A DNA stretch of 64,000 nt from a bacterium. GTDB lineage: Bacteria; Patescibacteriota; Microgenomatia; UBA1400; PJMF01. Shown here one piece after another: positions 1 through 64,000 of the stretch (its first letter is position 1; each line of letters begins with the position of its first letter). A program made the position numbers and the translations under genes. The DNA is taken from contig JAFRKQ010000009.1 of NCBI GenBank assembly GCA_017431625.1, positions 11,874-75,873 on the forward strand, given 5' to 3'. Below the pieces are notes generated by a model. That model saw nothing but the letters and a program-made list of their open reading frames with translations, had not been told where the DNA came from and did not search any database.

Positions 1-608
1 TGCTTCTGACGTCTCAATAGCCCGCGCGACTGGAGCAGTTGTTCATAATTCTTTGAGGACAAACCAACTATTTCGCAATAACGATTAAGTAAATCAATAT
101 CCAAATCTTCAATGGCGGCGTCAGGATGTAATTCGTCTTCAAAATGTCGCGAGCCTTTAGCATACTCAAGTTGTTTTAAGTTTTCGCCTTTAATTTCTTT
201 TGTTTCATCACCAATTCTCAGATATGCTCTCTCATCATTAGTGTAAATAACTTGATCAATACTAGCAGCAATGTGTATTAGTAAAAGTCTATCATTCTTG
301 CCACTATGATTAGTTATATCTAAGTATTCAACCTGATATTGAGGCATTGGTTTGCAATAATTATTAGGCACCTCAGTCAACTTACTGATTTTTGCTTCAC
401 CAACAGTTTTTATACCAACCAATTGTCTATCATCAGTTACGCCAATGGCAATAGTTCCGCCATCAGCATTGGCAAAACCAGAAATATGCTTAGCTAAATC
501 CTTAAAATCAATAGCGGCTGATTTGACATCAAAAAACTTGTTTTCTGGTTGCGTTTTAATGTATTCCAAAGTTATAAGCGGATTAATCTTAGATTTCATT
601 TCTGCCAT
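1..608 (-). CDS. AlbA_2/Schlafen-like putative DNA-binding domain protein (divergent-AAA type); N-terminal part only, gene runs off window start
   Basis: Manual minus-strand translation from ATG at 606-608: MAEMKSKINPLITLEYIKTQPENKFFDVKSAAIDFKDLAKHISGFANADGGTIAIGVTDDRQLVGI... matches the AlbA_2 pattern (FAN..GG.i.iGV.D.g.vvG). Absent from ORF track because there is no stop inside the window. Confidence 0.5.
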   Translation of the reverse strand, partial: MAEMKSKINPLITLEYIKTQPENKFFDVKSAAIDFKDLAKHISGFANADGGTIAIGVTDDRQLVGIKTVGEAKISKLTEVPNNYCKPMPQYQVEYLDITNHSGKNDRLLLIHIAASIDQVIYTNDERAYLRIGDETKEIKGENLKQLEYAKGSRHFEDELHPDAAIEDLDIDLLNRYCEIVGLSSKNYEQLLQSRGLLRRQK

Positions 609-782
609 ATCAGGTATTATACCATGATCTATGTCTTCATCTCATCCCTAAATGCTCACGCTCTGCTCCCAAAGTAGCAACCCCATCTCTACTTCAATTT
701 TTCGCCCAAATGGGCGTAAAATTTAAGTAGCCAGACGAACAAGTCACATCAAACACAATAATGTCGAAAAAAATCGCCATAA

Positions 783-841
783 TTTCGACTACCAGTCGAA
801 ATGTAGTCAAAAATCATGAAAGTTTCGACTGACAGTCGAAA
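783..841. promoter_or_regulatory. Two 19-bp palindromes TTTCGACTnnCAGTCGAAA (783-801, 823-841), a candidate operator pair in a divergent promoter region
   Basis: Perfect inverted repeats seen directly, 40 bp centre to centre, between the minus-strand gene starting at 608 and the plus-strand gene at 1005. Confidence 0.4.
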
Positions 842-968
842 GATAAAAAAACAAAAGCTGGTGTCACAACGCACGAAGCGATATTGCATCTTTGAGGTGG
901 CAATAAAAATAGAGGAAATTAATTTTTACAGTGTGTATTAATAGTAGACAAAAAAGTTTTCTTAGCAC

Positions 969-998
969 TTGAACTGCAAATTATTTTTATGGTAAAAT
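969..998 (+). promoter_or_regulatory. sigma70-type promoter: TTGAAC, 17 bp, TGgTAAAAT
   Basis: -35 TTGAAC at 969-974 and extended -10 at 990-998, just upstream of the ATG at 1005. Confidence 0.5.
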
Positions 999-1004
999 GT
1001 CCTT

Positions 1005-2240
1005 ATGAAAAGTAATTCGCAAACATTTTTACTCATATTGATATTAATATTTGCCATTGTTGGTGTTGGTGGCGCAGTGTATGGCTGGCATCAACACAAT
1101 CTTCAGCAGGCTTACTGGCAGGGCTATGGACAAACAGACTTTGCTGATGCTGACGTAAATTCTGTCGATGCAGCACAATTACCAGATATGTCAATGGCCC
1201 AAACAGACCCGCTCTCACATGGTGTAAAGATCACCAGCAATATTGACGAATCGAGCCATATTGCTAAGGCAGTAACACCTATACCCACTCCTTCACCCAT
1301 CTCTCAACCACTGCCTCTTGGTGTGAAAGTACCTACTGTTACTATTTCCTCCGTCAGTAAATTAGGAGAGGCAGAAAAAGTCATCAATCAAATCGCCAAC
1401 AATAATTGGCAACAAGACACATTAAGTGACGGCAATATTAGGTATCGACGCCCAGATCTGGTAGAACATGGTGTTTTCTTCTATAAACCCGTTCAGCCGG
1501 TAAATGGTATCAAAAGACTATATTTGCCAAAAAATTCTTCAAAGACATCGTACGAGACGCCTATAGAAATCACTACTGAACTAGAAAGGATTGAACCAAT
1601 CCTGGCTATGGCAGGTTTTGTTCCTGACCCCAAAAGAAGTTATCACGATAGGTTTTACTGTTTTGGGTTAGACAGGCTTTTTTACACGAACGAACAAGAA
1701 GAAATTGTCATTGAGTACACTGTTAATGCCAATAGCAGCCAAGCGTTTGACTGTGATCAAGATATTCAACAATCATTTGCAATTTACAATTTTGGTGCCA
1801 TTAATCAATTAGAAATACAAGAAAGTGAACAAATACTTAATGTAAAAGTGAATGATCTTTTTCGTTCTCAGTATTTTGAACCTCAATCTACTAATGATGG
1901 CGGCATTTTTTACTTAAGTTCCACTGTTGATGTTACCACTAAAATTGTTGCCCCCGATCATTGGAAACGTTATTTTGGTTGGTGGGGAGGGAGAAATAGC
2001 GATGCTTTCAATGTCTATGTCGTCTATGACGAACAGAACAAAGAAATTATTTACGCTAGTTATTTTTATCTTGGAAGTTATGTGCACGAAAAAGGCGATG
2101 ACCATGAAGACTGGTTTGATTACTTTACCCAGAGCCTTTGCGAGCCCGATGATTTCTATGCTCAGCAAGTCATTACTGAGTTTGGCAATCCGGACGAGGT
2201 GCAGCTCATTCGACATCAGTACTGTCCAGAAATTAGATAA
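1005..2240 (+). CDS. hypothetical N-terminally membrane-anchored protein
   Basis: 411-aa ORF; N-terminal hydrophobic helix FLLILILIFAIVGVGGAVYGW; no recognisable domain. Weak similarity of the motif AIYNFGAIN to VIYNFGAVN in ORF 38761-39990. Confidence 0.6.
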   Translation: MKSNSQTFLLILILIFAIVGVGGAVYGWHQHNLQQAYWQGYGQTDFADADVNSVDAAQLPDMSMAQTDPLSHGVKITSNIDESSHIAKAVTPIPTPSPISQPLPLGVKVPTVTISSVSKLGEAEKVINQIANNNWQQDTLSDGNIRYRRPDLVEHGVFFYKPVQPVNGIKRLYLPKNSSKTSYETPIEITTELERIEPILAMAGFVPDPKRSYHDRFYCFGLDRLFYTNEQEEIVIEYTVNANSSQAFDCDQDIQQSFAIYNFGAINQLEIQESEQILNVKVNDLFRSQYFEPQSTNDGGIFYLSSTVDVTTKIVAPDHWKRYFGWWGGRNSDAFNVYVVYDEQNKEIIYASYFYLGSYVHEKGDDHEDWFDYFTQSLCEPDDFYAQQVITEFGNPDEVQLIRHQYCPEIR

Positions 2241-2266
2241 GGGATCACTATTGAGAAAGATACATG

Positions 2267-4060
2267 TATGCCAAAATATCAAGTCAGCAATGCTCAAGTT
2301 AGTTATTATTTATCCTTGATTCAGCAGAATATTGTCGCTATTCCAGAAATTCAACGCCCCTTCGTCTGGTCAAAAACACAGGTGCGCAATTTAATGGATT
2401 CACTTTATAATGATTACCCTTAGGGTATATTATCACCTGGCAAAATCCGAGCGTCAAGCTGAAAGATGGCACTAGCTCTGCCGGCAAACAGATATTGATC
2501 GATGGTCAGCAACGATTGATGGCGATGAGGGCAGCTCTTACTGGCCAATCAGTAATTAACAAAAAGTATCAAAAGGAACACATAGCGATTTCCTTTAATC
2601 CGGTCACTCGTGAGTTTAAGGTACAAGACGGTAGCACCCGTCGTGGCAATCAGTGGATTGCTGATATTTCAATGGTGATGAGTAATGACTTCAATCTTTA
2701 CAATTTTGTTCACGACTATATAACCAAAAATCCAGAGTGCCAACCAGACATAATTAGCAATGCTATTAGTGAACTAATAATGATAAAAGGGCGTGAAATT
2801 GGCAATATTATGCTTTCATCTGAACTAAGCATTGAAGCCGTCAACGACATTTTTATTCGCATCAACGCTTCTGGTGTAAGTCTTTCTAATGCCGATTTTG
2901 CCATGAGTAAAATTGCTGTTTATGAAAAATACCCAGGCGATGAATATGGAATGCGTTTGCGCAAATTTATTGATTATTTTTGCAATCTTGTTAGTGATCC
3001 TAATATTTATCAAGACATAGTGACTAATGATGAAAATTTTGTCTCAACGCCATATTTTGATGAAATTGCCTGGCTTGAAAATGGTACTGATAATCTTTTC
3101 TGTCCAGATTACAATGATGTTTTGCGGGTTTGTTCGCTCACTGAATTTGAACGGGGAAAGTTGAGCGACCTAGTGGCGCTTTTGTCTGGACGTGATTTTG
3201 AGACTCGTGAATACAAACAAGAAATTGCAACTAAATCATTTGATACGCTTGCCAGTGGAGTGAGTAAATTTGTTTATCGGTTAAGATTTGAACACTTTAA
3301 ACAAGACATATTACGTGCTGCTGGTTTTATTGATAAAAATGATTTGACCGCTAAAAATGCTATTAATTATGCATACGCTATGTATATTCGCGCTCATGAT
3401 ATTGGTGATGTAGGAGCGAAAACTGATAGTTTGATCAGGCGTTTGTTTGTTTTAAGTCTTTTAACCAGTCGACATTCAGGTTCATTTGAGACACTCTTTG
3501 AACATGATATTAAGATGATTAAAAAGCCAGGTGATTTAGATCAATTTGTAGTCAATTTGGAATCACAAATTCTAACAGATACTTTTTGGAATTCAGTGCT
3601 GCCAGACGAATTTGATAAAACCAATATTGGCAATCAGTTTTGGCACTTGTACACTGTTGCTCAAATAAAGTTAGGACTTTCTAGTTTTTTGTTAAAAGAC
3701 AACAAGGTTCGTGATTTAACTACTGCTAACATACACCATCTTTTTTCTAAAAATTATTTGATAAAGCATGGTGTTGATAAGAAAGATTATAATAAAATTG
3801 CTAATCTTGTTTACTTGCGTGACGATGTTAATTTCGCTATTAGCGACCGTAAACCAGCTGATTATATGGCTAAAGTTACAGAGTTTAGCCATCAATTTAG
3901 AACCGATATTACAACCCCTGAACAGTTACAAATTAATTTTGACGACAACGCTATTCCCAAGATGTTCGTTAATGCTACTATCGAAAACTATCAAGAGTTT
4001 TTGCGTCAACGCCAAAAATTAATGGCCAGTCTAGTTAAGAGATACTACCAATCTTTATAA
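2267..4060 (+). pseudogene. GmrSD-like type IV restriction-family protein (DUF262 N-terminal, DUF1524/HNH-like C-terminal) disrupted by a 1-bp frameshift near 2421
   Basis: Frame a (2267-2420) gives MPKYQVSNAQ...IPEIQRPFVWSKTQVRNLMDSLYNDYP then TAG. Frame +1 continues LGYIITWQNP...ILIDGQQRLMAMR (classic DUF262 motifs) through ORF 2495-4060; C-terminus has IHHLFSKNYL...NLVYL (DUF1524-like). One missing T in cctTAggg would restore the frame. Confidence 0.6.
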
Positions 4061-4063
4061 AAG

Positions 4064-4135
4064 CTCCCCGACTAGGACTCGAACCTAGAACCTACCGGTT
4101 AACAGCCGGGCGCTCTGCCATTGAGCTATCAGGGA
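4064..4135 (-). tRNA. tRNA-Asn (GTT)
   Basis: Reverse complement tccctgatagctcaatggcagagcgcccggctGTTaaccggtaggttctaggttcgagtcctagtcggggag folds as a cloverleaf (7-bp acceptor with one G-U, TTCGAGT T-loop); anticodon loop CTGTTAA. Confidence 0.8.
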
Positions 4136-4250
4136 AGGGTTCATTTTCCAGAACAAGAGGTATTATACCACAAAGTCACAATTTTGGGAATAGCAAATTG
4201 CAGTGAACCAGCAGTTGAGTCCAAGACGCGCCAATTTGGCATCGAGAGTG

Positions 4251-4321
4251 CAGGCCCAGAGGGAATCGAACCCCCATTAAAGGTTTTGGAGACCTCTGTA
4301 CTACCATTATACTATGAGCCT
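4251..4321 (-). tRNA. tRNA-Trp (CCA)
   Basis: Reverse complement aggctcatagtataatggtagtacagaggtctCCAaaacctttaatgggggttcgattccctctgggcctg; anticodon loop CTCCAAA; T-loop TTCGATT. The plus-strand ORF 4121-4393 that overlaps both tRNAs is spurious. Confidence 0.8.
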
Positions 4322-4393
4322 CGTGTTAAAGATAGTTTATTATACCTCAAAATTGACCAAAACCGCGAGCAATTTGTGAAGCCTGATCACTGA

Positions 4394-4407
4394 GTTTGTG
4401 GTATAAT
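4394..4407 (+). promoter_or_regulatory. extended -10 TGtgGTATAAT promoter element upstream of mscL
   Basis: tttgtggtataat seen directly 9 bp before the 4416 start; the same motif family recurs at 24028 and 54052. Confidence 0.45.
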
Positions 4408-4415
4408 AGGCGTCA

Positions 4416-4925
4416 TTGACGATCAAGAAAGGCCAAATGAGCACCAACAAAAAAAATCTACCAAAATCAGTGCTACCTATCGACGCTCTAGACGACGCTA
4501 CCGCCGCCATCGCCAAGGTCAAAAAAATTCCTCTAGTGCAAGAATTTAGTGATTTTATCGCTCGTGGCAATGTCATTGATCTGGCTGTCGGTGTCATTAT
4601 CGGCGGCGCTTTTGGCAAAATTGTCAGCTCGCTGGTAGACGATATTTTGATGCCGATTCTCGGCGTCTTGCTTAATGGGATAGATTTTTCTGGCCTGAGT
4701 CTCCAGGTCAAAGACGCCCAAATTAATTACGGGCTTTTCTTGCAAAATGTAGTGGATTTTTTGATTGTCGCTATCTGCATTTTTTTCATCGTCAAAGCTG
4801 TCAATAAATTCATGCGGGCTAACCAGACTCAAAGCGAGCCTGCACCCACACCCAAGGGGCCCAGCATTGAGGAAAAGCAGCTCAAACTCCTTGAGGAAAT
4901 CCGCGATAGCCTCGCCAAAAAATAG
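4416..4925 (+). CDS. mscL: large-conductance mechanosensitive channel MscL
   Basis: EFSDFIARGNVIDLAVGVIIGGAFGKIVSSLVDDILMPILG is the canonical MscL TM1/loop signature; the start may be the internal ATG at 4437. Confidence 0.9.
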   Translation: MTIKKGQMSTNKKNLPKSVLPIDALDDATAAIAKVKKIPLVQEFSDFIARGNVIDLAVGVIIGGAFGKIVSSLVDDILMPILGVLLNGIDFSGLSLQVKDAQINYGLFLQNVVDFLIVAICIFFIVKAVNKFMRANQTQSEPAPTPKGPSIEEKQLKLLEEIRDSLAKK

Positions 4926-5008
4926 TCTACTGACCAAAAAGACTTGCAACTTGTCACCAAAGTGTGTATAATGACACGGAGTGTTGAAGTAGACACTCAA
5001 GCACTAAG

Positions 5009-6937
5009 ATGACACAGGCGCAAACTGACACGAGCAACAAATTTGATTTGGATTTGGTCATGCCGGCTTTTGATGAGACGCTGGCCGAGCTGGAAAAGTT
5101 GGTGCCACCCACCAAAAAAACCAGAGGTGAAACTATCCATCAGCCAGGACGATGGGACAACCAAATGGAACAACTCCAAGCTCAAATCGAAGAGCTGTCC
5201 AAACAATTGGAAACTCAAAGCCAAGAACTCGCGCAGACGCTCAAAAGCGAGGTTGCTGAGCCCACAAGCAAACCCCAGGCAGACACAGATGCCCATAAAA
5301 ACATTGATAAAAAGGAAAAAAATGCCTCTACCCTGTTGACTCCAGATTTGCAGCCAGATTTCACCAGCAATGTCCAAAACTGGACTGATAATCCTTTCAA
5401 TAGAGACTTTAGTGTCTATCGCGGTCACGCTCAGCCGCCTATCGCCAGTGTCACCCCAGTGTCAGAGACACCCACCAGTGAAGAAAAACCCCTGCCTCCG
5501 GCTACTGATCCCGACCAAACCACTGTCGTGCCTATTCCCGATGGCGAGCTGATGGTTGGCGAGCCGGCCAAGGCTCCAGCCTCTCAGGATCATTGGCACT
5601 TGATGCGACCACGTGTCAGTCCACCTGTACCCACCGAATCAGCACCCGCCCGGACTATGATCACCAAGCACCCCGAGCCAACGCCAGCGAATACAATCAG
5701 TCAAGATCTCCCCCACCGCTCAGACCCGGATCGGCCCACTGCCACGCCCACGCCCGCCACTGATAAGCCCGGTACAGATGAGCCAAAAACCGAAGTTTTA
5801 CAACCAGACATTGTCGAGGCAAACCGCCAAGAGACACCAGTGCCTGTAACTAATATTGCTGGCCTCCAGCATGCCCGCGCGTTGGCCGCCGATGCGCCCA
5901 CTGAGCCCGTCACCCCCACCAAGATCTTAGCCCCACGCGACAGTGAGCCAGAGCCGGCTCCCGTCATTGTTGACCCCAAGGCAGAAACTCCAGTCCCGCC
6001 AGACACCCAAGTTGACAACTCAACTCCAACACCGGCTCAAGAGGTGACGACTACCGACACCGAGTCTGACAAAGCTGACACCTCGACTTTATCCTCCAGT
6101 GATTTTGCGCTCTCGGACGATGAACAGGCAGCCCTAGGTCTCACCGCTGAAGAAAAAAAACTCCTAAAAAAAATGCGCCGCCGCCAGGAAAAAAGGCATT
6201 CGGCCAGTCATGGCGCTTTGGTCGCTCTTTTGTCTTTGCTCATCATCATTGCTTTGGCACTGACCGCTGCCTGGGTATGGTTTGGCGGCGTGGAAAGCGA
6301 GCAGTATGCTAGTGAGGGCCATCACGCGCCCACCCAAACAGTCACCCGTGAGAGCCTCCAACAAATGGTGGCTACACCCGCTTACACTCTCACTTATTAT
6401 CCGGTAGGCAATCAGTCGCTGACAATCGAAATCGTCCACTCCGGTACTAGTACCCTCGTGCGCGATGTCACGATGGGACGGACTTACTTGCAAAAAAATG
6501 GTCAGTTCTACGATCTGGGGCCAGCAGGTCAGACGGCTACTAAGTTGGATCAACCGCCTGCTGGTTTTGACAACTATCTAGTACTCACGCCAGAGATACT
6601 GGGGGCCAAACAAGCCGAGGAGTCTGTTTCTTTGCATGGCCAACTTTATGTTGCTGAAAGTTACGGCGATTACACCGCCTATTTCCAAGAAGGCGACTTG
6701 AAGATCATTGCCCGCCAGACGGCTCAAGGTGAGCCTAGCGAGTATGCCATCCAAACGTTTACCAAAACAGCCGCGCCGGATTTTGATGCCCTGCCTGGAG
6801 AGGCTAGTGAATCAACCGCTCCAGAAAGCACCCAAGCGGCCAGTAATAAAATCAAGCTCGAGACGGTAGCAATTGATATGCCTGAGAATAATGTCATGGG
6901 TGAGCTGGCCGTTGGCCAATACATTGTTTTTGACTAA
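5009..6937 (+). CDS. Pro/Thr-rich low-complexity protein with a central transmembrane helix
   Basis: 642-aa ORF; N-terminal coiled-coil-like QLQAQIEELSKQLETQSQEL; long P/T-rich tracts; TM segment HGALVALLSLLIIIALALTAAWVWFGG. Upstream promoter TTGCAA, 17 bp, TGtgTATAAT at about 4947-4975. Confidence 0.6.
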   Translation: MTQAQTDTSNKFDLDLVMPAFDETLAELEKLVPPTKKTRGETIHQPGRWDNQMEQLQAQIEELSKQLETQSQELAQTLKSEVAEPTSKPQADTDAHKNIDKKEKNASTLLTPDLQPDFTSNVQNWTDNPFNRDFSVYRGHAQPPIASVTPVSETPTSEEKPLPPATDPDQTTVVPIPDGELMVGEPAKAPASQDHWHLMRPRVSPPVPTESAPARTMITKHPEPTPANTISQDLPHRSDPDRPTATPTPATDKPGTDEPKTEVLQPDIVEANRQETPVPVTNIAGLQHARALAADAPTEPVTPTKILAPRDSEPEPAPVIVDPKAETPVPPDTQVDNSTPTPAQEVTTTDTESDKADTSTLSSSDFALSDDEQAALGLTAEEKKLLKKMRRRQEKRHSASHGALVALLSLLIIIALALTAAWVWFGGVESEQYASEGHHAPTQTVTRESLQQMVATPAYTLTYYPVGNQSLTIEIVHSGTSTLVRDVTMGRTYLQKNGQFYDLGPAGQTATKLDQPPAGFDNYLVLTPEILGAKQAEESVSLHGQLYVAESYGDYTAYFQEGDLKIIARQTAQGEPSEYAIQTFTKTAAPDFDALPGEASESTAPESTQAASNKIKLETVAIDMPENNVMGELAVGQYIVFD

Positions 6938-7120
6938 AGTTGTGAGCCTTCTGTACTCACAGTGATAATTATTATTGATAGATCAATGTTTTTTTGTGAG
7001 CCTTAAAGGCTCACATAATTCATCCGGTCACAAAGCCCACCCGTCGCAGCTCTGCTAGGTCACATATACCACGAGCAACTCGTTGCCTCATAAACTGATA
7101 AGCCAGGCGTAGCCGTGATC

Positions 7121-7519
7121 TTAGAGGGTAGGAATGGAGAGTTTGTTTGCATCGCCAAAACCAATAGTGATGACTAGGTTGAAAATAGCCCAAACGGAAG
7201 CCAAAAGCAAAATCCCAATAGCGGCCGCCAACATCCGATTACGCGCCTCTTCGGTCTTACCTTTATCCCCTTCAGAGGTGATCCAGTTGATCGCTCCCAT
7301 GATCAAATTGTACAGACACAAAAGTGCACCGGCCACAATCGCGATCGTAATGACCCGCTGGACGATAGTTTCCGCATTACTATTCGTCATGGTACTTGGC
7401 TTGACACTACCGATGGCAAACTCATCAGCTTGCACTCGCGGCATCGCTAGTCCCAGACCCAAGCTGAGTACCAGTCCACCAGTCACAATTACTCTTTGGG
7501 ATAAACTCATTTTTTTCAT
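7121..7519 (-). CDS. small two-TM secreted membrane protein, TrbC/VirB2-like pilin candidate
   Basis: Signal peptide, then two hydrophobic helices separated by the loop GDKGKTEEARN; paralog of 7736-8167. Family assignment is from topology only. Confidence 0.4.
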   Translation of the reverse strand: MKKMSLSQRVIVTGGLVLSLGLGLAMPRVQADEFAIGSVKPSTMTNSNAETIVQRVITIAIVAGALLCLYNLIMGAINWITSEGDKGKTEEARNRMLAAAIGILLLASVWAIFNLVITIGFGDANKLSIPTL

Positions 7520-7735
7520 ATCGGCCTTATTGCATCTTTATCAGATTGCTAGTTATTATAATATAAATTTTTATTGCTGTCAATATGTAATTTTTATTGA
7601 TACATAAAAATTTTTTTCATAAAATGTCAAAATAATTATTACTATAATTATGACCAGAGGCCATCAAGAATGACAATTGACAAGTGGCTCCCAGTGCCTT
7701 ATAATGATAGCAAGGCATAGATGGAAAGGTAACTG

Positions 7736-8167
7736 ATGACCAGTAAAAAAACTCAATATTGGGGAAAATTCATTCTGTTAGAATCTATTTTGGGTGGTTT
7801 TTTGATCGCGTTGGCGCGCCCCTGCGTGCCCATTGCTGGGGCGCAAAGTTCAGTCGCTTTTAGTCTCGCGCCAGCGGTTTCGCCTGCCGGTAGCATCGCT
7901 GTTGAGACCAACTCGCAAACACTTTTGAGTCGGATTATCACTTTAGTCATCGTGGTGGCGGCACTCCTTGCCCTTTATAATCTGATTATGGGCGCTATTG
8001 ACTACATTAATTCTGGTGGTGACAAGAGCAAAACTGAGGAAGCTCGCGGTCGTATCATTGCCGCTGTTATCGGGCTTTTGGTGCTCGCCTCAGTCTGGGC
8101 GATCTTTAATTTGGTCGTCACTGTGGGCTTTGGTGGTGCTAGCAACCTTAATATCCAGCAATTCTAA
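7736..8167 (+). CDS. small two-TM secreted membrane protein, TrbC/VirB2-like pilin candidate (divergent paralog of 7121-7519)
   Basis: Shared core LYNLIMGAIDYINSGGDKSKTEEARGRIIAAVIGLLVLASVWAIFNLVVTVGFG; divergent AT-rich promoter region 7520-7735. Confidence 0.4.
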   Translation: MTSKKTQYWGKFILLESILGGFLIALARPCVPIAGAQSSVAFSLAPAVSPAGSIAVETNSQTLLSRIITLVIVVAALLALYNLIMGAIDYINSGGDKSKTEEARGRIIAAVIGLLVLASVWAIFNLVVTVGFGGASNLNIQQF

Positions 8168-8186
8168 AATCCTGATCCAAAAAAAC

Positions 8187-8212
8187 AAAATCCCGGCAAG
8201 ACCGGGATTTTT
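8187..8212 (+). terminator. rho-independent terminator
   Basis: aaaatcccgg-caaga-ccgggatttt stem-loop plus T-run directly after the 8167 stop. Confidence 0.7.
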
Positions 8213-8228
8213 AGTAGCCTCCTACAAT

Positions 8229-8275
8229 TTGATAATCATTATCAAATTTGCCATTAAATTGATAGTCATTATCAA
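8229..8275. promoter_or_regulatory. two Fur-box-like 7-1-7 palindromes: TTGATAATCATTATCAA (8229-8245) and TTGATAGTCATTATCAA (8259-8275)
   Basis: Perfect match to the TGATAATnATTATCA Fur 7-1-7 consensus; unusually placed between two convergent 3' ends. Confidence 0.45.
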
Positions 8276-8376
8276 TTTCCAGACTAGACACAAAAGTGCC
8301 CTCTATACAGAGGGCCGATTCTTTGATTGTGAGCCGACCGCCAGTGGAGGCCAGCGGTAGCTTGAGTGAAAACCAA

Positions 8377-10614
8377 TTAACGCTTTTGACTCCGTCTCAA
8401 AGCGACTGCTAGAAGGAGCCAGCACCAAGCGCCCCCGAAAATACCGCAACCGCCGCTACTTGAGCCCACGCCGGTAACGGGCGGATTGGTCGGTACCGAG
8501 GGGGAGTGATCATCGAACTGATCATTGTCAGTGGGTGGTTGCTCGCTGGGCGGGTCATCAGGACTGGGCTGATCATCTGTAGGCTGTTCATCACTGGGTG
8601 GCTGATTGTTGCCAGGATTATCAACTGGCGGATTATCACTGGGTGGCTGCTGGTCGTCACTAGGCTCACCAGGATCGCTGGCACTAGCCAGTCTCAAACC
8701 CCAGCCGGTGGGCAAAAGAGTCTGATCCAGCTGGTAGAGGCCGTCAATAACATCAGGGATAGCGACAGGCAGACGACCACAAAAATCAGCTTGCTGGTCA
8801 TAGAGTTTGTAGATGATCGCTGGCACCAGCGCGCCAAATTTGGGCTGATTGTCGGCAGTCTCAATCGCCGTCGACATGCCATTGGCCAGATATCCCGCCA
8901 GTAAAGCATCCGCTTCACCATAGTAAAGCCCCAGGTCATACGGCAAGTGACAACTCGCAATGATGATTTTCGCTCCTCGTGCCCGCAAAGTCTCAAGCAG
9001 CGGCAGGACAACCTTGATCTCGTCACTGTAAGGTACGGGTGAGTCTGGACTCAATTCCGACTCGTAATACACTGAGCTTAAAATCACTACTGTCTCTACC
9101 TCCTCCAACGTCGTTAACAGATTTTCGTCGTGAACATTCATGACCTTGACCGCTGCTGCTTGCTCCTGAGTTAGCTGACCGGCAGTCACTAGCTGTGCGA
9201 GACCATAGTTCACTGATCTGGTTTGTGAGTTGTAGTAGTGTAAGACCGCGACTTTTTCGTCAGGACTCAGTGGCAAGGCGTTGTCAAGATGATCGACCAG
9301 GGTGATCGCCTCCAGTGCTACTGGCCACTGAATGTCATGATGCTCTTGAGTGCTCACCGTCTGCAAAGCCGTCTGCGCTTGTGTTTGCGCCTGAACATCC
9401 GTAAGGGTGTATGGGGTCAGCAGACCGTGTTTTTGCTTGAAAGTCAAGATTCTAGTCACCGCTGCATCGAGTTTGGTCTGCAAATTAGTATCAGCACTTA
9501 CTTGAGCACCAAAAGTCTCCAGAGCCGTTTTGAAAGCCTCCACACTCGAGGGCTGATTGAGCTCTAGTGAGTAGGGCAAAATATCGACTCCTGCCTCGAG
9601 CGCAAGCTGGAGCACCTGCACAGCCGAGAAATGATGAGTGATCAGGGTGCCCAAAATTGCGTCGGCCACCACCAGACCGTCAAAACCCAATTCTTCGCGC
9701 AAAAGTCCGGTGACAACCGCTGGCGACAGCGAGGCTGGCAAGGTGTATGTCTGATTGTCGGCCGCCTGAAAGGTGCGAGTTTCCAAGCTTGGGTAGCTGG
9801 TGTGAGTCACCATCATCATATCCACCAAGCCCGCCTCAAGACTACGCTTGAAAGGCAAGAGCTCACAGGCATCCATTTGCGCTCGTGTCTTGTCGACAAT
9901 CACGGGTTGGTTGGTGTCATCGGTGTTTTCGCTAGCGCTGCCCATGCCGGGGAAATGTTTGAGACAATTGAGCACTCCTGCCTGGCGTAGACCAGACAAA
10001 TAAGCCTGAGCGTGAGCCGCGACGACATCGGGCGAATCACCAAAAGTGCGCACCACCAGAGACTCAAGACGCGGATTGGTGAGGACATCGGCTAGAGGTG
10101 CCAAATTAACATTGATCCCCAGAGCCTGGATTTCCGTACCCATCATCTGGGCGATCTCCTGAGTATGAGTGGGATTGCCAGTCGCTGCCAGTGCCATCGG
10201 GCTGATACCAGCGGTGGAGCGAGCCAAACGCGCTACCAGACCACCTTCCTGATCTACCATTATAAACAATTGGGGTCGAGTGTCCTGACTGACATTGGCC
10301 TGCTGCAACTGGTGAATCAAAAGTGTGCCGGTATCGTTGGCTGTCAGATTTTCGCCGTAAAGAATGATACCAGCAAAAGGATAAGTGCTGATCAACTGGG
10401 CTACCTCATCATTAAGGACAGTTACGTCATCAGTGGTGCCGCCATTGATTTTGCGATGGGCCGGGACGAGCAGCTGACAGATTTTTTCCTGAGTGGTCAT
10501 TGAGGATAGAATTTCCTCCGGAGTCTGGGCCGCATCCGCCGGTAGAGACGACAACAAAACGAAAGCAAGTGTTACCAATAGAATACGCTTCATGATCGTA
10601 TTTCCTCCTTGCAA
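8377..10614 (-). CDS. secreted glycoside hydrolase family 3 (NagZ-like beta-hexosaminidase/beta-glucosidase) domain protein with Pro-rich linker and a GGC + TM + basic C-terminal tail
   Basis: Signal peptide MKRILLVTLAFVLLSSLPADA; GH3 motifs DQEGGLVARL and KHFPGMGSAS...D; C-terminus GGCGIFGGAWCWLLLAVALRRSQKR. Confidence 0.75.
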   Translation of the reverse strand: MQGGNTIMKRILLVTLAFVLLSSLPADAAQTPEEILSSMTTQEKICQLLVPAHRKINGGTTDDVTVLNDEVAQLISTYPFAGIILYGENLTANDTGTLLIHQLQQANVSQDTRPQLFIMVDQEGGLVARLARSTAGISPMALAATGNPTHTQEIAQMMGTEIQALGINVNLAPLADVLTNPRLESLVVRTFGDSPDVVAAHAQAYLSGLRQAGVLNCLKHFPGMGSASENTDDTNQPVIVDKTRAQMDACELLPFKRSLEAGLVDMMMVTHTSYPSLETRTFQAADNQTYTLPASLSPAVVTGLLREELGFDGLVVADAILGTLITHHFSAVQVLQLALEAGVDILPYSLELNQPSSVEAFKTALETFGAQVSADTNLQTKLDAAVTRILTFKQKHGLLTPYTLTDVQAQTQAQTALQTVSTQEHHDIQWPVALEAITLVDHLDNALPLSPDEKVAVLHYYNSQTRSVNYGLAQLVTAGQLTQEQAAAVKVMNVHDENLLTTLEEVETVVILSSVYYESELSPDSPVPYSDEIKVVLPLLETLRARGAKIIIASCHLPYDLGLYYGEADALLAGYLANGMSTAIETADNQPKFGALVPAIIYKLYDQQADFCGRLPVAIPDVIDGLYQLDQTLLPTGWGLRLASASDPGEPSDDQQPPSDNPPVDNPGNNQPPSDEQPTDDQPSPDDPPSEQPPTDNDQFDDHSPSVPTNPPVTGVGSSSGGCGIFGGAWCWLLLAVALRRSQKR

Positions 10615-10766
10615 AAGATTTCACTTCATTTGTCAAAGATCTTTGGGTCGCTCGCCTCCACGAGTCAGACCGCCAATGATCTTATCGCAAATGCAAGCAA
10701 TAGCGGCGATTATACCACAAAAATAGTCGTTTGACGATCAAAAGCTAGCTCGACTGATGAGCAATT

Positions 10767-10782
10767 GTGTATTATAATACAC
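10767..10782. promoter_or_regulatory. palindromic promoter-like motif GTGTATTATAATACAC (TATAAT readable on both strands) about 155 bp upstream of the GH3 gene
   Basis: Perfect 16-bp palindrome; the same motif is at 47531-47548 and 51702-51717, with a partial copy at 37869-37884. Confidence 0.4.
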
Positions 10783-10795
10783 AATCATTAGTTTT

Positions 10796-12664
10796 TTACG
10801 CTGCCAGACTGATGAAAAGCTGCTCCAAATCCTCACGTTGAAAATGTTTAAGAGCAGTCGACTCCAGGGCGTTACCAGCATAATACTGAGCGTATTGATC
10901 CACTTCCTTGATGTATTTTTGTTTGAGCTGTTCGATGGCCTCGATCACTTGCTCCAAAAGCTCTCCACGCCTGGATTCCTCAAGCGCTGACACGGTGCTG
11001 GTCAAATGATTAACTTCCTCAGGGGTCATTTGCGCGACAGTTTTGGACACTGGCGTTGGTTTTTCTGGCGTTGACATGATCTTTTTGGCCGCACCTCGCA
11101 CCTTTTTCCAACTGGAGCTGCCAGATTTTCCGACCCCGCTTGGCGCGACAGGAGCCTTGGGCGTAACCGACATTGATCTTGAAGCTCGCCTTCTGATTAT
11201 TGGATCCGGCAAGTGCACCTTTTGGCGTATCGAAGACGGGATAATAATATCGGGCTGACAATATTTATCCAAAAAGCTCAAGATATTAATAGGCTCACTA
11301 GTAGTAATGGCATTGGCGGGTGCTGTCGGGCTACCTTCATTTTTGAGTAAATATTGGTATGATAATTCACCTAGTTGCTCGCGCAGTTGCACCATAAAAG
11401 CAGCCAAAAGTGCTCGGGCCTGACTGTCCACAGCCGGAGCAAAGAGGCGATTATTCTCATCTCGCGATATCAGCTGACCATTTTTGTCGAGTGTGCATTC
11501 CACATCTTCATTTTCTGCTTTGTACATTACCAAAAAAAGTGCTTGTTTGAGTGCCTCGCTATCCGGCATCTGCTTGATTATGGCCATTTTTTCGTTGTCA
11601 CCGTTTGCCTGCTCAAGCAAATTATGTCGGCGTCTTTTAATCAGTGCTTGGCGAAAAAAGTCTAAAAGTTCACGATTTTTGTCGCTCGAGCGGTTGAGTG
11701 GCGAATTGGGGTCGCTCGCAGCCAGTGCATTATCAAGTTTGGCTTTTTGTGCCAGTTTATCAATAATATACGCCTGAGCGTAAAGTTCCATTAGTACTAA
11801 ATTGCCCAGGCGAAATGATTCTCGAATATAATCAAAATCTTCATTATTATTCTCCAAAAATTCTGCTTGCGCTAAGCTCTTGATTGTGCTCGCCTCAGCG
11901 CTCGCGATAAAACGCGGTAGGTTGGCAAGACCATATTTCACCCCAACATCGTCTTGTGGCTGATCAGTAAAGTCCGAAGGGCGGAAATATTTCACTTCAG
12001 TGATTTCTTGATTATTGAGCAATTGACTCAAGTGCCACAACTTACGATTGGCAAAATCTTGGGTGTACTTGGTATTGAGAGTGGCATCAATGCCAAAAGC
12101 TCGAAACTCACCATTGTCACGCTCTCCGGTTACCGTCAGACAATCCACACCGTGAGCAATATCATCATAGCGATCAACGCTAAACGTACGACAAAGCTCA
12201 TATCCCTGGGTACCTGGTTGTATGCCAGCCTTGTCATAGCTAGTGCCATCAGCCATCAAACCGTCGGCAAACCACTCTGCATCCCGCGCTTGGCGCAAAA
12301 CTAGGCTTTCTAGCAATTTGGCGACACCGCGATTGTATTCACGATCGCGACGATCAGGATACAAAGACTCATCACGAGAGAATATCTTTTCTTGCTGCTC
12401 GACATAAGCATTATCTTGATTGAGCACACCACCGGTATAACCTTGACTCATGCGACCATTGGGCATCATGACACTGACATAGTCATCCCGATCCAGGCGG
12501 TAGGTGACCTTGCCAACAATGTCCAGATCTTCATAGACCTCTAGCGCGGTTGCAGCCTCTATCAACCGTTGCATCCAGTCAGCTTTCGCTGCGCTCACAT
12601 CCACCTCAGCGCTATTGCCACTCCAATTATCCAAACGTTTGTTCTCATAGTATGCCATACTCAT
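10796..12664 (-). CDS. large hypothetical cytoplasmic protein (622 aa)
   Basis: Long ORF with no signal peptide and no recognised domain; coiled-coil C-terminus. Near-leaderless promoter TTGACA, 17 bp, TATACT ending 3 bp before the ATG (12665-12697, minus strand). Confidence 0.6.
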   Translation of the reverse strand: MSMAYYENKRLDNWSGNSAEVDVSAAKADWMQRLIEAATALEVYEDLDIVGKVTYRLDRDDYVSVMMPNGRMSQGYTGGVLNQDNAYVEQQEKIFSRDESLYPDRRDREYNRGVAKLLESLVLRQARDAEWFADGLMADGTSYDKAGIQPGTQGYELCRTFSVDRYDDIAHGVDCLTVTGERDNGEFRAFGIDATLNTKYTQDFANRKLWHLSQLLNNQEITEVKYFRPSDFTDQPQDDVGVKYGLANLPRFIASAEASTIKSLAQAEFLENNNEDFDYIRESFRLGNLVLMELYAQAYIIDKLAQKAKLDNALAASDPNSPLNRSSDKNRELLDFFRQALIKRRRHNLLEQANGDNEKMAIIKQMPDSEALKQALFLVMYKAENEDVECTLDKNGQLISRDENNRLFAPAVDSQARALLAAFMVQLREQLGELSYQYLLKNEGSPTAPANAITTSEPINILSFLDKYCQPDIIIPSSIRQKVHLPDPIIRRRASRSMSVTPKAPVAPSGVGKSGSSSWKKVRGAAKKIMSTPEKPTPVSKTVAQMTPEEVNHLTSTVSALEESRRGELLEQVIEAIEQLKQKYIKEVDQYAQYYAGNALESTALKHFQREDLEQLFISLAA

Positions 12665-12697
12665 GTGAGTATATCATTTGCATGCCACTGTGTCAAG

Positions 12698-12726
12698 AAA
12701 ACAAAAAAGCCCCTCAAAAGGGGCTA
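12698..12726 (-). terminator. rho-independent terminator for a short minus-strand transcript from the 130-bp repeat
   Basis: Minus strand reads agccccttttgaggggcttttttgtttt: GC stem plus U-run. Confidence 0.5.
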
Positions 12727-13025
12727 CACACGCCTAAAGGGTGCTGGCGGTGTCTGCGTCCTGTGGCCAAAGCCTGCCAAAACTCATCTTGACACTGGCG
12801 ACGGATACGCCGCTCAGTTTCGTGGCTATGCCTCATTTCCTCTTGCGACCAACGGTAAATTACCTCACCGTCAATAAAATCGTCATCGCTATAGTCTTCC
12901 AAATCAGTAATACGATCGTTAGTCAAAGCAAATTCCTCCTTGAAAATTACAGAACGATATATTATATCACATTTTATTGTATTTGTCAAGGGTTTATTGC
13001 TGAATTCTACTCCGAAACGCGACAC
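12714..13025 (-). CDS. small acidic ORF (GTG start inside the 130-bp repeat) or non-coding leader; doubtful
   Basis: 103-codon ORF whose 3' end overlaps the terminator hairpin; the second repeat copy does not carry the same ORF. Confidence 0.15.
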   Translation of the reverse strand: MSRFGVEFSNKPLTNTIKCDIIYRSVIFKEEFALTNDRITDLEDYSDDDFIDGEVIYRWSQEEMRHSHETERRIRRQCQDEFWQALATGRRHRQHPLGVCSPF

Positions 13026-13130
13026 CGAGGGGATAATTTAGGCAAATACCTGGGATAGCTCACATTATTACAATATAATGATTACTAAATTAGCAATTTG
13101 ATAATCATTATCAATTTGATACAATCTCAC
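13001..13130. repeat. 130-bp direct repeat, copy 1 (near-identical to 16747-16876), containing a Fur box
   Basis: tgaattctactccgaaacgcgacaccgaggggataatttaggcaaatacctgggatagctcacattattacaatataatgattactaaattagcaatttgataatcattatcaatttgatacaatctcac occurs twice. Confidence 0.9.
13098..13114. promoter_or_regulatory. Fur-box palindrome TTGATAATCATTATCAA inside repeat copy 1
   Basis: Perfect 7-1-7 Fur consensus. Confidence 0.5.
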
Positions 13131-13133
13131 TTT

Positions 13134-16100
13134 TTAACCATTTTGCGCCAAAAACTCCAGATAGCCTGTCAATTTTGGCTGTTGGTATAAATCTGTCCTG
13201 TAAGAATCACCCATACGCGTACAATAAGCATCAATAATCAGCTTCTGATCGTGAGTGTCATAAAATACTTTTTGTATTAGTTGTCCGTCGTGAATCAAAT
13301 CCATAATCACCCGACCAATATCACTAAACTGGCAACCCAAAAGCTTAGCTAGCGTTTTTTGTTGACGTGGCAAGCGATTAACTGCTTGTTCGATCACGCT
13401 TATCTGCTCAGGCGAATAGGCACTCGAGTAGGCACGAGCATAACGATAGACAGTGGCCGGTGGCATTTCACCTTGACTAACCAACAGATGACTGAGTTGA
13501 CGTAAAGAATTAAGATTGATAGCCAGGTGCGGTTCCAGTTGGCTCAAGCGTAAATAGCCATCAGGAATCTGAGTGCGTTCCGGGATTTTTTGGCGGAATG
13601 CCGTCATGATTGTTTCAATGTCAGCTGGTGGGAAAGCCAACACTGGTTGCCCATTGTGAAACATCACCTTTTTACCACTACCGATCACCCCATCAGTTTG
13701 CAACTTGTCGATCAACACCCGCACCGCCTGTGGATCGGCTTGCAAATAATCGCGGGCAATTTTGTGCGCACTCGCCCAACCCGCCAATTGCAAGGTGCTA
13801 CCCTCCAGACGCATTTGCACGTCATCATGGCTCAAGCTACTGATTTGCGCGATTACCTCTGGTGGATAACCAAAAGTATCACCGTGATTGAAATGATAGA
13901 CTTGATGCGGAATGTCAAAAGAATCCAGCAACTTAACCACCGTATCATAACTGATCCCAGCAGCCTTGGCAATCGCTGTGCGAGTGACATAGCCAGCTGG
14001 CGCAGGATCAAGCAATAAGCTATCAGCACTGTGAGTTTGCTCTGTTTTAGCATCAGTGTGTGGAAAGGTCAGGGCGTCAATCATATAGCCAGTGTAGTGA
14101 TCCTGACGATCAATAACTCTGCGGCCCAATCGTGGAAACTGTTCGATGCAAGTATTGAGCTCATTTTTGCTCAAGCGGGCAAAATCAGTAGCCGCCAGTT
14201 GCATCTGATCCAAAATCAAACTATTAAAAACATAAGTAGCATTGCCTTTTTGGTTACAGATCAAAACAAGCCGATCACCGCGATCGTTACTCCCTGGTAC
14301 CAACGGCAAACCGTGTACCTGGATCAAATAATAAGGCGCCTCCCGCAGTGAGTGGATCTCGAGTGGACTTTTGAGCACTTGCAAACTATCCGCGTTGGTA
14401 ATCTCCACCCCAAAGTGCTCGGCTAAAAGCAAACCCACCAACTTAGTACGTCTGGTAATTTCAGCTTTTTCAAAGGCCTTCGCGCTAGTGCCACCCGAGC
14501 GTAAATTGTTCACTCGTGGATCTTCATCGGTTTCAACCAAAACCCGATCAGCCACAGTGGCCACATCAAGGATATAATCCACTTGATGTGCTTTTTCTTG
14601 CAAGGCTTCAACTTTAGCCAAAGTGGTAGCCACATCGGGAATACCAAAATATTCACATACAGCATCCTCAAGGCTCTGGCTATCAATTTCAGCCGATTGT
14701 GGGAAAAGATCCAGGTATTCCTGTTTTTTGGCTTCAAGCAGCTCCAGGAATTGTTCCATCACCAGTTGCGGATATTCATTAACATTATCTTCAGTCAGCT
14801 GTAACTGAAGACTAGAGAGTGTTTCTGGCGTTGGTTCGCGAAATTGTCCTTCGGGATTTTCTGGTACAAGGATTTCTGGCGCGACTGGCGACATAGCCTC
14901 TTCCTGGTCACTACCAGACGCTAGCGACTCAATCTGCACCACTGGTGGCAACTCCGAATCAGCCTCAAAAACGCTCGCGGCCGCTTCTGCTTGTTTTTTC
15001 GCCAGCAACTGTTGTTGAGCGCGCTCATGACGTACCCGCAATTTACCCACAAAATTGGTAAATGATTCTGTTTTGAGACTTGCGCTGGCCAGACTGCGGA
15101 AAGTACCAGCACCAAATGCCTTTTCGGTGGTTCTCGCGATAGGCAGATAATTACCACTAATCATGGCATAATTCCACATTTGAGTAATTCTATCAGTGTT
15201 AATTTGCGGATCACCAGCTGCCTGAGACAAAAGCTCATTAAACCGAGCCAGTGTCTCACGTTCTTTTTGATGGTCACTTGCCCCAAGATAGCGAATCTTT
15301 TGGTGACCCTTTTTCTCCACCGGAATCAGAACGCTCGCCATAGCAAGTTTTTCGGCCACTTCAGGGTCGGGATTATTGGCCAACTGGTCACGCAACTGTT
15401 GATCAGTTTGTCGCACCGATGTCAAAAATGGGTTAGTCTGCAACTCAAATGCCATCACTTCTTGGGTCAGATTGGCTGTCAGAGCTTCTTGAATTTGTAT
15501 AAAATGACCTTGGCGAGATTGAACACGACCCGACAGATTACCACCTCGTCTTAATTGTGTGTTGGCTTTTGGCGGTGTAATCAAATCAACTCCTTGACGA
15601 TACACATATCCCACTGGTTGATTATATTCATTATTAGCATCAACCATATATGCCGTGTAGCCCATGGGTTTAACTAATGCACGAATAATTTGATAATAAA
15701 GCTCCGCTTTATTGTATCTGTGCGGATTGATACGGATCTCGATGTATTGACCGCTCTCACTAAAATACGTATTCTCGTTTTGCTCGGGCATACCAGCGTG
15801 CAATTTGTCCCAGCCACTAGAGGTATAAAAGTGAAACATCCGGTGATCAATAGCCCGCAAGGGTAATCCGTTATCGGCTCGGATGACATTAAGAGTCTCT
15901 ATTAATTGGTCAATTTGTGCTGGCCACTCGGGATCAAGGGTAGTAACATCCACCACCTCATCTGGATTAAGTTTAGCTTTTTCAGCAGCAATCTTCAATT
16001 CCGTCGGATTTAAATTATTCATGAATACACGCCGCATATCTTCAGGCAGCTTAGCAAAATGTTCAAACGTTTCTGGGCCATCTACCTGCGTATTAATTAG

Positions 16101-16700
16101 ATGATCAGTAGCCCTGAGGTGTTGATTGCGGTAAAAGGCACGTTGCTTTTTATCCACGTCGAGACTTATGTAGAATTCATCGATTGTACCTTGCGAGCGG
16201 TGTTGTGTTACCGCCTGATCCAAAACCGCCCGAGTTTCCGCAGCAATGCTCTCGCCTGGTCTCCAAGCCAAAAGCTCTTGCCAAACCGTTGGTTGTTGTA
16301 TAGCCTGAAATAAAGAGTCCTTATTAGTTACCGTCCACGGCCATTGATATAAGAGGTGCTCTAAATGTGAGAGTCGGCGATTGAAATATAGTTTGAGGTT
16401 GCCATGATGTTCACCGTTTGCTGTCAACCGAGGATTGATTTTGCAAAATTGCTCGTACAAATAATCATCAGCATACAAATGGTGGCGATGTGCCAAACCT
16501 GAAGCGATCAAAACGACCAAAAATTCACGCTCGCTTGTAAGCAAGTTATCTACTAACTGGTCAATGTTAGCTGCAGACGCCAGCTCTAAAGACGCGGGGT
16601 TTTCCTGAACTGATGGTAAATCTGTACTTTCCAGAGCATTATCATAAACAGTTGACATGTAGTCATCACTATTATGAATAGATGCATTTTCTTTCATCAT
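13134..16700 (-). CDS. very large hypothetical cytoplasmic protein (1188 aa)
   Basis: Uninterrupted ORF with no signal peptide or recognisable motif; own near-leaderless promoter TTGACA, 17 bp, TATGAT at 16703-16731; the 130-bp Fur-box repeat lies 45 bp further upstream. Confidence 0.7.
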   Translation of the reverse strand: MMKENASIHNSDDYMSTVYDNALESTDLPSVQENPASLELASAANIDQLVDNLLTSEREFLVVLIASGLAHRHHLYADDYLYEQFCKINPRLTANGEHHGNLKLYFNRRLSHLEHLLYQWPWTVTNKDSLFQAIQQPTVWQELLAWRPGESIAAETRAVLDQAVTQHRSQGTIDEFYISLDVDKKQRAFYRNQHLRATDHLINTQVDGPETFEHFAKLPEDMRRVFMNNLNPTELKIAAEKAKLNPDEVVDVTTLDPEWPAQIDQLIETLNVIRADNGLPLRAIDHRMFHFYTSSGWDKLHAGMPEQNENTYFSESGQYIEIRINPHRYNKAELYYQIIRALVKPMGYTAYMVDANNEYNQPVGYVYRQGVDLITPPKANTQLRRGGNLSGRVQSRQGHFIQIQEALTANLTQEVMAFELQTNPFLTSVRQTDQQLRDQLANNPDPEVAEKLAMASVLIPVEKKGHQKIRYLGASDHQKERETLARFNELLSQAAGDPQINTDRITQMWNYAMISGNYLPIARTTEKAFGAGTFRSLASASLKTESFTNFVGKLRVRHERAQQQLLAKKQAEAAASVFEADSELPPVVQIESLASGSDQEEAMSPVAPEILVPENPEGQFREPTPETLSSLQLQLTEDNVNEYPQLVMEQFLELLEAKKQEYLDLFPQSAEIDSQSLEDAVCEYFGIPDVATTLAKVEALQEKAHQVDYILDVATVADRVLVETDEDPRVNNLRSGGTSAKAFEKAEITRRTKLVGLLLAEHFGVEITNADSLQVLKSPLEIHSLREAPYYLIQVHGLPLVPGSNDRGDRLVLICNQKGNATYVFNSLILDQMQLAATDFARLSKNELNTCIEQFPRLGRRVIDRQDHYTGYMIDALTFPHTDAKTEQTHSADSLLLDPAPAGYVTRTAIAKAAGISYDTVVKLLDSFDIPHQVYHFNHGDTFGYPPEVIAQISSLSHDDVQMRLEGSTLQLAGWASAHKIARDYLQADPQAVRVLIDKLQTDGVIGSGKKVMFHNGQPVLAFPPADIETIMTAFRQKIPERTQIPDGYLRLSQLEPHLAINLNSLRQLSHLLVSQGEMPPATVYRYARAYSSAYSPEQISVIEQAVNRLPRQQKTLAKLLGCQFSDIGRVIMDLIHDGQLIQKVFYDTHDQKLIIDAYCTRMGDSYRTDLYQQPKLTGYLEFLAQNG

Positions 16701-16746
16701 GATATGATCATATCATGATAAGTTCATTTTGTCAAATAATTGTGGC

Positions 16747-16876
16747 TGAATTCTACTCCGAAACGCGACACCGAGGGGATAATTTAGGCAAATACCTGGG
16801 ATAGCTCACATTATTACAATATAATGATTACTAAATTAGCAATTTGATAATCATTATCAATTTGATACAATCTCAC
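16747..16876. repeat. 130-bp direct repeat, copy 2, containing a Fur box
   Basis: See copy 1; identical over about 130 bp. Confidence 0.9.
16844..16860. promoter_or_regulatory. Fur-box palindrome TTGATAATCATTATCAA inside repeat copy 2
   Basis: Perfect 7-1-7 Fur consensus. Confidence 0.5.
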
Positions 16877-16930
16877 CTTTTTGTTAAACGCGTGTTAAAC
16901 ACTCACATCTGGTTTTTGGTGACAAAATTA
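16874..16930 (+). repeat. cassette-boundary repeat R0 (5'-truncated variant): ttgttaaacgcgtgttaaacactcacatctggtttttggtgacaaaa
   Basis: Shares the tandem GTTAAACGC units and the ATCTGGTTTTTGGTGACAAAA block with R1-R9. Confidence 0.7.
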
Positions 16931-16951
16931 ATAACATTACCAATAAAAAAA

Positions 16952-19036
16952 CTATCGATTGGCCCAATACTCGCGCAATCCAGGAAGCATCGAGTCAAAT
17001 TCACTTCGATATTGCGCGATTAATTGCGTATCCAAATTACTAGTCGCAAAACGTTGCGGCGAAACTTGATTGGAACTCTCAGAATAAAAGTCTTCGCCCA
17101 TAAACGCACGCTGACCATAATCATCAAGCACAAATTGTTGATTATATTGCGGCAAGCCAAAACCACCATTACCATTGGTGGGATCAAAAATATAAATTTC
17201 TCCACCTTCGCCATTGTCATTGGGGATATTGACGCCCACATAGGCATGGCGACCTCGCACTTCACCTGTATCAGCGCGAGCGACCCCGCCCAAAGTGTAG
17301 CAATCATAACCAAGCCTTTCCATGACTGCGTGATAAACAGAGGAAAAGCCAGTGCAAATTGCTTGCTGTTCATCAAAAGCGCGCGACATCTCGTATGATT
17401 GTTGCTCTGAGGTGGGAATCGTAAATTTAATTGGTGTCTCGTAATAATTATGATCATAATTTATGAAGTGATGTAAATATTCATTAAGCAAGACACTAGT
17501 GCGAATTGTCTGAGCACGCCGCTGACTCGCCGGCACTTCACTGGCCGGCACCAGACCCAAAAGATCAATCGTATCTTGGATTCCCTCAGAGACGATGCGA
17601 TCACGTTCAGGTCTTTCACTGATAAATTGATCATAGACTTTGAGTCGCCAACTATATTCAGGATGCCCTGCCACCAACTGACGAAAAAAGGGGTCGCCAC
17701 CATAGTGACGCACGCTTTGCGATGCGGGCAAATTGCGGAAAAAGTGAGCTTGACCAGCTTGTGTCAAATAATAATGTTCCTGACCGTCGCTGCCAATTTG
17801 GCGGCGAGCCATAAGCCGAAAATATTCGCTCCCGCCAAAACGAGCTTCCACTTGCGCCGCCGGTGTCCGCGCCAAGTATTCTTCCATTGCCGAAAAATCA
17901 ACCTCTGGGGCATGTGGCAACTCGCCACCGGGGTACATATTCTCTGTGCGATCATCGATTGCTGAGAGCAATGTTGAGGTGTCATATTTAGTCGCATAAA
18001 AGTCTTCAATTCTTGAATGCGAACGGTGTGTCGAGTGATACTCCTGATAAGCCTTCACAACGGCCTGACTTAACTCATCGCGATAACGTTCGATAGCCGG
18101 GTTGCTAGTAACCAAAGGTGCCCGCCGCTTACCATCAGTCAGATAGGGAATCAAATCATCCTCATTGCCAGGCGCATGAGCCATGATCACCCGCATCGTA
18201 CTTGGGTCATAGCGGAAGTCCTCCGTTTGGAGCCAATTCTCGTCAACAGGCAACTGGTCATATTGTTCCTGGCGTTGATTGACTTGTTGGGCAGCTTCAA
18301 AAGCGCGCAAAAAACTGTGATCGCGGGCTCCGATTTGTCTTACTTGTTCAGGTGTCAAAGTATATTCCTGCTCGTGATCGCGCGCCACCACATCGCCATA
18401 AGCAAGAAAGTCAAATGTCAAAGTATCGTGATCAAAATTAAGCGAGTTAGTATCTATTTCTTCTTCCGGCTCTTCATCTGCGCGTTCGGCTGCCGCCTCC
18501 TCTTCTTGTAATTTTTGGTAAGCAGCTTTTAGGCGTTCATAAAATACAGGATCGCGTTCACAAATTCTCTTAATCTGATCAAAATTTAATTTCACATCGT
18601 AATTACGATCACCAACATAAATCTCACCGTGCAAACCAAAAACAAATTTCAAAGTGTCATGATCAAAAACTACTGTCTCCACATCCACTGTTGTCTGTTT
18701 GGGTTGTTCTGGCACTCCCAAAGATGACACTTCAGTAGATGGCGTTGGGGTACTAGCGCCACTTTCACGCAATGTTCGCAAAAACTCACGTCCACGCTGC
18801 GAGCCGCCATAGCGTTTGATAAAATCAGTCAAGCTCAAACTTTGCGTTTCGCCTGCGTATTTGATCACCACTGTCTGGCCACCATCAATACTGGATAAAT
18901 GGGCTTGCTCAAGAGGAATGGCAAAAGATGTGTTTTCCAATTCTGATTCGGGCTGCTCGTGATCGAGGGTCGGTAATTCTGAGTCAGTCGCCAAAAGACT
19001 CGGATCAAGGACGGCTGTTTCTGTTTGTGTTGACAT
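16952..19036 (-). CDS. large protein with internal ~50-aa repeats and a C-terminal transglutaminase-like cysteine-protease core
   Basis: C-terminus QAICTGFSSVYHAVMERLGYDCYTLGG...GRHAYVGV...IYIFDPTNG gives a Cys/His/Asp transglutaminase-like triad; repeats VVFDHDTLKFVFGLHGEIYVGDRNYDV and LNFDHDTLTFDFLAYGDVVARDHEQEY; promoter TTGGCA...TTATAAT at about 19040-19075 (minus). Confidence 0.65.
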   Translation of the reverse strand: MSTQTETAVLDPSLLATDSELPTLDHEQPESELENTSFAIPLEQAHLSSIDGGQTVVIKYAGETQSLSLTDFIKRYGGSQRGREFLRTLRESGASTPTPSTEVSSLGVPEQPKQTTVDVETVVFDHDTLKFVFGLHGEIYVGDRNYDVKLNFDQIKRICERDPVFYERLKAAYQKLQEEEAAAERADEEPEEEIDTNSLNFDHDTLTFDFLAYGDVVARDHEQEYTLTPEQVRQIGARDHSFLRAFEAAQQVNQRQEQYDQLPVDENWLQTEDFRYDPSTMRVIMAHAPGNEDDLIPYLTDGKRRAPLVTSNPAIERYRDELSQAVVKAYQEYHSTHRSHSRIEDFYATKYDTSTLLSAIDDRTENMYPGGELPHAPEVDFSAMEEYLARTPAAQVEARFGGSEYFRLMARRQIGSDGQEHYYLTQAGQAHFFRNLPASQSVRHYGGDPFFRQLVAGHPEYSWRLKVYDQFISERPERDRIVSEGIQDTIDLLGLVPASEVPASQRRAQTIRTSVLLNEYLHHFINYDHNYYETPIKFTIPTSEQQSYEMSRAFDEQQAICTGFSSVYHAVMERLGYDCYTLGGVARADTGEVRGRHAYVGVNIPNDNGEGGEIYIFDPTNGNGGFGLPQYNQQFVLDDYGQRAFMGEDFYSESSNQVSPQRFATSNLDTQLIAQYRSEFDSMLPGLREYWANR

Positions 19037-19217
19037 GACAAAACAATTATAACACGAAACAAAAGACTTGCCAAAATATATATGTGCCTCATACAGCCTC
19101 TTGACAAAACTGATGTCTTGTAATATACTACCAGTAGTTAGGGGACGAGTCGAGCCTCTAGTGGCTCATTAACATTACTTTTTCCTGACATAATTCCATA
19201 GAAAGAAGGCATTAGTT

Positions 19218-19871
19218 TTGTCATTGAAAATTCTCAATATTTCTGGACCATCCTGGATACAGGATCAGTCCGGCCAGAGGCTGTTTAATCGTGAGCTCAA
19301 CTCACAGACAGCCAGCATCTACTTGCGCACCCCGCCCGCTTGTCATCTCGAGTCAACACCATCACGACTGGTCTTAATCGACAGCCACCTGATCTTAGAG
19401 CCGACCACCTCCGAGCACAACGAGCGCCTGTTTCTGGTCAACCTGGCAGCAATCGGAGAACGCGATGACGATAATTACAACTACGACAAAGTCAATGACT
19501 TTATATTGGCCGAGGATTACTGTCGGCTTGTGGAGCACTGGTTTGTCGAGCGAATGATCGGCATCAACAAAAAAGGTAGGCAGCACTGTTTGTCCGTTCT
19601 CATTAAAGCCCTCACCAACGAAGCTCGGGTGGCGTTTTTCTTTAGCACCGAAGGCTGCAAACACATTCTGCTAGCATCCGATGTTCGCGGTATCCGCACT
19701 CATCATTTTGACACTGCGGTTTTTAGTCAGGACTTCATCTATGATCGGGTCCTCAAAGAAGTATATGACTGGACGAGTTTTCGTCTCGATGAGCTGAGCG
19801 TTTCCTCCAAAACTCCCATGACATATCTCGACAAAATAGTATCCAAACTGCGCCGGTCGCTGGGTCTTTAA
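19218..19871 (+). CDS. hypothetical protein (TTG start per ORF track; true start uncertain)
   Basis: 217-aa ORF preceded by a TTGACA, 17 bp, TAATAT promoter at 19110-19138 and an AGAAGG RBS. Confidence 0.45.
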   Translation: MSLKILNISGPSWIQDQSGQRLFNRELNSQTASIYLRTPPACHLESTPSRLVLIDSHLILEPTTSEHNERLFLVNLAAIGERDDDNYNYDKVNDFILAEDYCRLVEHWFVERMIGINKKGRQHCLSVLIKALTNEARVAFFFSTEGCKHILLASDVRGIRTHHFDTAVFSQDFIYDRVLKEVYDWTSFRLDELSVSSKTPMTYLDKIVSKLRRSLGL

Positions 19872-19909
19872 ACCCAGCCGATAGTGAGAAAAAGAGTATA
19901 TGTGAGCGT

Positions 19910-19937
19910 GCCGCCGGTGTTTGCCGGCGGTCTTTTT
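19910..19937 (+). terminator. rho-independent terminator
   Basis: gccgccgg-tgtttg-ccggcggtc followed by TTTTT. Confidence 0.7.
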
Positions 19938-20012
19938 GCCTCAGTGACCTAACTCCCAAGTTCCCACCCAAAACGCAACACTCCGCACCAGTACAAGATA
20001 ACTTAACACAAT

Positions 20013-20103
20013 GTAGACAAAATTTGTACAATTTCACTTTTTTGTTAAACGCATGTTAAACGCATACATCTGGTTTTTAGTGACAAAAATGGTGTTTTTG
20101 TGA
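20013..20103 (+). repeat. cassette-boundary repeat R1
   Basis: gtagacaaaatttgtacaatttcacttttttgttaaacgcatgttaaacgcatacatctggtttttagtgacaaaaatggtgtttttg. Confidence 0.9.
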
Positions 20104-20124
20104 TTTAATGTCTTGACAAATTAT

Positions 20125-21090
20125 CTATTCTTGTCCTAAAAGCTCCACTACCAAGGCCACCATCAAGTCTTTTTCCCGTGGGTTGGATTGAGCGATCAGG
20201 AGTGTTAGTGAGGTGAGAGCGATATTATTGATAATTGGTAGACCATCGCGATACAACATTCCATAAAAATCCAAAAAATAGATCAAAAGTGTGGCCGCAA
20301 TGCGCTTGTTGCCATCAGAAAATGGGTGGTTTTTGATGAGCAGATAAAAAAGATTGGCGGCTTTTTCTTCCAGCGTTGGATAGACATCTTGTCCACCAAA
20401 AGACTGATAAACGTTGCCCAAAATTGACTCCAGACCGCGTTCGCGCTCACTCCCAAAAAGATCGCTGATTTGTTTATATTTAAGACCAGCAATGACACTA
20501 AGACAACTCTTATAGGTAATCATTTTGTCACTCGTGCGCACCCCCTTACCAGAAAAGCGTTGCTCATCATAGCTTTCTAGGGTATCCAAAGCCCGATAAT
20601 AATGATTGATTAGCTGTAAAATTTGCTTGGCATTCTCGCCTTCAATCTCCTGGTCACGATTGGCAATTTCCAGCAATTTAACCGTTTTTTCTAGCATCTC
20701 CAGACGCTTTTGATTGATGGCGACACCTTTGAGCATATAATCTTTGAGCACTTTATTGGCCCAAATGCGAAATTGTGTGCCCTGTGGCGACTTGACGCGA
20801 TAGCCAACAGAAATAATGACATCAAGGTTATAATACTCGACACTATATGTCTTGTTATCAGCGGCAGTTGTTGCAAAAAATGCAACAACTGAGTTTTTAT
20901 TCAACTCGCCTTCGTCAAAAATATTATTAATATGTCGAGAAATAGTGGTTTTATCACGGCCAAAAAGCTGAACCATTTGCGCCTGCGACAGCCACACGGT
21001 TTCGTCCTGAAGATTAACTTCCAGCTTTACCTTTTGATTTTCAAAAATAATGATTTCGTTTTTGTCCTGCATAGGCTTATTATAACACAC
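20125..21090 (-). CDS. Fic/Doc family protein with N-terminal RhuM-like domain
   Basis: C-terminal Fic motif HPFSDGNKRIAATLL (HPFx[DE]GNxR); N-terminus IIIFENQKVKLEVNLQDETVWLSQAQMVQLFGRDKTTISRHINNIF is RhuM-like; start possibly the ATG at 21072. Confidence 0.8.
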   Translation of the reverse strand: MCYNKPMQDKNEIIIFENQKVKLEVNLQDETVWLSQAQMVQLFGRDKTTISRHINNIFDEGELNKNSVVAFFATTAADNKTYSVEYYNLDVIISVGYRVKSPQGTQFRIWANKVLKDYMLKGVAINQKRLEMLEKTVKLLEIANRDQEIEGENAKQILQLINHYYRALDTLESYDEQRFSGKGVRTSDKMITYKSCLSVIAGLKYKQISDLFGSERERGLESILGNVYQSFGGQDVYPTLEEKAANLFYLLIKNHPFSDGNKRIAATLLIYFLDFYGMLYRDGLPIINNIALTSLTLLIAQSNPREKDLMVALVVELLGQE

Positions 21091-21288
21091 ATTTTAGATA
21101 AATTACGAGCCAAAACTACAAGCTACCAAACACAATACCATTTGTCAAATTTTTATCACGTTTGTTATTGTTTTTACCCGGGGAGACCACGAAACACGAT
21201 AGCAAAAAAAACTAAAGACGACAATGTTGTGACACCAGGCTATCACCAAAAGCGAGGTCAAACTTAGCTTCAAGCGGTTCTTTTAAAA

Positions 21289-21378
21289 TGTATACAAAAT
21301 TTGTACAATTTCACTTTTTTGTTAAACGCGTGTTAAACGTGTATATCTGGTTTTTAGTGACAAAAATTTGGTTTTTGT
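21289..21378 (+). repeat. cassette-boundary repeat R2 (in a divergent promoter region)
   Basis: tatacaaaatttgtacaatttcacttttttgttaaacgcgtgttaaacgtgtatatctggtttttagtgacaaaaatttggtttttg. Confidence 0.9.
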
Positions 21379-21447
21379 AAATTGATAGTTACCAGAAATT
21401 AATTATTGCCTCTCTTTTGAAAACTTTCGGGGTCATAATCATAATTT

Positions 21448-21708
21448 TTGTGTTATAATATAGCGGCAATGATAAAATTGTCAGGAACGCAGTCTATGAG
21501 TTATGACGCTTTAGTACAAGACATTAGCACTCTTCCCAAGGAGTATTTTCCCGAAGTGGCTCATTTTCTTGAGCTGCTTAAATTTAAGGTGATGGTACAA
21601 ACACACCAACAACCATCTTCATTGCGTCAACTGGGTGGCTTTGAAGGCCAAATAAAAATAGCTGATGATTTTGATGACACCCCAACAGGTTTTGAGGACT
21701 ATTTATAA
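21448..21708 (+). CDS. VapB-like antitoxin (DUF2281-like) of a type II TA pair
   Basis: Small ORF ending ...GGFEGQIKIADDFDDTPTGFEDYL whose stop overlaps the vapC start (TAATG); true start probably an internal ATG (MSYDALVQDISTLP...). Confidence 0.55.
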   Translation: MCYNIAAMIKLSGTQSMSYDALVQDISTLPKEYFPEVAHFLELLKFKVMVQTHQQPSSLRQLGGFEGQIKIADDFDDTPTGFEDYL

Positions 21709-22082
21709 TGTATATTATTGACACACATGTGCTATTGTGGTTACTGTCAGATCCAGACAAACTCTCACGCACAGCCAAACAAGTTTTGCAACGTGAACGA
21801 CTTTTTGTTAGTATAGCTTCATTATGGGAGATTGCGATCAAACAAAGTAATGGTAAATTAGAGTTGCCACTGACGCCCCAACAGTTGTCTAACGTTTGTC
21901 TGAGTCGCGATATTCAACTCAAGCAAATCCTACCAAACCATTTATGCCAGCTGCGTGAGCTACCAAAAATTCACAGTGATCCTTTTGACCGTTTGATCAT
22001 TTGTCAAGCCATAGCAGATAAAATCTCAATTGTCACTCATGACACCAAAATTGCTCGTTATAATATTGCGACAGTTTGGTAA
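21708..22082 (+). CDS. vapC: PIN-domain toxin VapC
   Basis: MYIIDTHVLLWLL...SIASLWEIAIK...DPFDRLIICQA...VTHD carries the PIN acidic residues. Confidence 0.85.
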   Translation: MYIIDTHVLLWLLSDPDKLSRTAKQVLQRERLFVSIASLWEIAIKQSNGKLELPLTPQQLSNVCLSRDIQLKQILPNHLCQLRELPKIHSDPFDRLIICQAIADKISIVTHDTKIARYNIATVW

Positions 22083-22095
22083 ACTATTACTTAAT

Positions 22096-22186
22096 GTAGA
22101 CAAAATTTGTACAATTTCACTTTTTTGTTAAACGCGTATTAAACGTGTATATCTGGTTTTTGGTGACAAAAATGGTGTTTTTGTTT
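22096..22186 (+). repeat. cassette-boundary repeat R3
   Basis: gtagacaaaatttgtacaatttcacttttttgttaaacgcgtattaaacgtgtatatctggtttttggtgacaaaaatggtgtttttg. Confidence 0.9.
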
Positions 22187-22198
22187 TTTTGATTGCTT

Positions 22199-22678
22199 TT
22201 ATTTTTCAAATTTAACTGTGATGTTTTCATTCCCTATATGCTCTAAATTGTCAAGATGACCTATTTTGGTATAACTATATGATGTAGCAAATGATTTATA
22301 AAAGATGACTAGACAATTATCCCCATAAAGCATAACATCGCCTTTTTCAATCTGTTTGGGATTGTACGGATTTGAAGTTAACGGCTCATCCAGATAAGCA
22401 AATTTTTCATTGCCATTTAATTCATTCATTAAAAATTCTTTTGGCAACAGATTAAAAAATTCTGTTGCTGTTTGATTATTCTCAAGTTGTAGCGTGTAAG
22501 TTTCATCGCCGATGATCACCTTCACTTCTCGCATTTCTTGCTCACTTTCCTGAATACTATCCTCTATCAAGGCAACATCACTGATTGTGTCATCTGGTAA
22601 GTTTTCGTTGCTAGGTCTATTGGCAATAGCGACAATCGACACTAGACCACCAATCAAGATTAACAAGACTTTGTACAT
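22199..22678 (-). CDS. cyclophilin-like (PF04126-type) small secreted/lipo-anchored protein
   Basis: N-terminal signal/anchor MYKVLLILIGGLVSIVAIA; pattern VKVIIGDETYTLQLENNQTATEF...KGDVMLYGDNCLVIFYK resembles the cyclophilin-like fold family often paired with hydrolases; abuts the next gene with no gap. Confidence 0.45.
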   Translation of the reverse strand: MYKVLLILIGGLVSIVAIANRPSNENLPDDTISDVALIEDSIQESEQEMREVKVIIGDETYTLQLENNQTATEFFNLLPKEFLMNELNGNEKFAYLDEPLTSNPYNPKQIEKGDVMLYGDNCLVIFYKSFATSYSYTKIGHLDNLEHIGNENITVKFEK

Positions 22679-23667
22679 TAGCTCAAGTGTCTATTTAAGA
22701 ATTCTTCAATTTTAGCAAACGGAATTTTATCTTTTTGATCATACAAATCCGTGTGGGTCGCCCCTGGCACGACCACAAATTCTTTGTTGCTAGTATATTT
22801 AGAGTCTTTAATCATCTGATCGTAAGCATCCTTGCCCATATAAAATGAATGCGCTTTATCCCCATGAATAATCATCAGCGCATTTCTAATTTCATTGGCA
22901 TAATGAAATAATCTAACATTCATCATTGAAGTGTTAGTTTGGATGGCCCAACCATTATTAGAATTAAGACTTCTGTTATGATAGCCTCTGGGGGTTTTGT
23001 AGTAGGCATGATAGCCTTGCAAAAATTCTGGCGCATTTGCCGGCAAGGGATCAATCACACCACCAGCCAAAGCATAATTGCCACTGGCCAAATCTTTATT
23101 TCTTTGATTATTCAAGCTAACTCTTTGGCTATATCGAGCTTCCTCATTATCTTGTTCGTCAAAATACCCATTGCCCGCCACTCTCGACATGTCGTACATC
23201 GTGGAGACAATCGTAGCCTTGATTCTGGTATCAATGCAAGCGGTTTGTAGTGCCATACCACCCCAACCACAGATGCCAATAATGCCGATTTTTTCGCTAT
23301 CGACATTGTCAAGGCTGATTAAATAATCTACGGCCGCTTGAAAGTCCTCCACATTGATGTCGAAAGCTGTCATATAGCGAGGATGACCGCCTGACTCTCC
23401 TGTAAATGAAGGATCGAAAGCAATACTCAAAAAGCCTCTTTCAGCCATCTCTTGAGCGTACAAGCCGCTCGCTTGTTCTTTGACTGCGCCATAAGGGCCC
23501 GCCACCGCTAACGCTGGTAATTTACCGGTATAATCTTTGGGCGTGTACATGTCGGCCACCAAGGTGATGCCAAAATGATTGGTAAAAGTGACTTTTTGAT
23601 GATTAACTTTATCACTTTGCGGAAAAACTTTGTCCCATTCCTGAGTTATTTTTAATTCTTCTTGCAT
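22678..23667 (-). CDS. alpha/beta hydrolase, dienelactone-hydrolase-like (Cys nucleophile)
   Basis: IGIIGICGWGG nucleophile elbow (GxCxGG), downstream Asp/His region ...MIIHGDKAHSFYMG. Confidence 0.7.
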   Translation of the reverse strand: MQEELKITQEWDKVFPQSDKVNHQKVTFTNHFGITLVADMYTPKDYTGKLPALAVAGPYGAVKEQASGLYAQEMAERGFLSIAFDPSFTGESGGHPRYMTAFDINVEDFQAAVDYLISLDNVDSEKIGIIGICGWGGMALQTACIDTRIKATIVSTMYDMSRVAGNGYFDEQDNEEARYSQRVSLNNQRNKDLASGNYALAGGVIDPLPANAPEFLQGYHAYYKTPRGYHNRSLNSNNGWAIQTNTSMMNVRLFHYANEIRNALMIIHGDKAHSFYMGKDAYDQMIKDSKYTSNKEFVVVPGATHTDLYDQKDKIPFAKIEEFLNRHLS

Positions 23668-23873
23668 GATCTATCCTTTCCCCAACTTTGCGGCTATTAT
23701 ACCATGGAAAAAGAAGCTTTTGGCAATTTGTTGCGTTGAGATTGGCCTATCTACTATTAATTCCCACGTTTTCAAAGATTTTGTGACTGTAAACACAGAC
23801 TTCATTTGCCCAATCGAAAACAATTGATGATAGCCATGGAAGTAGTCATACTATTGACACGGTTCAATTGTGT

Positions 23874-23965
23874 GTAGACAAAATTTGATCAATTTCACTT
23901 TTTTGTTAAACGCGTGTTAAACGTACACATCTGGTTTTTAGTGACAAAAATGGTGTTTTTGTTTT
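23874..23965 (+). repeat. cassette-boundary repeat R4
   Basis: gtagacaaaatttgatcaatttcacttttttgttaaacgcgtgttaaacgtacacatctggtttttagtgacaaaaatggtgtttttg. Confidence 0.9.
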
Positions 23966-24046
23966 TTATGGTAGCAGTTAATTTTACCAAAACAATTGTC
24001 CTGATCAAATATTTTTGTCACAATGTAAATTCAAAGTTGTGGTATA

Positions 24047-24586
24047 ATGCACGTCATGAAGTTCTATCTCGTACGCCATGGCCAAACTGATTACAATGTC
24101 AAACACATCGTTCAAGGTTGGTCTGATGTACCACTCAATAGTGTCGGCAAGGAGCAAGCGGTTCAAGTAGCATTGATGATGTGTGATTATCATGTGGATG
24201 CTGTTTTTGCTTCGGATCTGTTGCGTGCCAAACAAACTGCCGAACCAATAGCTGCTAAGTTGGGATTACCAGTGACTTACAGTTGGTTGTTGCGGGAACG
24301 TTATTTTGGCGCTCTCGAGGGCACTGATAGTGACCAGATAGATTGGGATAAAGTCAATGCTAATGGACTGGAAATTCAAGCCCAAGGTGTCGAAAGCCGG
24401 GCTCACTTAGACGATCGCATTCGTCAATTTGTCAGCGACCTTCAACTTTGGCCCAATCCACCGCACTCCATTGTGGTGATCACTCATGGCGGTACTATGA
24501 ATCACTTTTGTAGCTGTTTTCTGCCAAAACATGAGTTTTGTCATTTTAACAATACTCAGATAGTGGAATTGACGCTTGAGGATTAA
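24047..24586 (+). CDS. histidine phosphatase family (phosphoglycerate-mutase-like) protein
   Basis: FYLVRHGQTDYN...G.SDVPL..VGKEQA is the RHG catalytic motif; likely start MKFYLVRHG at 24056; promoter TTGTCA...TGgTATAAT at 24015-24044. Confidence 0.8.
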   Translation: MHVMKFYLVRHGQTDYNVKHIVQGWSDVPLNSVGKEQAVQVALMMCDYHVDAVFASDLLRAKQTAEPIAAKLGLPVTYSWLLRERYFGALEGTDSDQIDWDKVNANGLEIQAQGVESRAHLDDRIRQFVSDLQLWPNPPHSIVVITHGGTMNHFCSCFLPKHEFCHFNNTQIVELTLED

Positions 24587-24595
24587 CTGTCAACC

Positions 24596-24672
24596 AAAAC
24601 ACGATATCATTTACCGATTCTTTATCGCGTTTGCTATCACTTCTGCCTGGGGAGACCACAAACGCGATACTA
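24596..24672 (+). repeat. partial copy (E-b) of the larger composite repeat element
   Basis: aaaacacgatatcatttaccgattctttatcgcgtttgctatcacttctgcctggggagaccacaaacgcgata matches the 5' half of 29237-29396. Confidence 0.75.
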
Positions 24673-24815
24673 AATAACTAAAGGCTATAGTGTTTTGGCC
24701 GACGCGAAAAAGTTTTTCAATTAGACTTGAAAAGTTGGTGATGATAACGCAATCGCGCTGACTGCTACCGACATATGTACTGTTAAAATCGTGATATTAT
24801 GATATAATCGCTCAT

Positions 24816-26534
24816 ATGACTCAGAATAAAGCGAGAGTAAAAAGACACTGGCACGTACTTGTGTTAGCTTTAATTATCGCGCTGGCAAGTTTTTTCCGAC
24901 TCTGGCATTTAAACCAGCTACCTTATGCCCTTCACGATGACGAAGTCTGGAATGCCTATCTGGGCAAATTTATTATTTTAAATCATCAAGATGTCAACGG
25001 TCAGAAGTGGCCGTGGCTTTATTCAGATAAATTTGGCGATTATCCGCCAGTACTACCCATGTATTTATCTGGTCTCACCGCGATTTTTTTTGGCGACAAT
25101 GCCCTAGCTGTGCGTTTGCCGATTGCCATTTGTGGCATTATTAATGTAATCACCGTTTATTTTTTGGCGAAGTTTTTATTTGCTGATACTCGAGCGGCAC
25201 TGGTAGCCACTTTGTTTATGGCTATTTGCCCTTGGCACGTTATTCTCTCGCGCGCTACAGCAGAAAATATCGTTGCTACCAGTGTATTTTCACTAGGTAT
25301 ATTAGTGCTCTTTACAGCTTTGGAAAAGCAAAAAGTTTCTGGCAAACTATTGGTGTCATTATTATTGCTCCTGACTACTTATTTGCTTTATCCGAGTTAT
25401 CGGGTGTTAATACCTTTATTTTTATTGCCGACATTTTTACTTACACCGCCAAAGTCATTAATTCGTCAATGTATGGTGACGGCTACTATTGTTGCTTTTG
25501 GCTTGACATTCATAATCGGCCACACTGATTGGGGCAAAGGACGCTATGATCAAATTTCTATCTGGACACATGGTGGTGAAATTGCCGGCAAGTCGCTTAA
25601 TTATTCACTTGCCCTCGGTCCAGGTCGAGTTTTGGAAGCGAGAATTTTTAATAATAAATATGTTTTAGTAGCAAGAGAATTTTTGCGACAGTATAGCACC
25701 TATTTTTCTGCGCAGTTTCTTGCTGGCGAAGGGTTTATGGAGCCGAAGCGTTATCATCTGATTGAGCATGGAGTCGCTTATTGGTCATTGATTTTGGTAA
25801 TAATTCTTTTTGTGTTGGTGCAAATTGTCAGACCCTACACACTACCACAATTGTCAGCAACTTTCAAACGTCAAAGGTGGCGGTATTTTTTGCTATTGTT
25901 GTGGTTTTTATTGATAGCGCCATTGCCAGCCGCACTGACACTCGAGGAAGTTCCCAATATTCATCGGACTCTAGGAATGGTTGTGGTTTGGTCTTTACTT
26001 TTTGGTTGGTTAACATGTCGGCTATTGGCAGCCAAGCTCACAAGACACTGGTTGATGATAGCCGCTGTTGGTCTCGGACTAGTATTTTGTAGCGAGGCGA
26101 TTTATTTTTGGCACACTTACACCACATTGGACTATGAGAGTAATTTTATTTATCGCGATGATGCCAAAAAACTTATCAGCGAGTGGTTACTGGCCCAGCA
26201 TGACGAGAAAATACCAATTCTCATTCCTCAAGCTGGCAATTTAATTCTTCATTACTTGTTTTTTGGTGGCAATTACGACCCATCGTTGGTGGGCCAATTT
26301 GAAGATGGCTTGAGCATTGAGGTCTTCCATCATTTACATCCAGTTTTTGATCCTTGCAAGCAAGCCCAAAAAATTCTCAAATTACAACCAAACGAAAAAA
26401 TATTGGTCGTGAGTGAGCAAGACAATTGTGAAGGTTTGGTTTTGCGTGACAAAATTGTCAGACACAACTTGACCGATGCTTATTATATTTGGGAAGCAAG
26501 TCGCGAGGGAATATTGCCAGTCAACGAACTTTAG
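24816..26534 (+). CDS. GT-C fold glycosyltransferase (ArnT/PMT family, GT39/GT83-like) polytopic membrane protein
   Basis: More than 10 predicted TM helices; conserved DE motif in the first extracytoplasmic loop (LHDDEVWNAYLGKF). Confidence 0.65.
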   Translation: MTQNKARVKRHWHVLVLALIIALASFFRLWHLNQLPYALHDDEVWNAYLGKFIILNHQDVNGQKWPWLYSDKFGDYPPVLPMYLSGLTAIFFGDNALAVRLPIAICGIINVITVYFLAKFLFADTRAALVATLFMAICPWHVILSRATAENIVATSVFSLGILVLFTALEKQKVSGKLLVSLLLLLTTYLLYPSYRVLIPLFLLPTFLLTPPKSLIRQCMVTATIVAFGLTFIIGHTDWGKGRYDQISIWTHGGEIAGKSLNYSLALGPGRVLEARIFNNKYVLVAREFLRQYSTYFSAQFLAGEGFMEPKRYHLIEHGVAYWSLILVIILFVLVQIVRPYTLPQLSATFKRQRWRYFLLLLWFLLIAPLPAALTLEEVPNIHRTLGMVVVWSLLFGWLTCRLLAAKLTRHWLMIAAVGLGLVFCSEAIYFWHTYTTLDYESNFIYRDDAKKLISEWLLAQHDEKIPILIPQAGNLILHYLFFGGNYDPSLVGQFEDGLSIEVFHHLHPVFDPCKQAQKILKLQPNEKILVVSEQDNCEGLVLRDKIVRHNLTDAYYIWEASREGILPVNEL

Positions 26535-26537
26535 GAC

Positions 26538-26664
26538 ATCGTGTTTACCACTCTGCCTGAAATACCTGCGAAACGCGATATGAAATGGCCAAAGACTATC
26601 ATGTTTGGGCTAGCGTGGGCCGCCAAAAGTGAGGATAAATTAATTTCAACGTGTTTTTGATAAT
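26538..26664 (+). repeat. partial copy (E-c) of the larger composite repeat element, contiguous with R5
   Basis: ctctgcctgaaatacctgcgaaacgcgatatgaaatggccaaagactatcatgtttgggctagcgtgggccgccaaaagtgaggataaat...tttgataat nearly identical to the 3' half of 29237-29396. Confidence 0.8.
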
Positions 26665-26756
26665 ATAGACAAAATTTGATCAATTTCACTTTTTTGTTAA
26701 ACGCATGTTAAACGTATACATCTGGTTTTTAGTGACAGAAATGGGGTTTTTGTTTT
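26665..26756 (+). repeat. cassette-boundary repeat R5
   Basis: atagacaaaatttgatcaatttcacttttttgttaaacgcatgttaaacgtatacatctggtttttagtgacagaaatggggtttttg. Confidence 0.9.
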
Positions 26757-26840
26757 TTATGGTAACGACTAATTTTACCACAACAATTGGCCTGATTAAA
26801 AATTTTTGTCAGTTGACACATAAAGCAGTGTCGCAATATT

Positions 26841-26871
26841 CTTTGCCCGCGCTCAATCGAGCGCGGGCAAA
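26841..26871. promoter_or_regulatory. perfect 14-bp-arm palindrome ctttgcccgcgctc-aatc-gagcgcgggcaaag in the conserved 3' module of the Fibrobacter-paralogous-domain gene family
   Basis: Recurs at 31541-31571 and 63129-63159, always about 40 bp 3' of a family member's stop; no U-tract, so not a classic terminator. Confidence 0.6.
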
Positions 26872-26909
26872 GACGAAACGAAATCAGGAAAAGTATTAAG
26901 ACTACAAAA

Positions 26910-28865
26910 CTAAAGTTTGGTAATACGAGCAAAGCCATGACCACTTTTAGCACAATCTATTTGGGGATCACTGCTAACGCAGGTATTACTAATTGTATAT
27001 GTTGATTCTTGTTCGGAACTGTCGCAAGCGTAGCAGCTCATATGTTTAGCCGACAAATTCACATTAGCAATATAGCCAGAACCGCCGCCACCGCCATAAT
27101 CAGTACTATTTGTGCTTGCACTACCACCATAATAGCCACCACCACCAGCTCCGGCATTTTTATTATTTCCGCCCTTACCGAATGAACCTGCGTAGCTGCC
27201 AGTAGCGCCACCGGCTGTTTGGCTACCTCCAAAACCAGTATTGCTCGATGATGTGCCACCAATGTAGCCACCACCACTTCCAGCGATATCAGCGCTATCA
27301 TTGGCTGCACCGCCACCCGCAACAATTAAAATGCGATTATCAGTAGCGTGGCTAGACAGTGTTGACAAAACACCCGAATCTAATGCGATGTGCGTCGCAC
27401 CTCCGCCGCCAAACTGTCCAGAACCTCCGCCATTATAGCCACCAGTGCTACCGTTTGCCTTGCCACCAACATTAATATGCAAAACAGTCCCTTGGGTTAA
27501 ATTAATTTTCCCAACTGCGTAGCCGCCATAGCCAGCTTGACCGATACCAGCGCCAACTACTCCAGAAGAAGCATCGGTGTAGCCTTCAGCACCCCAAACT
27601 TCCAGTAAATATATACCGTTGCTAGCAATAGTTAAAGTTTGTTCGCTGCCAGTATAATTATACTCATAAATATTATTGATGTTCACACAAGTGTCAGTGG
27701 AAGGGTTGTATTGATTGCTTCCGGTGCAAGTAGCGATACATTTACCATAAGTACTTGAATACTCATAATTTGTTTTACAGTCACAGGTCATCTTATTAGC
27801 ATTAAATGTGCCATTGTCACCACAAACGGCGATACAGCTGTGATATTGTTCTGACCACTCGTAGCCGTTGGCACAATATTCATGAACGCAACGTACACTC
27901 GCCCCATTGGCTTTATTGAGCTTAGTAATACCAAAACGCACATTGTTATGATAAATACTATTGCTAATAGTTTCACTAACATTAGTAGCTGTCCAATAGT
28001 AATTATATATTGGTTCTTGAGTCAAACCGCCGGTAACTCCTGCTACCCCAGCAGGAATCACTGCATGCCACGAACCACTTTTGGTCCAAAACGTCAAGTC
28101 ACTAGTGATTACACTTAAAGAAACATAATCATCTTTGCTGGGCAAATACCAACCATCAGGACAGATCCCTTTTCGTGGAATACTCGGTTGATAATTCTGT
28201 CCATAATGTGCATTATTATCCTGAACCGCTGCTTGATAACTGTAAAAATTACCTTGTAATGTCCCAGTACCTTCCAAACCATCATCATCGACTGTATCTT
28301 TAGCGGCACGACAATCGCCGTATAAACCATTGGCAATTCTATTACTTACACTGATTGCATTGGCCGCAGTTGTAATACACGTTTCATCCGCATTATATCC
28401 ATAGCCACAATAAAATATTTTATCACAACCAGAATGATATTTAAGATTTGTTGTCATCCAGCATTTGCCATCAGCAAATTTACGGACTTCGTAAGTTTTA
28501 CCATCTCTCTCATCCATAAGACATGGACCACTAGTATAAGCAGTTCCAGTTGGTGTTGTTAAACTTTCGCAATCACCAATTGACCAACGTTGCATTGTTG
28601 TTTGTGGATTTTTACAGCCATATTCTTTAATTGTCATGCAATTATTAGTACTAGAAGCAAATAGCTGTCCGCTTGGACACAGGCTGGTAGCCAAATATTT
28701 ATTGACCCCCACCCTAACAAATTGAATACCACCCACTTGTACCACTTTGCCTACAGCAACATCTTTAAGTTTCATCGTTTGATTGCCCGAAGCAGCGAGC
28801 GTCAATTGCCTTGATAACATGAGAAAAATTGCCGCCAAAAAGACTCGCCCAAGTACTCTGGACAT
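26910..28865 (-). CDS. secreted protein with Fibrobacter-succinogenes-major-paralogous-like domain and a Gly-rich C-terminal region
   Basis: Signal peptide MSRVLGRVFLAAIFLMLSRQLTLAA; DERDGKTYEVRKFADGKCWMTTNLKY, ICPDGWYLPS and NGASVRCV match the Fibrobacter paralogous-domain (TIGR02145-like) pattern; C-terminus GGGGYYGGSASTNSTDYGGGGGSGY. Confidence 0.65.
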   Translation of the reverse strand: MSRVLGRVFLAAIFLMLSRQLTLAASGNQTMKLKDVAVGKVVQVGGIQFVRVGVNKYLATSLCPSGQLFASSTNNCMTIKEYGCKNPQTTMQRWSIGDCESLTTPTGTAYTSGPCLMDERDGKTYEVRKFADGKCWMTTNLKYHSGCDKIFYCGYGYNADETCITTAANAISVSNRIANGLYGDCRAAKDTVDDDGLEGTGTLQGNFYSYQAAVQDNNAHYGQNYQPSIPRKGICPDGWYLPSKDDYVSLSVITSDLTFWTKSGSWHAVIPAGVAGVTGGLTQEPIYNYYWTATNVSETISNSIYHNNVRFGITKLNKANGASVRCVHEYCANGYEWSEQYHSCIAVCGDNGTFNANKMTCDCKTNYEYSSTYGKCIATCTGSNQYNPSTDTCVNINNIYEYNYTGSEQTLTIASNGIYLLEVWGAEGYTDASSGVVGAGIGQAGYGGYAVGKINLTQGTVLHINVGGKANGSTGGYNGGGSGQFGGGGATHIALDSGVLSTLSSHATDNRILIVAGGGAANDSADIAGSGGGYIGGTSSSNTGFGGSQTAGGATGSYAGSFGKGGNNKNAGAGGGGYYGGSASTNSTDYGGGGGSGYIANVNLSAKHMSCYACDSSEQESTYTISNTCVSSDPQIDCAKSGHGFARITKL

Positions 28866-29236
28866 AGATGCCTTTCGTTTTTAGTTGTTACACCGGGATT
28901 TTTTGTTTGCGTATCACCTACTAAAAGTGAGCGATACAAGAACTGTCGTTCTCCCGGTGACACATCTAATACATGAACGGAAAGACGAATCGTGCACTAG
29001 AACCGGGTGAAGTATCACTCACCTTATTGCGCGCGCGATCCCAGAGATTACAAACCTCTAACCCGTTGTCCTCAGATTTTACCGATCTAGCTATTGCTTT
29101 TACCGTCTCCATCTTTAGATTTTCACTCAGACTCCTTCCGTTACTTCCTTATTAGATGTGTCAGTAGTATTATACCACATTATGCGACTTTGTGCCAAGC
29201 AGTTTTGGCTAGTATTGACCAACTAATTAAAAGTTT

Positions 29237-29396
29237 CAAAACACGATATCATTTACCGATTCTTTATCGCGTTTGCTACTACTTCTGCCTGAAATACTCA
29301 CGAAACGCGATATCAAATGACCAAAGACTATCGTGTTTGGGCTAGCGTGGGCCGCCAAAAGTGAGGATAAATAAATTTCAACCTGTTTTTGATAAT
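29237..29396 (+). repeat. most complete copy (E-d) of a ~160-bp composite element with nested inverted repeats, contiguous with R6
   Basis: Outer inverted repeat aaacacgata/tatcgtgttt and inner atcgcgttt/aaacgcgat; partial copies at 21150-21205, 24596-24672 and 26538-26664. Confidence 0.8.
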
Positions 29397-29486
29397 GTAG
29401 ACAAAATTTGTACAATTTCACTTTTTTGTTAAACGCGTGTTAAACGCGTGTTAAACGCGTATATCTGGTTTTTGGTGACAAAAATG
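29397..29486 (+). repeat. cassette-boundary repeat R6 (three GTGTTAAACGC units)
   Basis: gtagacaaaatttgtacaatttcacttttttgttaaacgcgtgttaaacgcgtgttaaacgcgtatatctggtttttggtgacaaaaatg. Confidence 0.9.
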
Positions 29487-29596
29487 TATGTGCCTCGTTC
29501 AAAGTGTTGACGTTTCGCCAACAAATCTTTATAATGCGGATCATTAGCCTCATCGGGGTTGTTCGCAGCCATCACGATCATCTGTTCTCCATCGCA

Positions 29597-29638
29597 GTAG
29601 AGAACAAACTAGCATTTGTTCCCCAGTAGACTAGAGAA
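29597..29638. repeat. 40-bp direct repeat with internal palindrome gaacaaa-ctagca-tttgttc (copy at the 3' end of the ATPase gene)
   Basis: tagagaacaaactagcatttgttccccagtagactagagaag; second copy at 31122-31170. Confidence 0.8.
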
Positions 29639-31085
29639 GTAAAAACATTGACAGCGGCAAATTGACAAACTGTCCACCCGGATCCAACTGCAGTGGCGAC
29701 TGACTAACTGTTATCCCTAGGCTATACTTGAGATTGTGCCGCGCGATGCTAGCCGCTACTTGTTCACTGCCCTTAGTACCGCTACCCACCTCCAGCACCA
29801 AGGCTTGCTGCTTTTCGTGAATATCCACGATGAAGTCAGCACAGTTTTTGGCGGCATCATAGGTGAGAGCATATGAATAACCTCGCCGTGTCAGTAATTT
29901 TGTCAGATACATCGCCATCGTATCTTCACAAACTTTGGCGCGTAGATCGGCTGGTGTCAACGTCGTCCCCAATAAATTCAGATACATCGAGCGAAATGCC
30001 GGCGCAGCAAAGAGATATTTTGACGCCTTGCGTACCTGCACTCCCACATTGCCATACGGTGCCAACCGGTAGATCAAACCAGATAATTCCAGTGTATCCA
30101 GCATTTGTTGCAAGGTGGTGGGACTTAAGCGTAAATCATGGGCAACGTTATCAACGGCTGTAACATCGTTATTGGTAAGCAGATAAATCAATCGGGCAAA
30201 CATATTCAGTGTTGCCGGACTAAAAGTCTGCAGTTGGGCAATATCTTTACCGATGATCGTATCTACGGTCTTTTTTAGCTGATCATAAGCAACTCCAAGA
30301 TTGTGTAACCGCAGCAATGAAGGCAAGGTACCTATTTCCAAATATTTGTTGATCGTAATTTCTTGAGGAAAAGTGGCATAAAAACGACGTACCGGGCCTA
30401 TACAACGCTTAAAATAGTACATCGCCTCCTTCCCAGTGTTGCTACCCAGCAAACCCTCACGCAGCTGCGCTGTCACCTCCAGTGGCAGTGTTTGGCGATG
30501 GATAAGCCGGACGTACTCACGGAAAGATAAAGGATAGATCGTTTCAAAAATCGCCCGCCGACTAATATCTGCATTCGTTTGTAACTGGAGAGCTGCCGAG
30601 CCAGTGGCAGCCACAAACACCCGTCGTGACCGATCATATAAGTTTTTGATAGTTATCGCCCAGTCTGGGTCATATTGCACTTCATCCAAAAAAATGTACA
30701 CTGGCGGCCCGTTTTGGGTAAAACTTTCGCCCAACAGAGTTTCGTAAGCGGCTAACACTTGTCCTAGCGTCACTCCCAATTGGCGTGTCACCTCGTCCAC
30801 CGATAGATAGATTTTGTGCAAAGGAGCAGCTTTGATCTGGTCGAGCAATTGCATAAGCAGTGTCGTTTTGCCCAAGCCCCGCAAGCCACTGATCACCAAC
30901 CACCTCCAGGCAGCATTACCGGCTTCAAAAGCATCCAAGTGCTGTGCCAGGCGGCCATAGACATCGCGGCGTGGCAAGGGTGCGCCAGCATCGTCAGTTG
31001 TGTAATTAACACATCTAGCCGTCAGTTCCATCAGTTGACGTTGTAAATAAGCAGTGAGTTGATTTTGTGTCTCTTGTGTGATCAT
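29631..31085 (-). CDS. AAA+ ATPase (AAA_14/DUF4143-type ATP-binding protein)
   Basis: Walker A VISGLRGLGKTTLL, Walker B IFLDEVQ; visibly more GC-rich than neighbouring cassettes. Confidence 0.75.
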   Translation of the reverse strand: MITQETQNQLTAYLQRQLMELTARCVNYTTDDAGAPLPRRDVYGRLAQHLDAFEAGNAAWRWLVISGLRGLGKTTLLMQLLDQIKAAPLHKIYLSVDEVTRQLGVTLGQVLAAYETLLGESFTQNGPPVYIFLDEVQYDPDWAITIKNLYDRSRRVFVAATGSAALQLQTNADISRRAIFETIYPLSFREYVRLIHRQTLPLEVTAQLREGLLGSNTGKEAMYYFKRCIGPVRRFYATFPQEITINKYLEIGTLPSLLRLHNLGVAYDQLKKTVDTIIGKDIAQLQTFSPATLNMFARLIYLLTNNDVTAVDNVAHDLRLSPTTLQQMLDTLELSGLIYRLAPYGNVGVQVRKASKYLFAAPAFRSMYLNLLGTTLTPADLRAKVCEDTMAMYLTKLLTRRGYSYALTYDAAKNCADFIVDIHEKQQALVLEVGSGTKGSEQVAASIARHNLKYSLGITVSQSPLQLDPGGQFVNLPLSMFLLL

Positions 31086-31121
31086 ACCTTAGATTATACC
31101 ACATTTTGTTCCCTAATACAA

Positions 31122-31170
31122 TAGAGAACAAACTAGCATTTGTTCCACAGTATACTAGAGAACAAAACCA
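31122..31170. repeat. direct repeat with palindrome gaacaaactagcatttgttc (copy upstream of the ATPase gene; extra half-sites ttgttcc/agagaacaaa nearby)
   Basis: atagagaacaaactagcatttgttccacagtatactagagaacaaaacc. Confidence 0.8.
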
Positions 31171-31363
31171 TACGATGGTGCTAATTGCCCTCTGGTGTCA
31201 CCTGCTTGTACATACGATCAGCGCGCAAAATTCTCACTAAAAATGAGACTGGAAACATAACGAGTCTCCTTATACAATAGTATTGTTACAAAGTACTAGA
31301 GAAAAGCCTAAGTTCCAACCTAAAACGCGACACTCAACACTAACATAAGATTATTTAAACAGT

Positions 31364-31455
31364 GTAGACAAAATTTGTACAATTTCACTTTTTTGTTAAA
31401 CGCGTGTTAAACGTGTAACTATGGTTTTTGGTGACAAAAATGTGGTTTTTGTAAT
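31364..31455 (+). repeat. cassette-boundary repeat R7
   Basis: gtagacaaaatttgtacaatttcacttttttgttaaacgcgtgttaaacgtgtaactatggtttttggtgacaaaaatgtggtttttg. Confidence 0.9.
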
Positions 31456-31540
31456 TTATGGCAGTGGTTAATTTTACCAAAAACAATTGGCCTCATTAAA
31501 TACTTTTGTTAGTTGACACACACGACAGTGTCGCGATATT

Positions 31541-31571
31541 CTTTGCCCGCGCTCCAAGAGCGCGGGCAAAG
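31541..31571. promoter_or_regulatory. perfect palindrome ctttgcccgcgctc-caa-gagcgcgggcaaag (second copy)
   Basis: See 26841-26871. Confidence 0.6.
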
Positions 31572-31603
31572 ATGAAACGAAATAAGAAAAGTATTAAGAC
31601 TGC

Positions 31604-31700
31604 AAACTTAAATGCCTAAATAAACAGACAGCTGGGTGATGCGGGCGGCACCATGACCAGTGTGACCCAATTCTTCCTCGCCACTCGGAGCAAGAAAAAT
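31604..31700 (-). pseudogene. decayed 3'-terminal remnant of a glycine-rich paralogous-domain family gene
   Basis: taaatgcctaaataaacagacagctgggtgatgcgggcggcaccatgaccagtgtgacc aligns with the 3' end of the 63195-63992 gene (taaatgcccagataaacagacagctgagtaatccgggcggcaccatttccggtatgacc); no ORF remains. Confidence 0.5.
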
Positions 31701-31903
31701 TTGATCACCCGCAATGGTCTCGGCATTAGTCAAATAATAATCACTGCCCGCTATCCAATTGACTGTGTCGGCATCTTAGCCATTATTTTTTCCAGTAATC
31801 ATAGTTGTCTTTGGTGTAGCCGCCAATGACGCTGACTTCTCTTATTTTCCTTTCGCATTAAGATTGACTCGCATGCTATGGTGTAAACAAGATTTGCAAG
31901 GTC

Positions 31904-32746
31904 TCAGGTCTTACCGTTGATCATCATCGATGTCTCTATGCTCACGCAATGAGAATTAAACCCCAATTCCATGCGGACATATTCAAGTGAAACACAGGCA
32001 GCTAAAACAATAAAGCCTTGCGCAATAAATATTCGTGTAAATTGTTGATATTCAATTATACCTGGTTTGAGGTGTTTCTTGTTCAAGTAAGAGCTGACAA
32101 AAATAAGCGCCGGCATCGCGAGCAAAACCATAAAGTGACCCACATCATCGATTAAAATATTGCATTGTACCTGTAAATATGGCAATGCCCAAACTGGCAC
32201 TAATCCAACTAGTAGCAAATAAGTAGTTGACTGCCTAATGAAGCGAAATAATTTTTGGTTATCGATCTTTGTAATTTTTCTCTTTGAATGCCATGATAGC
32301 GAAGGTATTAATTTGGAAAATAATAGGTATAAAACCAAAGGTGCAAAGGCAAGAATCAGAAAACCCATTGGGTAGTAGACACTATATGCCATCGCACAGA
32401 TAAACATAGCTGCCAACACAAAAACTATTCGTAAAATGAATTGTAAAAACGACTGTAGCCAGTTGTTAAGCTTGGTTTTGTGCGTGAGATAGGCACAAGG
32501 CCATTCTGCTACGAGAAGTCCCAAATTAATATAAGGTGTTAAAAAGATCGCCAAATACATAAGTCTGTTTATGATCAGAACAGCATTATCTAGTGGACTG
32601 ACACCAGCTAGGCGAATGCCCGATGACGACTGACTAACTCGATTAAGAGCATCGACGTGCCACTGCCAGAGTTGCAAAATAAAGAAAGCATAGATAGCAA
32701 GACTAAAACATAAAACAAATATTTTAAATTTACCATTCTTCCTCAT
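31904..32746 (-). CDS. hypothetical polytopic membrane protein
   Basis: 280-aa ORF with 6-8 hydrophobic helices; no known motif. Confidence 0.5.
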   Translation of the reverse strand: MRKNGKFKIFVLCFSLAIYAFFILQLWQWHVDALNRVSQSSSGIRLAGVSPLDNAVLIINRLMYLAIFLTPYINLGLLVAEWPCAYLTHKTKLNNWLQSFLQFILRIVFVLAAMFICAMAYSVYYPMGFLILAFAPLVLYLLFSKLIPSLSWHSKRKITKIDNQKLFRFIRQSTTYLLLVGLVPVWALPYLQVQCNILIDDVGHFMVLLAMPALIFVSSYLNKKHLKPGIIEYQQFTRIFIAQGFIVLAACVSLEYVRMELGFNSHCVSIETSMMINGKT

Positions 32747-33104
32747 AAACCATTGCTAATTATAGCACATGTTCAAATGGTTTAAAAGTTGCCAGAATAA
32801 TTTCTAGCAAATATTCTAAGATGTGATAAATATTGCTCATTTAGGTGGTTTCATCACTTGCCAGTCAATAAACTTTTCTCCTGTATTTGTACTGCAAATT
32901 TTTTTCTACCTGAAAAATTAATTTCTTATGCAATGGTCATGCAAAATTACTCCCACGTGTGGCAAAGCGTATCGACTCATGCGAATAGTAGTCAACCAGT
33001 TTGTCTATTTACAAATCATAGTAAAGCGCAATGTCTTTTTGCCTTTTTGACCTGCCCCATTTTTACAGCTTGCTATCATGAACTGCGCCTGTTTTGCATT
33101 TTAT

Positions 33105-33172
33105 CATTTTTGTTAAACGCGTGTTAAACGTACACATCTGGTTTTTGGTGACAAAAATGGGATTTTTGTTTT
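33105..33172 (+). repeat. cassette-boundary repeat R8 (5'-truncated)
   Basis: tttttgttaaacgcgtgttaaacgtacacatctggtttttggtgacaaaaatgggatttttg. Confidence 0.85.
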
Positions 33173-33405
33173 TTAGCATCTAGTAAGTTTTTGTGATATT
33201 TGGTGAAACTAATAAAGAAATTGCGAGAATGTATCGCAAAAAAGATTAAGACAAATCATTCCTGCAAAAATTGCGACAATAAAATATAATTTGATATGTT
33301 ACAATACCGACATTTCGCAGTCGCGTTGGCCCTGGGTTAAGTCTGCCGGGGAGATCTCACATCAAGACAACAGATAGTTGTCATAAAATAAAAAGAAAGA
33401 ACAAT

Positions 33406-34434
33406 ATGCAAAATATAGCACTTGAGCACATCCATACTAAAAATATCGTTGACGACGCCCGGCAAATCATTCAAACAGCTCGGGCTAATGCCACTAGAAG
33501 CATTGACTTTAATCGCGTGCAAATGTATTGGTGTTTAGGTCGGCGAATTTTTGAGGAAGAACAACAAGGCAAAGACCGGGCAAATTACGGCACATATCTA
33601 ATAAAAAAGCTTGCTAATTCCTTAGAAAAGGAGTACGGTAGCGGTTTTTCCGAACGGCAATTAAAATTTTGTCGTCAGTTTTACCGACTTTACCCAATTG
33701 GGAACGCAGTGCGTTCCCAATTGAATTGGACTCAATATCGTTTGTTAATCCAAATTTCTGACCCCGACAAACGTGAGTATTACGAACTCGAGTCGGTCAA
33801 CAATTCCTGGACAGCTCGAGAAACAGAAAGACAAATTAACAGTCAACTTTACGAGCGACTTCTTCTGAGCAATGATAAAGAATCTGTTTTGGCGATCGCC
33901 AGAAAAGAACGCCTTCCTGATAGACCGCAAGAGGTGATTAAAGACCCAATGGTGTTAGAGTTTTTAGGACTTGATCGTCAAGCCTCTTACTACGAAAAAG
34001 ATTTAGAAAGCGCGATTATTTCGCATCTAACTGATTTTTTGTTAGAAATGGGCAAAGGTTTTTGTTTTGTAGCGCGCCAAAAAAGAATCATCATAGAGGA
34101 TGACGAGTTTTTCATCGATTTGGTTTTGTACAATCGATTACTTAGATGTTTTGTCATTGTGGAACTCAAAACTGGAAAACTTACTCACCAAGATCTCGGA
34201 CAGCTACAAATGTATGTCAACTACTATGACCGCCAAGAAAAACTACCACAAGAAAATGACACTATTGGTGTCTTACTCGGGACAAGCAAAAATGACACCG
34301 CAGTCAAAATGACTTTACCAAAAGACAATCAAACAATTATGACTGGTGAATACCAGCTTTATTTGCCAAGTACTGAGCAATTGGCGAAAGCAGTCGAAGA
34401 AGTCAAGCAATTAGCGCAGTTCAGTTTTATGTAG
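33406..34434 (+). CDS. YhcG-like protein (DUF1016 N-terminal domain plus PD-(D/E)XK nuclease-like C-terminal domain), copy 1
   Basis: GKGFCFVARQKRIIIEDDEFFIDLVLYNRLLRCFVIVELKTGKLTHQDLGQLQMYVNYYD is the D...E.K core typical of the YhcG family; stop codon supplied by R9 (atgTAGacaaaa). Confidence 0.75.
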   Translation: MQNIALEHIHTKNIVDDARQIIQTARANATRSIDFNRVQMYWCLGRRIFEEEQQGKDRANYGTYLIKKLANSLEKEYGSGFSERQLKFCRQFYRLYPIGNAVRSQLNWTQYRLLIQISDPDKREYYELESVNNSWTARETERQINSQLYERLLLSNDKESVLAIARKERLPDRPQEVIKDPMVLEFLGLDRQASYYEKDLESAIISHLTDFLLEMGKGFCFVARQKRIIIEDDEFFIDLVLYNRLLRCFVIVELKTGKLTHQDLGQLQMYVNYYDRQEKLPQENDTIGVLLGTSKNDTAVKMTLPKDNQTIMTGEYQLYLPSTEQLAKAVEEVKQLAQFSFM

Positions 34435-34520
34435 ACAAAATTTGATCAATTTCACTTTTTTGTTAAACGCGTGTTAAACGTACACATCTGGTTTTTGGTG
34501 ACAAAAATTGGATTTTTGTA
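34431..34520 (+). repeat. cassette-boundary repeat R9
   Basis: gtagacaaaatttgatcaatttcacttttttgttaaacgcgtgttaaacgtacacatctggtttttggtgacaaaaattggatttttg. Confidence 0.9.
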
Positions 34521-34554
34521 ATTTTACAAGTAGATAATTTTGTAATATTAAGCT

Positions 34555-35307
34555 CTACCCTATCGCCCGCCTTATCTTCAATGTCTTCAAATACTCTTTT
34601 TGTTCGACTGTGAGGCGGCGACTTTCGAGGGCTTTTTGGATAGCTTTGTTGTGGGTCCAATCGTCCAAGCGTTTTTCCTTGAAAAAAGGCAGAGCGCTAT
34701 CATACTGCTCTGCCAAAGCCGTGGCAAAATACCAAGCAATCATCATCTCGATATAGTATTCTTGCGACTTGACCGTTGCCACTAACTCAACTAGAGGCAG
34801 ACTAAACATTTCATCCAAAAAATGTTGCATTAACAGCCTGATGGCAAAACGAACAGTATATGTCGCTTCAGACTGAATCCACTGGTGAATAAACGGAAGG
34901 AGGCGTTCGGATTGTTTTTTGAAAACCTTTGGCGAGAGTTGATCGCAGGTAGCCCAGTTATCAATGTGTGGCAAAAACACTTCTACTTTAGATACGCATT
35001 TGTCAAAGTCTTTTTCTAAAGAAATAATAAAAGCGTGAAGTTGATCTTCGTCAAAATACTGATGTGGCAGATTTGACAAGAAATCTCTAGCATCGTTACC
35101 TTGATACATTTTTTTAGCCAAAGTTCGCAAAGCCGGAGTCCTAACACCAATAATCCGTTCTGGCACAAGCGTGGGGATGATCTTAGCTTGCAAAGCAGCA
35201 TATTTTTCGTCGCGCAAGCGGAATAATTCGGCTCTGATTTCAGATGTAGTCATGATACTTAAACCATAATCAACTTTTATCACTTTGGGCGATACTTTTT
35301 TGCTCAA
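34555..35307 (-). CDS. DNA alkylation repair protein (AlkD/AlkC-like HEAT-repeat glycosylase family)
   Basis: GVRTPALRTLAKKMY...NWATCDQL and the overall helical-repeat pattern resemble PF08713; start possibly internal (MTTSEIRAELFRL). Confidence 0.55.
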   Translation of the reverse strand: MSKKVSPKVIKVDYGLSIMTTSEIRAELFRLRDEKYAALQAKIIPTLVPERIIGVRTPALRTLAKKMYQGNDARDFLSNLPHQYFDEDQLHAFIISLEKDFDKCVSKVEVFLPHIDNWATCDQLSPKVFKKQSERLLPFIHQWIQSEATYTVRFAIRLLMQHFLDEMFSLPLVELVATVKSQEYYIEMMIAWYFATALAEQYDSALPFFKEKRLDDWTHNKAIQKALESRRLTVEQKEYLKTLKIRRAIG

Positions 35308-35404
35308 GCAAGTGTATTATATCACCAATTTGATTAATACCCGTGCGCACGCTGCACACGTTATGAGAAAGTTTTTGGTTGAGAGTATATATGTATGTTA
35401 AGCA

Positions 35405-35761
35405 CTAAAAAGTTATCGTATTCGGAATAGAAATAATAAAATGAATAACAAAAAATAGTGCTAGAGTCAGTACTGCGAACCAAACTGTATCTTTAATTTT
35501 TTCCTTGTCAATAGTAATAGCACTAAAACTCTTTATGTTTTGATATTGTTTGTACATACAAACATATAATGGAATCATAATTATTGCCAAGACACATAAA
35601 GCAAATACAGAATTAGTAAAACTCTGCTGCACAACAGAATAATTCGGAAAACTACTTCCCAACAATCTAAACGACACTGGGATTAAGAAAACTAAAGTAA
35701 TATTAATCATGCATGCTAAAAAATAGCAATCCATTAGCAAGGCCATAAAATATAGTCGCAC
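35405..35761 (-). CDS. hypothetical small membrane protein (may be the frameshifted continuation of 35703-36086)
   Basis: Three hydrophobic helices; overlaps the upstream ORF by 59 bp in another frame. Confidence 0.3.
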   Translation of the reverse strand: MRLYFMALLMDCYFLACMINITLVFLIPVSFRLLGSSFPNYSVVQQSFTNSVFALCVLAIIMIPLYVCMYKQYQNIKSFSAITIDKEKIKDTVWFAVLTLALFFVIHFIISIPNTITF

Positions 35762-36086
35762 CAGACTTTGTTTTGGTAGTTGTTCTTCGCGTCATTAAAC
35801 TAGCGATTGATATTAACAAAATGCCTAGAACATTACATCCCATACCGAGTAAAGGCATATAATGTCTTATTATATTATTTTCCAATACAGTACTAACTAT
35901 ACTTGCGCATGAAGGCACTAAAGACTCTTCAAGGAATTGATCTATTTGAGGACAGTTTCTATATGTCTGCAAAAGCACATATGGTATAACATAACCATCA
36001 ACCAAATGAAATACTAGCAACAATAAACCGATTATTAGTGCTAGTCTTATTGCCAGCATAACTCCTAATTTATTGTCATTGCGCAT
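35703..36086 (-). CDS. hypothetical membrane protein (start MRNDNKLG at 36086 preferred over the track's 36230)
   Basis: RBS AAGGGAAC and TATAAT promoter just upstream of 36086. Confidence 0.35.
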   Translation of the reverse strand: MRNDNKLGVMLAIRLALIIGLLLLVFHLVDGYVIPYVLLQTYRNCPQIDQFLEESLVPSCASIVSTVLENNIIRHYMPLLGMGCNVLGILLISIASLMTRRTTTKTKSGATIFYGLANGLLFFSMHD

Positions 36087-36501
36087 TGTTGCGTTCCCTT
36101 TATTTTCAATTCTCAGTCTACAGCTGTTGGGGTAAACTCTGACAGGAAGTCCACAACCCAACTGCTTGAGGTTAATTATAGCATGATTGGGGAGTTTTTG
36201 AGGAAGAGTATTTAAAGCTACTATGGGCAAATATTTGAGTTAAGTAAAAAAACGTGGGGTTTTACATTATTTTTGGCGGTATATACGTAAAATTGGCATT
36301 ATTTTGCACTTTTTGAGTGCTAAATCTCGATATTTACCAGTGTTTAAACAAAAAAGTGCAGTTTTATCTGTGTGAGATTTTATTTAACTCACCTTTATTG
36401 AACAATTTTTGTGTTCAAGTGTGAGACATGTTAGTTTACCCTACGAAAGAAATATCGTGAATCTGCATGCAAATTTGACACAATTATAGTCATGATATAT
36501 A

Positions 36502-37764
36502 ATGAAAAAAATGAAGAACAGTCAATTATTAAGTAAAAATTTTCGATTTCTTGTGTTTTTGTTTATTCTCGCTACTTTAATTTCCATGATGTATTTATAC
36601 TATCACCATAATTTCTACGTTAATAACAAAGAAGCTGAGATAACGATGACAGAAGTTGCCGAAGCGTCACTACCACATTACATGTCAGATCAACCTAATG
36701 CAGCTGATGAAGATCAGGGAAACAGATTTGGTTTGGGCGTAGTTGGCTTCATTTTTGATAATTATCTGTTTACAACTTTTGATAATGATATCGTAAGAAT
36801 CAATCTCAGTGCTCAAGAGTTGGAAAGTCAGGAACATCTTACTCTTGATTTTTGGAATAACTTGTTACAAGACGAAAGATTTACTGCACGTATACCTTAT
36901 CATATTAATTCGGATACAAATGATGAGATTGTTTTGAGCAATGGGCACGGCAGCATCATCGCGCAAAGAATAATTAATCTTGGCAATAATGGTGAAGAAG
37001 GATTTACTGGCCATGGAATAATGCTGCAAAAAGATTCTGGATTATATATTGACATTATAAACGATCAAGGTCTGCACTCACTCTATCACTTAGCTTACGG
37101 TGGTGCTAATCCTCTTCTTTTGAGCGATCAAATTTCAGGACAGCACCCTTTAATCACTGAAAAAAGAATCGGTGATGAAATCGCAATTTTGTTCACTTAT
37201 CGAGACCGTCGCTTGGAAGACAAGTTTCCTGAAGAAACACACAATGCTTATCTGTATTTACCCACTGAAAAGAAATTTGTCGTGCTATTTGAATTTTATG
37301 ATTTTATTGGGCAAGATGCGCAAGGAAATATATATGCCCGCGAACCAAACTCAGGTAAAATTTACCAATGGCAATTAGACATGTCAGATCATGATGTGCG
37401 TATAAACTATTGGTCGACTGCGCTTCCAAAAAGCATGAATGCACATAGTTGGGATTCTGATTATAGATTGGTCAATAATACTATGTACTTCCTTTCTGAT
37501 GATAAAAAAATGTACATCATCTCGTTGGAAAATCGAGAAATGAAACTCCTTTACAATTTTAATGATTTTTTTACCAACCATAAATACAATATTGATAATT
37601 GGTATGTTGAGCGAATTAAAGATGGTCGGTTTGGGATTTGTTTGTGTAGCTTTGAGCATATGAATGAAAACAATCAAAACAGCTTTTATGATCTCAATAC
37701 TCGCGAATTTATCGAAGACATTGACGACTGTTTTGGCCACGCGCACGCTTGGTTTTGTGGTTAA
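36502..37764 (+). CDS. hypothetical signal-anchored protein
   Basis: 420-aa ORF; N-terminal TM FRFLVFLFILATLISMMYLYY; no known domain. Confidence 0.5.
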   Translation: MKKMKNSQLLSKNFRFLVFLFILATLISMMYLYYHHNFYVNNKEAEITMTEVAEASLPHYMSDQPNAADEDQGNRFGLGVVGFIFDNYLFTTFDNDIVRINLSAQELESQEHLTLDFWNNLLQDERFTARIPYHINSDTNDEIVLSNGHGSIIAQRIINLGNNGEEGFTGHGIMLQKDSGLYIDIINDQGLHSLYHLAYGGANPLLLSDQISGQHPLITEKRIGDEIAILFTYRDRRLEDKFPEETHNAYLYLPTEKKFVVLFEFYDFIGQDAQGNIYAREPNSGKIYQWQLDMSDHDVRINYWSTALPKSMNAHSWDSDYRLVNNTMYFLSDDKKMYIISLENREMKLLYNFNDFFTNHKYNIDNWYVERIKDGRFGICLCSFEHMNENNQNSFYDLNTREFIEDIDDCFGHAHAWFCG

Positions 37765-37970
37765 AAAGCCGTTGCAATTAGAATTGATTGACTGGACAAA
37801 TAACATTGGCTATCCAAATAATCTGTTTAGGTCTCAGGTCTGGCGATAAGTGAGAGGCACGAAACAGGTGTGGATTATAATACACAAAAACCCTCCCCCA
37901 CTTTGTCAGTGAGAGAGGGCGAAACGAAATAAGAAAAGTAGTAAGACTGCAAAGCTAATGATTGTCAGTG

Positions 37971-38400
37971 TCAGGGTGTATTTCCTAGGAGGCACCGAAC
38001 TGAGAAGCCACCCCACTTCGCACATGCACCCGTGTAGCTGAAATGATCACCACGAGCGTCCATGATGTAAGCGCCTGAATTGGAAGTTCTTTCATTAGTA
38101 GAAGACCACCATTGTGAATGTTTGTCCTGATAATACACCATGCTGGAATTTGCACCACCGCCGGTACCAGCGAGAGTACTCTTACCAGTGGCATTCCAAG
38201 GACTGGGTGCCTCACTAACGTTATCATCACCAGTGCCACCAGTTTTAGTCACACGGAAAAATTTTTTTTGAGAGTTAACTGCGTCAGCAAGTCGATACCA
38301 TTCACTAGCATTAGAGTCCGTGGGCACATGCCAGCCCAGTGGACAGATATCGTGAGTGGCCAGTCTTTCTTGTAAGCTAGCACTATCACCAGCATTGGTA
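37971..38400 (-). pseudogene. 5'-truncated fragment of a Fibrobacter-paralogous-domain protein gene
   Basis: Encodes ...CPLGWHVPTDSNASEWYRL...WGGFSVRCLLGN, the C-terminal half of the domain, but has an upstream in-frame stop and no signal peptide; followed 3' by the conserved cgaaacgaaataagaaaagtagtaagactgcaaa module. Confidence 0.5.
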
Positions 38401-38760
38401 ATCTCTGGAAGAAGCGAAAACCGCTACCTCACTAAAAGATTATGCTCGGACCGACTTGCGTCATCCGCTTCTTTTCACCTTTTAGTGATCTTCACATTAA
38501 TTCTATTTTGAAACAAAAAAATACGAAAGCATATAATAAACAGCGTGAAGTTTACCAGGCTTGTAGCAAAACGTCAGTAATACCGTATCCGACTCTCATT
38601 GGATTGTGTGATGATAATGAGTGCTAAGTGTTAGTCTCAAATGTAATGGCATCACATCTTACCTTGACAGCTGAGCGGGTGTATGATTAAATATAGGAGT
38701 ATGCTAAATAAGTATTCCAAATTCTTAGTTGTTGTAGTTGTTTCTTGATTTTGTACAATT

Positions 38761-39990
38761 ATGATTGCTATGCTTCTACAGTTGATGTCTTTCAAAGAAA
38801 ATGAACACAATCAAATTGCTAGTCTTAGTGAAACAGCTATTGATGGTAGTGGTATTGTGGAAAATACTAGTGATAATCAGCATCCCGCTAATCAAGTAGA
38901 AGAACAAGAAAACGATGCGCAAAAAGAATCACTGCCATCCACATTAACCGTTAGCGATATTGAATGGCAAGGTTATCAACTTGCTGTTTATGATCGTTCT
39001 TACTACAGCGATGAATACGTTCCTTTTGTTCAAAATGATGGTACTACCATTCAACAACAAATAGTTGAATCAGAGCAAATATTAGTTGGGTTTCCAAAAG
39101 GAATAGTACCGATAGCTTCCAATATTAGTCAAGCGAAAGTCATTTATAACTTCGGTGCTGTCAACGGTACATCATTTAATGATATATCATTTTATCAAAT
39201 TGATGATGACATTTACTTGAAACGAAGTTGTGTTGATTGTATGGGAAGTGAAGCAATTTATCGATTGACTGAAGATGGCCAAATGATGGAGGTTTTGGCG
39301 CCAATCGGTGTCATAATTAGTGGCGATCCTGAGTCCTTATTTTACGACTCGCACACTGATGCCAAAAATGCCAAATTTATTGTATCTGGAGCCGGTGAGG
39401 CATGCGCCGGTATAAACCAAGTTTATTATTATTCGCCAAACTCTAATCAAATCCTCATGGTTGGAGAATTTGACATTAGAGATGGTGACAGAGATCGTTA
39501 TTTGACGATCGACTCAAATGACCGAATTATTACTGCAAGCGCACGGCCAGTAGTAAAAGGCGACGGCAGTAATTGTAGTATATATGAATTGACAGCGATC
39601 AAGGCAATTACTGTTGATCCATATACCAATCAACAAAAAGAGGAAATTCTACTTCCAGATTTACCAGCCGTTCATGAAAATTTCGTTAAAGTATTAGACC
39701 GACAAACGATCGCTTTTCTTAAAGATAGCGTAGTTTGGCATTATGATTTAGTATCTGGACAATTATCAGAGTTGATTGATATTAGCGATTTAGATCGCCA
39801 ATATGCACCCAATAGTCAATGTCGGAATTATTATCTTTTTCAAGAAGAGAATAGCAATTACAAATGGAAAAGATTTTGTCAAAATGATGAAGGTGAGATT
39901 GGTTATCTTGTCTTTCTTGATATGAAAACTGGTCTAATAAGTCAATCGCGTTTGGAAAACAGTTCCGATGCAAAACATGTTGAATATTAG
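38761..39990 (+). CDS. hypothetical protein
   Basis: 409-aa ORF, acidic N-terminus, no recognisable domain. Confidence 0.5.
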   Translation: MIAMLLQLMSFKENEHNQIASLSETAIDGSGIVENTSDNQHPANQVEEQENDAQKESLPSTLTVSDIEWQGYQLAVYDRSYYSDEYVPFVQNDGTTIQQQIVESEQILVGFPKGIVPIASNISQAKVIYNFGAVNGTSFNDISFYQIDDDIYLKRSCVDCMGSEAIYRLTEDGQMMEVLAPIGVIISGDPESLFYDSHTDAKNAKFIVSGAGEACAGINQVYYYSPNSNQILMVGEFDIRDGDRDRYLTIDSNDRIITASARPVVKGDGSNCSIYELTAIKAITVDPYTNQQKEEILLPDLPAVHENFVKVLDRQTIAFLKDSVVWHYDLVSGQLSELIDISDLDRQYAPNSQCRNYYLFQEENSNYKWKRFCQNDEGEIGYLVFLDMKTGLISQSRLENSSDAKHVEY

Positions 39991-40177
39991 TGAATGACAA
40001 CTTTTTCAAGATCTTTCAAGATTAAGTTCATAGTCAAGCTTGGCGCCAAGTTCTCAATTTAATCAACAGCCAATTGTGTTTTTAATTACTGAGTATACAC
40101 ACGTTATAGCCACGTCGTAGCCACTCATCGCGATTTACAATTATTTTTGGTAATTTCTCCACAAGTTGTGGAGAAAA

Positions 40178-40320
40178 CTGGCGGGAGATCCGAGCCCAGT
40201 TACTAGAGGTTGATTATAACATGATTAAGAAGTTTTTACAGCGGGAAAGTGTGTGGAAGTAATTATCAAATGATTAATTACTATAGGTATTGACAAAAAA
40301 TTTAATTTGTGATAAAGTGG
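40178..40320 (+). repeat. upstream module copy 1 (3' 80 bp of the conserved small ORF plus TTGACA promoter), identical over 70 bp to copy 2
   Basis: tggcgggagatccgagcccagttactagaggttgattataacatgattaagaagtttttacagcgggaaa shared with 42116-42186. Confidence 0.8.
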
Positions 40321-40324
40321 ATAT

Positions 40325-41413
40325 ATGTTAAACAAGAGGAATCAAATTATAACAAACACTGAGGCTGTAAACTTCACTATTGATGAGTCTGGATTATATG
40401 CAATTACTATTATCGCTCGATGTGAAAAAACACAGGAGCTGAGAATTGAAGTTGATAGCCAATATTTTAGAGAAATCAACCCAAGTAAATATGTCCAAAA
40501 ATACAAAATTCCACCTTCTTGGAATGGAAATTCGCTTTTGGGTGCCGCACAAATAAACATTTTTATTGTTAATTTAAACAAGGGTAAACATTCTCTGTCT
40601 TTCATTCCTAAAGGCCAAGCAGAAATAATTAATTGGAATTATTCGTCAATAAATAAAGATAAATCCGAGTTTGCATTTAATTTACAATCTGAGTATCGTA
40701 ATATCCAGCCATGGATAAATTTTATTCTTGTTGACATGCCCCTGGACTCAATAGTAGCAACAGCTACCACTTCATGGTATTGGCATGACGGAGACGATTT
40801 ACAGCTGAAAATTGATGGAAGAATAAGGCAAGGTAAGCACAGTGAAAAGAATAAAAACTGGCTCTGGCACGCTTTATGCGGAATGAGTGATAGATCGCAA
40901 ACTTTTGATTTAATGACTCATCTACACAAAGGGCGACATACGATAGAATTCATTGCCGATGGCAAACCAACATTACACAATGTGACATTACGTTTTTTTG
41001 GTGATAAACATAAAGAACTTAGTTTTAGAGAAAAAATGATTGACGAGTCCGTTAGACGTGAATTCCCAAATGCTCAGAAGCTTGATTGCTATACAGAATA
41101 CTATGGAGTTAAAAACAAACCAGCTCTAATAATTTATAACGGTGGCGAAGAGCCAAAAGCAACAGACTATCGTGTCTATTATTGGATTAATCCCGGGTGG
41201 ATACCAATTTATTTGTATGATAAAAACCATAAAAGTGAAACCAAATTTGATCTAGGCATTAATATTGAACGCCCACAGCCAGATGGCGCCCAACCTCTAC
41301 CTGAGGGTTGGCTAGCTTTTAATATAGGCACCACACTGCGAGTGCTCTATACTCCTTTTGATATTTGGGATTGGAATGACGATACTCGCTGGGCAGTATA
41401 TAAAGTAAAATAA
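40325..41413 (+). CDS. hypothetical protein with two internal repeated beta-rich domains
   Basis: ELRIEVDSQYF...KGKHSLSFIPKGQAEI and LQLKIDGRI...KGRHTIEFIADGKPTL repeat; no signal peptide. Confidence 0.5.
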   Translation: MLNKRNQIITNTEAVNFTIDESGLYAITIIARCEKTQELRIEVDSQYFREINPSKYVQKYKIPPSWNGNSLLGAAQINIFIVNLNKGKHSLSFIPKGQAEIINWNYSSINKDKSEFAFNLQSEYRNIQPWINFILVDMPLDSIVATATTSWYWHDGDDLQLKIDGRIRQGKHSEKNKNWLWHALCGMSDRSQTFDLMTHLHKGRHTIEFIADGKPTLHNVTLRFFGDKHKELSFREKMIDESVRREFPNAQKLDCYTEYYGVKNKPALIIYNGGEEPKATDYRVYYWINPGWIPIYLYDKNHKSETKFDLGINIERPQPDGAQPLPEGWLAFNIGTTLRVLYTPFDIWDWNDDTRWAVYKVK

Positions 41414-41417
41414 ATTT

Positions 41418-41855
41418 ATGCAAGTCGATTGGTATTGGGTGAGTGCATTGCCCACAGCAATGTGGAGTGCGGTGGCATATTTGCCATTTGTTATGATCTG
41501 TTTTGCCAATTCATTGATATTGCCTTTGCCGTGGCAAATTAAAACATCTGGTAAGAAAATTTGCTACTTGGGTTGGTTATTATTTGCAATGATGACAACT
41601 GCATTTCAAACGGGAATGTGTTTATTAACTTTTAGAGAAAGTGATTGGACGCTTGATGAGAAATTATGCATTTATTTTAATCTAGTAGTCTTTGACATTG
41701 TAATATCCTACATGATATTAATGTTTGTATGTTTGATTTTCAAACAGTTTAGAAAAACAAGATTATTAAAAATAATCATTAGATTCTTAACTTATTTAAT
41801 TTGTTGGTGGGGCGTACTTGAATTGTTTATATTACCAAGCCTAATAAATCATTGA
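41418..41855 (+). CDS. hypothetical 4-TM membrane protein
   Basis: 145-aa hydrophobic ORF 4 bp after the preceding gene; palindromic stem ccagaca-c-tgtctgg at 41873-41888 downstream. Confidence 0.45.
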   Translation: MQVDWYWVSALPTAMWSAVAYLPFVMICFANSLILPLPWQIKTSGKKICYLGWLLFAMMTTAFQTGMCLLTFRESDWTLDEKLCIYFNLVVFDIVISYMILMFVCLIFKQFRKTRLLKIIIRFLTYLICWWGVLELFILPSLINH

Positions 41856-42027
41856 ATGCTTTAACTTAATTTTCCAGACACTGTCTGGCGAATTATTTGT
41901 GGTCCCAGTGTTAAATTTACTTGACACACCATTTCGTTAGTATACGCCGGTATTTGTGAAACACAATGCCGCAAGCAATTAATATACCCTCTATATATTA
42001 ATGCAAACTAAAAAAATGACCAACTCT

Positions 42028-42259
42028 CAAAAACCTTTGCTCGAACCCGACAAAAACCTTGATCAATCAGATAATAATTCGTCAAATTCTGGAGAAAATC
42101 CTCTCAGGGGTGATCTCTGGCGGGAGATCCGAGCCCAGTTACTAGAGGTTGATTATAACATGATTAAGAAGTTTTTACAGCGGGAAAATATGTGACAATA
42201 ATTGTCAAATAATTTATTATTATAGGTATTGACAAGAAAGTCATAGTGTGGTATAAATA
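42028..42259 (+). repeat. upstream module copy 2: conserved small ORF (42001-42195) plus TTGACA...TGgTATAAAT promoter
   Basis: Aligns with 43608-43848; encoded peptide ...NPLRGDLWREIRAQLLEVDYNMIKKFLQRENM versus ...NPLRGDFWLKVRTQLLEVDYSMIREFLKREML. Confidence 0.75.
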
Positions 42260-43430
42260 ATGTCTATTAAATATAAGAAAGACAAAATGACCAAACAATT
42301 AAAATCGCTGACGATTTTGGACAAAGATTACATTAGTTGGATCGATGAATTATCTTCTCGTTATCGCCAAAGTCAAGTAAAAGCAGCAGTTAAGGTCAAC
42401 ACTGAAATGCTGCGGTTTTACTATGATTTGGGGAAAGACATTGTTACTCTCAAAGCTGAAAGCAAATGGGGCAGCGGTTTCATGAAAAATTTGAGCCACG
42501 ACCTGAAACTTAAAAATCCAAGTGCTGCATGTTTTTCTTTGGTTAATTTACACTATATGAAGAATTTTTACTTGCTATATCACTCATTAATAGATTTTTC
42601 TTCCAAAAATGATGAAGAGCTTGTGAATACTCTAATTGTTCAGCAACTTGCTGAACAATTAGATCAGGCAGACTTTTTCCAGCAAGTTGCTGAAAAAATT
42701 AAAAGTGACATCTTTTCGACCCCTTGGGGTCATCATATGATTTTGATTGATAAATTTAAATCAGAACCAAATAAAGCTCTGTTTTTTGTCCATCAGACGG
42801 TAGACAATGGTTGGAGCCGTGACATGCTACTTAATTTTATTGATACCGATCTATACGAAAGGCAAGGGAAAGCGCTGACGAATTTCAAGAGAACCCTGCC
42901 AGACGTCAATAGTGATTTGGCACAAGAAATCACCAAAGATCCATATAATTTTGCTTTTACTGGTATTACCAATAAATACAATGAGCGTAAACTGAAAGAT
43001 ACTTTATTAACCAATATCGCTCAGTTTTTGATTGAACTTGGCACTGGTTTTGCCTATGTGGGCAAAGAGTATCGGCTGCAAATTGGTGACACTGAAAAGT
43101 TTGTTGATTTGCTTTTTTACAATCTGAGTCTATCTTGTTATGTTGTGATTGAAGTTAAGATTGGCAAATTTGATTTTGCCGATTTAGGACAACTTGGTGG
43201 TTACGTAGTTTCATGTAATAGGTCGTGATAACCCTACCATTGGCCTTTTGATTTGTAAACAAAAAGATAATATAGTGGCTCAATATGCACTCGAGTCTAG
43301 TAGCCAGCCTTTAGGGATTTCTGAATACGAATTACAGAAATTGTATCCAGAAAAAGTTGAAGGAACGGTACCGACAATTGAGGAGATAGAAAAGAAATTA
43401 AAAGAAAATAACAATGATTACGATAAATGA
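42260..43430 (+). pseudogene. YhcG-like (DUF1016/PD-(D/E)XK) gene, copy 2, frameshifted near 43215
   Basis: Frame 1 ends ...FADLGQLGGYVVSCNRS*; the +1 frame continues GRDNPTIGLLICKQKDNIVAQYAL..., matching the intact copy 43849-44952. Confidence 0.6.
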
Positions 43431-43607
43431 ATGATTCTATGTCTCAAAAATATGATTTCAGTCAAACACATGGAGAGTTGAATCCAACTTTGCCGACAAA
43501 AGGTTTTACTAATGAACAAATAGAATCCGGCAACATGATAATCAAATCGACTTCCAGAGACAATGAAAAGTAATGTAATTCTATGTCAAATAAGCCACCA
43601 TCTATCG

Positions 43608-43848
43608 CCCAAACCCTTGCTCAAACCCACTCAAAACCTTGATCAATCAGATAATAATTCGTCAAATTCTGAAGAAAATCCTCTAAGGGGTGACTTCTGG
43701 TTGAAAGTCCGCACCCAGTTACTTGAGGTTGATTATAGCATGATTAGGGAGTTTTTGAAACGGGAAATGTTGTAACAACATATATCAAATAATAATTCGT
43801 TATAAGTATTGACAATAAAGTCATAGTGTGGTATAAATAATTCTAATT
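43608..43848 (+). repeat. upstream module copy 3: small ORF 43563-43775 plus promoter
   Basis: See 42028-42259. Confidence 0.75.
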
Positions 43849-44952
43849 ATGTCGACAGAGCAACGAAAGAAAGTGGGCAAATCAATACAGGCAAATGGCA
43901 GTGGAGCGATTTTCCCTATTGCTGAAAATCGTAAAGATATGCCGTCTGGTTATGAACATTTTATCCAAGAAATCATTTCTGATATTAAGCAACAGAAAGT
44001 AAAAACATTCTTAAATGCCAATACCGACATGATTTGTTTATATTGGAGAATTGGTAAACGAGTTTTAGAAAAACAGAATAAAGAGGGTTGGGGCGCTAAA
44101 GTGATAGACCGCATGGCTGTTGATTTAAAAGAGCAATTTCCAAATTCCCATGGATTTTCTCCGCGTAATATCAAATACATGCGTAAATTTGCTCAAACTT
44201 ATCCAGACATTAAATTTGTGCAACGGGTCGTTGCACAAATTCCTTGGCGAACGAATATAAGCCTAATGGAAAAATTGCATGATCAAGATAGTCGTCAGTG
44301 GTATGCTCAAAAGACTTTGGAAAATGGTTGGAGTCAAACAATTCTTGAACTACAAATTGACAGTAGGTTAATTGATAGAGAAGGTAAAACTGTTAATAAT
44401 TTCGCCAAAGCATTGCCAACGCCTGATTCTGATTTAGTTAATTATGTCTTCAAAGACCCATATATTTTTGACTTTTTAGGTACTGATGCTCCACGCCGAG
44501 AACTTGAAGTTGAGCAAGAATTAACAGAGCATATCCAAAAGTTTTTGTTAGAGCTGGGGCAAGGATTTGCTTTTGTGGGTCGTCAAGTCCACTTAGAAAT
44601 TGGCGACCATGACTTTTATCTTGATTTGTTATTCTATCACCTTAAGTTACGTTGCTATGTTGTTATCGAGTTGAAAGCCTGTGAATTTCAACCAGAATTT
44701 ATCAGTCAACTGAGTTTTTATCAAAACGTCGTTAATGACCTTTTGCGATCCCCAGAAGACAAACCAACAATTGGTTTACTGTTAGTTAAAGGCAAAAACA
44801 AAACCGTAGTTGAATACTCTCTAGAAGGATACACCAATCCCATTGGAATAGCTGATTGGAATGAAAAAATACCTGCTGCTATTCCTAATGATATTACTAG
44901 TAGTTTGCCAACCATTGAACAGATAGAGAGAGAATTGAATAGCGAGAAATAA
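43849..44952 (+). CDS. YhcG-like protein (DUF1016 plus PD-(D/E)XK nuclease-like), copy 3, intact
   Basis: GQGFAFVGRQVHLEIGDHDFYLDLLFYHLKLRCYVVIELKACEFQPEFISQLSFY. Confidence 0.75.
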   Translation: MSTEQRKKVGKSIQANGSGAIFPIAENRKDMPSGYEHFIQEIISDIKQQKVKTFLNANTDMICLYWRIGKRVLEKQNKEGWGAKVIDRMAVDLKEQFPNSHGFSPRNIKYMRKFAQTYPDIKFVQRVVAQIPWRTNISLMEKLHDQDSRQWYAQKTLENGWSQTILELQIDSRLIDREGKTVNNFAKALPTPDSDLVNYVFKDPYIFDFLGTDAPRRELEVEQELTEHIQKFLLELGQGFAFVGRQVHLEIGDHDFYLDLLFYHLKLRCYVVIELKACEFQPEFISQLSFYQNVVNDLLRSPEDKPTIGLLLVKGKNKTVVEYSLEGYTNPIGIADWNEKIPAAIPNDITSSLPTIEQIERELNSEK

Positions 44953-45165
44953 ATGATATAATCTAAGCATGTCAAAATTAATCTGTGGTTTTCTCATAGG
45001 AATAGTTGTCTTATAGCTGGTGTATTTTGCAAAACCTTTATCTTTTTTCAAACCAAATCCAACTCCCATGTCATCGACATTTTATTCTAGTCCAGAAAGA
45101 AGTATTAAAACAAAGAGTGTTAGCTCTGATCAGCCAACGATTGATTCGGAGATTATATTTTGGGC

Positions 45166-45420
45166 ATGACTGCTGACGATGTGCTTTTGGTAGGTACGGT
45201 TGAAGAGGTAGACGAGAATTATAATGGTGACTTTACACGAATTGATGCAATTAGCCTAGATATAGAAACTCAAGAAGTAACCAGAACTACTATTGTATCT
45301 GGCGAGGAATTATTAGGTGTTAGCACTAATGACGTTGAGGTAAATCGTGCAAACAGTTACTTTTTAATACATAAAAATGGAGAAGTAAAACAATACGATG
45401 TGACTATAGACTCGTTATAG
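45166..45420 (+). CDS. small hypothetical protein
   Basis: About 85-aa ORF; ATG at 45166 preferred to the TTG at 45160. Confidence 0.3.
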   Translation: MTADDVLLVGTVEEVDENYNGDFTRIDAISLDIETQEVTRTTIVSGEELLGVSTNDVEVNRANSYFLIHKNGEVKQYDVTIDSL

Positions 45421-45490
45421 AGTTCTGGCACTCGTTGCACTAATTCGAAAAATGGGGTTGAGTGTTCTTTTTGTTGATGACATGTTTTCC

Positions 45491-46141
45491 TCAAGCAAAT
45501 TCATCAATTTGTTCTTGTAAGTGTTTGAACACCAAAGCCACTAAATAACCATCAGCAATCGCGTGATTAAGTCGGACTGTCACCGGCATCAGCAACTGGC
45601 CGCTTTCTTCTCGATACTTACCCCAATTCACGATAGGCGGGAAAAATAAGTGTCCGTCTGGCAATTCCAAGTGAAGCGCATCATAAGACAACCATGGAAT
45701 AAACGAGGCGTCAAACCAATTGGGATGATTGGTCATATCTAATCCGTATTCTCTGGTGTGTTTGGCTCGTTCCACATCGCGCAAAGCAGCTGAGTAAAAT
45801 TTTTCATAATTCTCATAGTATCTTGTATACACGGGCGTGCAAGTTTCCGTGTCCTCATGAAACACATATTGAGTCGGATTAATGACGTCATAGCAGATTA
45901 GTTCATTAGTTTCGTACAGAAAACTCATTTTATAATCGTCACGAGAATTGAGGACTTTACAAAGCAGATAGAGGAAGTTGATGTAAAACTTTGTATGAGT
46001 TTTTTGAGAGTATTGTACTAGCGGTGTGACATTTATCTTTGCGGTTATGCTGATAGAGCACTTGCAATCTTGAGTAAAATGGCGATAAACGCCAGCGCGG
46101 TAGTATTTTTGCGGGTCAATAGTTTTGTAGTTTTTTGACAT
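45491..46141 (-). CDS. chloramphenicol-acetyltransferase-family (type A CAT-like) acetyltransferase
   Basis: 216 aa; [26 protein letters not shown]...[21 protein letters not shown] parallels CAT [26 protein letters not shown]...[37 protein letters not shown] parallels the catalytic LMPLAIQVHHAVCDGF. Confidence 0.75.
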   Translation of the reverse strand: [216 protein letters not shown]

Positions 46142-46179
46142 ACATCAACATTCCTGTCAACTGACGAGTATTCTCTGGT

Positions 46180-46255
<76 letters not shown>

Positions 46256-46344
46256 ATCTCAAAAAGCAGACAAGTGTATTATACCACAAAAACCATCATT
46301 TTAGCTGACATTTTTTACTGTTCACAAAATTTACTCAATAACAT

Positions 46345-46395
46345 CATTTTGTTAAACGTTTGTTAAACGCTCACCTCTGGATTTTCGTAACACCC
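46345..46395 (+). repeat. degenerate relic of the cassette-boundary repeat (R10)
   Basis: ttgttaaacgtttgttaaacgctcacctctggattttcgtaacacc retains the two GTTAAACG units and the cacatctgg block. Confidence 0.55.
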
Positions 46396-46431
46396 AAAAA
46401 CAGAAAATATTATAGGATATTTACAATTTTT

Positions 46432-47454
46432 CTACAATTGTGGCCACCAAGCACCGATTTCCTCCACTCCAGTCAGCAGCATCACCACCCGGTCCACCCC
46501 CAGTCCTATCCCAGCATAAGTGTGGCCAGATTTTTGCATCCGAGCAATATCCGCCAACATCCCCTCATCAAGAGGCGGCGCAAACTCACCACGCCGCTGG
46601 CGCGCGACAATCTCCGCGTCAAAAAGAGCGCGAATAGCGGCTGCATCTAGCTGTTCGCTATTGCCATTGCCCAACTCCATGCCACCTACATAGACCTCAA
46701 ACCGCTCCGCCAACCACGGCCGATCACGCCGCGGCCGACACAAAGGCGACAGGCAGGCAGGAAAATCAAGCAAAAAAAACGGTTCACTTGGCAAAGTCGG
46801 TTCAATTTCATTGAGAAAGAGTTGGTTGAAAAGTTGCTCCCAGTCACTCCCCTCAGTCTGATAACCGCGATCGCGGGCCAATTGTGTTATTGCTGACAAG
46901 TCCAAAATTTCCTTAATTGATACGCCAAATTTCTCTTGCCAGAGCGCTTCCACGCTCAACGTGCGCCAGCGCGACCAATCGTATTTTTGACCTTGGTACT
47001 CAATCGCAGTCTTTCCTGTCAGTCGTCGCGTCAGAAAGCACAAAAGCTCACGTGTATCGTCCATAATTTGCTGATAGTCACAATCCACCCGGTACCACTC
47101 CAACATCAAAAACTCCGGGTGATGTGTTGGCCCCACCCCTTCGAGATTGCGGGCGCAATGCCCGATGCTATAGCAATCCCCTGCCCCTAAACTTAAATAA
47201 TGTTTCATCGCCCGCTCAGGCGACAGTGGCAAAAAAAGCTCGCTACTGACACGCTCCTGACCCAGATAACGATCCCAACGTGTCACAAAAGGATAAATCG
47301 TCGGCTCGGCGGGCACGCCGGGTTGCAACACCGGACAAATCAGCTCTTGAAAACCACGCTCATCCAGCCAGGCACGAATCAGTTTGATGACCTGCATGCG
47401 GGCTACCTGTTGCTTATAATACACATTTTCTGATTGGTTTTTTCGCATTAACAT
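46432..47454 (-). CDS. epmA: EF-P lysine ligase EpmA (PoxA/GenX; truncated class II lysyl-tRNA synthetase paralog)
   Basis: HHPEFLMLEWYRVDCDYQQIMDDTRELL, AERFEVYVGGMELGNGNSEQLD and GIGLGVDRVVMLLTG parallel E. coli EpmA motifs 1-3. Confidence 0.8.
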   Translation of the reverse strand: MLMRKNQSENVYYKQQVARMQVIKLIRAWLDERGFQELICPVLQPGVPAEPTIYPFVTRWDRYLGQERVSSELFLPLSPERAMKHYLSLGAGDCYSIGHCARNLEGVGPTHHPEFLMLEWYRVDCDYQQIMDDTRELLCFLTRRLTGKTAIEYQGQKYDWSRWRTLSVEALWQEKFGVSIKEILDLSAITQLARDRGYQTEGSDWEQLFNQLFLNEIEPTLPSEPFFLLDFPACLSPLCRPRRDRPWLAERFEVYVGGMELGNGNSEQLDAAAIRALFDAEIVARQRRGEFAPPLDEGMLADIARMQKSGHTYAGIGLGVDRVVMLLTGVEEIGAWWPQL

Positions 47455-47530
47455 CGTTGACTTAATTTATACAAAATAATTACTTTTTACCTACACATCA
47501 CTATATTTACAATTGACGCAAAAACACAAC

Positions 47531-47548
47531 TGTATATTATAATACACA
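47531..47548. promoter_or_regulatory. palindromic TGTATATTATAATACACA promoter/operator motif upstream of epmA
   Basis: Same palindrome family as 10767-10782 and 51702-51717. Confidence 0.4.
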
Positions 47549-47569
47549 CTTGAGTCATCACCAAAGCAT

Positions 47570-49438
47570 CTAGCCGCTGTAATTAGCGCCAACGTTAAGG
47601 TCACGCTTGCGCAAACGCAAGGACTTGGGTGTCACTTCCATGAGTTCATCCTTGGCAATATAAGCTAGTGCCTGCTCGAGAGAAAACTCACGAATGGGTG
47701 AAAGACGAATCAGAATATCAGCATTGGAGCGCACATTGGTCAGTTTTTTGCCTTTGCATAAATTGATCACGATGTCTTCTTTTTTGGAGTTTTCACCCAC
47801 GATCATGCCAGCATAAATCGGCGTACCCGGAGTCACAAAGGCCACGCCGCGCTCTTCAAGCCGTTTGAGATCATAAGACAAAGCCTGGCCAGACTGCGCG
47901 GCAATAAACACCCCATTGCGCTGCCAAGTCATCTCTTCACCCAAAGGCCGATACTCCAAAAAAACTGAGTTGACTACTGCCAGACCAGAGGTTGCTGCCT
48001 GAAATTCCGAGCGGAAACCAATTAAATTGCGTGAGGAAATTTCGTACTCAAAACGCACCCCAAGTTTGAGGTTTTTCATCGTCCGGAAAATGGCCTTACG
48101 ATCGCCCATGGCTGCCGTCACCGTCCCCACGTGCTCTTCTGGGACTTCGATGGTCAAAAGTTCCCACGGCTCGAGTGTGGTGTCACCGTCTTTTTTGTAA
48201 ATCACCTCCGGCCGACCGACACTAAATTCATAGCCTTCGCGGCGCATGTTTTCGATTAAAATAGCCAGATGAAGCTCGCCACGACCAGAGACCAAAAATG
48301 ATTCACTATTGGGTCCAGGACTCAGGCGCAAGCCGACATTACGTTCTAGTTCCTTATCAAGTCTGGCTTTCAATTGACGGGAAGTATTAAATTCACCCTC
48401 TTGGCCAACAAAAGGGGAGGTGGAGACCAAGAATTGCACTTGGATTGTTGGCTCCGAGATATTAATATGAGGCAAAGGCTCTAAGTGCTCCGGATCGCAC
48501 AAAGTGTCAGAAATTTTGACCTCGCCAAAGCCTGTTAAAGCCACAATGTCGCCGGTTTGTGCCTCCTCAATCTCTACCTTGCCCAAGCCAAAAAACTCAA
48601 AAAGATATTCTACCTTAGCGGTCGTGACTTTTTGCGCGTCTTCACCGCGGACAATGGTGAGTTGTTGGCCTTTTTTGATGTGACCACGATTGACTTTACC
48701 AATGGCAATTGAGCCTTTGTAATCATCAAAATCAATATTACTCACTTGAATTCTTGAAGGGCCAGCCAAAGCCTTTGGTGCCGGGATTTTTTCGATAATA
48801 CCAGCAAAAAGTGGTGTCAAATCACTGCTATCGGTGATTTTCATCGAGCCATCAGCTTGAGTCTCCACTTGCCGGCCCGCAATCCCATCACGCCCCACGG
48901 CATAATACACCGGAAAGTCTAGTTGTGACTCATCCACCGCCAGATCAAGGAAAAGATCACTAATTTCATTGATAACTTCGCCCGCCCGCTGATCCTTGCG
49001 GTCAACTTTATTAACCACTACCAAGGGTTTGAGGCCGAGCTTAAGCGCCAGCGCCAGTACGAAGCGGGTTTGCGACAGCACCCCTTCAGAGGCGTCTACC
49101 AACAAAATACAGCCCTCAGCCATATTAAGGACCCGCTCCACCTCACCCGAAAAGTCAGCGTGACCGGGTGTATCAATGATATTAATCTTATAGTCCTGCC
49201 AGTGAACGGCCGTGTTTTTGGCCAGGATGGTCACACCCCGCTCACGCTCGATAGCGTTGTTGTCCATGATCGTGGTCTGAGCATTTTCTGCCTGGTGAGC
49301 CGCAAAAGTATGAGCTTGTTTGAGCAGACCATCAACAAGTGTCGTCTTGCCATGATCGACGTGAGCGATAATAGCGACATTACGGATTTTTTCGGTTGCA
49401 ATCATAGCAGTTTCCTTTTTATTTTTTGACTCAAACAC
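47570..49438 (-). CDS. typA: GTP-binding protein TypA/BipA
   Basis: NVAIIAHVDHGKTTLVD...DTPGHADF...NKVDR and the EF-G-like domain order; real start probably MIATEKIRN at 49405. Confidence 0.9.
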   Translation of the reverse strand: MFESKNKKETAMIATEKIRNVAIIAHVDHGKTTLVDGLLKQAHTFAAHQAENAQTTIMDNNAIERERGVTILAKNTAVHWQDYKINIIDTPGHADFSGEVERVLNMAEGCILLVDASEGVLSQTRFVLALALKLGLKPLVVVNKVDRKDQRAGEVINEISDLFLDLAVDESQLDFPVYYAVGRDGIAGRQVETQADGSMKITDSSDLTPLFAGIIEKIPAPKALAGPSRIQVSNIDFDDYKGSIAIGKVNRGHIKKGQQLTIVRGEDAQKVTTAKVEYLFEFFGLGKVEIEEAQTGDIVALTGFGEVKISDTLCDPEHLEPLPHINISEPTIQVQFLVSTSPFVGQEGEFNTSRQLKARLDKELERNVGLRLSPGPNSESFLVSGRGELHLAILIENMRREGYEFSVGRPEVIYKKDGDTTLEPWELLTIEVPEEHVGTVTAAMGDRKAIFRTMKNLKLGVRFEYEISSRNLIGFRSEFQAATSGLAVVNSVFLEYRPLGEEMTWQRNGVFIAAQSGQALSYDLKRLEERGVAFVTPGTPIYAGMIVGENSKKEDIVINLCKGKKLTNVRSNADILIRLSPIREFSLEQALAYIAKDELMEVTPKSLRLRKRDLNVGANYSG

Positions 49439-49479
49439 ACCGGCGCCAGTTACCCAGCGCCGGCTTAACGATTTTCCTT

Positions 49480-49734
49480 CTAAGACGAACTTAATTTCTC
49501 GTGCATGCGCGCAATAATCTCTGGCGAGATATTCTTCATCTTCTTGAGACCGCGCAGACGTCGGCGCAAGCGACGATTGTCATTTTTGTTGTTTTTACGG
49601 ACTTGAGAGGGGCGCAAGTGATATTGACGATCCTTGACGAGTGTTTGGATATCCATCGCCACCGTAATTTTCTTAAAACGTTTGACCATATCACCCACGG
49701 TTTCACTGCCGCGATTTTTGACTACAATTGTCAT
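49480..49734 (-). CDS. rpsU: 30S ribosomal protein S21
   Basis: MTIVVKNRGSETVGDMVKRFKKITV...RKNNKNDNRRLRRRLRGL has the typical S21 basic C-terminus; TGtgATATAAT promoter on the minus strand at about 49775-49795; stable hairpin 49443-49468 between rpsU and typA. Confidence 0.8.
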   Translation of the reverse strand: MTIVVKNRGSETVGDMVKRFKKITVAMDIQTLVKDRQYHLRPSQVRKNNKNDNRRLRRRLRGLKKMKNISPEIIARMHEKLSSS

Positions 49735-50009
49735 AAGTTATCACCTCCCTCTCGAGTACGCCAACTTTTTTACTAACAGTAGGGTATTATATCACAAAAA
49801 TCTTAATTTTAGCGGGCAGTTTACAGATGTTAATAGTGGAAACATAATCTCTTGCTTTCAGCTTTCACGCAAAAAAGGGCCCAACTGTCGTTGTAGCCCC
49901 CTGTCTTCAAGCTGTCAGTAAATCAATCAGCCCGAAGGCTTACCAATATTATGGTAAGCACCGCGACTCTTAACCGGAAATCACGGATTTGGGACTACGT
50001 TTGGGTATC

Positions 50010-51401
50010 TCACGAGACACTTGGTGCCGGAATGCGAATATTTTGGATATCCTCCAGCTCACAACCAAGCTCACTCAAGACACTTTTGAGCTCAAAAAGG
50101 TCAGAATAATAGTGTGGCGCGGGTTGATTACGTACCTTAACGCTAATCACTTGGCCCTGTGGCAAATTGATGCAGGCCCGGAGTAGTTTTTGCTTAATTT
50201 CCGGGTTTTTGCTATTGGCAATATAAAAACCTTTGCCATTGGGTGCCGCCACTTCAAAAAGACCATTGAGATCATCTGCCCTGCTAGCGTCAATGCCCAG
50301 CTCGCCACCATCATCAATAAATGTTGGTGCAGTCGTGTTTTCTTGAGCAACGACCGATACTGACAGCGTATCTGGCGTAACCACTGACACCGACGTGCTA
50401 GCGCTCGACTCAAGCCCAGGCGTCAAGTCATCCGCCAGCAAAGACTCGGCTTGGGGGAAATAAATCTCCAGCGAGCGCAAATTCTGACTTTTGACAATTT
50501 GCCCCGGCTGCGCCTGCCAAGTGCGGACACAGCCTCGATGGGCATCACGAGCATTAGTTACATCGTTGACCACGATCGTCACACCAGCGGGCACACACAA
50601 GTCACGTTCCGGACAAGGAATATAATAGCAGCCCGGAGTTTTGATCAGCGCCAGAGTGGTAATCAGACATAAGTCCTCTTGAGTGACCAGATCTTGACTA
50701 GCCACTACCCGTGCTTGATAATCACCCAGACGCGAAAAGCGGATCATCGAGCCAGTTTTGGTCATGACTGGTAGTACTGGTGTCGGAGTCACTTTTGGCG
50801 TTGGAGCCACTTTGACTGGCGGCTTTTTGACAAAAATTTTATACTCATGTCCCGCTCGTAGCTGATCATTAGCCTGAAGGGTGCGATTTTTGTCAGTGCG
50901 ATCAATAATTGTCAATTGTTTGATATCAAAGCTACCGTCCTGAGTGATCACGCCGATCCAGCAGCCGTGGTCGGGCAAAAAGCGCCAGCCAGGCCTAAAA
51001 ATCTTCTCTGGATCAAAACCAGCACCCAAAGTCTGCGCTGGCGGTTGCGGCTTAGCGATTGTGGGCGTGGCGCCTCGTTTTCTAAGCGTCACCTCACTAC
51101 CTATTTTGACCGCCCAACCATTGGGAACGACTTTGGAGATGCCATCCTTGTGCGTCGTCACTTCTATCGCCTCGGTGGTAATGATCCGTTTGGTAAGCCA
51201 ACCACGCACCGAGCCATCAGGATCGGGCTTAGCGTCGCGCAAAACTCGAGCAAAATCTACCTTACCTGTCAAAGTAATTGTCGCTACAGGAGCTTTGGCC
51301 TTCTTGCTTTTGTTAGCTTTCGCCTCGGCCACCTGTGTCCAACCCAAGATCGCTACCATTATGAAAACAACCAGTATTTTTGTATCATTAATCCTTTTCA
51401 T
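50010..51401 (-). CDS. secreted hypothetical protein (paralog of 58114-59442)
   Basis: Start MKRINDTKILVVFIMVAILGW after RBS GGAGAG; shares GWRFLPDHGCWIGVITQDGSFDIKQLTIIDRT with the GWRYVAEHQCWIGQVNKAYSFDNTQLTVIDRT of the paralog. Confidence 0.6.
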   Translation of the reverse strand: MKRINDTKILVVFIMVAILGWTQVAEAKANKSKKAKAPVATITLTGKVDFARVLRDAKPDPDGSVRGWLTKRIITTEAIEVTTHKDGISKVVPNGWAVKIGSEVTLRKRGATPTIAKPQPPAQTLGAGFDPEKIFRPGWRFLPDHGCWIGVITQDGSFDIKQLTIIDRTDKNRTLQANDQLRAGHEYKIFVKKPPVKVAPTPKVTPTPVLPVMTKTGSMIRFSRLGDYQARVVASQDLVTQEDLCLITTLALIKTPGCYYIPCPERDLCVPAGVTIVVNDVTNARDAHRGCVRTWQAQPGQIVKSQNLRSLEIYFPQAESLLADDLTPGLESSASTSVSVVTPDTLSVSVVAQENTTAPTFIDDGGELGIDASRADDLNGLFEVAAPNGKGFYIANSKNPEIKQKLLRACINLPQGQVISVKVRNQPAPHYYSDLFELKSVLSELGCELEDIQNIRIPAPSVS

Positions 51402-51608
51402 TTTACTTCTCTCCTTACGTATTAAAGTTGATCTATCACTGCTACTTACCACTAAAATGGCAAGGGGTTATCGTTCAGGCTCAGACGTAGGCCTTTTGGT
51501 GGGTTATGATTTGTTTGACTGACATCTTAAAGAGCTTACCAACCACCAGCCAGCGGTTTGCTCGTATTAATGCCGGCAAATCGCCTTCTGATCGTCTTAG
51601 CTACGCAT

Positions 51609-51637
51609 ATTATATCACATTATAGGCTTTTTGTCAA
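51609..51637 (-). promoter_or_regulatory. consensus sigma70 promoter TTGACA, 17 bp, TATAAT (one of three identical copies)
   Basis: Minus strand reads ccTCTTGACAaaaagcctataatgtgaTATAAT; copies at 59660-59688 and 62320-62348. Confidence 0.7.
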
Positions 51638-51729
51638 GAGGTAATTTCTGCCAGGCGCGAAGTCTTGCCAAAGGCAGTACTGACTACGTAAGGCAGACAC
51701 TGTGTATTATAATACACACTCAAGCACAC

Positions 51730-52101
51730 CTAAAGTAGCCGTGCACTCCACAAGCAAGCCAAGAAACTGGCCAAAAAATCTATCCCCACGTCTATAGGGC
51801 TCATCAGCCGACCCGGAACCCAGCCCTGATGCCATTCATCAAAAACAGCATATGCCAGACAAAGAATTAACATCAAGGGCCAACTCCAACGGCCGCGAAG
51901 CCAGCCTACAGCCTGAAAAAAGCGAAACCAGCACCAAAAAAGCCCGGCATAAACAGCCACGTGAGCGCATTTTTTGAGCAAAACGTCCCAACCAAAGACA
52001 TTCGGCCCTGGCAAGACCGACTGGTGAGAAAAATAGAAGATCAAACCCATCCAGCTCAGAGGTAAAAAAATCCAGCTAAAACGTAATTGTTTGTTCATCA
52101 T
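51730..52101 (-). CDS. VanZ-like family membrane protein
   Basis: 4 TM helices; KKCAHVAVYAGLF...DEWHQGWVPGR resembles VanZ-family conserved residues; overlaps the upstream gene by 26 bp. Confidence 0.55.
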   Translation of the reverse strand: MMNKQLRFSWIFLPLSWMGLIFYFSHQSVLPGPNVFGWDVLLKKCAHVAVYAGLFWCWFRFFQAVGWLRGRWSWPLMLILCLAYAVFDEWHQGWVPGRLMSPIDVGIDFLASFLACLWSARLL

Positions 52102-53083
52102 TTACTCCCGTCTGGGCGTACCGATACTCAAGCCAAAGGTACAAGACCAGACTGCCCAGTCCGAGTATTATACCAAATAGTGCGAGTATTAGCAGCAGCA
52201 ATTGGTGCTGCGAGGTTGACTGGGCAGTCTGAGCGCTCAGCGTGGCCGCCGGCACGAGCGTGTGCGCGCCCAGCACTTGGGCGGGCACGGGCGTGGACAC
52301 GGCGGGCCACCAATAGTGAATCCTGGGGACGGCAAAACTGATACCTTCAGCCCAAGATTGATCGCTTCCACTGACAATTACCTGCGGGCTTGGAGTGGGC
52401 GTGGGGCTAGCCGTGTTAGTAGTAGTCGAGGTCGATTGATTGGTACTACCACCAGTGGTGGTGGTATTGGTGGCATTAGTAGCCGCAGCGTCAGCGCCCA
52501 AACTGGTAACACTCACCGAATTCACACTCAGACCAGCGATAGCTGTCTGGGCGCTGACTGTGGCTGTTTGCCAGCTGAGGCCGGCGCCAGCGCTCGCCTC
52601 CGCGTCAAGCGCGAGGCTGGAGCCAGCGCCGGCCTCGCCCACATTACTCAGGCCCGGCGTGGGCGCTTGCTTATCCCAGACGGGTCCGCCGTCTGGAATC
52701 CGGGCATAAGCCTGAGTAGTTGTCAGCTTGGGATAGGTCAGCCCTTCGATCAAGCGCCCCTGTGGATCAAAAAGATAAATTGTGTCGCCACCATTATTGA
52801 GTGTCAATTTACTAGGAATTATCTGCAAAAAACCATGTGCCGGTATCACTAACTCCTCACTGGTGACCGTCTCGTAGTTACCCACTTCTCCCTTGTAAGC
52901 TTCAGCAATTTGCCAGCCCGCAAAAGATTCTGGTGTATCAAGCTCATTATAGACCTCTAGCCATTCAGGATCGCCGCCGGCGGGGCTGGCATAAATTTCG
53001 TTCAAACAAAAAGCCATAGTCGAGCGCGTACTCAACCACAACCAAAAAACAATTAATAATTTTTTCATGGTCATGATTATCAT
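52076..53083 (-). CDS. lamin-tail-domain (LTD) surface protein with Thr/Pro-rich stalk and C-terminal TM anchor
   Basis: LNEIYASPAGGDPEWLEVYN...LTLNNGGDTIYLFDPQG is the LTD signature; C-terminus LLLLILALFGIILGLGSLVLYLWL. Confidence 0.65.
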   Translation of the reverse strand: MIIMTMKKLLIVFWLWLSTRSTMAFCLNEIYASPAGGDPEWLEVYNELDTPESFAGWQIAEAYKGEVGNYETVTSEELVIPAHGFLQIIPSKLTLNNGGDTIYLFDPQGRLIEGLTYPKLTTTQAYARIPDGGPVWDKQAPTPGLSNVGEAGAGSSLALDAEASAGAGLSWQTATVSAQTAIAGLSVNSVSVTSLGADAAATNATNTTTTGGSTNQSTSTTTNTASPTPTPSPQVIVSGSDQSWAEGISFAVPRIHYWWPAVSTPVPAQVLGAHTLVPAATLSAQTAQSTSQHQLLLLILALFGIILGLGSLVLYLWLEYRYAQTGVNDEQTITF

Positions 53084-53264
53084 GCCAATTATTTCAAATC
53101 TTTTCGCCAGTATAGAGAAGACAAAAAAGGGATGACGATATTTTTTTCAATCATCAATTTTTTTACCCGCGACACATTCGCCAAACTCTCAGGCAGCCCA
53201 ACGGGGAGTCACTCCCCTAATTTTTCCCAACATTGGTGGCCAAAAGTAGGGTATAATTAAGGGT

Positions 53265-53771
53265 ATGGTTTTATATCACGCCGCCACTGTCCAAGTTCGC
53301 CAGCCACGCATCATCCAAGCCGAGCGAGGACGCGACTTTGGTTTTGGCTTTTATGTCACCCCTGACAAAGACCAGGCAGAACGCTGGGCACGTCAAAGTG
53401 CAGCCATTCTCGCCCGTCAAGCACCTCAAGCCGTGAAGGCAATTGTCAATATTTATCGCTACAATCCCGAGGAAGACCATCTTAAACATCAAGATTTTGC
53501 GCGTATTAACGCCGACTGGTTGGCCTTGGTCACCACTTGCCGGACTCAAGACAATTATGCCCACGCTTGCGATATTATTAGCGGACCAATTGCTGATGAA
53601 GCCGTGGGTGCTGTCGTCACCAAGGCTGCCTATCACCGTCTCACTCCAGAGGCAGCCCTCGAACAGCTGGCCGAGCAAAATCCTCCGTCGCAATGGGCTT
53701 TTTGCACCCCAGAGGCTATTGCCCAGCTCAAATTCCAAAGTCACTACGAATTGGAGACAGATCATGATTGA
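53265..53771 (+). CDS. DUF3990-like protein
   Basis: MVLYHAATVQV...DFGFGFYVTPDKDQAERWA matches the DUF3990 N-terminal pattern (M.LYHGS...FG.GFY.T...QA..WA). Confidence 0.5.
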   Translation: MVLYHAATVQVRQPRIIQAERGRDFGFGFYVTPDKDQAERWARQSAAILARQAPQAVKAIVNIYRYNPEEDHLKHQDFARINADWLALVTTCRTQDNYAHACDIISGPIADEAVGAVVTKAAYHRLTPEAALEQLAEQNPPSQWAFCTPEAIAQLKFQSHYELETDHD

Positions 53772-53985
53772 AGAGGTAATTAGCATTATTGAGACGGAAA
53801 TAGCAGGATTTTTGGCTCATGACTATGATTGTGATCCCCAGTGGGCGCGCGAGGCTTTTCGCGAAAGCTATACTTACGAAAACCTTTGTGACGAGCAAAC
53901 TGGACTCTATGGTCGCTCAGCCCTTTACTGCTACAGTCTTTTGCTGGAAGAATTGGCCAACCGCCAGCGTTTTGCGACCAAGTGA
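53764..53985 (+). CDS. DUF3791-like small protein (partner of DUF3990), start overlapping the upstream stop (ATGATTGA)
   Basis: 73-aa ORF MIEEVISIIETEIAGFLAHDYDCDPQWAREAF...; the ORF track merged it into a longer out-of-context frame. Confidence 0.4.
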   Translation: MIEEVISIIETEIAGFLAHDYDCDPQWAREAFRESYTYENLCDEQTGLYGRSALYCYSLLLEELANRQRFATK

Positions 53986-54260
53986 GTTTTTTTGTAACAA
54001 TCAAGTCAATAGTATCACAAAATAAATATTATTGGCCCTTGACAAAATGGCAAAGTTGTGGTATAATGCGCATACTTAGAGAAGTTGACTAATTATTAAT
54101 TATGACGATAATGATGGAAACAACCAGCAAAATTAAGCCTCAGTTACCTTGGGAAATGGTGCTAGTTGGTCTTCAGTTCTCGCCGCTAGGGCATCCAAGC
54201 GGGCCGCGTAATTTTTAGACTTAGCAAACTTCTCTTTCGGTTAAACATAGAAAGAGAAAA

Positions 54261-55919
54261 ATGACATTTGTAAATAATTTATCAACACTTTTTGCCAATC
54301 AAGGCAAGCGGTTGCGTGCGCCGCGACCGACCAATCGCCCCAAAAAGAGCGCTGACACGGGGCGCAATAACCAAAAAAAGCCTACCAACCAAGCTAAACC
54401 TGTACCAGCGGCACCAAAAATTGAAATTAACTACGAGCAACTCAAGAAAGATGCCGAAACGCGCGCTCAAGCACAAGCGCAACGGGTGATTGACCAAGCT
54501 AATAATCAAGCCAGAAGTATCGTGCGCGAAGCTCAGGCTCAAGCCAAAGAGACCATTGTTGAAGCTAAGGCCGAGGCCTTGAGTATTCGCTCCAAGGCTG
54601 ATAGTGAATCACAAAAGATCTTGCGGCAAGCGGAAGAGCAGCAGCGGACTCTCACTCAAAAAATTGAGCGGATAGATCAGCGTCTTTCACAAATGGACCA
54701 AAAAGAGGCTATCTTGGAGGCCGAAAAAAACAAGCTCATTGACTTGCAGACCCAAGTGGAACAAACCAAGAAAAATGTTCTTGGCCGCCTGGAAGAACTC
54801 GCCGGCATGACCAAAGATGAGGCGCGTGAATACTTACTCGATCAAACTAGACATCGAGCCACTCAAGATATGGCGCAAATCATTCGCCAAAAAGAAGAGG
54901 AAATGCAGGCTGAGGCCGATACTAAAGCCAAAGAAATTTTGATAGACGCAATGAAATACGGGGCAACTGATTATGTCGCTGAGTACACTATGTCTACCGT
55001 CAATCTCCCCTCTGAAGACGCCAAAGGTAAGATTATTGGAAAAAATGGCCGCAACATCCACACTTTTGAGCGTGTCACTGGTGTTGACGTTGATCTGGAC
55101 TCCTCACCCACCGAGGTCAAACTTTCCTGCTTTGACCCTATCCGCCGCGAGGTGGCCAAGCTGTCACTAGAAAAACTGATTAAAGACGGTCGGGTGCAAC
55201 CTTCACGCATTGAAGAAATTGTCGCCAAAACGCGCAAGGAGCTGGACAAAGTCATGTTTGAAGAGGGTAAAAATCTCTGTCACGCCGTGGGGGTTTACAA
55301 TCTGCCCAATGAGTTGATGCAACTTCTGGGACGCTTCAAATATCGCTTCTCTTACGGGCAAAATCTGATCTCTCATACCCTTGAAGAGACCAAAATCGGC
55401 ATCAAGATTGCTCACGAGCTGGGGCTTAATGTCAATATTGTCAAACTGGGCTGTTTGCTTCATGACATCGGCAAAGTCAGCGATGAGGTGGACGGTTCAC
55501 ACGTAGAATTGGGTGTGCGGATCGCCAAAAAATATAATTTACCTCAAGGAGTGATTGACTGTATCGCCCAACATCACGAGGATGAGCCTTTCACGGGACC
55601 TGAGCAAATCGCTGTCTATATCGCTGACGCTATCTCTGGCGCCAGGCCTGGGGCGCGCTACGAAAACTATGATGAGTATGTTCAGCGGCTACAAAAACTG
55701 GAGAAAATCGCCAATGAACACAAAGAGGTCTCCAAGTCCTACGCTATCCAGGCTGGTCGTGAAATCCGGGTCATTCTTGAGCCCAAGCAGTCCAAAGACG
55801 ACGACGTGGTGGTGCTGGCCGATCGCATTCGCGACGAGATCAAGGCGCAGCTGACTTTCCCCGGGACAGTCACAGTGACGGTCATTCGCGAAACTCGCGG
55901 GCAGGCGGTAGCCAAATAA
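54261..55919 (+). CDS. rny: ribonuclease Y
   Basis: Coiled-coil N-terminal region, KH domain GKIIGKNGRNIHTFERVTGVDVDLD, HD domain LLHDIGKV...HHED; no N-terminal TM helix in this ORF; about 190-nt leader with a 38-codon uORF (54102-54218). Confidence 0.9.
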   Translation: MTFVNNLSTLFANQGKRLRAPRPTNRPKKSADTGRNNQKKPTNQAKPVPAAPKIEINYEQLKKDAETRAQAQAQRVIDQANNQARSIVREAQAQAKETIVEAKAEALSIRSKADSESQKILRQAEEQQRTLTQKIERIDQRLSQMDQKEAILEAEKNKLIDLQTQVEQTKKNVLGRLEELAGMTKDEAREYLLDQTRHRATQDMAQIIRQKEEEMQAEADTKAKEILIDAMKYGATDYVAEYTMSTVNLPSEDAKGKIIGKNGRNIHTFERVTGVDVDLDSSPTEVKLSCFDPIRREVAKLSLEKLIKDGRVQPSRIEEIVAKTRKELDKVMFEEGKNLCHAVGVYNLPNELMQLLGRFKYRFSYGQNLISHTLEETKIGIKIAHELGLNVNIVKLGCLLHDIGKVSDEVDGSHVELGVRIAKKYNLPQGVIDCIAQHHEDEPFTGPEQIAVYIADAISGARPGARYENYDEYVQRLQKLEKIANEHKEVSKSYAIQAGREIRVILEPKQSKDDDVVVLADRIRDEIKAQLTFPGTVTVTVIRETRGQAVAK

Positions 55920-55964
55920 ATCAGACATGCTAGATGAAGAAAAATAAGGTATAATAAGGACAGT

Positions 55965-56174
55965 ATGATTCTAACAGGACAGATCATCTTAGGAATTATC
56001 ATCATCGCCTGCGTACTCTTGCAGTCTCAAGATGCCGGCTTGGGCTTTTGGGGTGGTGGCGGTGAGACTTATGCGACCAAGCGAGGTCTGGAGAAAGTGA
56101 TTTTTTACATCACCATTGTGAGTATCATTCTTTTTGTCTTTCTCTCCTTGCTGTCGCTCACACTACAGGCATGA
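55965..56174 (+). CDS. secG: preprotein translocase subunit SecG
   Basis: MILTGQIILGIIIIACVLLQSQDAGLGFWGGGGETYATKRGLEKVIFYITIVSIILFVFLSL has the two-TM SecG pattern with the G-rich loop. Confidence 0.75.
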   Translation: MILTGQIILGIIIIACVLLQSQDAGLGFWGGGGETYATKRGLEKVIFYITIVSIILFVFLSLLSLTLQA

Positions 56175-57787
56175 TCAAGCTTTATTGGTATATCACTGGC
56201 TATATTCGCAAGCATGGACTTAAGTTTTTGCTGGTGATAGCGGTAGCAGCTGTAGTTTTTTCGGTGGTGGTGCCTTATTTGTTTCGTCATTTTTCTCATC
56301 GCCAGACTGTTTATATTGGGCTGGTGGGTGAGTATGACCTTTATCACCTCCCAGACGACATCACCAAACAATTGTCGCGCGCACTCGTGCGCTTGGATAA
56401 TACTGGGATTTTTGATCAAAAAAGTCTTGATTTAGCAGACAAAATTGACATTGAAAATAATGGTCGTCGCTATCGGTTTCATTTGGAGGAGGGCTTAAGT
56501 TGGCCCGATGGCACGCCCTTTGTGGCCACTGATGTCAATTATCGCTTGCGTGAAGCTCAAGTCACTTACGAAGGCAGTGAAGTGATCTACGATTTACCAG
56601 CGGTTTTGGCCAGTTTCCCTCAGCTTCTGACCACGCCGATTCTCCACTATCATGAGACCAAAAAATATGGATTTATCAATAAAACTGAGGTTTATGGTCT
56701 CAAGAACACTCGCCTGGTTGACTACAAATGGCTCGACCGAAGCCACTCAGCTCTCTCACAAGTGACCATTGATGATCTGGAGACGCGCATTCGCTACATT
56801 TATCGGTTTTATTACACTCAAGACCAGGCGCTCGAGGCCTTCAAACTCGGCAAAATTGACTTTTTGTACGATGTTACCAATACCGAGCAGCTCAAAAGCT
56901 GGCGGACTATCACCGTGAGCGACCGACCGCTGACAGATCAATACTTAGCGGTGTTCTTCAATACCGCCGATCCACTCCTGACGCGCAATGTCCGTCAGGC
57001 CTTAAGCTACGCGGTCGAAAAAGAAAGAGCTGGCTATGACCGAGCGATTAGTCCGATCAATCCAGCTAGTTTTGCCTATTTTCCCGGGGCCAAACGCTAT
57101 GACAAAAACATTGACTCGGGTGTGGAACGTCTCCTTGACGAGCTACCAGGGGCACCAATTGAAATTAATCTAGTAACCACCGCTAGCTTTTATGATATCG
57201 CCTCTGACATTCAAAAAGACTGGCAACAGTTGGGCGAGGCGGCCGTGACCGCGTGCCAAAATAGTGATAAAATCGAGGACAAAGCGGCCTGCGAATACTT
57301 GCACATTCAAACCAACATCCAAATTCAGACCATCCCTGACACCAATAATTTCCAGGCTTTACTCATTGGCCAACAAATTCCTTTTGACCCTGATCAATAT
57401 AATCTCTGGCACTCAGGTCTGGCCTCCAATTTCACCCATTACAAAAATACCCGGGTAGATAATCTGCTGGAAAAAGGTCGCCAAACTCTCAAGACCACCG
57501 AACGCGCCACCCTTTATCAAGAGTTTCAGCAAAATCTCCTCGAGGATCCACCAGCAATTTTCTTGTGGTATCTCAAAAGTTCCGATCTTTACCGCGATGA
57601 TGAGGTGGCGGTCATTGACGTGCGGCGCTCACCGGCCAGTGAGCAGTCAACTGAAGACCACGAGTCAAACGCTACCGACTCGCAGACACAAGCACCCAAG
57701 ACCGACACAGATGTTGACGATAGCCATCGTGACAGTGACATTAATCCCGATACGCCCGAAAAAACGTCAAAGGCCCCACACGAGTGA
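56171..57787 (+). CDS. ABC transporter substrate-binding protein, family 5 (peptide/nickel/oligopeptide type), membrane-anchored
   Basis: RYRFHLEEGLSWPDGTPFVATDVNYRL matches the SBP_bac_5 signature; N-terminal TM anchor; 4-bp overlap with secG. Confidence 0.65.
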   Translation: MIKLYWYITGYIRKHGLKFLLVIAVAAVVFSVVVPYLFRHFSHRQTVYIGLVGEYDLYHLPDDITKQLSRALVRLDNTGIFDQKSLDLADKIDIENNGRRYRFHLEEGLSWPDGTPFVATDVNYRLREAQVTYEGSEVIYDLPAVLASFPQLLTTPILHYHETKKYGFINKTEVYGLKNTRLVDYKWLDRSHSALSQVTIDDLETRIRYIYRFYYTQDQALEAFKLGKIDFLYDVTNTEQLKSWRTITVSDRPLTDQYLAVFFNTADPLLTRNVRQALSYAVEKERAGYDRAISPINPASFAYFPGAKRYDKNIDSGVERLLDELPGAPIEINLVTTASFYDIASDIQKDWQQLGEAAVTACQNSDKIEDKAACEYLHIQTNIQIQTIPDTNNFQALLIGQQIPFDPDQYNLWHSGLASNFTHYKNTRVDNLLEKGRQTLKTTERATLYQEFQQNLLEDPPAIFLWYLKSSDLYRDDEVAVIDVRRSPASEQSTEDHESNATDSQTQAPKTDTDVDDSHRDSDINPDTPEKTSKAPHE

Positions 57788-57819
57788 GGCCTTAACTTTA
57801 AAATAAAGTGAGTGTTGAT

Positions 57820-58110
57820 CAAACGCGGGGTACGTGCGGTTTCATCCCCGGGTCTTTAACACACGCAGCGTGCGTTTGCTCAAGGGTTGAATCGCCTCAC
57901 TCACACGGATTGACAATCTAAGCGCTTTGGGCTTGTGACTTTATAGTTTCGCCGCCACTCAAGCCTTCTATATTAATACCGATTTTTAACGTGGGGTCTG
58001 TATCCACGGTGTCTGGCCGCTCAAGCGCGGTGTCGCAGACACAGACTGATCACTCGCGAATGCGTCCGGCAGTTAGCACGAGTTCAGCCTCCAATCAGGA
58101 AATTGCTGAC
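57820..58110. ncRNA. candidate structured non-coding RNA (identity unresolved: tmRNA, RNase P RNA or SRP RNA are candidates) in a GC-rich convergent intergenic gap
   Basis: About 300 bp with no credible ORF, markedly GC-rich, many local stems (acgca-gcg-tgcgt; gtgtctg...cagacac; ccgc-tcaag-cgcgg); the 5' segment GGGGTACGTGCGGTTTCATC loosely resembles the tmRNA 5' consensus GGGGnnnnnnGGnTTCGAC, but the 3' tRNA-like end was not found. Confidence 0.25.
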
Positions 58111-58113
58111 AGT

Positions 58114-59442
58114 TTACGGGAAAAAGTAGACATTGCGAGTGCCAGCTGCGACCAGCGTATTCCCCATCGCGTCTTGTTGCAAAGCGATCCATCGGCCATC
58201 TTTGTTTTTAGCCTTGACGGTAATTCCTTTGCCCACCACCATATCTTGTTCTAGCTGAGCATAGACAGTGCAATGCTCATTTTGCTTGACGATTTTACCC
58301 AGATCGTTATTCAAATGATATTGCGAGTTGACGAAAGTGGGTTTGGTGGTGACTGGAACTGGGGTGGCCACTGGTTCAGGAATGGCGGCTACAGCGGGAG
58401 TGGGAGTGGAAGTGGGCGCTGCCGCATAATATATTCCCTGATGGGTGTTGCTAAAATCGGTGATGACGAAATCGTCAGCCAAGAAAGCAATTTTGGCCAT
58501 TGATCCCTTTTTGACCGTCTCACCAGGGCGGCACAGCCTTTCGCGCAATTTGCTATCGTAGACCGTGACTGACATATCGCCGGAAACAACAAAATCCCGT
58601 TCGACGTTGTAAGTCATAAACTCGATCAGACTGATGCTGTTGCGGATAAATTCTGTACCAATCAGACACAGGTCCAGCTCGTCTTTGATCCAACCGCTAT
58701 CAACTACTTTGACACGGCAGTCAGCCAAACGCTCGAACTGAATCATAAACTGAGAGTTGCACAACACCACCGAGCGATCCGCTGAGGTAAATACCGGTGC
58801 GGGAGCGACTGGAGCCATTTTTTTCTTGAGGAAAAACTTGTACTCTCTACCTTTTTGCAGGCGGGTACCGGCCTCAAGAGTCTGGCCAGTCGTCCGATCA
58901 ATGACCGTCAGCTGTGTGTTGTCAAAACTGTATGCCTTATTGACCTGACCGATCCAGCACTGATGCTCGGCTACATAGCGCCAACCACGCCCAAAAACTT
59001 TCTCTGGCTGGAAACTGGCTGTAAGCAGATTTTTCTCGGTCTGCTGGGTTGCAGATGTGGCCTTTGGACTGGTAGCTGGTGTCGTCACTTCAGGGCGGGC
59101 GCGACCATTAAAATTGATCACGACTTTGGTTCCCTTCTTGACAACATCACCGGTCTCCAAGCGTATGCCTTCTGTTTGACCCCTTTTGAAAGCCAGCAGC
59201 GTAATGCCATCAGCTATCTGAACTTTCAGCTTGAGATAACCTGATAAACTCCCGTCAGGCAGGGACTCCAAGCTATTGAGAATTTTGGAGTAGTCTGTCT
59301 GAGCATTGATAACCACTATCTGTTCTTTTTTGGTGGCTTTGGGAGTCTTTTTGGCGCGTTTAGCGGCCCAAGCTTCCTGATTCCCCATACCAACGAGCGC
59401 AATGATGATAATTATAATGATTGTATTAATAGTTTTCTTCAT
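58114..59442 (-). CDS. secreted hypothetical protein (paralog of 50010-51401)
   Basis: Start MKKTINTIIIIIIIALVGMG after RBS GGAG; about 210-nt 5' leader downstream of consensus promoter 59660-59688. Confidence 0.6.
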   Translation of the reverse strand: MKKTINTIIIIIIIALVGMGNQEAWAAKRAKKTPKATKKEQIVVINAQTDYSKILNSLESLPDGSLSGYLKLKVQIADGITLLAFKRGQTEGIRLETGDVVKKGTKVVINFNGRARPEVTTPATSPKATSATQQTEKNLLTASFQPEKVFGRGWRYVAEHQCWIGQVNKAYSFDNTQLTVIDRTTGQTLEAGTRLQKGREYKFFLKKKMAPVAPAPVFTSADRSVVLCNSQFMIQFERLADCRVKVVDSGWIKDELDLCLIGTEFIRNSISLIEFMTYNVERDFVVSGDMSVTVYDSKLRERLCRPGETVKKGSMAKIAFLADDFVITDFSNTHQGIYYAAAPTSTPTPAVAAIPEPVATPVPVTTKPTFVNSQYHLNNDLGKIVKQNEHCTVYAQLEQDMVVGKGITVKAKNKDGRWIALQQDAMGNTLVAAGTRNVYFFP

Positions 59443-59659
59443 GATAATCTTCTCCTTTTTGGGTTGTGAGTTTATAGTGGACACGCTAGCGTAATTGCCG
59501 GCGCGATTGAACCATAATCATTACCGTCGCGCGCACGCTTCGGTGGGGTAAATCGGTGCTCTTAGATGATTTCACTTTATCTTAAAGAGCTGCCTTCAAG
59601 CACACCGCCGATCACAACCCGATGGTTGTTGGCAGGTTATGCTTGTGTTAGCTACGGTT

Positions 59660-59688
59660 ATTATATCATATTATAGGCTTTTTGTCAA
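59660..59688 (-). promoter_or_regulatory. consensus sigma70 promoter TTGACA, 17 bp, TATAAT (copy 2)
   Basis: Identical to 51609-51637. Confidence 0.7.
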
Positions 59689-60049
59689 GAGGCAGTTTTC
59701 TCTGGACAGACGATCAATAAAGTTGTCAAATATTTGGACTTTTTATAAATATAGGATAATAATAAGTGGTCGGACTCAAGTGACCACCCTAGCATAAGAT
59801 AAAATTTACTCAAAAACAGGTTTTTTACTGATTTTTATCATTCTTTTTCTTTATTCAAAATCTTTTTTCAGGCTAAATTACCCCCTTGACAAAATGGCCC
59901 ATATGTGTTATAATAAGTTATCTTTAATACCTTAAGTCACCACTCAGGATCACTTGCGATCTCTAGTGGGGGCTAGGGATACAAGACGATCTTTGACAAG
60001 TTGAAGTAAGGGAAAAAGAAATTTTGCCCACCGAAAGGGGATCAAATCC

Positions 60050-61504
60050 ATGAAAAACATGGTCAAAATCGCACTCGTACTCACAGCAATCGTCGCACTC
60101 GCAACAGTCGCCCAGGCAGGAGAAGTCAAGCTCGACAAATACACGACGAGCAAGCTCATTAATGAGGTCTTGTCATCGACAGCCTACATTGATCTTCTCC
60201 CAGGTTTTGGCAATTCCTTCGTTTCCGGAGATCGACTTTTCCAGAGAGTCTCAGCGCCAGCTCAAACATACAATGTGGGCAACAGGCACGAGCTCTACCT
60301 CTCAGACAAACAGGGATATACCTTCGACTGTCGTCCTGGCGAAAGAATTACCAAAGGCATCCGCGATTTGAGTGACAACGCCTACGGTGAGTCCTGGTAC
60401 GTTGCTATTCCGCTCAAGGCAAACGCCAAGGATATGCGCAGCGTCATCAGCGAGACGAGCCTGAAAAACATCGGCGTGCGTTTGGACCTTAACGTCTATG
60501 CGTACACGTCTGTTACAGCAAACCCGATCGTCATGATTCTCACGCGCCCGGTAATCGTCAGAGACAATTGGCTGGCCTGCAAGCTTTGCTACAATGGCTG
60601 GCAGTATTATTGCAACGACGGATATGCTTACGAATACGGCGAAGTCATACCCGCGGGAACAGTAGTAGTCTTCGTGGCTACCGGCCAGCCCGCTATGCGC
60701 AAAAGCGTCTCCTACAAGCAACTATCACGCTACGGCACATTTCCATACTACCAGGAAGTAGATGCATGGAATGTGTTTGTCGCTGATGCTAACATTGTCG
60801 TCAAACCGGATGTCCTCGCTGCCGTCAAGCCTGATTATAGCAATGATGACGGTTGGTATCCGGTCGAGACGATAATGAAAGGAGACCACGTTTATGTGGC
60901 CAAAAAGGCAATCGTGGAAAACAGGAATGGGAAAATTAAAACCGCCGAGCAACTGCGACATTTAGGTCTAAAATCTAGCCTCATTTCGACTAGCCCGGAC
61001 GGCACCCAGACAGTCAACATTGACCTGTGGACGCCTCGTTTCAGGCTCTCAAAAGGCATGACTTACTCTGCCGCTGATTCAGCCTTCCGTTATCCTCAGT
61101 ACGCTGAACATCTCGACAAGGTAATTCAATCGGGCAATTGGCTCAAAACCACCGACGGCAGTCCCCTGGGCCATATTTCCATTATCGTCAACGCCAGCAA
61201 AAAGACCAGCGAAGCTGCAATCGCGGCCGCGGGTTTGGACACTGACGAAGGTGATTGGCGCGATGGTCTGACTGATGCCGAGATTGCCGAAATCGAGGCA
61301 GAACAGATTATAAGCGCTATGGACACGGTGGACACGACAGATGAAGATGTAGACGACAAGGAAGAGGCAGACACCGACATGAGCGATGCGGACGACGACG
61401 AAGAAACCGGCGCTCTCGGTGACAATGCTGGTGGCTGCAATGCTGCCAATCACGGTCTGATGTTGCTCGTCACGTTACTCGGATTTGTCGTAGTAAAACG
61501 TTAA
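60050..61504 (+). CDS. secreted hypothetical protein with acidic C-terminal region and a GGC + TM + basic tail
   Basis: Signal peptide MKNMVKIALVLTAIVALATVAQA; C-terminus ...DDDEETGALGDNAGGCNAANHGLMLLVTLLGFVVVKR; promoter TTGACA...TGTTATAAT at 59887-59916; hairpin ggtcacttg-ccccca-caagtgac at about 61520-61545. Confidence 0.6.
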   Translation: MKNMVKIALVLTAIVALATVAQAGEVKLDKYTTSKLINEVLSSTAYIDLLPGFGNSFVSGDRLFQRVSAPAQTYNVGNRHELYLSDKQGYTFDCRPGERITKGIRDLSDNAYGESWYVAIPLKANAKDMRSVISETSLKNIGVRLDLNVYAYTSVTANPIVMILTRPVIVRDNWLACKLCYNGWQYYCNDGYAYEYGEVIPAGTVVVFVATGQPAMRKSVSYKQLSRYGTFPYYQEVDAWNVFVADANIVVKPDVLAAVKPDYSNDDGWYPVETIMKGDHVYVAKKAIVENRNGKIKTAEQLRHLGLKSSLISTSPDGTQTVNIDLWTPRFRLSKGMTYSAADSAFRYPQYAEHLDKVIQSGNWLKTTDGSPLGHISIIVNASKKTSEAAIAAAGLDTDEGDWRDGLTDAEIAEIEAEQIISAMDTVDTTDEDVDDKEEADTDMSDADDDEETGALGDNAGGCNAANHGLMLLVTLLGFVVVKR

Positions 61505-61699
61505 CCCAAAACCTTCTGGTCACTTGCCCCCACAAGTGACTCCACTTCAACTATCATCAAGATCAAAATTGCCTCCGGCCAAAAACCGGGGGCTAATTAA
61601 ATGGTCAAACATCAAAAGACATCAAAATCATCACTAGCAATATGACTCTCATTCTCAAAGTGAGAATTTGGTATACAAGGATCTCTAGTAAATTTGCTA

Positions 61700-61792
61700 A
61701 AATTTACACAGTTTTGCAAGGTTTTTGGTAAAGATTTTACACACTTTTGCAGAGTTTTTGGGGTTAATTTTACACAGTTTTGCAAACTGCGG
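61700..61792. repeat. three tandem ~34-bp direct repeats (ATTTTACACAsTTTTGCArrGTTTTTGG)
   Basis: Seen directly; the overlapping ORFs on both strands (61612-61812, 61694-61876) only reflect the repeat periodicity. Confidence 0.7.
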
Positions 61793-61878
61793 ATAGCCAG
61801 CTTAATCCACAAAGTTAATGCTCCTCACACTTGCGTGCAAGGAGCAAAAAATGAGACTGACAGGCGTTTTGAATGATT

Positions 61879-62262
61879 TTATCTGAAAAAACTCAGCAGA
61901 ATGTTGTCGACGTCATCGAGATCAGGCGGTAGCTCCAGACCATCGGGAGTTGTGAAAGACCCCTTGAGTCTTTTGATTTCGTCTTTGAGCGACTCCACCA
62001 TTTCCTCAAGCAGGTCGTTGATTTGTTTGTAGCTTTCGATCTGGTCTTGATAAAGTTCATTAAGCGTTTCGGTCACTTTCAGGTTGACTTTGTAAATCTC
62101 AAGCGTGTCCTCAAGTCGTTTGATTTCGCGGCGTGCCTGCTCAAGCTCCTGGCGCAACTGATCAATTGTCTGTTGATCGCCCGCGGTGGCCTCCGCCTGA
62201 CCCTGACCAACAAAGCCCATAAGTACAACTACAAGTGCTGCTATCAATGCGATTCTTTTCAT
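61879..62262 (-). CDS. secreted coiled-coil protein
   Basis: Signal peptide MKRIALIAALVVVLMGFVGQGQA then heptad-rich QLRQELEQARREIKRLEDTLEIYKVNLKV...; driven by promoter copy 3. Confidence 0.55.
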   Translation of the reverse strand: MKRIALIAALVVVLMGFVGQGQAEATAGDQQTIDQLRQELEQARREIKRLEDTLEIYKVNLKVTETLNELYQDQIESYKQINDLLEEMVESLKDEIKRLKGSFTTPDGLELPPDLDDVDNILLSFFR

Positions 62263-62319
62263 GATTTTACCTCCATGTGATGTATTTTTCGCCTGTCAAA
62301 GATCTCATTTGATGAGTTT

Positions 62320-62348
62320 ATTATATCATATTATAGGGTTTTTGTCAA
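62320..62348 (-). promoter_or_regulatory. consensus sigma70 promoter TTGACA, 17 bp, TATAAT (copy 3)
   Basis: Identical core to 51609-51637. Confidence 0.7.
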
Positions 62349-62411
62349 GAGGCAATTTTTGGGTTTTTAATCCTTGGCAAAATCTGGTATAATAATGACG
62401 TTTGGAGAGGA

Positions 62412-63110
62412 ATGATGAAATTAACCAATAAATCTCGCCCTGTCACCACTCTTTTTATGTTAATGTCTGTTGACGGGAAAATCAGCACGGGCAGCAATGA
62501 TACGCTTGATTTTGACGCCGATTTGCCCAAAATTCCTGGAGTCAGAGAAGGTTTGCCTCAATATTACGAAATTGAACAAACCACGGATTTATGGTCGTGT
62601 TGTTCTGGCCGCGTTCAGGCGAAAATGGGCGTGAATCATAAGCCATTTCCCAACAAAAGTGAGGTGAGTTTTGTTTTAATTGACGATGATCAGCTAACTG
62701 CGCACGGCGTTGAATATTTTTGTCATTTAAGTGCGACGCTCGTGATCGTCACCAATAATTTGCAGCATCCAGCTTATTCAATTAAGGCTGATAATTTGCA
62801 TATTCTTTATCACCAACCGCTGGATTTGGCTGCGACATTGGACGAACTTAAAAGCAAATTTCACTGTCAGCGACTCACGATCCAAACCGGTGGTACACTC
62901 AATAGTATTTTTTTGCGTGAAAAGTTGATTGATTATTTGGACATCGTGGTGGCGCCAATTTTGGTTGGCGGGCAAAACGTCAGCACCTTAATTGATGGTC
63001 AAGGCATTACTAATCCGGATCAATTAAATCAATTGGGGGTGGTGCGATTAATTAGTGCCGAAACGCTCGCCAACTCATACTTGCGCTTGCGCTATCAAAC
63101 TGTGAGTTGA
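62412..63110 (+). CDS. RibD C-terminal domain reductase (dihydrofolate-reductase-like fold)
   Basis: LFMLMSVDGKISTGS...IQTGGTLNSIFLREKLIDYLDIVVAPILVGG matches the RibD_C/DHFR-like pattern (SlDGkIa ... GGg.L..sfl...LvDEl.l...P...G). Confidence 0.7.
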   Translation: MMKLTNKSRPVTTLFMLMSVDGKISTGSNDTLDFDADLPKIPGVREGLPQYYEIEQTTDLWSCCSGRVQAKMGVNHKPFPNKSEVSFVLIDDDQLTAHGVEYFCHLSATLVIVTNNLQHPAYSIKADNLHILYHQPLDLAATLDELKSKFHCQRLTIQTGGTLNSIFLREKLIDYLDIVVAPILVGGQNVSTLIDGQGITNPDQLNQLGVVRLISAETLANSYLRLRYQTVS

Positions 63111-63128
63111 TAAAGACAAAGGAAAATT

Positions 63129-63159
63129 CTTTGCCCGCGCTCCAAGAGCGCGGGCAAAG
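63129..63159. promoter_or_regulatory. perfect palindrome ctttgcccgcgctc-caa-gagcgcgggcaaag (third copy)
   Basis: See 26841-26871; again about 35 bp 3' of a Gly-rich family gene. Confidence 0.6.
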
Positions 63160-63194
63160 ACGAAACGAAATAAGAAACTTACCAGACTGCAAAC

Positions 63195-64000
63195 TTAAAT
63201 GCCCAGATAAACAGACAGCTGAGTAATCCGGGCGGCACCATTTCCGGTATGACCAACACCAGCATCATAATAGCTACCGACACTGGTGGGATCGGGCATG
63301 GGGGTCAAGTCGCCTTTGGTATTGGTCCAGGAGTAGCCAGCACCATCAATCATGACAGTATGGGTAAATGAGTAACCTGTGGGTGAGAGTGAACAATTTC
63401 TATCACTAGTACCGGTAGTACAACCGTCTTTGGGAGTCGTATCCGTGAGGCTGGTGACCGCCACGCAACCGGTATGGCCAGAGATGTAAGAAGAGCCGCC
63501 GGCAGCACGACCAGAATGGTCATTTTTATACTCATTTGTCCCGCCGTACCAACCACCGCCGCCGCCAGCCATCGCGTGCGCTCCATATCTATAAAATACA
63601 CCGTCTTTACCCAGCCCAAAATCATTCCCTGTGGTTTGATTAACAACAGGTGTATATAAATAATTCCAATGTCCAATATCGCCACTGATGGATAAACCAC
63701 CAGCATGCAATGCTTGTGTATTATTTGGATATGAGTTGCTCACATGTCCTCCACCTCCCCCAGCGGCAACCATCAATCGGCCCCTCAAGCTATTAGTCTC
63801 GGAAAAGTCACCATTTATTGTTCTTATATCAGTAGCGCCACCACCTGCACCGCCAGCATCATCATTGTCGTGATCATTTTGACCCAATCCGCCACCATTC
63901 CAACCGCCATCAACATTAACATTAAATGTAATTTGATCTGTTCCCTGCTCTCCCACATAGACATAATACTTTTGATTGGCTACTAGATGCACATTTCCAG
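63195..64000 (-). CDS. Gly-rich repeat secreted protein, C-terminal part (paralog of the C-terminus of 26910-28865); N-terminal part beyond window end
   Basis: ...GGGGGWYGGTNEYKND...GNGAARITQLSVYLGI parallels ...GGGGYYGGSASTNS...GHGFARITKL; shares the conserved 3' module. Confidence 0.6.
   Translation of the reverse strand, partial: GNVHLVANQKYYVYVGEQGTDQITFNVNVDGGWNGGGLGQNDHDNDDAGGAGGGATDIRTINGDFSETNSLRGRLMVAAGGGGGHVSNSYPNNTQALHAGGLSISGDIGHWNYLYTPVVNQTTGNDFGLGKDGVFYRYGAHAMAGGGGGWYGGTNEYKNDHSGRAAGGSSYISGHTGCVAVTSLTDTTPKDGCTTGTSDRNCSLSPTGYSFTHTVMIDGAGYSWTNTKGDLTPMPDPTSVGSYYDAGVGHTGNGAARITQLSVYLGI

Follow-up and report, generated by a model that had tools for sequence, protein, structure and literature searches.

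The window, meaning the whole stretch of 64,000 nucleotides analysed here, comes from an uncultured rumen bacterium whose nearest relatives with a name are Saccharibacteria, and carries an intact gene, a partial gene at its edge and two truncated remnants of one family of secreted proteins. Each of these is followed by a short conserved 3' untranslated region (UTR) and then by a hairpin, which in three cases is a perfect palindrome (P). The features are, from left to right:

26664-26839, plus strand: array repeat r26695 with its extension (95-nt core at 26664-26753), abutting palindrome A, with a promoter-like TTGACA-N16/18-AATATT/TATTCT at 26813-26842 facing the palindrome
26840-26873: palindrome P, copy A (14-bp-arm version 26841-26872), loop AATC on the plus strand, -29.9 kcal/mol as RNA
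26873-26909, minus strand: 3' UTR copy A, 37 nt, subtype 1, TTTTGTAGTCTTAATACTTTTCCTGATTTCGTTTCGT
26910-28865, minus strand: paralog A, intact secreted protein of 651 aa with the family N-terminus, FISUMP, Cys-rich repeats and glycine-rich ALK_LTK_GRD, ending ...GHGFARITKL and stop
31363-31539, plus strand: array repeat r31394 (core 31363-31452), with an extension as at copy A
31540-31572: palindrome P, copy B (14-bp-arm version 31541-31571), 15-bp arms, loop CAA
31572-31607, minus strand: 3' UTR copy B, 36 nt, subtype 1
31611-31754, minus strand: remnant B, about 50 codons of the family C-terminus ending ...GHTGHGAARITQLSVYLGI and stop, without N-terminus or central region
37890-37920, minus strand: T-type hairpin, copy D, GCCCTCTCTCACT-GACAA-AGTGGGGGAGGGT followed by TTTTGTGTAT, by sequence a canonical intrinsic terminator, with G-U pairs that form on the gene strand only
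37921-37957, minus strand: 3' UTR copy D, 37 nt, subtype 1, beginning 14 nt past the actual stop codon of the fragment
37971-38372, minus strand: fragment D, the C-terminal half of FISUMP (118-aa ORF at 37971-38327, similarity reaching 38372)
62412-63110, plus strand: RibD_C gene, convergent with paralog C
63128-63160: palindrome P, copy C (14-bp-arm version 63129-63159), 18 nt past the stop of the convergent RibD_C gene
63160-63194, minus strand: 3' UTR copy C, 35 nt, subtype 2
63195-64000, minus strand: paralog C (P0145, IJJ08_01250, 396 aa), C-terminal 267 residues in the window, full gene at L018 8222-9412

Paralog A scores well above the cutoffs of both profiles that match it (FISUMP TIGR02145 (TIGR02145 / PF09603), 59.0 bits vs 41.65; PF12810, 104.3 bits vs 24.5), which bears out the intact secreted FISUMP/glycine-rich protein proposed by an earlier, sequence-only reading of this DNA. 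The partial member that it placed at the window edge is equally real, since the C-terminus of paralog C within the window reaches 115 bits with PF12810 (cutoff 24.5), and so are its two decayed fragments, which are truncated remnants. Remnant B is 49% identical to the C-terminus of this edge copy. Fragment D reaches only 23.6 bits with FISUMP (TIGR02145 cutoff 41.65), at profile positions 71-174 of 176, and has no signal peptide and no family N-terminus upstream. At least four intact paralogs are present in this metagenome-assembled genome, of which about 76 kb of DNA were inspected; paralog E lies on another contig, paralog F is IJJ08_00860, and three homologues (P0145, P0152, P0201) carry a PF12810 annotation. 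No exact match was found for the proteins of paralogs A and F or of an AAA_14 gene, a sequence search of the PDB gave nothing, and the literature search brought up nothing relevant to this FISUMP/glycine-rich family.

The paralogs are conserved at their ends, that is in about 66 signal-peptide-like N-terminal residues and in the C-terminus, and are very variable in the centre. The conserved coding ends share 66-78% nucleotide identity, and where the amino acid is the same the codons are identical in only 48-57% of cases. Because synonymous sites in the conserved ends are this heavily diverged, with about half of the synonymous codons differing, the paralogs are old. Recent gene conversion as the source of the conserved coding ends was rejected on the same synonymous divergence. 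Common ancestry was likewise rejected for the pairing of an AAA_14 gene with a family gene at loci A and E, as the ATPases are only 27% identical. Like the Mycoplasma vlp/vsp-type families, this family combines a conserved 5' end (ribosome-binding site, signal peptide and ~66 residues) and 3' end with a divergent centre, and several paralogs with truncated copies. In contrast to them, neither repeats for phase variation nor an invertible promoter nor a donor array of silent cassettes was seen, its paralogs are dispersed and old, and its conserved non-coding part is the 3' UTR. The candidate phyla radiation, to which this lineage belongs, has been reported to be rich in diversity-generating retroelements (DGRs), and a GC-rich hairpin immediately behind the C-terminal coding end of a gene for a surface protein recalls DGR targets (variable region, IMH, GC-rich hairpin). 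However, the C-terminus of the family is conserved rather than variable, no template repeat was found, and the 9 mismatches between B and C in the last 60 nt (1 at A in B, 2 at A in C) are not adenine-specific. Neither the window ORFs scanned nor the gene tables of contigs L013, L015 and L018 contain a reverse transcriptase, which speaks against the nearby DGR that had been considered for this locus.

Palindrome P has the form CTTTGCCCGCGCTC-N3/4-GAGCGCGGGCAAAG, with exactly three copies in the window and no match in 100 shuffles; the matches reported earlier at 26841, 31541 and 63129 are exact. Its arms are perfect, as had been described, but 15 bp long (TCTTTGCCCGCGCTC) instead of 14, with no bulges; its GC-rich stem had been set against an AT-rich genome, which holds only moderately, since the GC content across the window is 35-52%. 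Copies A, B and C each follow the 3' end of a gene or remnant of the one family on the minus strand, and the stem starts 34-36 nt past the stop codon on the transcribed strand. As RNA, P folds at -28.6 to -29.9 kcal/mol with 15 pairs and is the most stable 3' hairpin of the window. Across the three copies all 30 arm positions agree (100% identity), and the adjacent UTRs differ by 14-24%; by our own rough estimate, the chance of unchanged arms is below 0.01 per copy pair. This identity exceeds the need for base pairing and suggests that either the sequence as such is constrained or conversion has been very recent. Among its three copies, P itself shows no compensatory variation. Its loop varies in length and sequence (GATT vs TTG on the gene strand) between arms that are perfect throughout, and such a loop of 3 or 4 nt fits a hairpin rather than a double-stranded operator with fixed spacing. 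A small plus-strand ORF spanning the palindrome was rejected, as an ATG is present in copy B only. Rfam searches of the whole window (gathering thresholds) and of 16.5-47 kb (E<=5) returned only tRNAs and noise, with nothing at the 3' module or at the 95-nt array repeat described below.

The UTR between stop codon and hairpin is 34-37 nt long, pyrimidine-rich and 76-91% identical across all five known 3' ends of the family (A-E), which exceeds the identity of the coding ends. In all five, the hairpin begins 0-1 nt after ...ATTTCGTTTC(G/A)N. A profile of the UTR (nhmmer) found only five distinct copies in the DNA examined, each 3' of a family member, and the UTR pattern had 0 matches in viral contigs. 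Coding of the UTR by read-through was rejected, since copy A has a 1-nt indel that shifts the frame. The module shared by the 3' ends is common to the family, as proposed earlier, but is not a uniform ~90 bp; it consists of the UTR (34-37 nt), the hairpin (31-32 nt) and a further ~6-40 nt. All four combinations of UTR subtype and hairpin type are present, and therefore the 3' ends of the family have recombined. Recombination-driven replacement of the genes, as the sequence-only reading had it, agrees with these exchanges and with a difference in gene content between strains, but since the paralogs are old it cannot be called a rapid replacement.

The UTR would be a cis element specific to the family and kept by purifying selection, with a role that is probably post-transcriptional. 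The conservation of the 3' module might instead be that of a plain flank, in which P has no specific function and was carried along in duplication or conversion of the family. Its copies are confined to one family, and A and B share about 175 nt more beyond the palindrome. This extra sequence, however, belongs to the array repeat and also occurs at 23873-24019 with no family gene. Moreover, with about half of the synonymous sites diverged a neutral flank should be scrambled, and yet the UTRs are 76-91% and the arms 100% identical; we consider a passive flank quite improbable.

The hairpins at the other two 3' ends show what kind of element fills this position. At the fourth site (37915-37960), which had been taken for a degenerate palindrome, only the 37-nt tail at 37921-37957 is shared, and an unrelated hairpin of 13 pairs follows at 37890-37920 with UUUUGUGU (TTTTTG), which ranks first among the terminator-like sites at 20-40 kb. 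At E, on the other contig, a hairpin of 11 pairs with UUUUUGUGUUU occupies the same slot after the UTR. In both, the stem is followed by TTTTTGTGT (U-tract tail UUUUUGUGU). Some of the differences between the stems of D and E are compensatory (C-G to U-A), and others are compatible with G-U pairing, which is possible on the gene strand only; therefore the slot is that of an RNA hairpin. As the same slot holds canonical terminators in D and E, P occupies the position of a terminator. The copies of P differ among themselves in this respect. Copies A and B have a tail without a U-tract on either strand (AATATTGCG; gene-strand tails AUAUUGCG in A and AUAUCGCG in B) and were not flagged by a simple terminator scan, so that classical intrinsic termination is doubtful there. 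The lack of a U-tract that had been noted for P thus holds at 26841 and 31541, but not at 63129: copy C, with the gene-strand tail ATTTTCCTTT (AUUUUCCUUU), is the top terminator-like match of that scan between 58 and 64 kb, and no other hairpin lies in the 84 nt that separate the two convergent stop codons.

We regard it as probable, if far from certain, that P is a 3'-end mRNA hairpin of an old secreted-protein family, serving as a terminator and/or a block to 3' exonucleases and possibly working in both directions between convergent genes. The hairpin slot would be functionally equivalent whichever hairpin occupies it, and the identical copies of P may have spread by gene conversion or recombination among the 3' ends of the paralogs. 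Convergent genes flank the 3' ends A, C and D. P resembles intrinsic and bidirectional terminators in being a GC-rich stem-loop after a short 3' UTR, in the terminator slot of D and E, and at A and C it separates two convergent genes; it folds equally on both strands because it has Watson-Crick pairs only. Bidirectional terminators are ordered A-tract, stem, U-tract; in P the A/T-rich base of the stem has the opposite arrangement, with U-rich sequence 5' and A-rich sequence 3' whichever strand is read. A further difference from intrinsic terminators is that no U-tract follows the stem in A and B.

A point against the hairpin reading is the promoter-like TTGACA-N16/18 element that faces the palindrome in A and B. 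It could mean that P folds into a hairpin at the 5' end of an antisense RNA, transcribed on the plus strand from TTGACA-N16/18-AATATT/TATTCT in A and B, complementary to the UTR and C-terminus and acting on all mRNAs of the family, with remnant B as a small-RNA gene. The promoter-like site, with a score of 10/12, is conserved (26813-26842 and 31513-31542) and ends at the first bases of the palindrome, the UTR is conserved in all paralogs, and remnant B keeps just the base-pairing portion. Copy C, on the other hand, has no such promoter, with the RibD_C stop codon 18 nt away, no terminator-like site follows downstream on the plus strand, and this DNA is rich in promoter-like matches (92 observed vs 59 expected). 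An antisense RNA therefore seems very unlikely to us.

P could also be compared with the REP/BIME elements of enterobacteria, which stabilise mRNA at the 3' ends of genes and are mobilised by RAYT transposases. P is likewise extragenic, GC-rich and located at gene 3' ends, where it could shield mRNA from 3' exonucleases, and its copies are identical with differing flanks. REPs, however, are imperfect, occur in hundreds of copies and are not linked to a gene family, whereas the three copies of P are perfect and invariably stand behind the UTR of one family. A small mobile or convertible palindromic element of this REP- or MITE-like kind, inserted behind the UTR and ahead of the original terminator and later passed on among the paralogs, would explain why identical copies are joined to two UTR subtypes, and a second small hairpin, GACAC...GTGTC, which follows P in copies A and B, could be what remains of the older terminator. 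Against this, P has no more than three copies, and all of them occupy one and the same junction in the family. P is absent elsewhere in the 64-kb window and in the other loci of the organism (a match on L018 is the same copy C), so that the link to the family proposed earlier holds for 3/3 window copies. Exact P has 0 matches in GTDB species-representative genomes, JGI metagenome contigs and IMG/VR viral contigs. No target-site duplication was seen, and the window ORFs scanned include no Pfam match to a RAYT (IS200/IS605-like Y1) transposase. We hold such an element to be rather improbable.

Copies A and B lie within a larger structure. Between 16.8 and 46.4 kb the window contains 11 co-oriented copies of a 95-nt direct repeat, one per gene-block boundary. 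The repeats carry 11-bp TGTTAAACGCG iterons, alongside which a TTGTACAA/TTGATCAA dyad is named. The genes of this island are unrelated and run in both orientations; they include toxin-antitoxin, CAT acetyltransferase, Fic and others, and a 340-aa ORF adjoining the last repeat is a class II aminoacyl-tRNA-synthetase-like protein. The array-repeat pattern has 0 matches in GTDB genomes and viral contigs, a blastn search against plasmid and phage collections gave no match, and 8 single matches in JGI metagenomes (~33 nt) were rejected as chance. An attC-like or RNA structure of the repeat was rejected as well (fold z-scores -0.02 to -1.15, no covariation). In a related strain (contig L013) the gene content of the region differs by an indel, the only one seen at strain level, whose breakpoints lie in the 95-nt repeat and not in the palindrome, although the junction may be an assembly jump across the repeat. 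Breakpoints at the palindrome, as suggested earlier, are thus not what this indel shows. Fragments B and D may be leftovers of rearrangements in this variable low-GC island of ~17-46 kb.

This bears on a further alternative, that P acts on the DNA itself, as a site of recombination or of protein binding at which a recombinase or structure-specific nuclease, perhaps through a cruciform, exchanges 3' ends or genes. The identical arms between diverged flanks would fit, and so would remnant B, which retains exactly a 3' end and the palindrome; the four UTR/hairpin combinations require exchange at or near the UTR/hairpin junction, and the island codes for three YhcG PD-(D/E)XK nucleases, each of whose genes has an internal perfect palindrome with a 3-nt loop. 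However, no recombinase, integrase or transposase is found among the window ORFs scanned, the indel breaks elsewhere, the paralogs are old, the variable loop disfavours a dimeric operator, and ordinary terminators fill the same slot in D and E. We consider a DNA-level site unlikely, and the earlier preference for a recombinase- or protein-binding palindrome over a terminator is not upheld.

The repeat-bounded island is more unusual than the palindrome. Like integron attC sites, P is a palindrome that follows accessory genes of a variable array; unlike them, it has no R''/R' core sites (RYYYAAC/GTTRRRY) and no extrahelical bases. The island also differs from integron cassettes, in that its genes have both orientations and its recurring boundary element is an unstructured 95-nt direct repeat. 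No integron integrase (intI) or tyrosine recombinase was found among the window ORFs scanned, and the literature search found nothing relevant on integron-like arrays in Patescibacteria. A bolder proposal is that UTR and P form a 'handle' to swap or co-regulate the 3' ends of surface-protein genes in an episymbiotic bacterium of the candidate phyla radiation, within an undescribed cassette-like island (11 repeats and a trans-acting recombinase) that captures genes as integrons do but without folded attC-type sites; we think this unlikely.

If the hairpin reading is right, the palindrome belongs to an ordinary class of element, a hairpin at the 3' end of an mRNA. A bacterial paralog family with a UTR conserved above its coding ends suggests that surface proteins are controlled post-transcriptionally in this uncultured lineage of episymbionts, for which there is hardly any knowledge of gene regulation. 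The repeat-delimited island, together with the one strain-level difference, offers a concrete system for accessory-gene exchange in small, Saccharibacteria-like genomes.

A pattern scan of the window for the GC-rich palindrome P, CTTTGCCCGCGCTC-N3/4-GAGCGCGGGCAAAG, gives exact matches at 26841, 31541 and 63129 and none in 100 shuffles. The arms measure 15 bp once a flanking T/A pair is counted, and, apart from three inside YhcG genes, no other perfect palindrome in the window reaches 13 bp per arm. None of the public DNA collections scanned contains P. The family of secreted FISUMP/glycine-rich surface proteins is encoded on the minus strand throughout, so that each P copy lies 3' of a family gene or remnant; on this point the sequence-only reading was essentially correct, and its count of one intact member, one partial copy at the edge and two decayed fragments is matched by domain and alignment evidence.

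Family members in the window
26910-28865, minus strand: paralog A, 651 aa, with a signal-peptide-like N-terminus, FISUMP (TIGR02145, 59 bits) and glycine-rich ALK_LTK_GRD (PF12810, 104 bits) domains
31611-31754, minus strand: remnant B, about 50 codons of a C-type C-terminus
37971-38372, minus strand: fragment D, FISUMP domain, C-terminal half
63195 onward, minus strand: edge copy C, PF12810 C-terminus

No further remnants of the family N-terminus occur elsewhere in the window. By exact protein matches the window falls on an 86.7-kb contig of a metagenome-assembled genome (locus tags IJJ08_) whose samples (XIEF21-1_..._METAG) probably belong to a survey of the ruminant gut. The nearest named homologues belong to Candidatus Saccharibacteria, and the same genome holds at least four intact paralogs, namely A, C (P0145, 396 aa), E (P0152, 378 aa, on a different contig) and F (P0201, 398 aa). 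In the alignment of the paralogs the ribosome-binding site is conserved, the N-terminal ~66 residues (MSRVFGRVFLAAIFL...AASGN.TMKLKDV...) are 64-74% identical, identity in the centre falls to 3-30%, and the C-terminal ~60 residues are again conserved (84% for C vs E); outside these ends BLAST detects no similarity between A and C. Where the amino acid in the conserved ends is the same, only 48-57% of codons are identical, with a nucleotide identity of 66-78%, which argues that the paralogs are old and that their ends are kept by selection on the protein, not by recent conversion.

Five 3' ends are known, the fifth having been recovered behind E in L015. All share a pyrimidine-rich UTR of 34-37 nt, (G)TTTGCAGTCTTAATACTTTTCTTATTTCGTTTCG, starting at the stop codon, with a pairwise identity of 76-91% (91% for C vs E), above that of the neighbouring coding DNA. 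A profile search of all DNA searched (window and fetched comparison loci) finds these five distinct copies only. At the divergence seen in synonymous sites, about half, a neutral flank would be expected to have become unrecognisable, and the UTR is therefore taken to be a functional cis element; the simplest guess is a post-transcriptional role.

In every known 3' end a hairpin directly follows the UTR: P in A, B and C, and a canonical terminator-type hairpin in D and E. The D hairpin, GCCCTCTCTCACT-GACAA-AGTGGGGGAGGGT followed by TTTTGTGTAT, ranks first among terminator-like sites from 20 to 40 kb; that of E is CTTCCCTCACT-CGAAAAAA-AGTGAGGGAAG followed by TTTTTGTGTTT. The two are homologous and differ by compensatory changes (C-G to U-A) and by G-U-compatible ones whose pairing is confined to the gene strand, a pattern that is the signature of an RNA terminator stem. 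P thus occupies a terminator slot, which speaks against the proposal that it is a protein- or recombinase-binding site rather than a terminator. No 3' hairpin in the window is stronger than P, whose copies in A, B and C fold at -28.6 to -29.9 kcal/mol. The loop of A differs from that of B and C in length and sequence while the arms stay perfect, which suits a hairpin and not a double-stranded operator of fixed half-site spacing. A, C and D are placed between convergent genes, P is the sole hairpin in the 84-nt gap between the RibD_C stop and the C stop, and its Watson-Crick-only stem folds equally well on both strands, as needed by a bidirectional element.

Two observations count against a simple terminator. 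One is the lack of a U-tract in A and B; the absence claimed for P in general does not extend to C, which has the tail ATTTTCCTTT and, in keeping with the terminator reading, ranks first among terminator-like sites from 58 to 64 kb. The other is that the 30 arm positions carry zero substitutions among the P copies beside UTRs that differ by 14-24%, so that either the sequence as such is constrained or P has spread recently. REP elements in E. coli act as an exonuclease block at 3' ends; unlike REP-like elements, P has only three copies in the window and the fetched loci, all tied to the family. On balance we lean towards P as the 3'-end hairpin of the family mRNAs, where it would act as a terminator and/or exonuclease block. 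The best reading of the sequence comparison is that either of two hairpins, P being one, can fill the 3'-end slot behind a strongly conserved UTR specific to the family.

The UTR occurs in two subtypes, GTCTTA(A/C)TACTTTTC in A, B and D and GTCTG(G/A)TAAGTTTC in C and E, and all four combinations of subtype and hairpin type are seen. Because the differences are blocks of several nucleotides, at least one exchange between UTR and hairpin is required, and the 3' ends of the family have thus recombined. A diversity-generating retroelement, for which a nearby reverse transcriptase had been suggested as a check, is not borne out: none is present among the window ORFs scanned or in the gene tables of L013 (a related-strain contig) and L018 (carrying full-length C), the protein C-terminus is here the conserved part, and B vs C mismatches are not adenine-specific. 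P was also rejected as an integron attC, being perfect, without core sites and with no integrase nearby.

Larger-scale turnover appears to use another substrate, a direct repeat with a ~95-nt core, GTAGACAAAATTTGTACAATTTCACTTTTTTGTTAAACGCGTGTTAAACGT.TACATCTGGTTTTTGGTGACAAAAATGG.GTTTTTGT, present in 11 copies (16.85-46.41 kb) that separate blocks of one or two genes, one copy per boundary.

Cores of the 95-nt repeat (window copies all plus strand)
16851-16940
20012-20101
21289-21378
22095-22184
23873-23962
26664-26753
29396-29496
31363-31452
33098-33174
34430-34519
46319-46408, adjoining tRNA-His
L013, approx. 7075-7170, minus strand
L013, approx. 8844-8940, minus strand

The two outermost copies are the most divergent. 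Each core holds two copies (three at 29438) of an 11-bp iteron, TGTTAAACGCG, and an 8-bp dyad, TTGTACAA or TTGATCAA, which suggest protein binding. Neither strand of the repeat folds significantly (z-scores -0.02 to -1.15) and covariation is absent, so it was rejected as attC-like. No window ORF scanned encodes a recombinase. Rfam returns nothing at the P module or at the repeat, which also lacks a match in the public DNA collections scanned and is apparently undescribed.

The blocks carry unrelated accessory functions: Fic/RhuM; PIN toxin; alpha/beta hydrolase with a cyclophilin-like protein; histidine phosphatase with a GT39 glycosyltransferase; paralog A; AAA_14 ATPase; membrane protein; YhcG nuclease; and DNA alkylation repair protein. 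The following three are content typical of integron cassettes or genomic islands.

20125-21090, minus strand: RhuM/Fic gene
21448-22082, plus strand: DUF2281/PIN toxin-antitoxin pair
45491-46141, minus strand: chloramphenicol-acetyltransferase-family gene (PF00302, E=1e-41), in the long stretch preceding the last repeat copy

The GC content of this island is 35-44%, vs 46-52% in the flanks. The palindromes of A and B abut an extended form of the repeat, and the same extension occurs at 23873-24019 without a family gene. A YhcG 3' fragment (23789-23872) and a solo hybrid of the repeats around the glycosyltransferase gene (29237-29340) lie beside copies of the repeat, and the decay of B and D fits the pattern of other remnants in this variable, lower-GC region.

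L013, a 25.9-kb JGI contig, is 96.6% identical to 36200-34432 and 98% to 23702-22093, and joins both segments via a single repeat copy. It lacks window positions 23.87-34.43 kb, five gene blocks including A, B and both palindromes, with breakpoints inside the 95-nt repeat, and past its next repeat has different genes. This junction rests on one contig, and a mis-join across the repeat is possible in principle; against this, L013 has its own unique 160-nt spacer at one side. Colinearity with the window, at 99-100% identity, is seen in other contigs of the same population. Gene replacement driven by recombination is therefore upheld in part: 3' ends are shuffled, but the sole between-strain difference in gene content seen has its breakpoints at the separate 95-nt repeat, not at P. 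L011 (1-66), a short contig of a different sample, joins the left edge of the repeat at 23875 directly to GC-rich sequence that the window lacks (T|TAGACAAAATTTG); this is an assembly chimera or else an alternative junction at the edge of the repeat.

Several other repeats accompany these elements. The three YhcG/DUF1016 paralogs each contain a perfect palindrome within the CDS (33695-33723, 42631-42663, 44213-44241), with 13-15 bp arms and a 3-nt loop, at the same protein position and with different sequences. Among distant homologues from viral contigs 14/31 have one, with arms of 9-14 bp (L030-L035, L037-L039, L043, L048, L050, L053 and L054, at about 690-815), and further copies lie at or beyond gene ends (L036 453-477, 1504-1530 and 1748-1768; L039 1568-1598), pointing to selection for a hairpin, at the DNA or RNA level, inside the gene. 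On either side of the AAA_14/DUF4143 ATPase gene (29631-31085) lies one of a pair of 61-nt direct repeats (29583-29643, 31107-31167), and both include the inverted repeat GTTCTC...GAGAAC; L015 likewise has an AAA_14 gene, unrelated at 27% identity, between direct repeats TTTTCAGTTGACTGAAAAAATGTCCTCAA (approx. 440-470 and 1707-1735), directly upstream of E as the window ATPase is of A. The GT39 gene (24816-26534) is flanked by ~100-nt direct repeats (24595-24700, 26540-26640) containing a 10-bp-stem hairpin, ATCGCGTTTG...CAAACGCGAT; a solo hybrid at 29237-29340 resembles the upstream repeat in its left part and the downstream one in its right, and may be an empty site or a deletion product; a related site lies at 21126-21180. 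A second intergenic family (...CCCAGTTACT.GAGGTTGATTATAACATGATTAAGGAGTTTTT...) occurs at 36156-36201, 40092-40322, 42031-42261, 43611-43841 and L013 8970-9101, upstream of three consecutive plus-strand genes (40325, 42260, 43849); the element at 36156 overlaps a frameshifted minus-strand gene (274 aa) at its 5' end, near the end of window/L013 similarity. A ~60-nt block conserved at 12938-12999, 51586-51647, 59637-59698 and 62297-62358 matches a consensus promoter on the minus strand (TTGACA-N17-TATAAT, upstream TG); a promoter scan gives 12/12 for the copies at 59688-59660 and 62348-62320.

As a hairpin, P belongs to an already known class of element; the parts worth pursuing are the repeat-bounded island and the conserved UTR.

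Follow-up and report, generated by a model that had tools for sequence, protein, structure and literature searches.

A cassette island separated by an oriented repeat

The 64-kb stretch of DNA analysed here (the window) contains an island in which a single repeat, R, oriented and non-palindromic, separates a dozen or more cassettes. The cassettes carry unrelated accessory genes in both orientations, which encode transglutaminase-like and Fic/RhuM proteins, a DUF2281-PIN toxin-antitoxin, a cyclophilin-like protein with an alpha/beta hydrolase, a histidine phosphatase, a PMT_2 glycosyltransferase, a glycine-rich/Fib_succ_major protein, an AAA_14 ATPase, YhcG nucleases, a DNA alkylation repair enzyme and CAT, together with PDDEXK nucleases, glycosyltransferases and ORFans. 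Many of these genes have an extended −10 promoter (TGnTATAAT) of their own, located 7–9 nt before the ATG and mostly of the leaderless type. Searches of the window with Pfam, NCBIfam and PHROGs revealed no integrase, transposase, Rep or recombinase, and searches of its uncharacterised proteins against Pfam, NCBIfam, PHROGs and PDB gave no candidate recombinase.

R is present in ten same-orientation copies between 16.8 and 34.5 kb, and a diverged eleventh (46312–46392) lies between tRNA-His and epmA at the right end of the island; all 11 are on the + strand. In the copy at 29386–29500, the left half ends in CAATTTCAC (with CAC at 29419–29421) and is followed by a T-run (29422–29427), by G|TTAAAC and three 11-bp iterons, TGTTAAACGCG, at 29427–29459 (the usual R has two), and then by TGGTTTTTGGTGACAAAAATG. 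R folds no better than shuffled sequences (z about −0.5), and promoter-like matches within it are weak and not conserved among the copies, leaving R with no evident promoter. Two half-sites share the same breakpoint, ...TCAC-T(4–6)-GTTAAAC, the R at 33111 consisting of the right half only and the site at 13130 of the left half only. The identities of the left and right halves are uncorrelated among the copies (r = −0.01). In the left-arm-only copy (12999–13130, + strand), homology stops at the R core (CTCAC|TTTTT); the same 132 nt recur exactly at 16745–16876 (+ strand), in the left arm belonging to the first complete R from the left, and this direct repeat, which ends at the R core, brackets a 1188-aa ORFan (13134–16700) for which our homologue search found no relatives. 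The right arm of R, TTTTGTTAAAC, resembles the XerD arm of E. coli dif at 9 of 11 positions; R has no matching XerC-side dyad at 6–8 bp spacing, and we keep a dif/Xer-like site as a lead only.

The palindrome beside R and its remnants

Upstream of the R copy at 29386, the preliminary description had placed a 160-bp element with outer and inner inverted repeats forming a long imperfect hairpin. The palindrome is real, and its hairpin part, H, spans only ~105 nt (29237–29343, + strand; copy A), the next ~42 nt (29344–29385, + strand) being a non-palindromic linker to R with the conserved motif CCAAAAGTGAGG. H contains four boxes with the 10-bp consensus AAACRCGATA: U1 (AAACACGATA, 29239–29248), U2 (TATCGCGTTT, 29265–29274, reverse), U3 (AAACGCGATA, 29303–29312) and U4 (TATCGTGTTT, 29329–29338, reverse). 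U1 pairs with U4 in the outer inverted repeat, and U2 with U3 in the inner one. U1 and U2 are 16 nt apart, as are U3 and U4, and the apical spacer between U2 and U3 measures 28 nt. U1-N16-U2 and U3-N16-U4 are reverse complements of each other, which makes H an inverted doublet of a 36-nt unit. Allowing up to three mismatches, the pattern AAACRCGATA-N16-TATCRYGTTT matched the window 12 times, at six sites each counted on both strands, against 0.08 matches expected from shuffles.

H folds far better than shuffled sequence as single-stranded DNA. Copy A gave z = −3.8 on the + strand and −4.0 on the − strand, with none of 200 shuffles equalling it, and the region of copy B (24588–24708) gave z = −5.0 and −5.4, likewise matched by no shuffle. 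The arms of H are 36–45 nt long and 72–76% complementary, and the stem terminates in CAAAACAC...GTGTTTGG. Large internal loops break up the A+T-rich stems, and a U-tract 3′ of the stem is absent. A TACTAC motif in the loop of copy A, together with the 11-bp iterons, recalls pMV158; a rolling-circle origin in R or H was rejected, as the loop motif occurs only in copy A and there is no Rep gene.

An nhmmer profile built from the full H copies and run on the 64-kb window identified four copies, every one of them on the + strand, in the 8.3 kb from 21126 to 29343. Besides copy A (E = 8e−33), these are the full-length and best-paired copy B (24595–24702; E = 8e−34; arms 76% complementary; z about −5), the full-length copy C (21126–21236; E = 2e−29), which is degenerate and has largely lost its 3′ outer arm, and the truncated copy D (26538–26611; E = 2e−12), which keeps the 3′ two-thirds, that is, part of U2, the loop, U3 and U4. 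Two of the copies previously listed as partial (21150–21205 and 24596–24672) are thus complete palindromes (21126–21236 and 24595–24702), and the 3′ half reported at 26538–26664 next to R is indeed a truncated 3′ part linked to R, of which only the portion up to 26611 belongs to H. Copy B begins 8 nt past the histidine-phosphatase stop codon (its extended stem 2 nt past) and copy D lies directly 3′ of the PMT_2 gene stop codon. Copy C is followed by a variant linker (21237–21279) and R (21280–21385), and copy D by a homologous linker (26612–26654) and R (26655–26765), as copy A is by its own; 3′ of copy B, alignment to linker plus R scored no better than shuffles, and no R is recognisable. The copies at 21126, 24595 and 26538 are reproduced in independent metagenome assemblies, copy A being known from the window only. 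The linker motif CCAAARGYGAG is found in the window only at the three R-fused H junctions, and also in the junction alleles of strains L023, L029 and L037. With three of the four window copies and two copies from other strains lying left of R, at a fixed distance, in the orientation of R and joined by homologous linkers, the earlier suggestion that the palindrome travels with the cassette repeat is supported.

H and R also share sequence. The heptamer AAACGCG is common to the H boxes and the core of the R iterons, and the junctions have 16 occurrences of it on the + strand, as against seven, counting both strands, in the remaining ~60 kb of the window. Moreover, the last iteron with its 3′ flank, AAACGCGTATATC, differs at one base from U3 with its flank, AAACGCGATATC. 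The box pattern as such was found 17 times in the window, compared with 3.2 expected, and 16 of the 17 fall inside junction modules. Among them are single forward boxes (AAACGCGAYA) left of other R copies, at 13015, 16761, 19971 and 31323, some of which stand without any pairing partner. That at 16761 is a U3-type box, AAACGCGACA, the 132-nt duplicated arm starting 16 nt before the box. Two further single H-type boxes, AAACGCAACA at 19971–19980 and AAACGCGACA at 31323–31332 (both + strand), lie left of the R cores at 20043 and 31394, by 72 and 71 nt respectively. A forward, U3-type box lies 121–128 nt left of the R core at 13015, 16761, 21192, 26571 and 29303 in the window and in strains L029 and L037, so that a box at 121–128 or 71–72 nt from the core recurs in nine junction alleles. 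Across 12 junctions, the R core is retained in all, a U3-type box in seven, the H palindrome in four and U1–U2 in three; eight junctions are without the palindrome and five without any box. These single-box remnants left of other R copies make the picture of modular decay drawn in the preliminary description right.

Turnover of cassettes and junctions between strains

The related sequences available for comparison number about nine, from one species and a handful of strains. In strain L038, the 3.7-kb ORFan cassette is absent together with one copy of the 132-nt repeat, and a single arm plus R remains. Strain L029 carries the hydrolase/cyclophilin cassette next to the DNA-alkylation-repair cassette, linked by a single R that bears an H half-unit, and the six cassette intervals that the window has between these two are missing. 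The comparison of strains shows R to be a live cassette boundary that mediates the gain and loss of cassettes; in these independent rumen assemblies, insertion or deletion falls precisely at R. At the right end of the island, an 811-bp CAT + tRNA-His module (45483–46292), which ends about 20 nt from the last R, is 97% nucleotide-identical in another species whose EpmA is only 63% identical. EpmA homologues put the organism within the Patescibacteria, and its genome is also represented in rumen metagenome assemblies. The nearest epmA loci (≤63% identity) have no R, no H, no adjoining tRNA-His and no comparable arrays.

Between the window and strain L037, coding sequences are 96.6–98.9% identical (92.7% at third positions of PMT_2), compared with 85–87% for R, 88% for the truncated copy D and 53% for its linker. 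Copy B is 93.5% identical, with U1 and U3 intact, and the spacer 3′ of it 78%. Relative to strain L023, 41 of 50 differences fall within 150 nt over copy D, its linker and the left of R. By these identities, the junction modules turn over much faster than the adjoining genes. Beyond these strains, exact R patterns gave no match in GTDB representative genomes, IMG/VR or JGI metagenomes, nor a three-box H pattern in JGI metagenomes, all being collections that exclude the source genome. Five IMG/VR matches to a half-H unit were set aside as chance, lying in coding regions or a terminator, and a BLASTN search with the H–linker–R composite matched nothing in phage and plasmid collections.

Identity of H and its likeness to known systems

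We propose, with a probability of about 40%, that H is the distal, box-bearing and optional left arm of a non-integron cassette junction, R, and not an independent element. The left arm of R would measure ~130–250 bp, and the cassettes that R separates would be self-expressed and make up a hypervariable island in the chromosome of this rumen member of the Patescibacteria. Its discrete exchange point would be TCAC-T(4–6)-GTTAAAC, and cassettes would be gained and lost by recombination between R copies, which might be homologous, acting on the ~100-nt conserved repeats, or depend on a recombinase whose gene lies outside the window. H would function through its 10-bp AAACRCGATA boxes, which repeat the heptamer of the iterons, and these boxes are probably extra binding sites for a protein that recognises the iterons, either the recombinase or an architectural partner, in the way of the arm-type sites of attP or of DR1/DR2 in attI1; we infer both this protein binding and any role of H in recombination. 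As junctions seem to work without the full palindrome, H would decay from the outside in. The common + strand orientation of the four H and 11 R copies and the fusion of three of the four H copies to R via homologous linkers argue for this proposal, as do the shared heptamer, the box-to-core spacing, the unpaired single boxes, variation that breaks pairs, the half-sites of R, the differences in L038 and L029 and the fast divergence of junctions. Against it stand the lack of a recombinase or other candidate binding protein in the 64 kb, the absence of an adjoining R at copy B, the small set of about nine related sequences from a single species and the 26-bp centre-to-centre spacing of paired boxes, which is unusual for a dimeric binding site. 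Moreover, because eight of the 12 junctions are without the palindrome and five without a box, the palindrome cannot be essential. Common ancestry alone could account for the constant box-to-core distance. The clustering of breakpoints in R favours site-specific exchange; plain homologous recombination, without any specific protein, explains the 132-nt duplication just as well.

The element had been described as MITE-like, and H does have terminal inverted repeats on a short non-coding element, like Correia, RUP and ERIC, which are examples of MITEs. It differs from these small elements, itself being ~105 nt long, in that no target-site duplication flanks its copies, the window has neither dispersed copies nor copies in both orientations, insertion polymorphism is absent and a parent insertion sequence is lacking from the window. 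A broader version of this idea, in which H is a selfish REPIN/MITE-like palindrome that was once spread by a transposase encoded elsewhere (RAYT, or another HUH/IS enzyme) and is now hitch-hiking, decaying and functionless, is unlikely in our estimate and still deserves serious weight. The architecture of H equals that of a REP doublet, with two inverted 36-nt palindromic units in a long hairpin (z −4 to −5), and copy B stands alone, without R. Single units exist and are the most decayed, copy D lacking U4 in L023 and L037, just as REP singlets decay more than the doublets known as REPINs (PMC3116915); the half-unit in L029 has re-matched its own two boxes, and sequence changes in H break pairs and never compensate. 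Yet the flanks of copies A (AAAGTTT/GGCTAGC), B (GTCAAC/GCCGAC) and C (AGCTAC/ACACCAG) carry no direct repeat indicative of a target-site duplication, and all copies share one orientation within 8.3 kb, with none found by nhmmer in the other ~55 kb of the window and its about 40 intergenic regions. Neither do the five strains offer a filled and an empty site for H alone: copies B, C and D sit at the same places wherever covered, and the differences at H sites are module replacements, not clean insertions. The window ORFs include no Y1/RAYT or other transposase, and neither a REPIN nor simple hitch-hiking predicts a heptamer shared with the R iterons or a fixed distance to the R core. While H resembles REP/REPIN sequences (PMC3116915, PMC3337134) as an extragenic inverted doublet with a long imperfect hairpin and faster-decaying singles, it differs from those mobilised by RAYT in having four copies per 64 kb, in one array and one orientation and at a fixed distance from R, with no RAYT seen. 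A MITE in the strict sense is not supported.

The companion suggestion of an RNA-encoding element fared no better. With Rfam 15, H matched nothing at the gathering score or at E ≤ 1, the window yielding only three tRNAs. Four full H copies were compared under a nested scheme (U1:U4, U2:U3), in which 86% of cells were paired, and a local one (U1:U2, U3:U4), with 81%; compensatory changes numbered zero in either, every variable pair being broken, and the RNAalifold covariation term was positive, that is, unfavourable. A small conserved ORF was rejected as well, since the one 15-codon ORF, shared only by copies A and D, is missing or changed in B, C and L023. In practice, an annotation of H as either a MITE or an sRNA is best avoided. 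It is also unlikely, though again a serious rival, that H serves as a bidirectional RNA stem-loop (a terminator, an attenuator or a stabiliser of transcripts) which shields cassettes from read-through, resembling in this the stem-loop half of the promoter–terminator PeSL motifs found in T4-type phages (PMC2839356, PMC4122927). Being palindromic, such an insulator would work both ways, and it would be useful to cassette genes because they have their own promoters; copies B and D start 3–8 nt past stop codons of + strand genes, and copies A and C, with R on one side and the extended −10 promoters of − strand genes on the other, are so placed that they could block incoming transcription. However, the A+T-rich stems of H, with their large internal loops and no U-tract, are unlike the canonical G+C-rich terminators that the genome uses elsewhere (12703–12725, 26840–26873 and 31540–31572), most junctions manage without H, and the broken, uncompensated pairs and the missing Rfam family noted above also speak against this role. 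That H might be a folded single-stranded attC-type site, and the array an unusual chromosomal integron, we hold to be highly improbable. An attC site is an imperfect palindrome with R″ (RYYYAAC) at one end and R′ (GTTRRRY) at the other; it occurs at each boundary between cassettes, and the array has intI and attI at one end. The island does share with integron arrays a same-orientation repeat whose GTTAAAC fits the GTTRRRY core and lies at the exchange point, a palindrome that folds as single-stranded DNA and typical cargo (PIN toxin-antitoxin, Fic, CAT, nucleases), but the tests that define attC largely refute this identity. The stem of H ends without an RYYYAAC...GTTRRRY pair, and H is optional, present at only four of 12 junctions; R, which is always present, is non-palindromic and does not fold (z −0.5), its GTTAAAC having no inverted partner; the cassettes are large, run in both directions and carry their own promoters; and no intI gene is found in the window. 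A diversity-generating retroelement was also considered and dismissed: the window has no reverse transcriptase, the repeats are non-coding and their variation is not adenine-specific.

Returning to the junction-arm proposal, an extension of it would make H–linker–R the full attachment site, double-stranded and ~250 bp long, of a non-integron cassette-acquisition system of Patescibacteria. We consider this extension possible but on the unlikely side. Crossover would take place at the T-run/GTTAAAC, between the 11-bp iterons and the AAACRCGATA arm boxes; the recombinase would be encoded elsewhere, possibly as a host Xer-type enzyme or a member of an unrecognised family, and promoter-bearing cassettes would be integrated and excised in either orientation and exchanged between rumen CPR species. 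Accessory recombinase-binding sites are known from lambda-like attP (arm-type sites), attI1 (DR1/DR2), cer/psi (accessory sequences) and res (subsites). The H boxes are like these in being ~10 bp long, in both orientations, 60–190 bp to one side of the crossover and related in sequence to the core repeats, and here, too, a discrete crossover (breaks at the T-run) is accompanied, to one side and at set distances, by boxes that recur (nine junction alleles). They differ in being dispensable at most junctions and in the absence of a recombinase candidate from the window.

Patescibacteria (CPR) have tiny genomes, and their acquisition of accessory genes is little understood; the palindrome is the junction part likeliest to reveal the mechanism by which cassettes are handled. 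If its boxes are protein sites, they would identify the recognition sequence of an unknown recombination machinery, and if they are not, the island would correspond, in a bacterium, to the shuffling of phage PeSL cassettes through homologous recombination. The PeSLs are composite promoter/stem-loop motifs that flank ORFan cassettes in T4-type phages, where recombination between motifs is the proposed mechanism of shuffling (PMC2839356, PMC4122927). By that precedent, and given the 132-nt identity, homologous recombination alone could suffice for the island as well (PMC2839356, PMC4122927). Differences between the two are evident: PeSLs belong to phages and the island to a bacterial (Patescibacteria) chromosome, R has no evident promoter, all motifs here have one orientation irrespective of gene direction, and the stem-loop, when present, is A+T-rich and ~105 nt long, has four repeated boxes and is without terminator features. 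Nonetheless, both systems have self-expressed ORFan cassettes in a hyperplastic region, flanked by a conserved composite motif of ~100 bp that in some cases includes a stem-loop, and R is found, as PeSLs are, in genomes with motif–cassette–motif and in related ones with a single motif, the window having arm–ORFan–arm–R where L038 has one arm–R.

Cassette gain, loss and junction remodelling

An exact 132-nt direct repeat, which stops at the exchange point in the core of R (the oriented repeat at cassette junctions), lies on both sides of a 1188-aa ORFan that has several HTH-like segments and zero homologues among 5.8 billion clusters (window 12999-16876), whereas the equivalent region of another strain, L038 (3500-3900), is an empty site with one repeat copy only. 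This looks like the recent gain or loss of a cassette. Cassette order also differs between the related JGI strain L029 (6990-7400, 8840-9100) and the window (22093-23710, 34432-36200). The L029 junction includes a 3'-end remnant of the PMT_2 glycosyltransferase gene, a half-unit of H (the ~105-nt imperfect palindrome left of some R copies) and a linker like that of H copy C. The equivalent place in the window holds a 3' remnant of the YhcG nuclease gene (23789-23871, 80% identical to 34346-34434). The left flanks of R thus hold fossils of earlier cassettes.

Junctions can be compared at finer scale in the window and L023, a strain pair ~99% identical, where 41 of the 50 differences fall inside 150 nt (window 26537-26687) spanning truncated H, linker and the left of R. 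This cluster represents replacement of one junction allele by another that is absent from the window. At the left edge of R corresponding to window 23875, one MEGAHIT contig has 66 nt of unrelated G+C-rich sequence abutting R exactly (L026:1-66), a join that may reflect either chimeric assembly or a junction of another form. One R core stands alone in inverted orientation (CACTTTTTTGTTTAAAC, minus strand; window 36333-36366), upstream of a 420-aa ORFan, and could be a secondary site or a chance occurrence.

The CAT and tRNA-His module and repeat family S

CAT and tRNA-His lie together on a module of 811 bp (window 45483-46292; L031:9853-10659, L032, L035), whose homology stops ~20 nt short of the last R copy. 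In another species, JAZQJV01, the module shows 97% nucleotide identity, versus only 63% identity for EpmA, and stands in a different context. This tRNA-His may thus be cassette-borne rather than core.

The R-free part of the island is filled by copies of a second repeat, S, up to 231 nt long and including a TGcTATAAT-type promoter (window 36156-36201, 40092-40322, 42031-42261 and 43611-43841; L029 2684, 5400 and 8973; L031 15276 and 17811). A related strain and a second species of Patescibacteria have S as well, and it may serve as a further module of the junction or promoter kind.

Putative promoters, operators and terminators

TGnTATAAT commonly lies 7-9 nt ahead of the ATG of cassette genes (window 21072-21085, 24040-24047, 24797-24816 and 31085-31100), implying that their mRNAs are leaderless in this organism, with transcription from putative extended -10 promoters. 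Fur-box-like palindromes (AATTTGATAATCATTATCAA; window 8226-8278, 13075-13111 and 16821-16857) are present upstream of the GH3 gene region and within the left arm of the R copy farthest to the left. Direct repeats of 61 nt, 84% identical (window 29583-29643 and 31107-31167), flank the AAA_14/DUF4143 ATPase gene. Each contains TGTTCTC...GAGAACA hairpins, and the pair may act as an operator or belong to a small repeat family of its own. Three identical hairpins with a perfect 15-bp stem, TCTTTGCCCGCGCTC...GAGCGCGGGCAAAGA (window 26840-26873, 31540-31572 and 63128-63160), each mark the 3' end of a gene on the minus strand: two glycine-rich (ALK_LTK_GRD) paralogues and a 280-aa gene at 31904-32746. 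Unlike H, these hairpins look like canonical bidirectional terminators.

Follow-up and report, generated by a model that had tools for sequence, protein, structure and literature searches.

Repeated modules upstream of defence-type genes in a patescibacterial island: probable junctions of a decayed islet array 3' of tRNA-His

What is the sequence that recurs in front of different genes in this 64,000-nucleotide stretch of DNA (the window), and how did it come to stand there? Inspection of the sequence alone had suggested a conserved small open reading frame plus promoter, present in three copies at an actively duplicating locus. The three-copy repeat itself was recovered by blastn and a repeat search at positions 40178–40318 (c1), 41995–42269 (c2) and 43611–43850 (c3), and a fourth, partial copy that had been missed (c0, 36129–36203, 87% identical to c3 over 55 nt) was registered upstream of the gene at 36502. 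Identity amounts to 92% over 123 nt between c1 (40178–40300) and c2, and to 84% over about 233 nt between c2 (42031–42269) and c3 (43611–43850). Together with related loci the sample comprises about eight copies of the module from four to five genomes or strains, and scans of metagenomic and viral sequences added no further ones. Complete identity of c1 and c2 was confirmed over 71 consecutive bases (40178–40248 and 42117–42187), but since it drops to approximately 75% directly to the right, while the left flank is unalignable, this segment looks like a short gene-conversion patch and not like a fresh duplication.

Table. Positions of the modules, their parts and neighbouring genes in the window
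Feature	Positions	Strand	Remark
YhcG/DUF1016 copy 1	33406–34434	+	intact, 342 aa
Module copy c0 (core only)	36129–36203	+	tRNA-His-like 3' fragment 36129–36161, arm 36162–36203
Module copy c1	40135–40318	+	tRNA-like fragment 40178–40199, arm 40200–40248
Predicted c1 promoter	−35 TTGACA 40290–40295, −10 TAAAGT 40313–40318	+	TG precedes −10
Hypothetical protein behind c1, 362 aa	40325–41413	+	weak sub-threshold CBM-like match only
Membrane-like ORF behind c1, 145 aa	41418–41855	+	cargo 40325–41855
Module copy c2	41995–42257	+	tRNA-His-like 3' fragment 42107–42138, arm 42139–42187
Small ORF in c2, 64 aa	42001–42195	+	open frame with ATG
Predicted c2 promoter	−35 42229–42234, −10 TATAAA 42252–42257	+	consensus match
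YhcG/DUF1016 (PADLOC PDC-S02) copy 2, pseudogene	42260–43430	+	ORFs 42260–43228 plus 43248–43430
Shedu SduA relic, first 43–48 codons	43427–43573	+	remainder deleted
Small ORF in c3, 70 aa	43563–43775	+	open frame with ATG
Module copy c3	43611–43837	+	tRNA-His-like fragment 43687–43718, arm 43719–43767
Predicted c3 promoter	−35 43809–43814, −10 TATAAA 43832–43837	+	consensus match
YhcG/DUF1016 (PDC-S02) copy 3	43849–44952	+	intact, 367 aa
CatA-like O-acetyltransferase (family 3)	45491–46141	−	immediately downstream of tRNA-His
Resident tRNA-His (GTG)	46180–46254	−	3' end faces island

In related metagenome contigs the module sequence forms the 3' end of a gene for a large serine recombinase. 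Residues 1–37 of the c2 ORF align with the final 37 residues of the recombinase fragment of locus L008 (51% identity, E 8e-10), and c3 matches the same tail over 24 residues. The L008 product (P0004) has Resolvase and Recombinase Pfam domains, its homolog in L006 gave weak Zn_ribbon_recom and Resolvase matches, and in both L006 and L007 the recombinase gene is followed directly by the module and then by a GmrSD gene. No intact recombinase was found, those of L006 and L008 both being pseudogenised. Only two recombinase relics were registered in the window by tblastn: the last 39 codons in c2 (41995–42111) and the last ~24 in c3 (43620–43691, where DNA homology to c2 begins at 43611). They are truncated at different points, and at least two longer recombinase copies must therefore once have existed. 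In c1 a barely recognisable relic of the tail occupies approximately positions 40135–40177 and lacks 18 nt present in c2.

The recombinase ORF of L008 ends at its position 6680, within a tRNA-His gene (6671–6746, minus strand), and because the recombinase 3' end terminates there inside the tRNA-His 3' end, the module can be read as composed of four parts. In local DNA alignments the L008 tail together with the tRNA 3' end scored 43–56 against c2, c3 and L006, the maximum for shuffled sequences being 22–26, and these alignments extend into the acceptor and T-stem of the tRNA. Taken alone, the tRNA part aligned with p of about 0.002–0.01 for L006 and L005b (one of two cores, L005a and L005b, in locus L005), was borderline for c2 (p 0.05) and was not significant for c1, c3 and L002 (p 0.3–0.66). 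The Rfam tRNA model left this piece undetected with E values of up to 10 allowed; the piece shows no match to the 3' end of the window's own tRNA-His, and an exact displaced copy of that end is absent from the window. From the alignments with L008 one can suppose that a module piece of ~30 nt derives from tRNA-His in a short and degenerate form. All module copies have in common a 3-nt insertion relative to the real tRNA-His (c1, lacking that stretch, is unscorable), and all except c0 have in common a TGA to TGG change, c0 retaining the TGA that serves as stop codon of the L008 recombinase gene. Such common alterations suggest that the copies descend from a single ancestral junction and were not displaced independently.

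All four module cores lie 3' of the tRNA-His gene of the window and are co-oriented with it. The island has a GC content of 35–39%, with roughly 47% in the flanks, and its defence genes are three YhcG/PDC-S02 genes and one Shedu relic. The CatA-like gene and tRNA-His form an 811-nt block, which is 96.7% identical to its counterpart in L005, a Patescibacteria MAG, where two cores are placed likewise relative to the tRNA-His gene, and the unit L005a-YhcG-SduA-L005b is orthologous to c2-YhcG2-SduA relic-c3. The three YhcG/DUF1016 genes, including that at 33406, had been recognised from the sequence and were confirmed by Pfam; copy 3 is intact, as had been stated. Copy 1 has no preceding module and is flanked by two copies of an unrelated 95-nt repeat (D2). 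The disruption of copy 2 is real, but what had been taken for a frameshift is the loss of 16 nt near 43219 when compared with the intact ortholog in L005 (7617–8744, 73% amino-acid identity), and since the independent assembly L001 calls the same truncated product of 322 aa, it is no assembly error of the window. The SduA relic is 56% identical to the N-terminus of an intact 392-aa SduA in L005.

In c1–c3 a −35 element TTGACA is combined with a 17-nt spacer, and in c2 and c3 the −10 element TATAAA is preceded by TGTGG (42229–42257, 43809–43837), so that the idea of a promoter feeding different genes is sustained as sequence consensus; the module promoter is presumably active. The YhcG3 start lies 12 nt past the −10 box.

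The modules are probably junctions in what is left of an array of integrative islets 3' of tRNA-His, and the array itself would have arisen by site-specific integration. Islets carrying anti-phage genes would have accumulated there in tandem and then degraded. Each junction would begin, at the left, with the last 24–39 codons of the large serine recombinase gene of the older islet, continue with a degenerate ~30-nt copy of the tRNA-His acceptor 3' strand and T-arm, representing a displaced target fragment or att remnant, and with a conserved arm of ~49 nt from the distal end of the next islet, and finish with a sigma-70-type promoter (TTGACA, 17 nt, TGTGG-TATAAA) firing, almost without a leader, into the first cargo gene of that next islet. 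As cargo each islet would have one or two genes of defence type: YhcG/PDC-S02 and Shedu in the window, GmrSD in another relative. Later deletions would have taken out the recombinase genes, and the TGA to TGG change with the 3-nt insertion would have extended the recombinase frame through the tRNA fragment and the arm, thereby giving rise to the apparent ORF of 64–70 aa. Hybrid att sites are not normally reused by serine integrases, and serial integration would therefore need a CcrAB-like relaxed specificity, which we assume. Present-day modules probably function as portable promoters for the defence gene behind them, and probably also as homology stretches for gene conversion and cassette exchange. 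Such growth of an island through junction scars looks like a known kind of process in an unusual host, gut Patescibacteria.

It is rather unlikely, but deserves consideration, that no repeated site-specific integration took place and that the module is mainly a portable promoter/leader cassette, which goes back to one ancestral junction and was copied around the island through homologous recombination and gene conversion, with the recombinase tail and tRNA fragment as hitch-hiking relics. The derived 3-nt insertion in all copies and the TGG codon in all but c0 would agree with such spread, as would the identical c1/c2 patch, typical of gene conversion, the fact that c2 resembles c3 (84%) more than it does L005a, its ortholog by position (73%), and the situation in L002, where an identical YhcG3 stands behind a different module allele, the switch point falling inside the promoter, within its spacer. 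This mosaic arrangement in L002 counts for the islet reading as well. However, the recombinase relics of c2 and c3 end differently, and there are cores without promoter (c0, L005b) and without recombinase tail (c0, L005a, L005b; c0 also has no start codon), so that a promoter cassette fits less well than an att-like core.

It is very improbable that a segment made up of an upstream region and a YhcG gene was recently duplicated in tandem and that the copies then diverged and decayed, even if three YhcG paralogs are found inside 12 kb, a YhcG gene stands behind each of c2 and c3, and c1 and c2 have their 71 bp in common. Amino-acid identity is only 32% between YhcG2 and YhcG3 and 30% between YhcG1 and YhcG3 versus 84% for the upstream DNA, and the locus is therefore not a duplicating one, contrary to what had been proposed; the different truncation of the recombinase relics and the orthology of the c2-to-c3 unit to the unit bounded by two modules in L005 also oppose that proposal. 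Besides, c1 precedes an unrelated gene and c0 no YhcG gene at all. YhcG2 has its ortholog in L005 and homologs of ~80% identity, without the module, within type I R-M operons of other organisms, which points to separate acquisitions.

The repeated module is not a conserved small protein, and we give an extremely low probability to the view that the ORF of 64–70 aa is a genuine one, for instance a regulator or an antitoxin encoded ahead of the nuclease genes or in one transcript with them. Both c2 and c3 do contain open frames with ATG, seven of eight copies retain the peptide core QLLEVDY(N/S)MI..FL (L005a has QLFETDYNSM), and NCBI annotation of one MAG called a 59-aa product (P0001). Nevertheless, a start is present in only two of the four window copies, ATG, GTG or TTG being absent from the matching frames of c0 and c1, and L005b has no start codon either. 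The peptide alignment given by the sequence-only reading is accurate, but its preference for synonymous and conservative changes did not hold: substitutions are distributed evenly over the codon positions (11/6/10 and 13/9/11) with no third-position excess. The dN/dS ratio, offered there as a check, was 0.41 in the reading frame and 0.38 in a frame interrupted by many stops, and gives no coding signature; identity is 83% both within the ORF and past its stop. Conservation elsewhere was not observed, as only the module's own copies were found among 5.8 billion proteins and among 1.84 billion representative proteins; a Pfam search returned no match, and metagenome gene callers left the ORF uncalled. 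With the N-terminal 37 residues in c2 corresponding to the recombinase C-terminus, of the two options proposed, the real small protein was rejected and the recombined gene tail stood: the 64-aa ORF is a read-through of the recombinase tail, the degenerate tRNA-His-like 3' fragment and non-coding DNA of the element end.

Hardly any credence is left for a structured RNA (riboswitch, small RNA or tRNA-like element) or minus-strand antisense transcript in the core, where ~75 nt of conserved non-coding sequence and a TG-n-TATAAT box on the minus strand (the reverse complement contains TGCTATAAT or TGTTATAAT) are set against folding z-scores of −0.76 to +0.57 on both strands, no Rfam match at E up to 10, the absence of inverted repeats conserved across copies, and a position upstream of the plus-strand promoter, which therefore places the core outside the cargo mRNA.

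By analogy, the closest precedent for the proposed array of islets is the ssrA islands of Dehalococcoides, which occur in tandem (McMurdie et al. 2011; PMC3146451). There a CcrB-like serine recombinase adjoins attL, the 3' end of the target recurs as direct repeats with additional sequence conservation about them, insertion takes place in the T-loop, and some islands have lost their genes for integration. The likeness comprises islands of low GC content lined up downstream of one t(m)RNA gene, bounding direct repeats of the gene 3' end with T-loop/T-arm insertion, a large serine recombinase adjoining the target-proximal att, conservation around the repeats, "accretion" of islands free of integration genes, and strain-specific cargo (PMC3146451). 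Our locus differs in target and host (tRNA-His, gut Patescibacteria), in tiny units of one or two defence genes with a built-in promoter instead of a 6-gene integration module with rdhA cargo, in a degenerate repeat of ~80 nt including an element-derived arm instead of an exact 20 bp, and in recombinases that among the copies so far are all relics or pseudogenes. Composite SCCmec/SCC islands, which PMC3146451 also cites, are built by the large serine recombinases CcrAB/CcrC at rlmH, a protein-coding target, from units of 20–60 kb with resistance-gene cargo, and recombinase-less remnants are common. Similar are the tandem arrangement of serine-recombinase elements at a single site, the target 3' end repeated between units and the numerous remnants devoid of recombinase; the coding target in place of a tRNA, the cargo, the unit size and junctions not known to include a conserved outward promoter are different. 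Islands at tRNA/tmRNA genes (the Islander principle, PMC4383910) likewise lie 3' of the tRNA with a co-oriented displaced fragment at the far end, but nearly all of them employ tyrosine integrases and their fragment matches the resident tRNA, whereas here it is degenerate and a poor match to the resident tRNA-His. Integron cassette arrays also hold single promoter-dependent accessory genes between recombination-site-like repeats of one orientation; in our case neither an IntI tyrosine recombinase nor a palindromic attC is present, the recombinase involved belongs to the serine type, and each junction has a predicted promoter of its own, whereas an integron has one Pc.

Repeat search and blastn registered 92% identity over 123 nt between copies c1 and c2 of the repeated module, including 71 consecutive identical bases, and 84% identity over about 233 nt between c2 and c3; the repeat is well above chance. 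The copies reported in the sequence-only reading are real, and their description is extended here by a fourth, shorter copy (c0, 87% identical to c3 over 55 nt), by the nature of the frameshift in one downstream gene and by the context of tRNA-His. About eight module copies are known, from four or five genomes or strains. Among species-representative genomes the contig scan revealed the module at one locus only, in a "Patescibacteria group bacterium" MAG (L005, with cores L005a and L005b). Scans of metagenome contigs by protein pattern and by the DNA pattern of the recombinase tail gave no further copies, and none were found by a scan of viral contigs.

Each complete module combines a tail of a recombinase gene, a core composed of a tRNA-like piece and an arm and, past the arm, a spacer of ~40 nt followed by the promoter TTGACA-17 nt-TATAAA with TGTGG before the −10 element. 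Since cores were found without promoter (c0, L005b) and without recombinase tail (c0, L005a, L005b), the ~80-nt core is the basic repeated unit, as expected for a sequence of att type. The module promoters share their TGTGGTATAAT box with the promoter of tRNA-His in this genome. The earlier proposal that the module promoter feeds different genes appears to hold, with the same predicted consensus preceding differing cargo. Predicted −10 boxes lie 2–12 nt before the start codons of cargo genes or overlap annotated starts, which suggests that the mRNAs of the island may be leaderless or have very short leaders. A perfect TTGACA-17-TATAAT at 36475-36503 overlaps the annotated ATG at 36502, so that the true start of this gene is probably the ATG at 36511. 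The minus strand of the core (43732-43759 and its equivalents in c0–c2, L005b and the JGI contig L006) reads in reverse complement TG(C/T)TATAAT, an extended −10 box in the most conserved part of the core, directed back at the tRNA fragment and the recombinase tail; it was picked up by the promoter scan in c3 only.

Features of the tRNA-His island and its surroundings (window positions)
Feature	Position	Strand	Remark
D2 element centres (~95 nt each, e.g. 31363-31457)	16881, 20042, 21319, 22125, 23903, 26694, 29426/29437, 31393, 33110, 34460, 46349	+	95-nt repeat
651-aa protein	26910-28865	minus	full FISUMP / Fib_succ_major domain, ALK/LTK glycine-rich domain
AAA_14/DUF4143 ATPase	29631-31085	minus	PADLOC candidate defence family PDC-S01; left edge of low-GC island
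YhcG1	33406-34434		
118-aa ORF	37971-38327	minus	weak FISUMP / Fib_succ_major match
Module copy c0	36129-36203		
Module copy c1	40178-40300		cargo: 362-aa protein and 145-aa ORF
Module copy c2	42031-42269		cargo: YhcG2 and SduA
Module copy c3	43611-43850		cargo: YhcG3
Module in L006 (JGI contig)			cargo: GmrSD
Cores of c0, c1, c2, c3	36129, 40178, 42107, 43687	plus	reverse complement of the tRNA-like piece
ORF of 64 aa in c2	42001-42195		
ORF of 70 aa in c3	43563-43775		
Recombinase relics	41995-42111, 43620-43691		
Predicted promoter-to-start intervals	36475-36511, 40290-40325, 42229-42260, 43809-43849		
YhcG2	42260-43430		broken
YhcG3	43849-44952		
tRNA-His	46180-46254	minus	3′ end towards island

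Two explanations had been offered for the small ORF of the module: a real small protein or a recombined gene tail. An independent protein-coding gene was rejected because of missing starts, no purifying selection at the protein level and no homologs beyond the module's own copies. The ORF is present in c2 and c3, ATG, GTG and TTG are all missing from the matching frames of c0, c1 and L005b, and in L006 the corresponding frame continues into the promoter. Differences between c2 and c3 fall on codon positions 1, 2 and 3 as 11/6/10, and minimum changes among seven distinct core copies as 13/9/11. For the c2–c3 pair dN/dS is 0.41 in the ORF frame versus 0.38 in the stop-filled +1 frame, few sites giving this comparison limited power, and identity is 83% both within the ORF and past its stop codon. 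Pfam gave zero matches for both ORFs. A profile search in 5.8 billion proteins returned only P0001 and P0002, predicted proteins that are module copies themselves, and exhaustive HMMER over 1.84 billion cluster representatives added to these two repeat-protein artefacts and nothing else. Exact-sequence look-up in metagenome assemblies showed that the ORF was left uncalled by metagenome gene callers.

The gene-tail explanation was borne out: the first 37 residues of the c2 ORF are 51% identical (E 8e-10) to the last 37 residues of a recombinase from L008, a related locus in which the full C-terminal tail is visible, and c3 retains the last 24 recombinase residues. The L008 product (P0004) has Resolvase (PF00239) and Recombinase (PF07508) domains in the precomputed annotation. 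In L006 and another JGI contig, L007, the module is placed directly between the 3′ end of a large serine recombinase and a GmrSD restriction gene, and the recombinase fragments of L006 weakly match Resolvase (E 0.003) and Zn_ribbon_recom (E 0.007). A tblastn search with all recombinase pieces registered only two relics in the window, 24–39 codons long, and recombinase beyond these relics was found neither in the window nor in L005. Longer copies adjoin the core in L006 and tRNA-His in L008; every recombinase copy observed is a pseudogene, and activity is presumed. Placing the c2 and c3 relics in another frame, on the basis of a chance GCTCGAACCC match to L006, was rejected, since the L008 tail shows the same frame. 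Relative to this tail L006 has a deletion of roughly 60 nt. The modules have a 3-nt insertion and TGG in place of the recombinase stop codon TGA, which together created the open frame producing the "...WREIRxQLLEVDY..." peptide. Copy c0 retains TGA at the stop position.

The same tail appears to link the modules with tRNA-His. The recombinase ORF of L008 terminates at position 6680, ten bases into the 3′ end of a genuine tRNA-His of the opposite strand (6671-6746), and DNA alignment of this tail and tRNA 3′ end with c2, c3 and L006 scored 43–56 versus a shuffle maximum of 22–26. The alignment extends from the tail into the acceptor strand and T-stem of the tRNA (TGGGTG---TCTGACGGGA in L008, GGGGTGATCTCTGGCGGGA in c2). 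With the cores of L006 and L005b, 22 of 24 tRNA positions at the 3′ end of L008 tRNA-His align with three small gaps (p 0.002–0.01). The similarity stops past CGAACCC (T-loop/T-stem), and comparison of the ~49-nt arm with the rest of tRNA-His gave mostly z < 1.5, with three nominal p values of 0.01–0.02 against the tRNA of L005. All cores lie 3′ of the resident tRNA-His in its own orientation, and the same relation is observed in L005.

The tRNA-like piece is degenerate as well as short. No significant match to it was found in the resident tRNA-His, that of L008 matching better, and nowhere does the window have an exact displaced copy of the 3′ end of the resident gene. Rfam search at E up to 10 gave only noise and no tRNA match for c2 and L006, at gathering thresholds it found in the window three true tRNAs only, and ARAGORN registered nothing within the modules. 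The whole core as a full-length pseudo-tRNA, suggested by MAFFT, was rejected, because the arm is without consistent similarity to tRNA-His and the tRNA-like part is limited to ~30 nt. A 9-mer of c0, CCACAACCC, matches the anticodon stem of tRNA-His. As to the target itself, the window (45483-46292) and L005 (14686-15492) have in common, at 96.7% identity, an 811-nt block comprising the promoter, tRNA-His and a CatA-like O-acetyltransferase of family 3, with unrelated sequence on either side. Since other proteins common to the two are only 60–73% identical, a recent horizontal exchange of a tRNA-His–cat mini-cassette is suggested, and the target tRNA may itself be mobile.

Based on these data, a tandem array of small integrative islets at tRNA-His, later eroded, is the best-supported explanation. 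Each islet would originally have consisted of the arm, the promoter, one or two defence genes and a serine recombinase gene that stops at the 3′ end of the tRNA. Such islets would have inserted one after another at tRNA-His, later deletions would have taken out the recombinase genes, and each module would be the junction of two neighbouring islets. The segment from c2 to c3 (promoter, YhcG2, SduA relic and recombinase relic) is orthologous to the L005 segment from L005a through YhcG and an intact SduA to L005b, so the unit between two cores behaves like a discrete element common to two genomes. One derived indel is nevertheless common to all copies, and for this feature the spread of a single ancestral junction by recombination, with no independent displacement events, fits at least as well. 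The recombinase relics of c2 and c3 are, however, truncated at different points, which argues against such spread.

Whatever the origin of the junctions, the modules at present probably act as promoters of cargo and as homology for exchange. In the strain variant L002 an identical YhcG3 stands behind another module allele, the switch being inside the promoter spacer; together with the 71-bp patch of c1 and c2 it points to putative gene conversion or recombination between module copies. Contigs L001–L004 and L016–L018 have the integrated arrangement only, and no population variants of the c1 cassette were found, contigs being arranged as in the window. In L002 a run of N (575-650, a scaffold gap) is located just left of the module allele, and left of it there is a GC-rich gene related to window 8756-8901. 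If this scaffold join is real, strain L002 misses most of the array, the gap making it unreliable.

That the ~80-bp core (a tRNA-His-derived half-site with the arm) and its built-in promoter form the site of a still-active serine-recombinase cassette platform seems to us improbable. If true, it would be an integron-like system, in which a recombinase encoded by a different islet or strain would act in trans to take up individual defence genes, stack them beside tRNA-His and rearrange them, every captured gene being expressed at once from the junction promoter. An integron proper was rejected, as no tyrosine-recombinase domain occurs in the 28 window ORFs scanned by Pfam (not an exhaustive set) and the modules contain no attC-like palindrome. 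Tandem duplication of a gene together with its upstream region, and with it the idea of an actively duplicating locus, is contradicted by the YhcG paralogs, which are only 30–32% identical. A structured RNA was dismissed on folding z-scores from −0.76 to +0.57 on both strands (single-sequence folds) and the lack of an inverted repeat kept across copies.

The window genome belongs to Patescibacteria (CPR) from a ruminant or gut metagenome, and identical or near-identical contigs are present in ENA and Logan assemblies. Source rumen or gut metagenomes include ERZ28019060 and the XIEF21 samples SAMN15829913/918/919/943. GC content is 34–39% across 31–46 kb versus about 47% in the flanks, the low-GC stretch ends at tRNA-His, and the window, L005 and L002 differ in gene content. 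Defence-type genes are plentiful in the island: three YhcG/DUF1016 genes, the PDC-S01 ATPase and a 48-codon relic of Shedu SduA. All three YhcG genes have DUF1016_N and YhcG_C above Pfam gathering thresholds, confirming the third one noted at 33406, and match PADLOC PDC-S02. The frameshift noticed in YhcG2 is real; compared with the intact ortholog it is a 16-nt deletion near 43219, and the same truncated product is called in the independent assembly L001.

YhcG homologs at E <= 1e-60 number more than 7,800. More than 100 homologs of the YhcG2 lineage are 73–82% identical to it, some of them annotated as Treponema or Lachnospiraceae, and in all seven neighbourhoods examined (L009–L015) they are flanked by hsdR and hsdS in type I R-M operons. 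This location marks YhcG2 of Patescibacteria as a recent import that now stands by itself after the module promoter. The module travelling with YhcG was rejected, since homologs of ~80% identity sit in type I R-M operons of unrelated organisms without it. Cargo genes appear to have been acquired separately, and likeness is confined to the junctions. Hypothetical cargo at 36502, 38761, 40325 and 41418 gave no above-threshold matches in Pfam, NCBIfam, PADLOC or PHROGs, 40325 having a single weak sub-threshold CBM-like Pfam match, and the 420-aa and 409-aa proteins are not paralogs. The 118-aa ORF weakly matches the domain that the 651-aa protein has in full, and is a possible gene fragment within the c0–c1 unit. 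In L008 (1377-6746) the recombinase pseudogene adjoining tRNA-His comes after an MmeI-family type IIL restriction-modification gene and a DUF6338 gene, and this locus adds another example of defence genes carried by this element family.

A separate 95-nt repeat, D2 (consensus ...TGTAGACAAAATTTGTACAATTTCACTTTTTTGTTAAACGCGTGTTAAACGTGTACATCTGGTTTTTGGTGACAAAAATGGTGTTTTTGT), is unrelated to the module. Its 21-nt core was counted 12 times versus 0.04 expected by chance, every copy being on the plus strand; D2 occupies most of the intergenic gaps (9 of 12) between 16.9 and 34.5 kb irrespective of gene orientation, and one copy lies ~95 nt upstream of tRNA-His. The D2-free interval (34.5–46.3 kb) is exactly where modules c0–c3 sit. 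No covariation-supported RNA structure, Rfam match or viral contig match was found for D2, and it is absent from L005 and L008. It may be a boundary mark of a second cassette type or a polar DNA-binding site.

For annotation, a repeated "conserved small ORF plus promoter" before different genes can be an att-junction scar, composed of a recombinase tail and a tRNA fragment, and the core sequence could be used as a marker for delimiting cassettes in related MAGs. Patescibacteria have tiny genomes, and to our knowledge the ways in which they gain accessory and anti-phage genes are poorly understood. One route suggested here is by very small serine-recombinase islets with their own promoter, stacked by tRNA-His and then eroded. 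The finding is modest: a known mechanism gains a new host and a new target, and every copy observed has decayed.

This route mirrors SCC elements and the Dehalococcoides ssrA islands of other phyla. The latter carry a CcrB-like serine recombinase by attL, have the 3′ end of the target as direct repeats and the insertion point in the T-loop, and show conserved sequence around the repeats; islands that lost their integration genes are described there as "accretion" (PMC3146451). The proposed tRNA-His array would share this architecture. It would also follow the general rule for t(m)RNA-integrated islands, by which the far end of the island is recognised from a displaced piece of the t(m)RNA (PMC4383910). 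On the best-supported reading, the structure is of a known kind, serine-recombinase island accretion at a t(m)RNA gene, and new are its CPR host and tRNA-His as the target, with unusually small units that bear defence genes and with junctions that each include a promoter.
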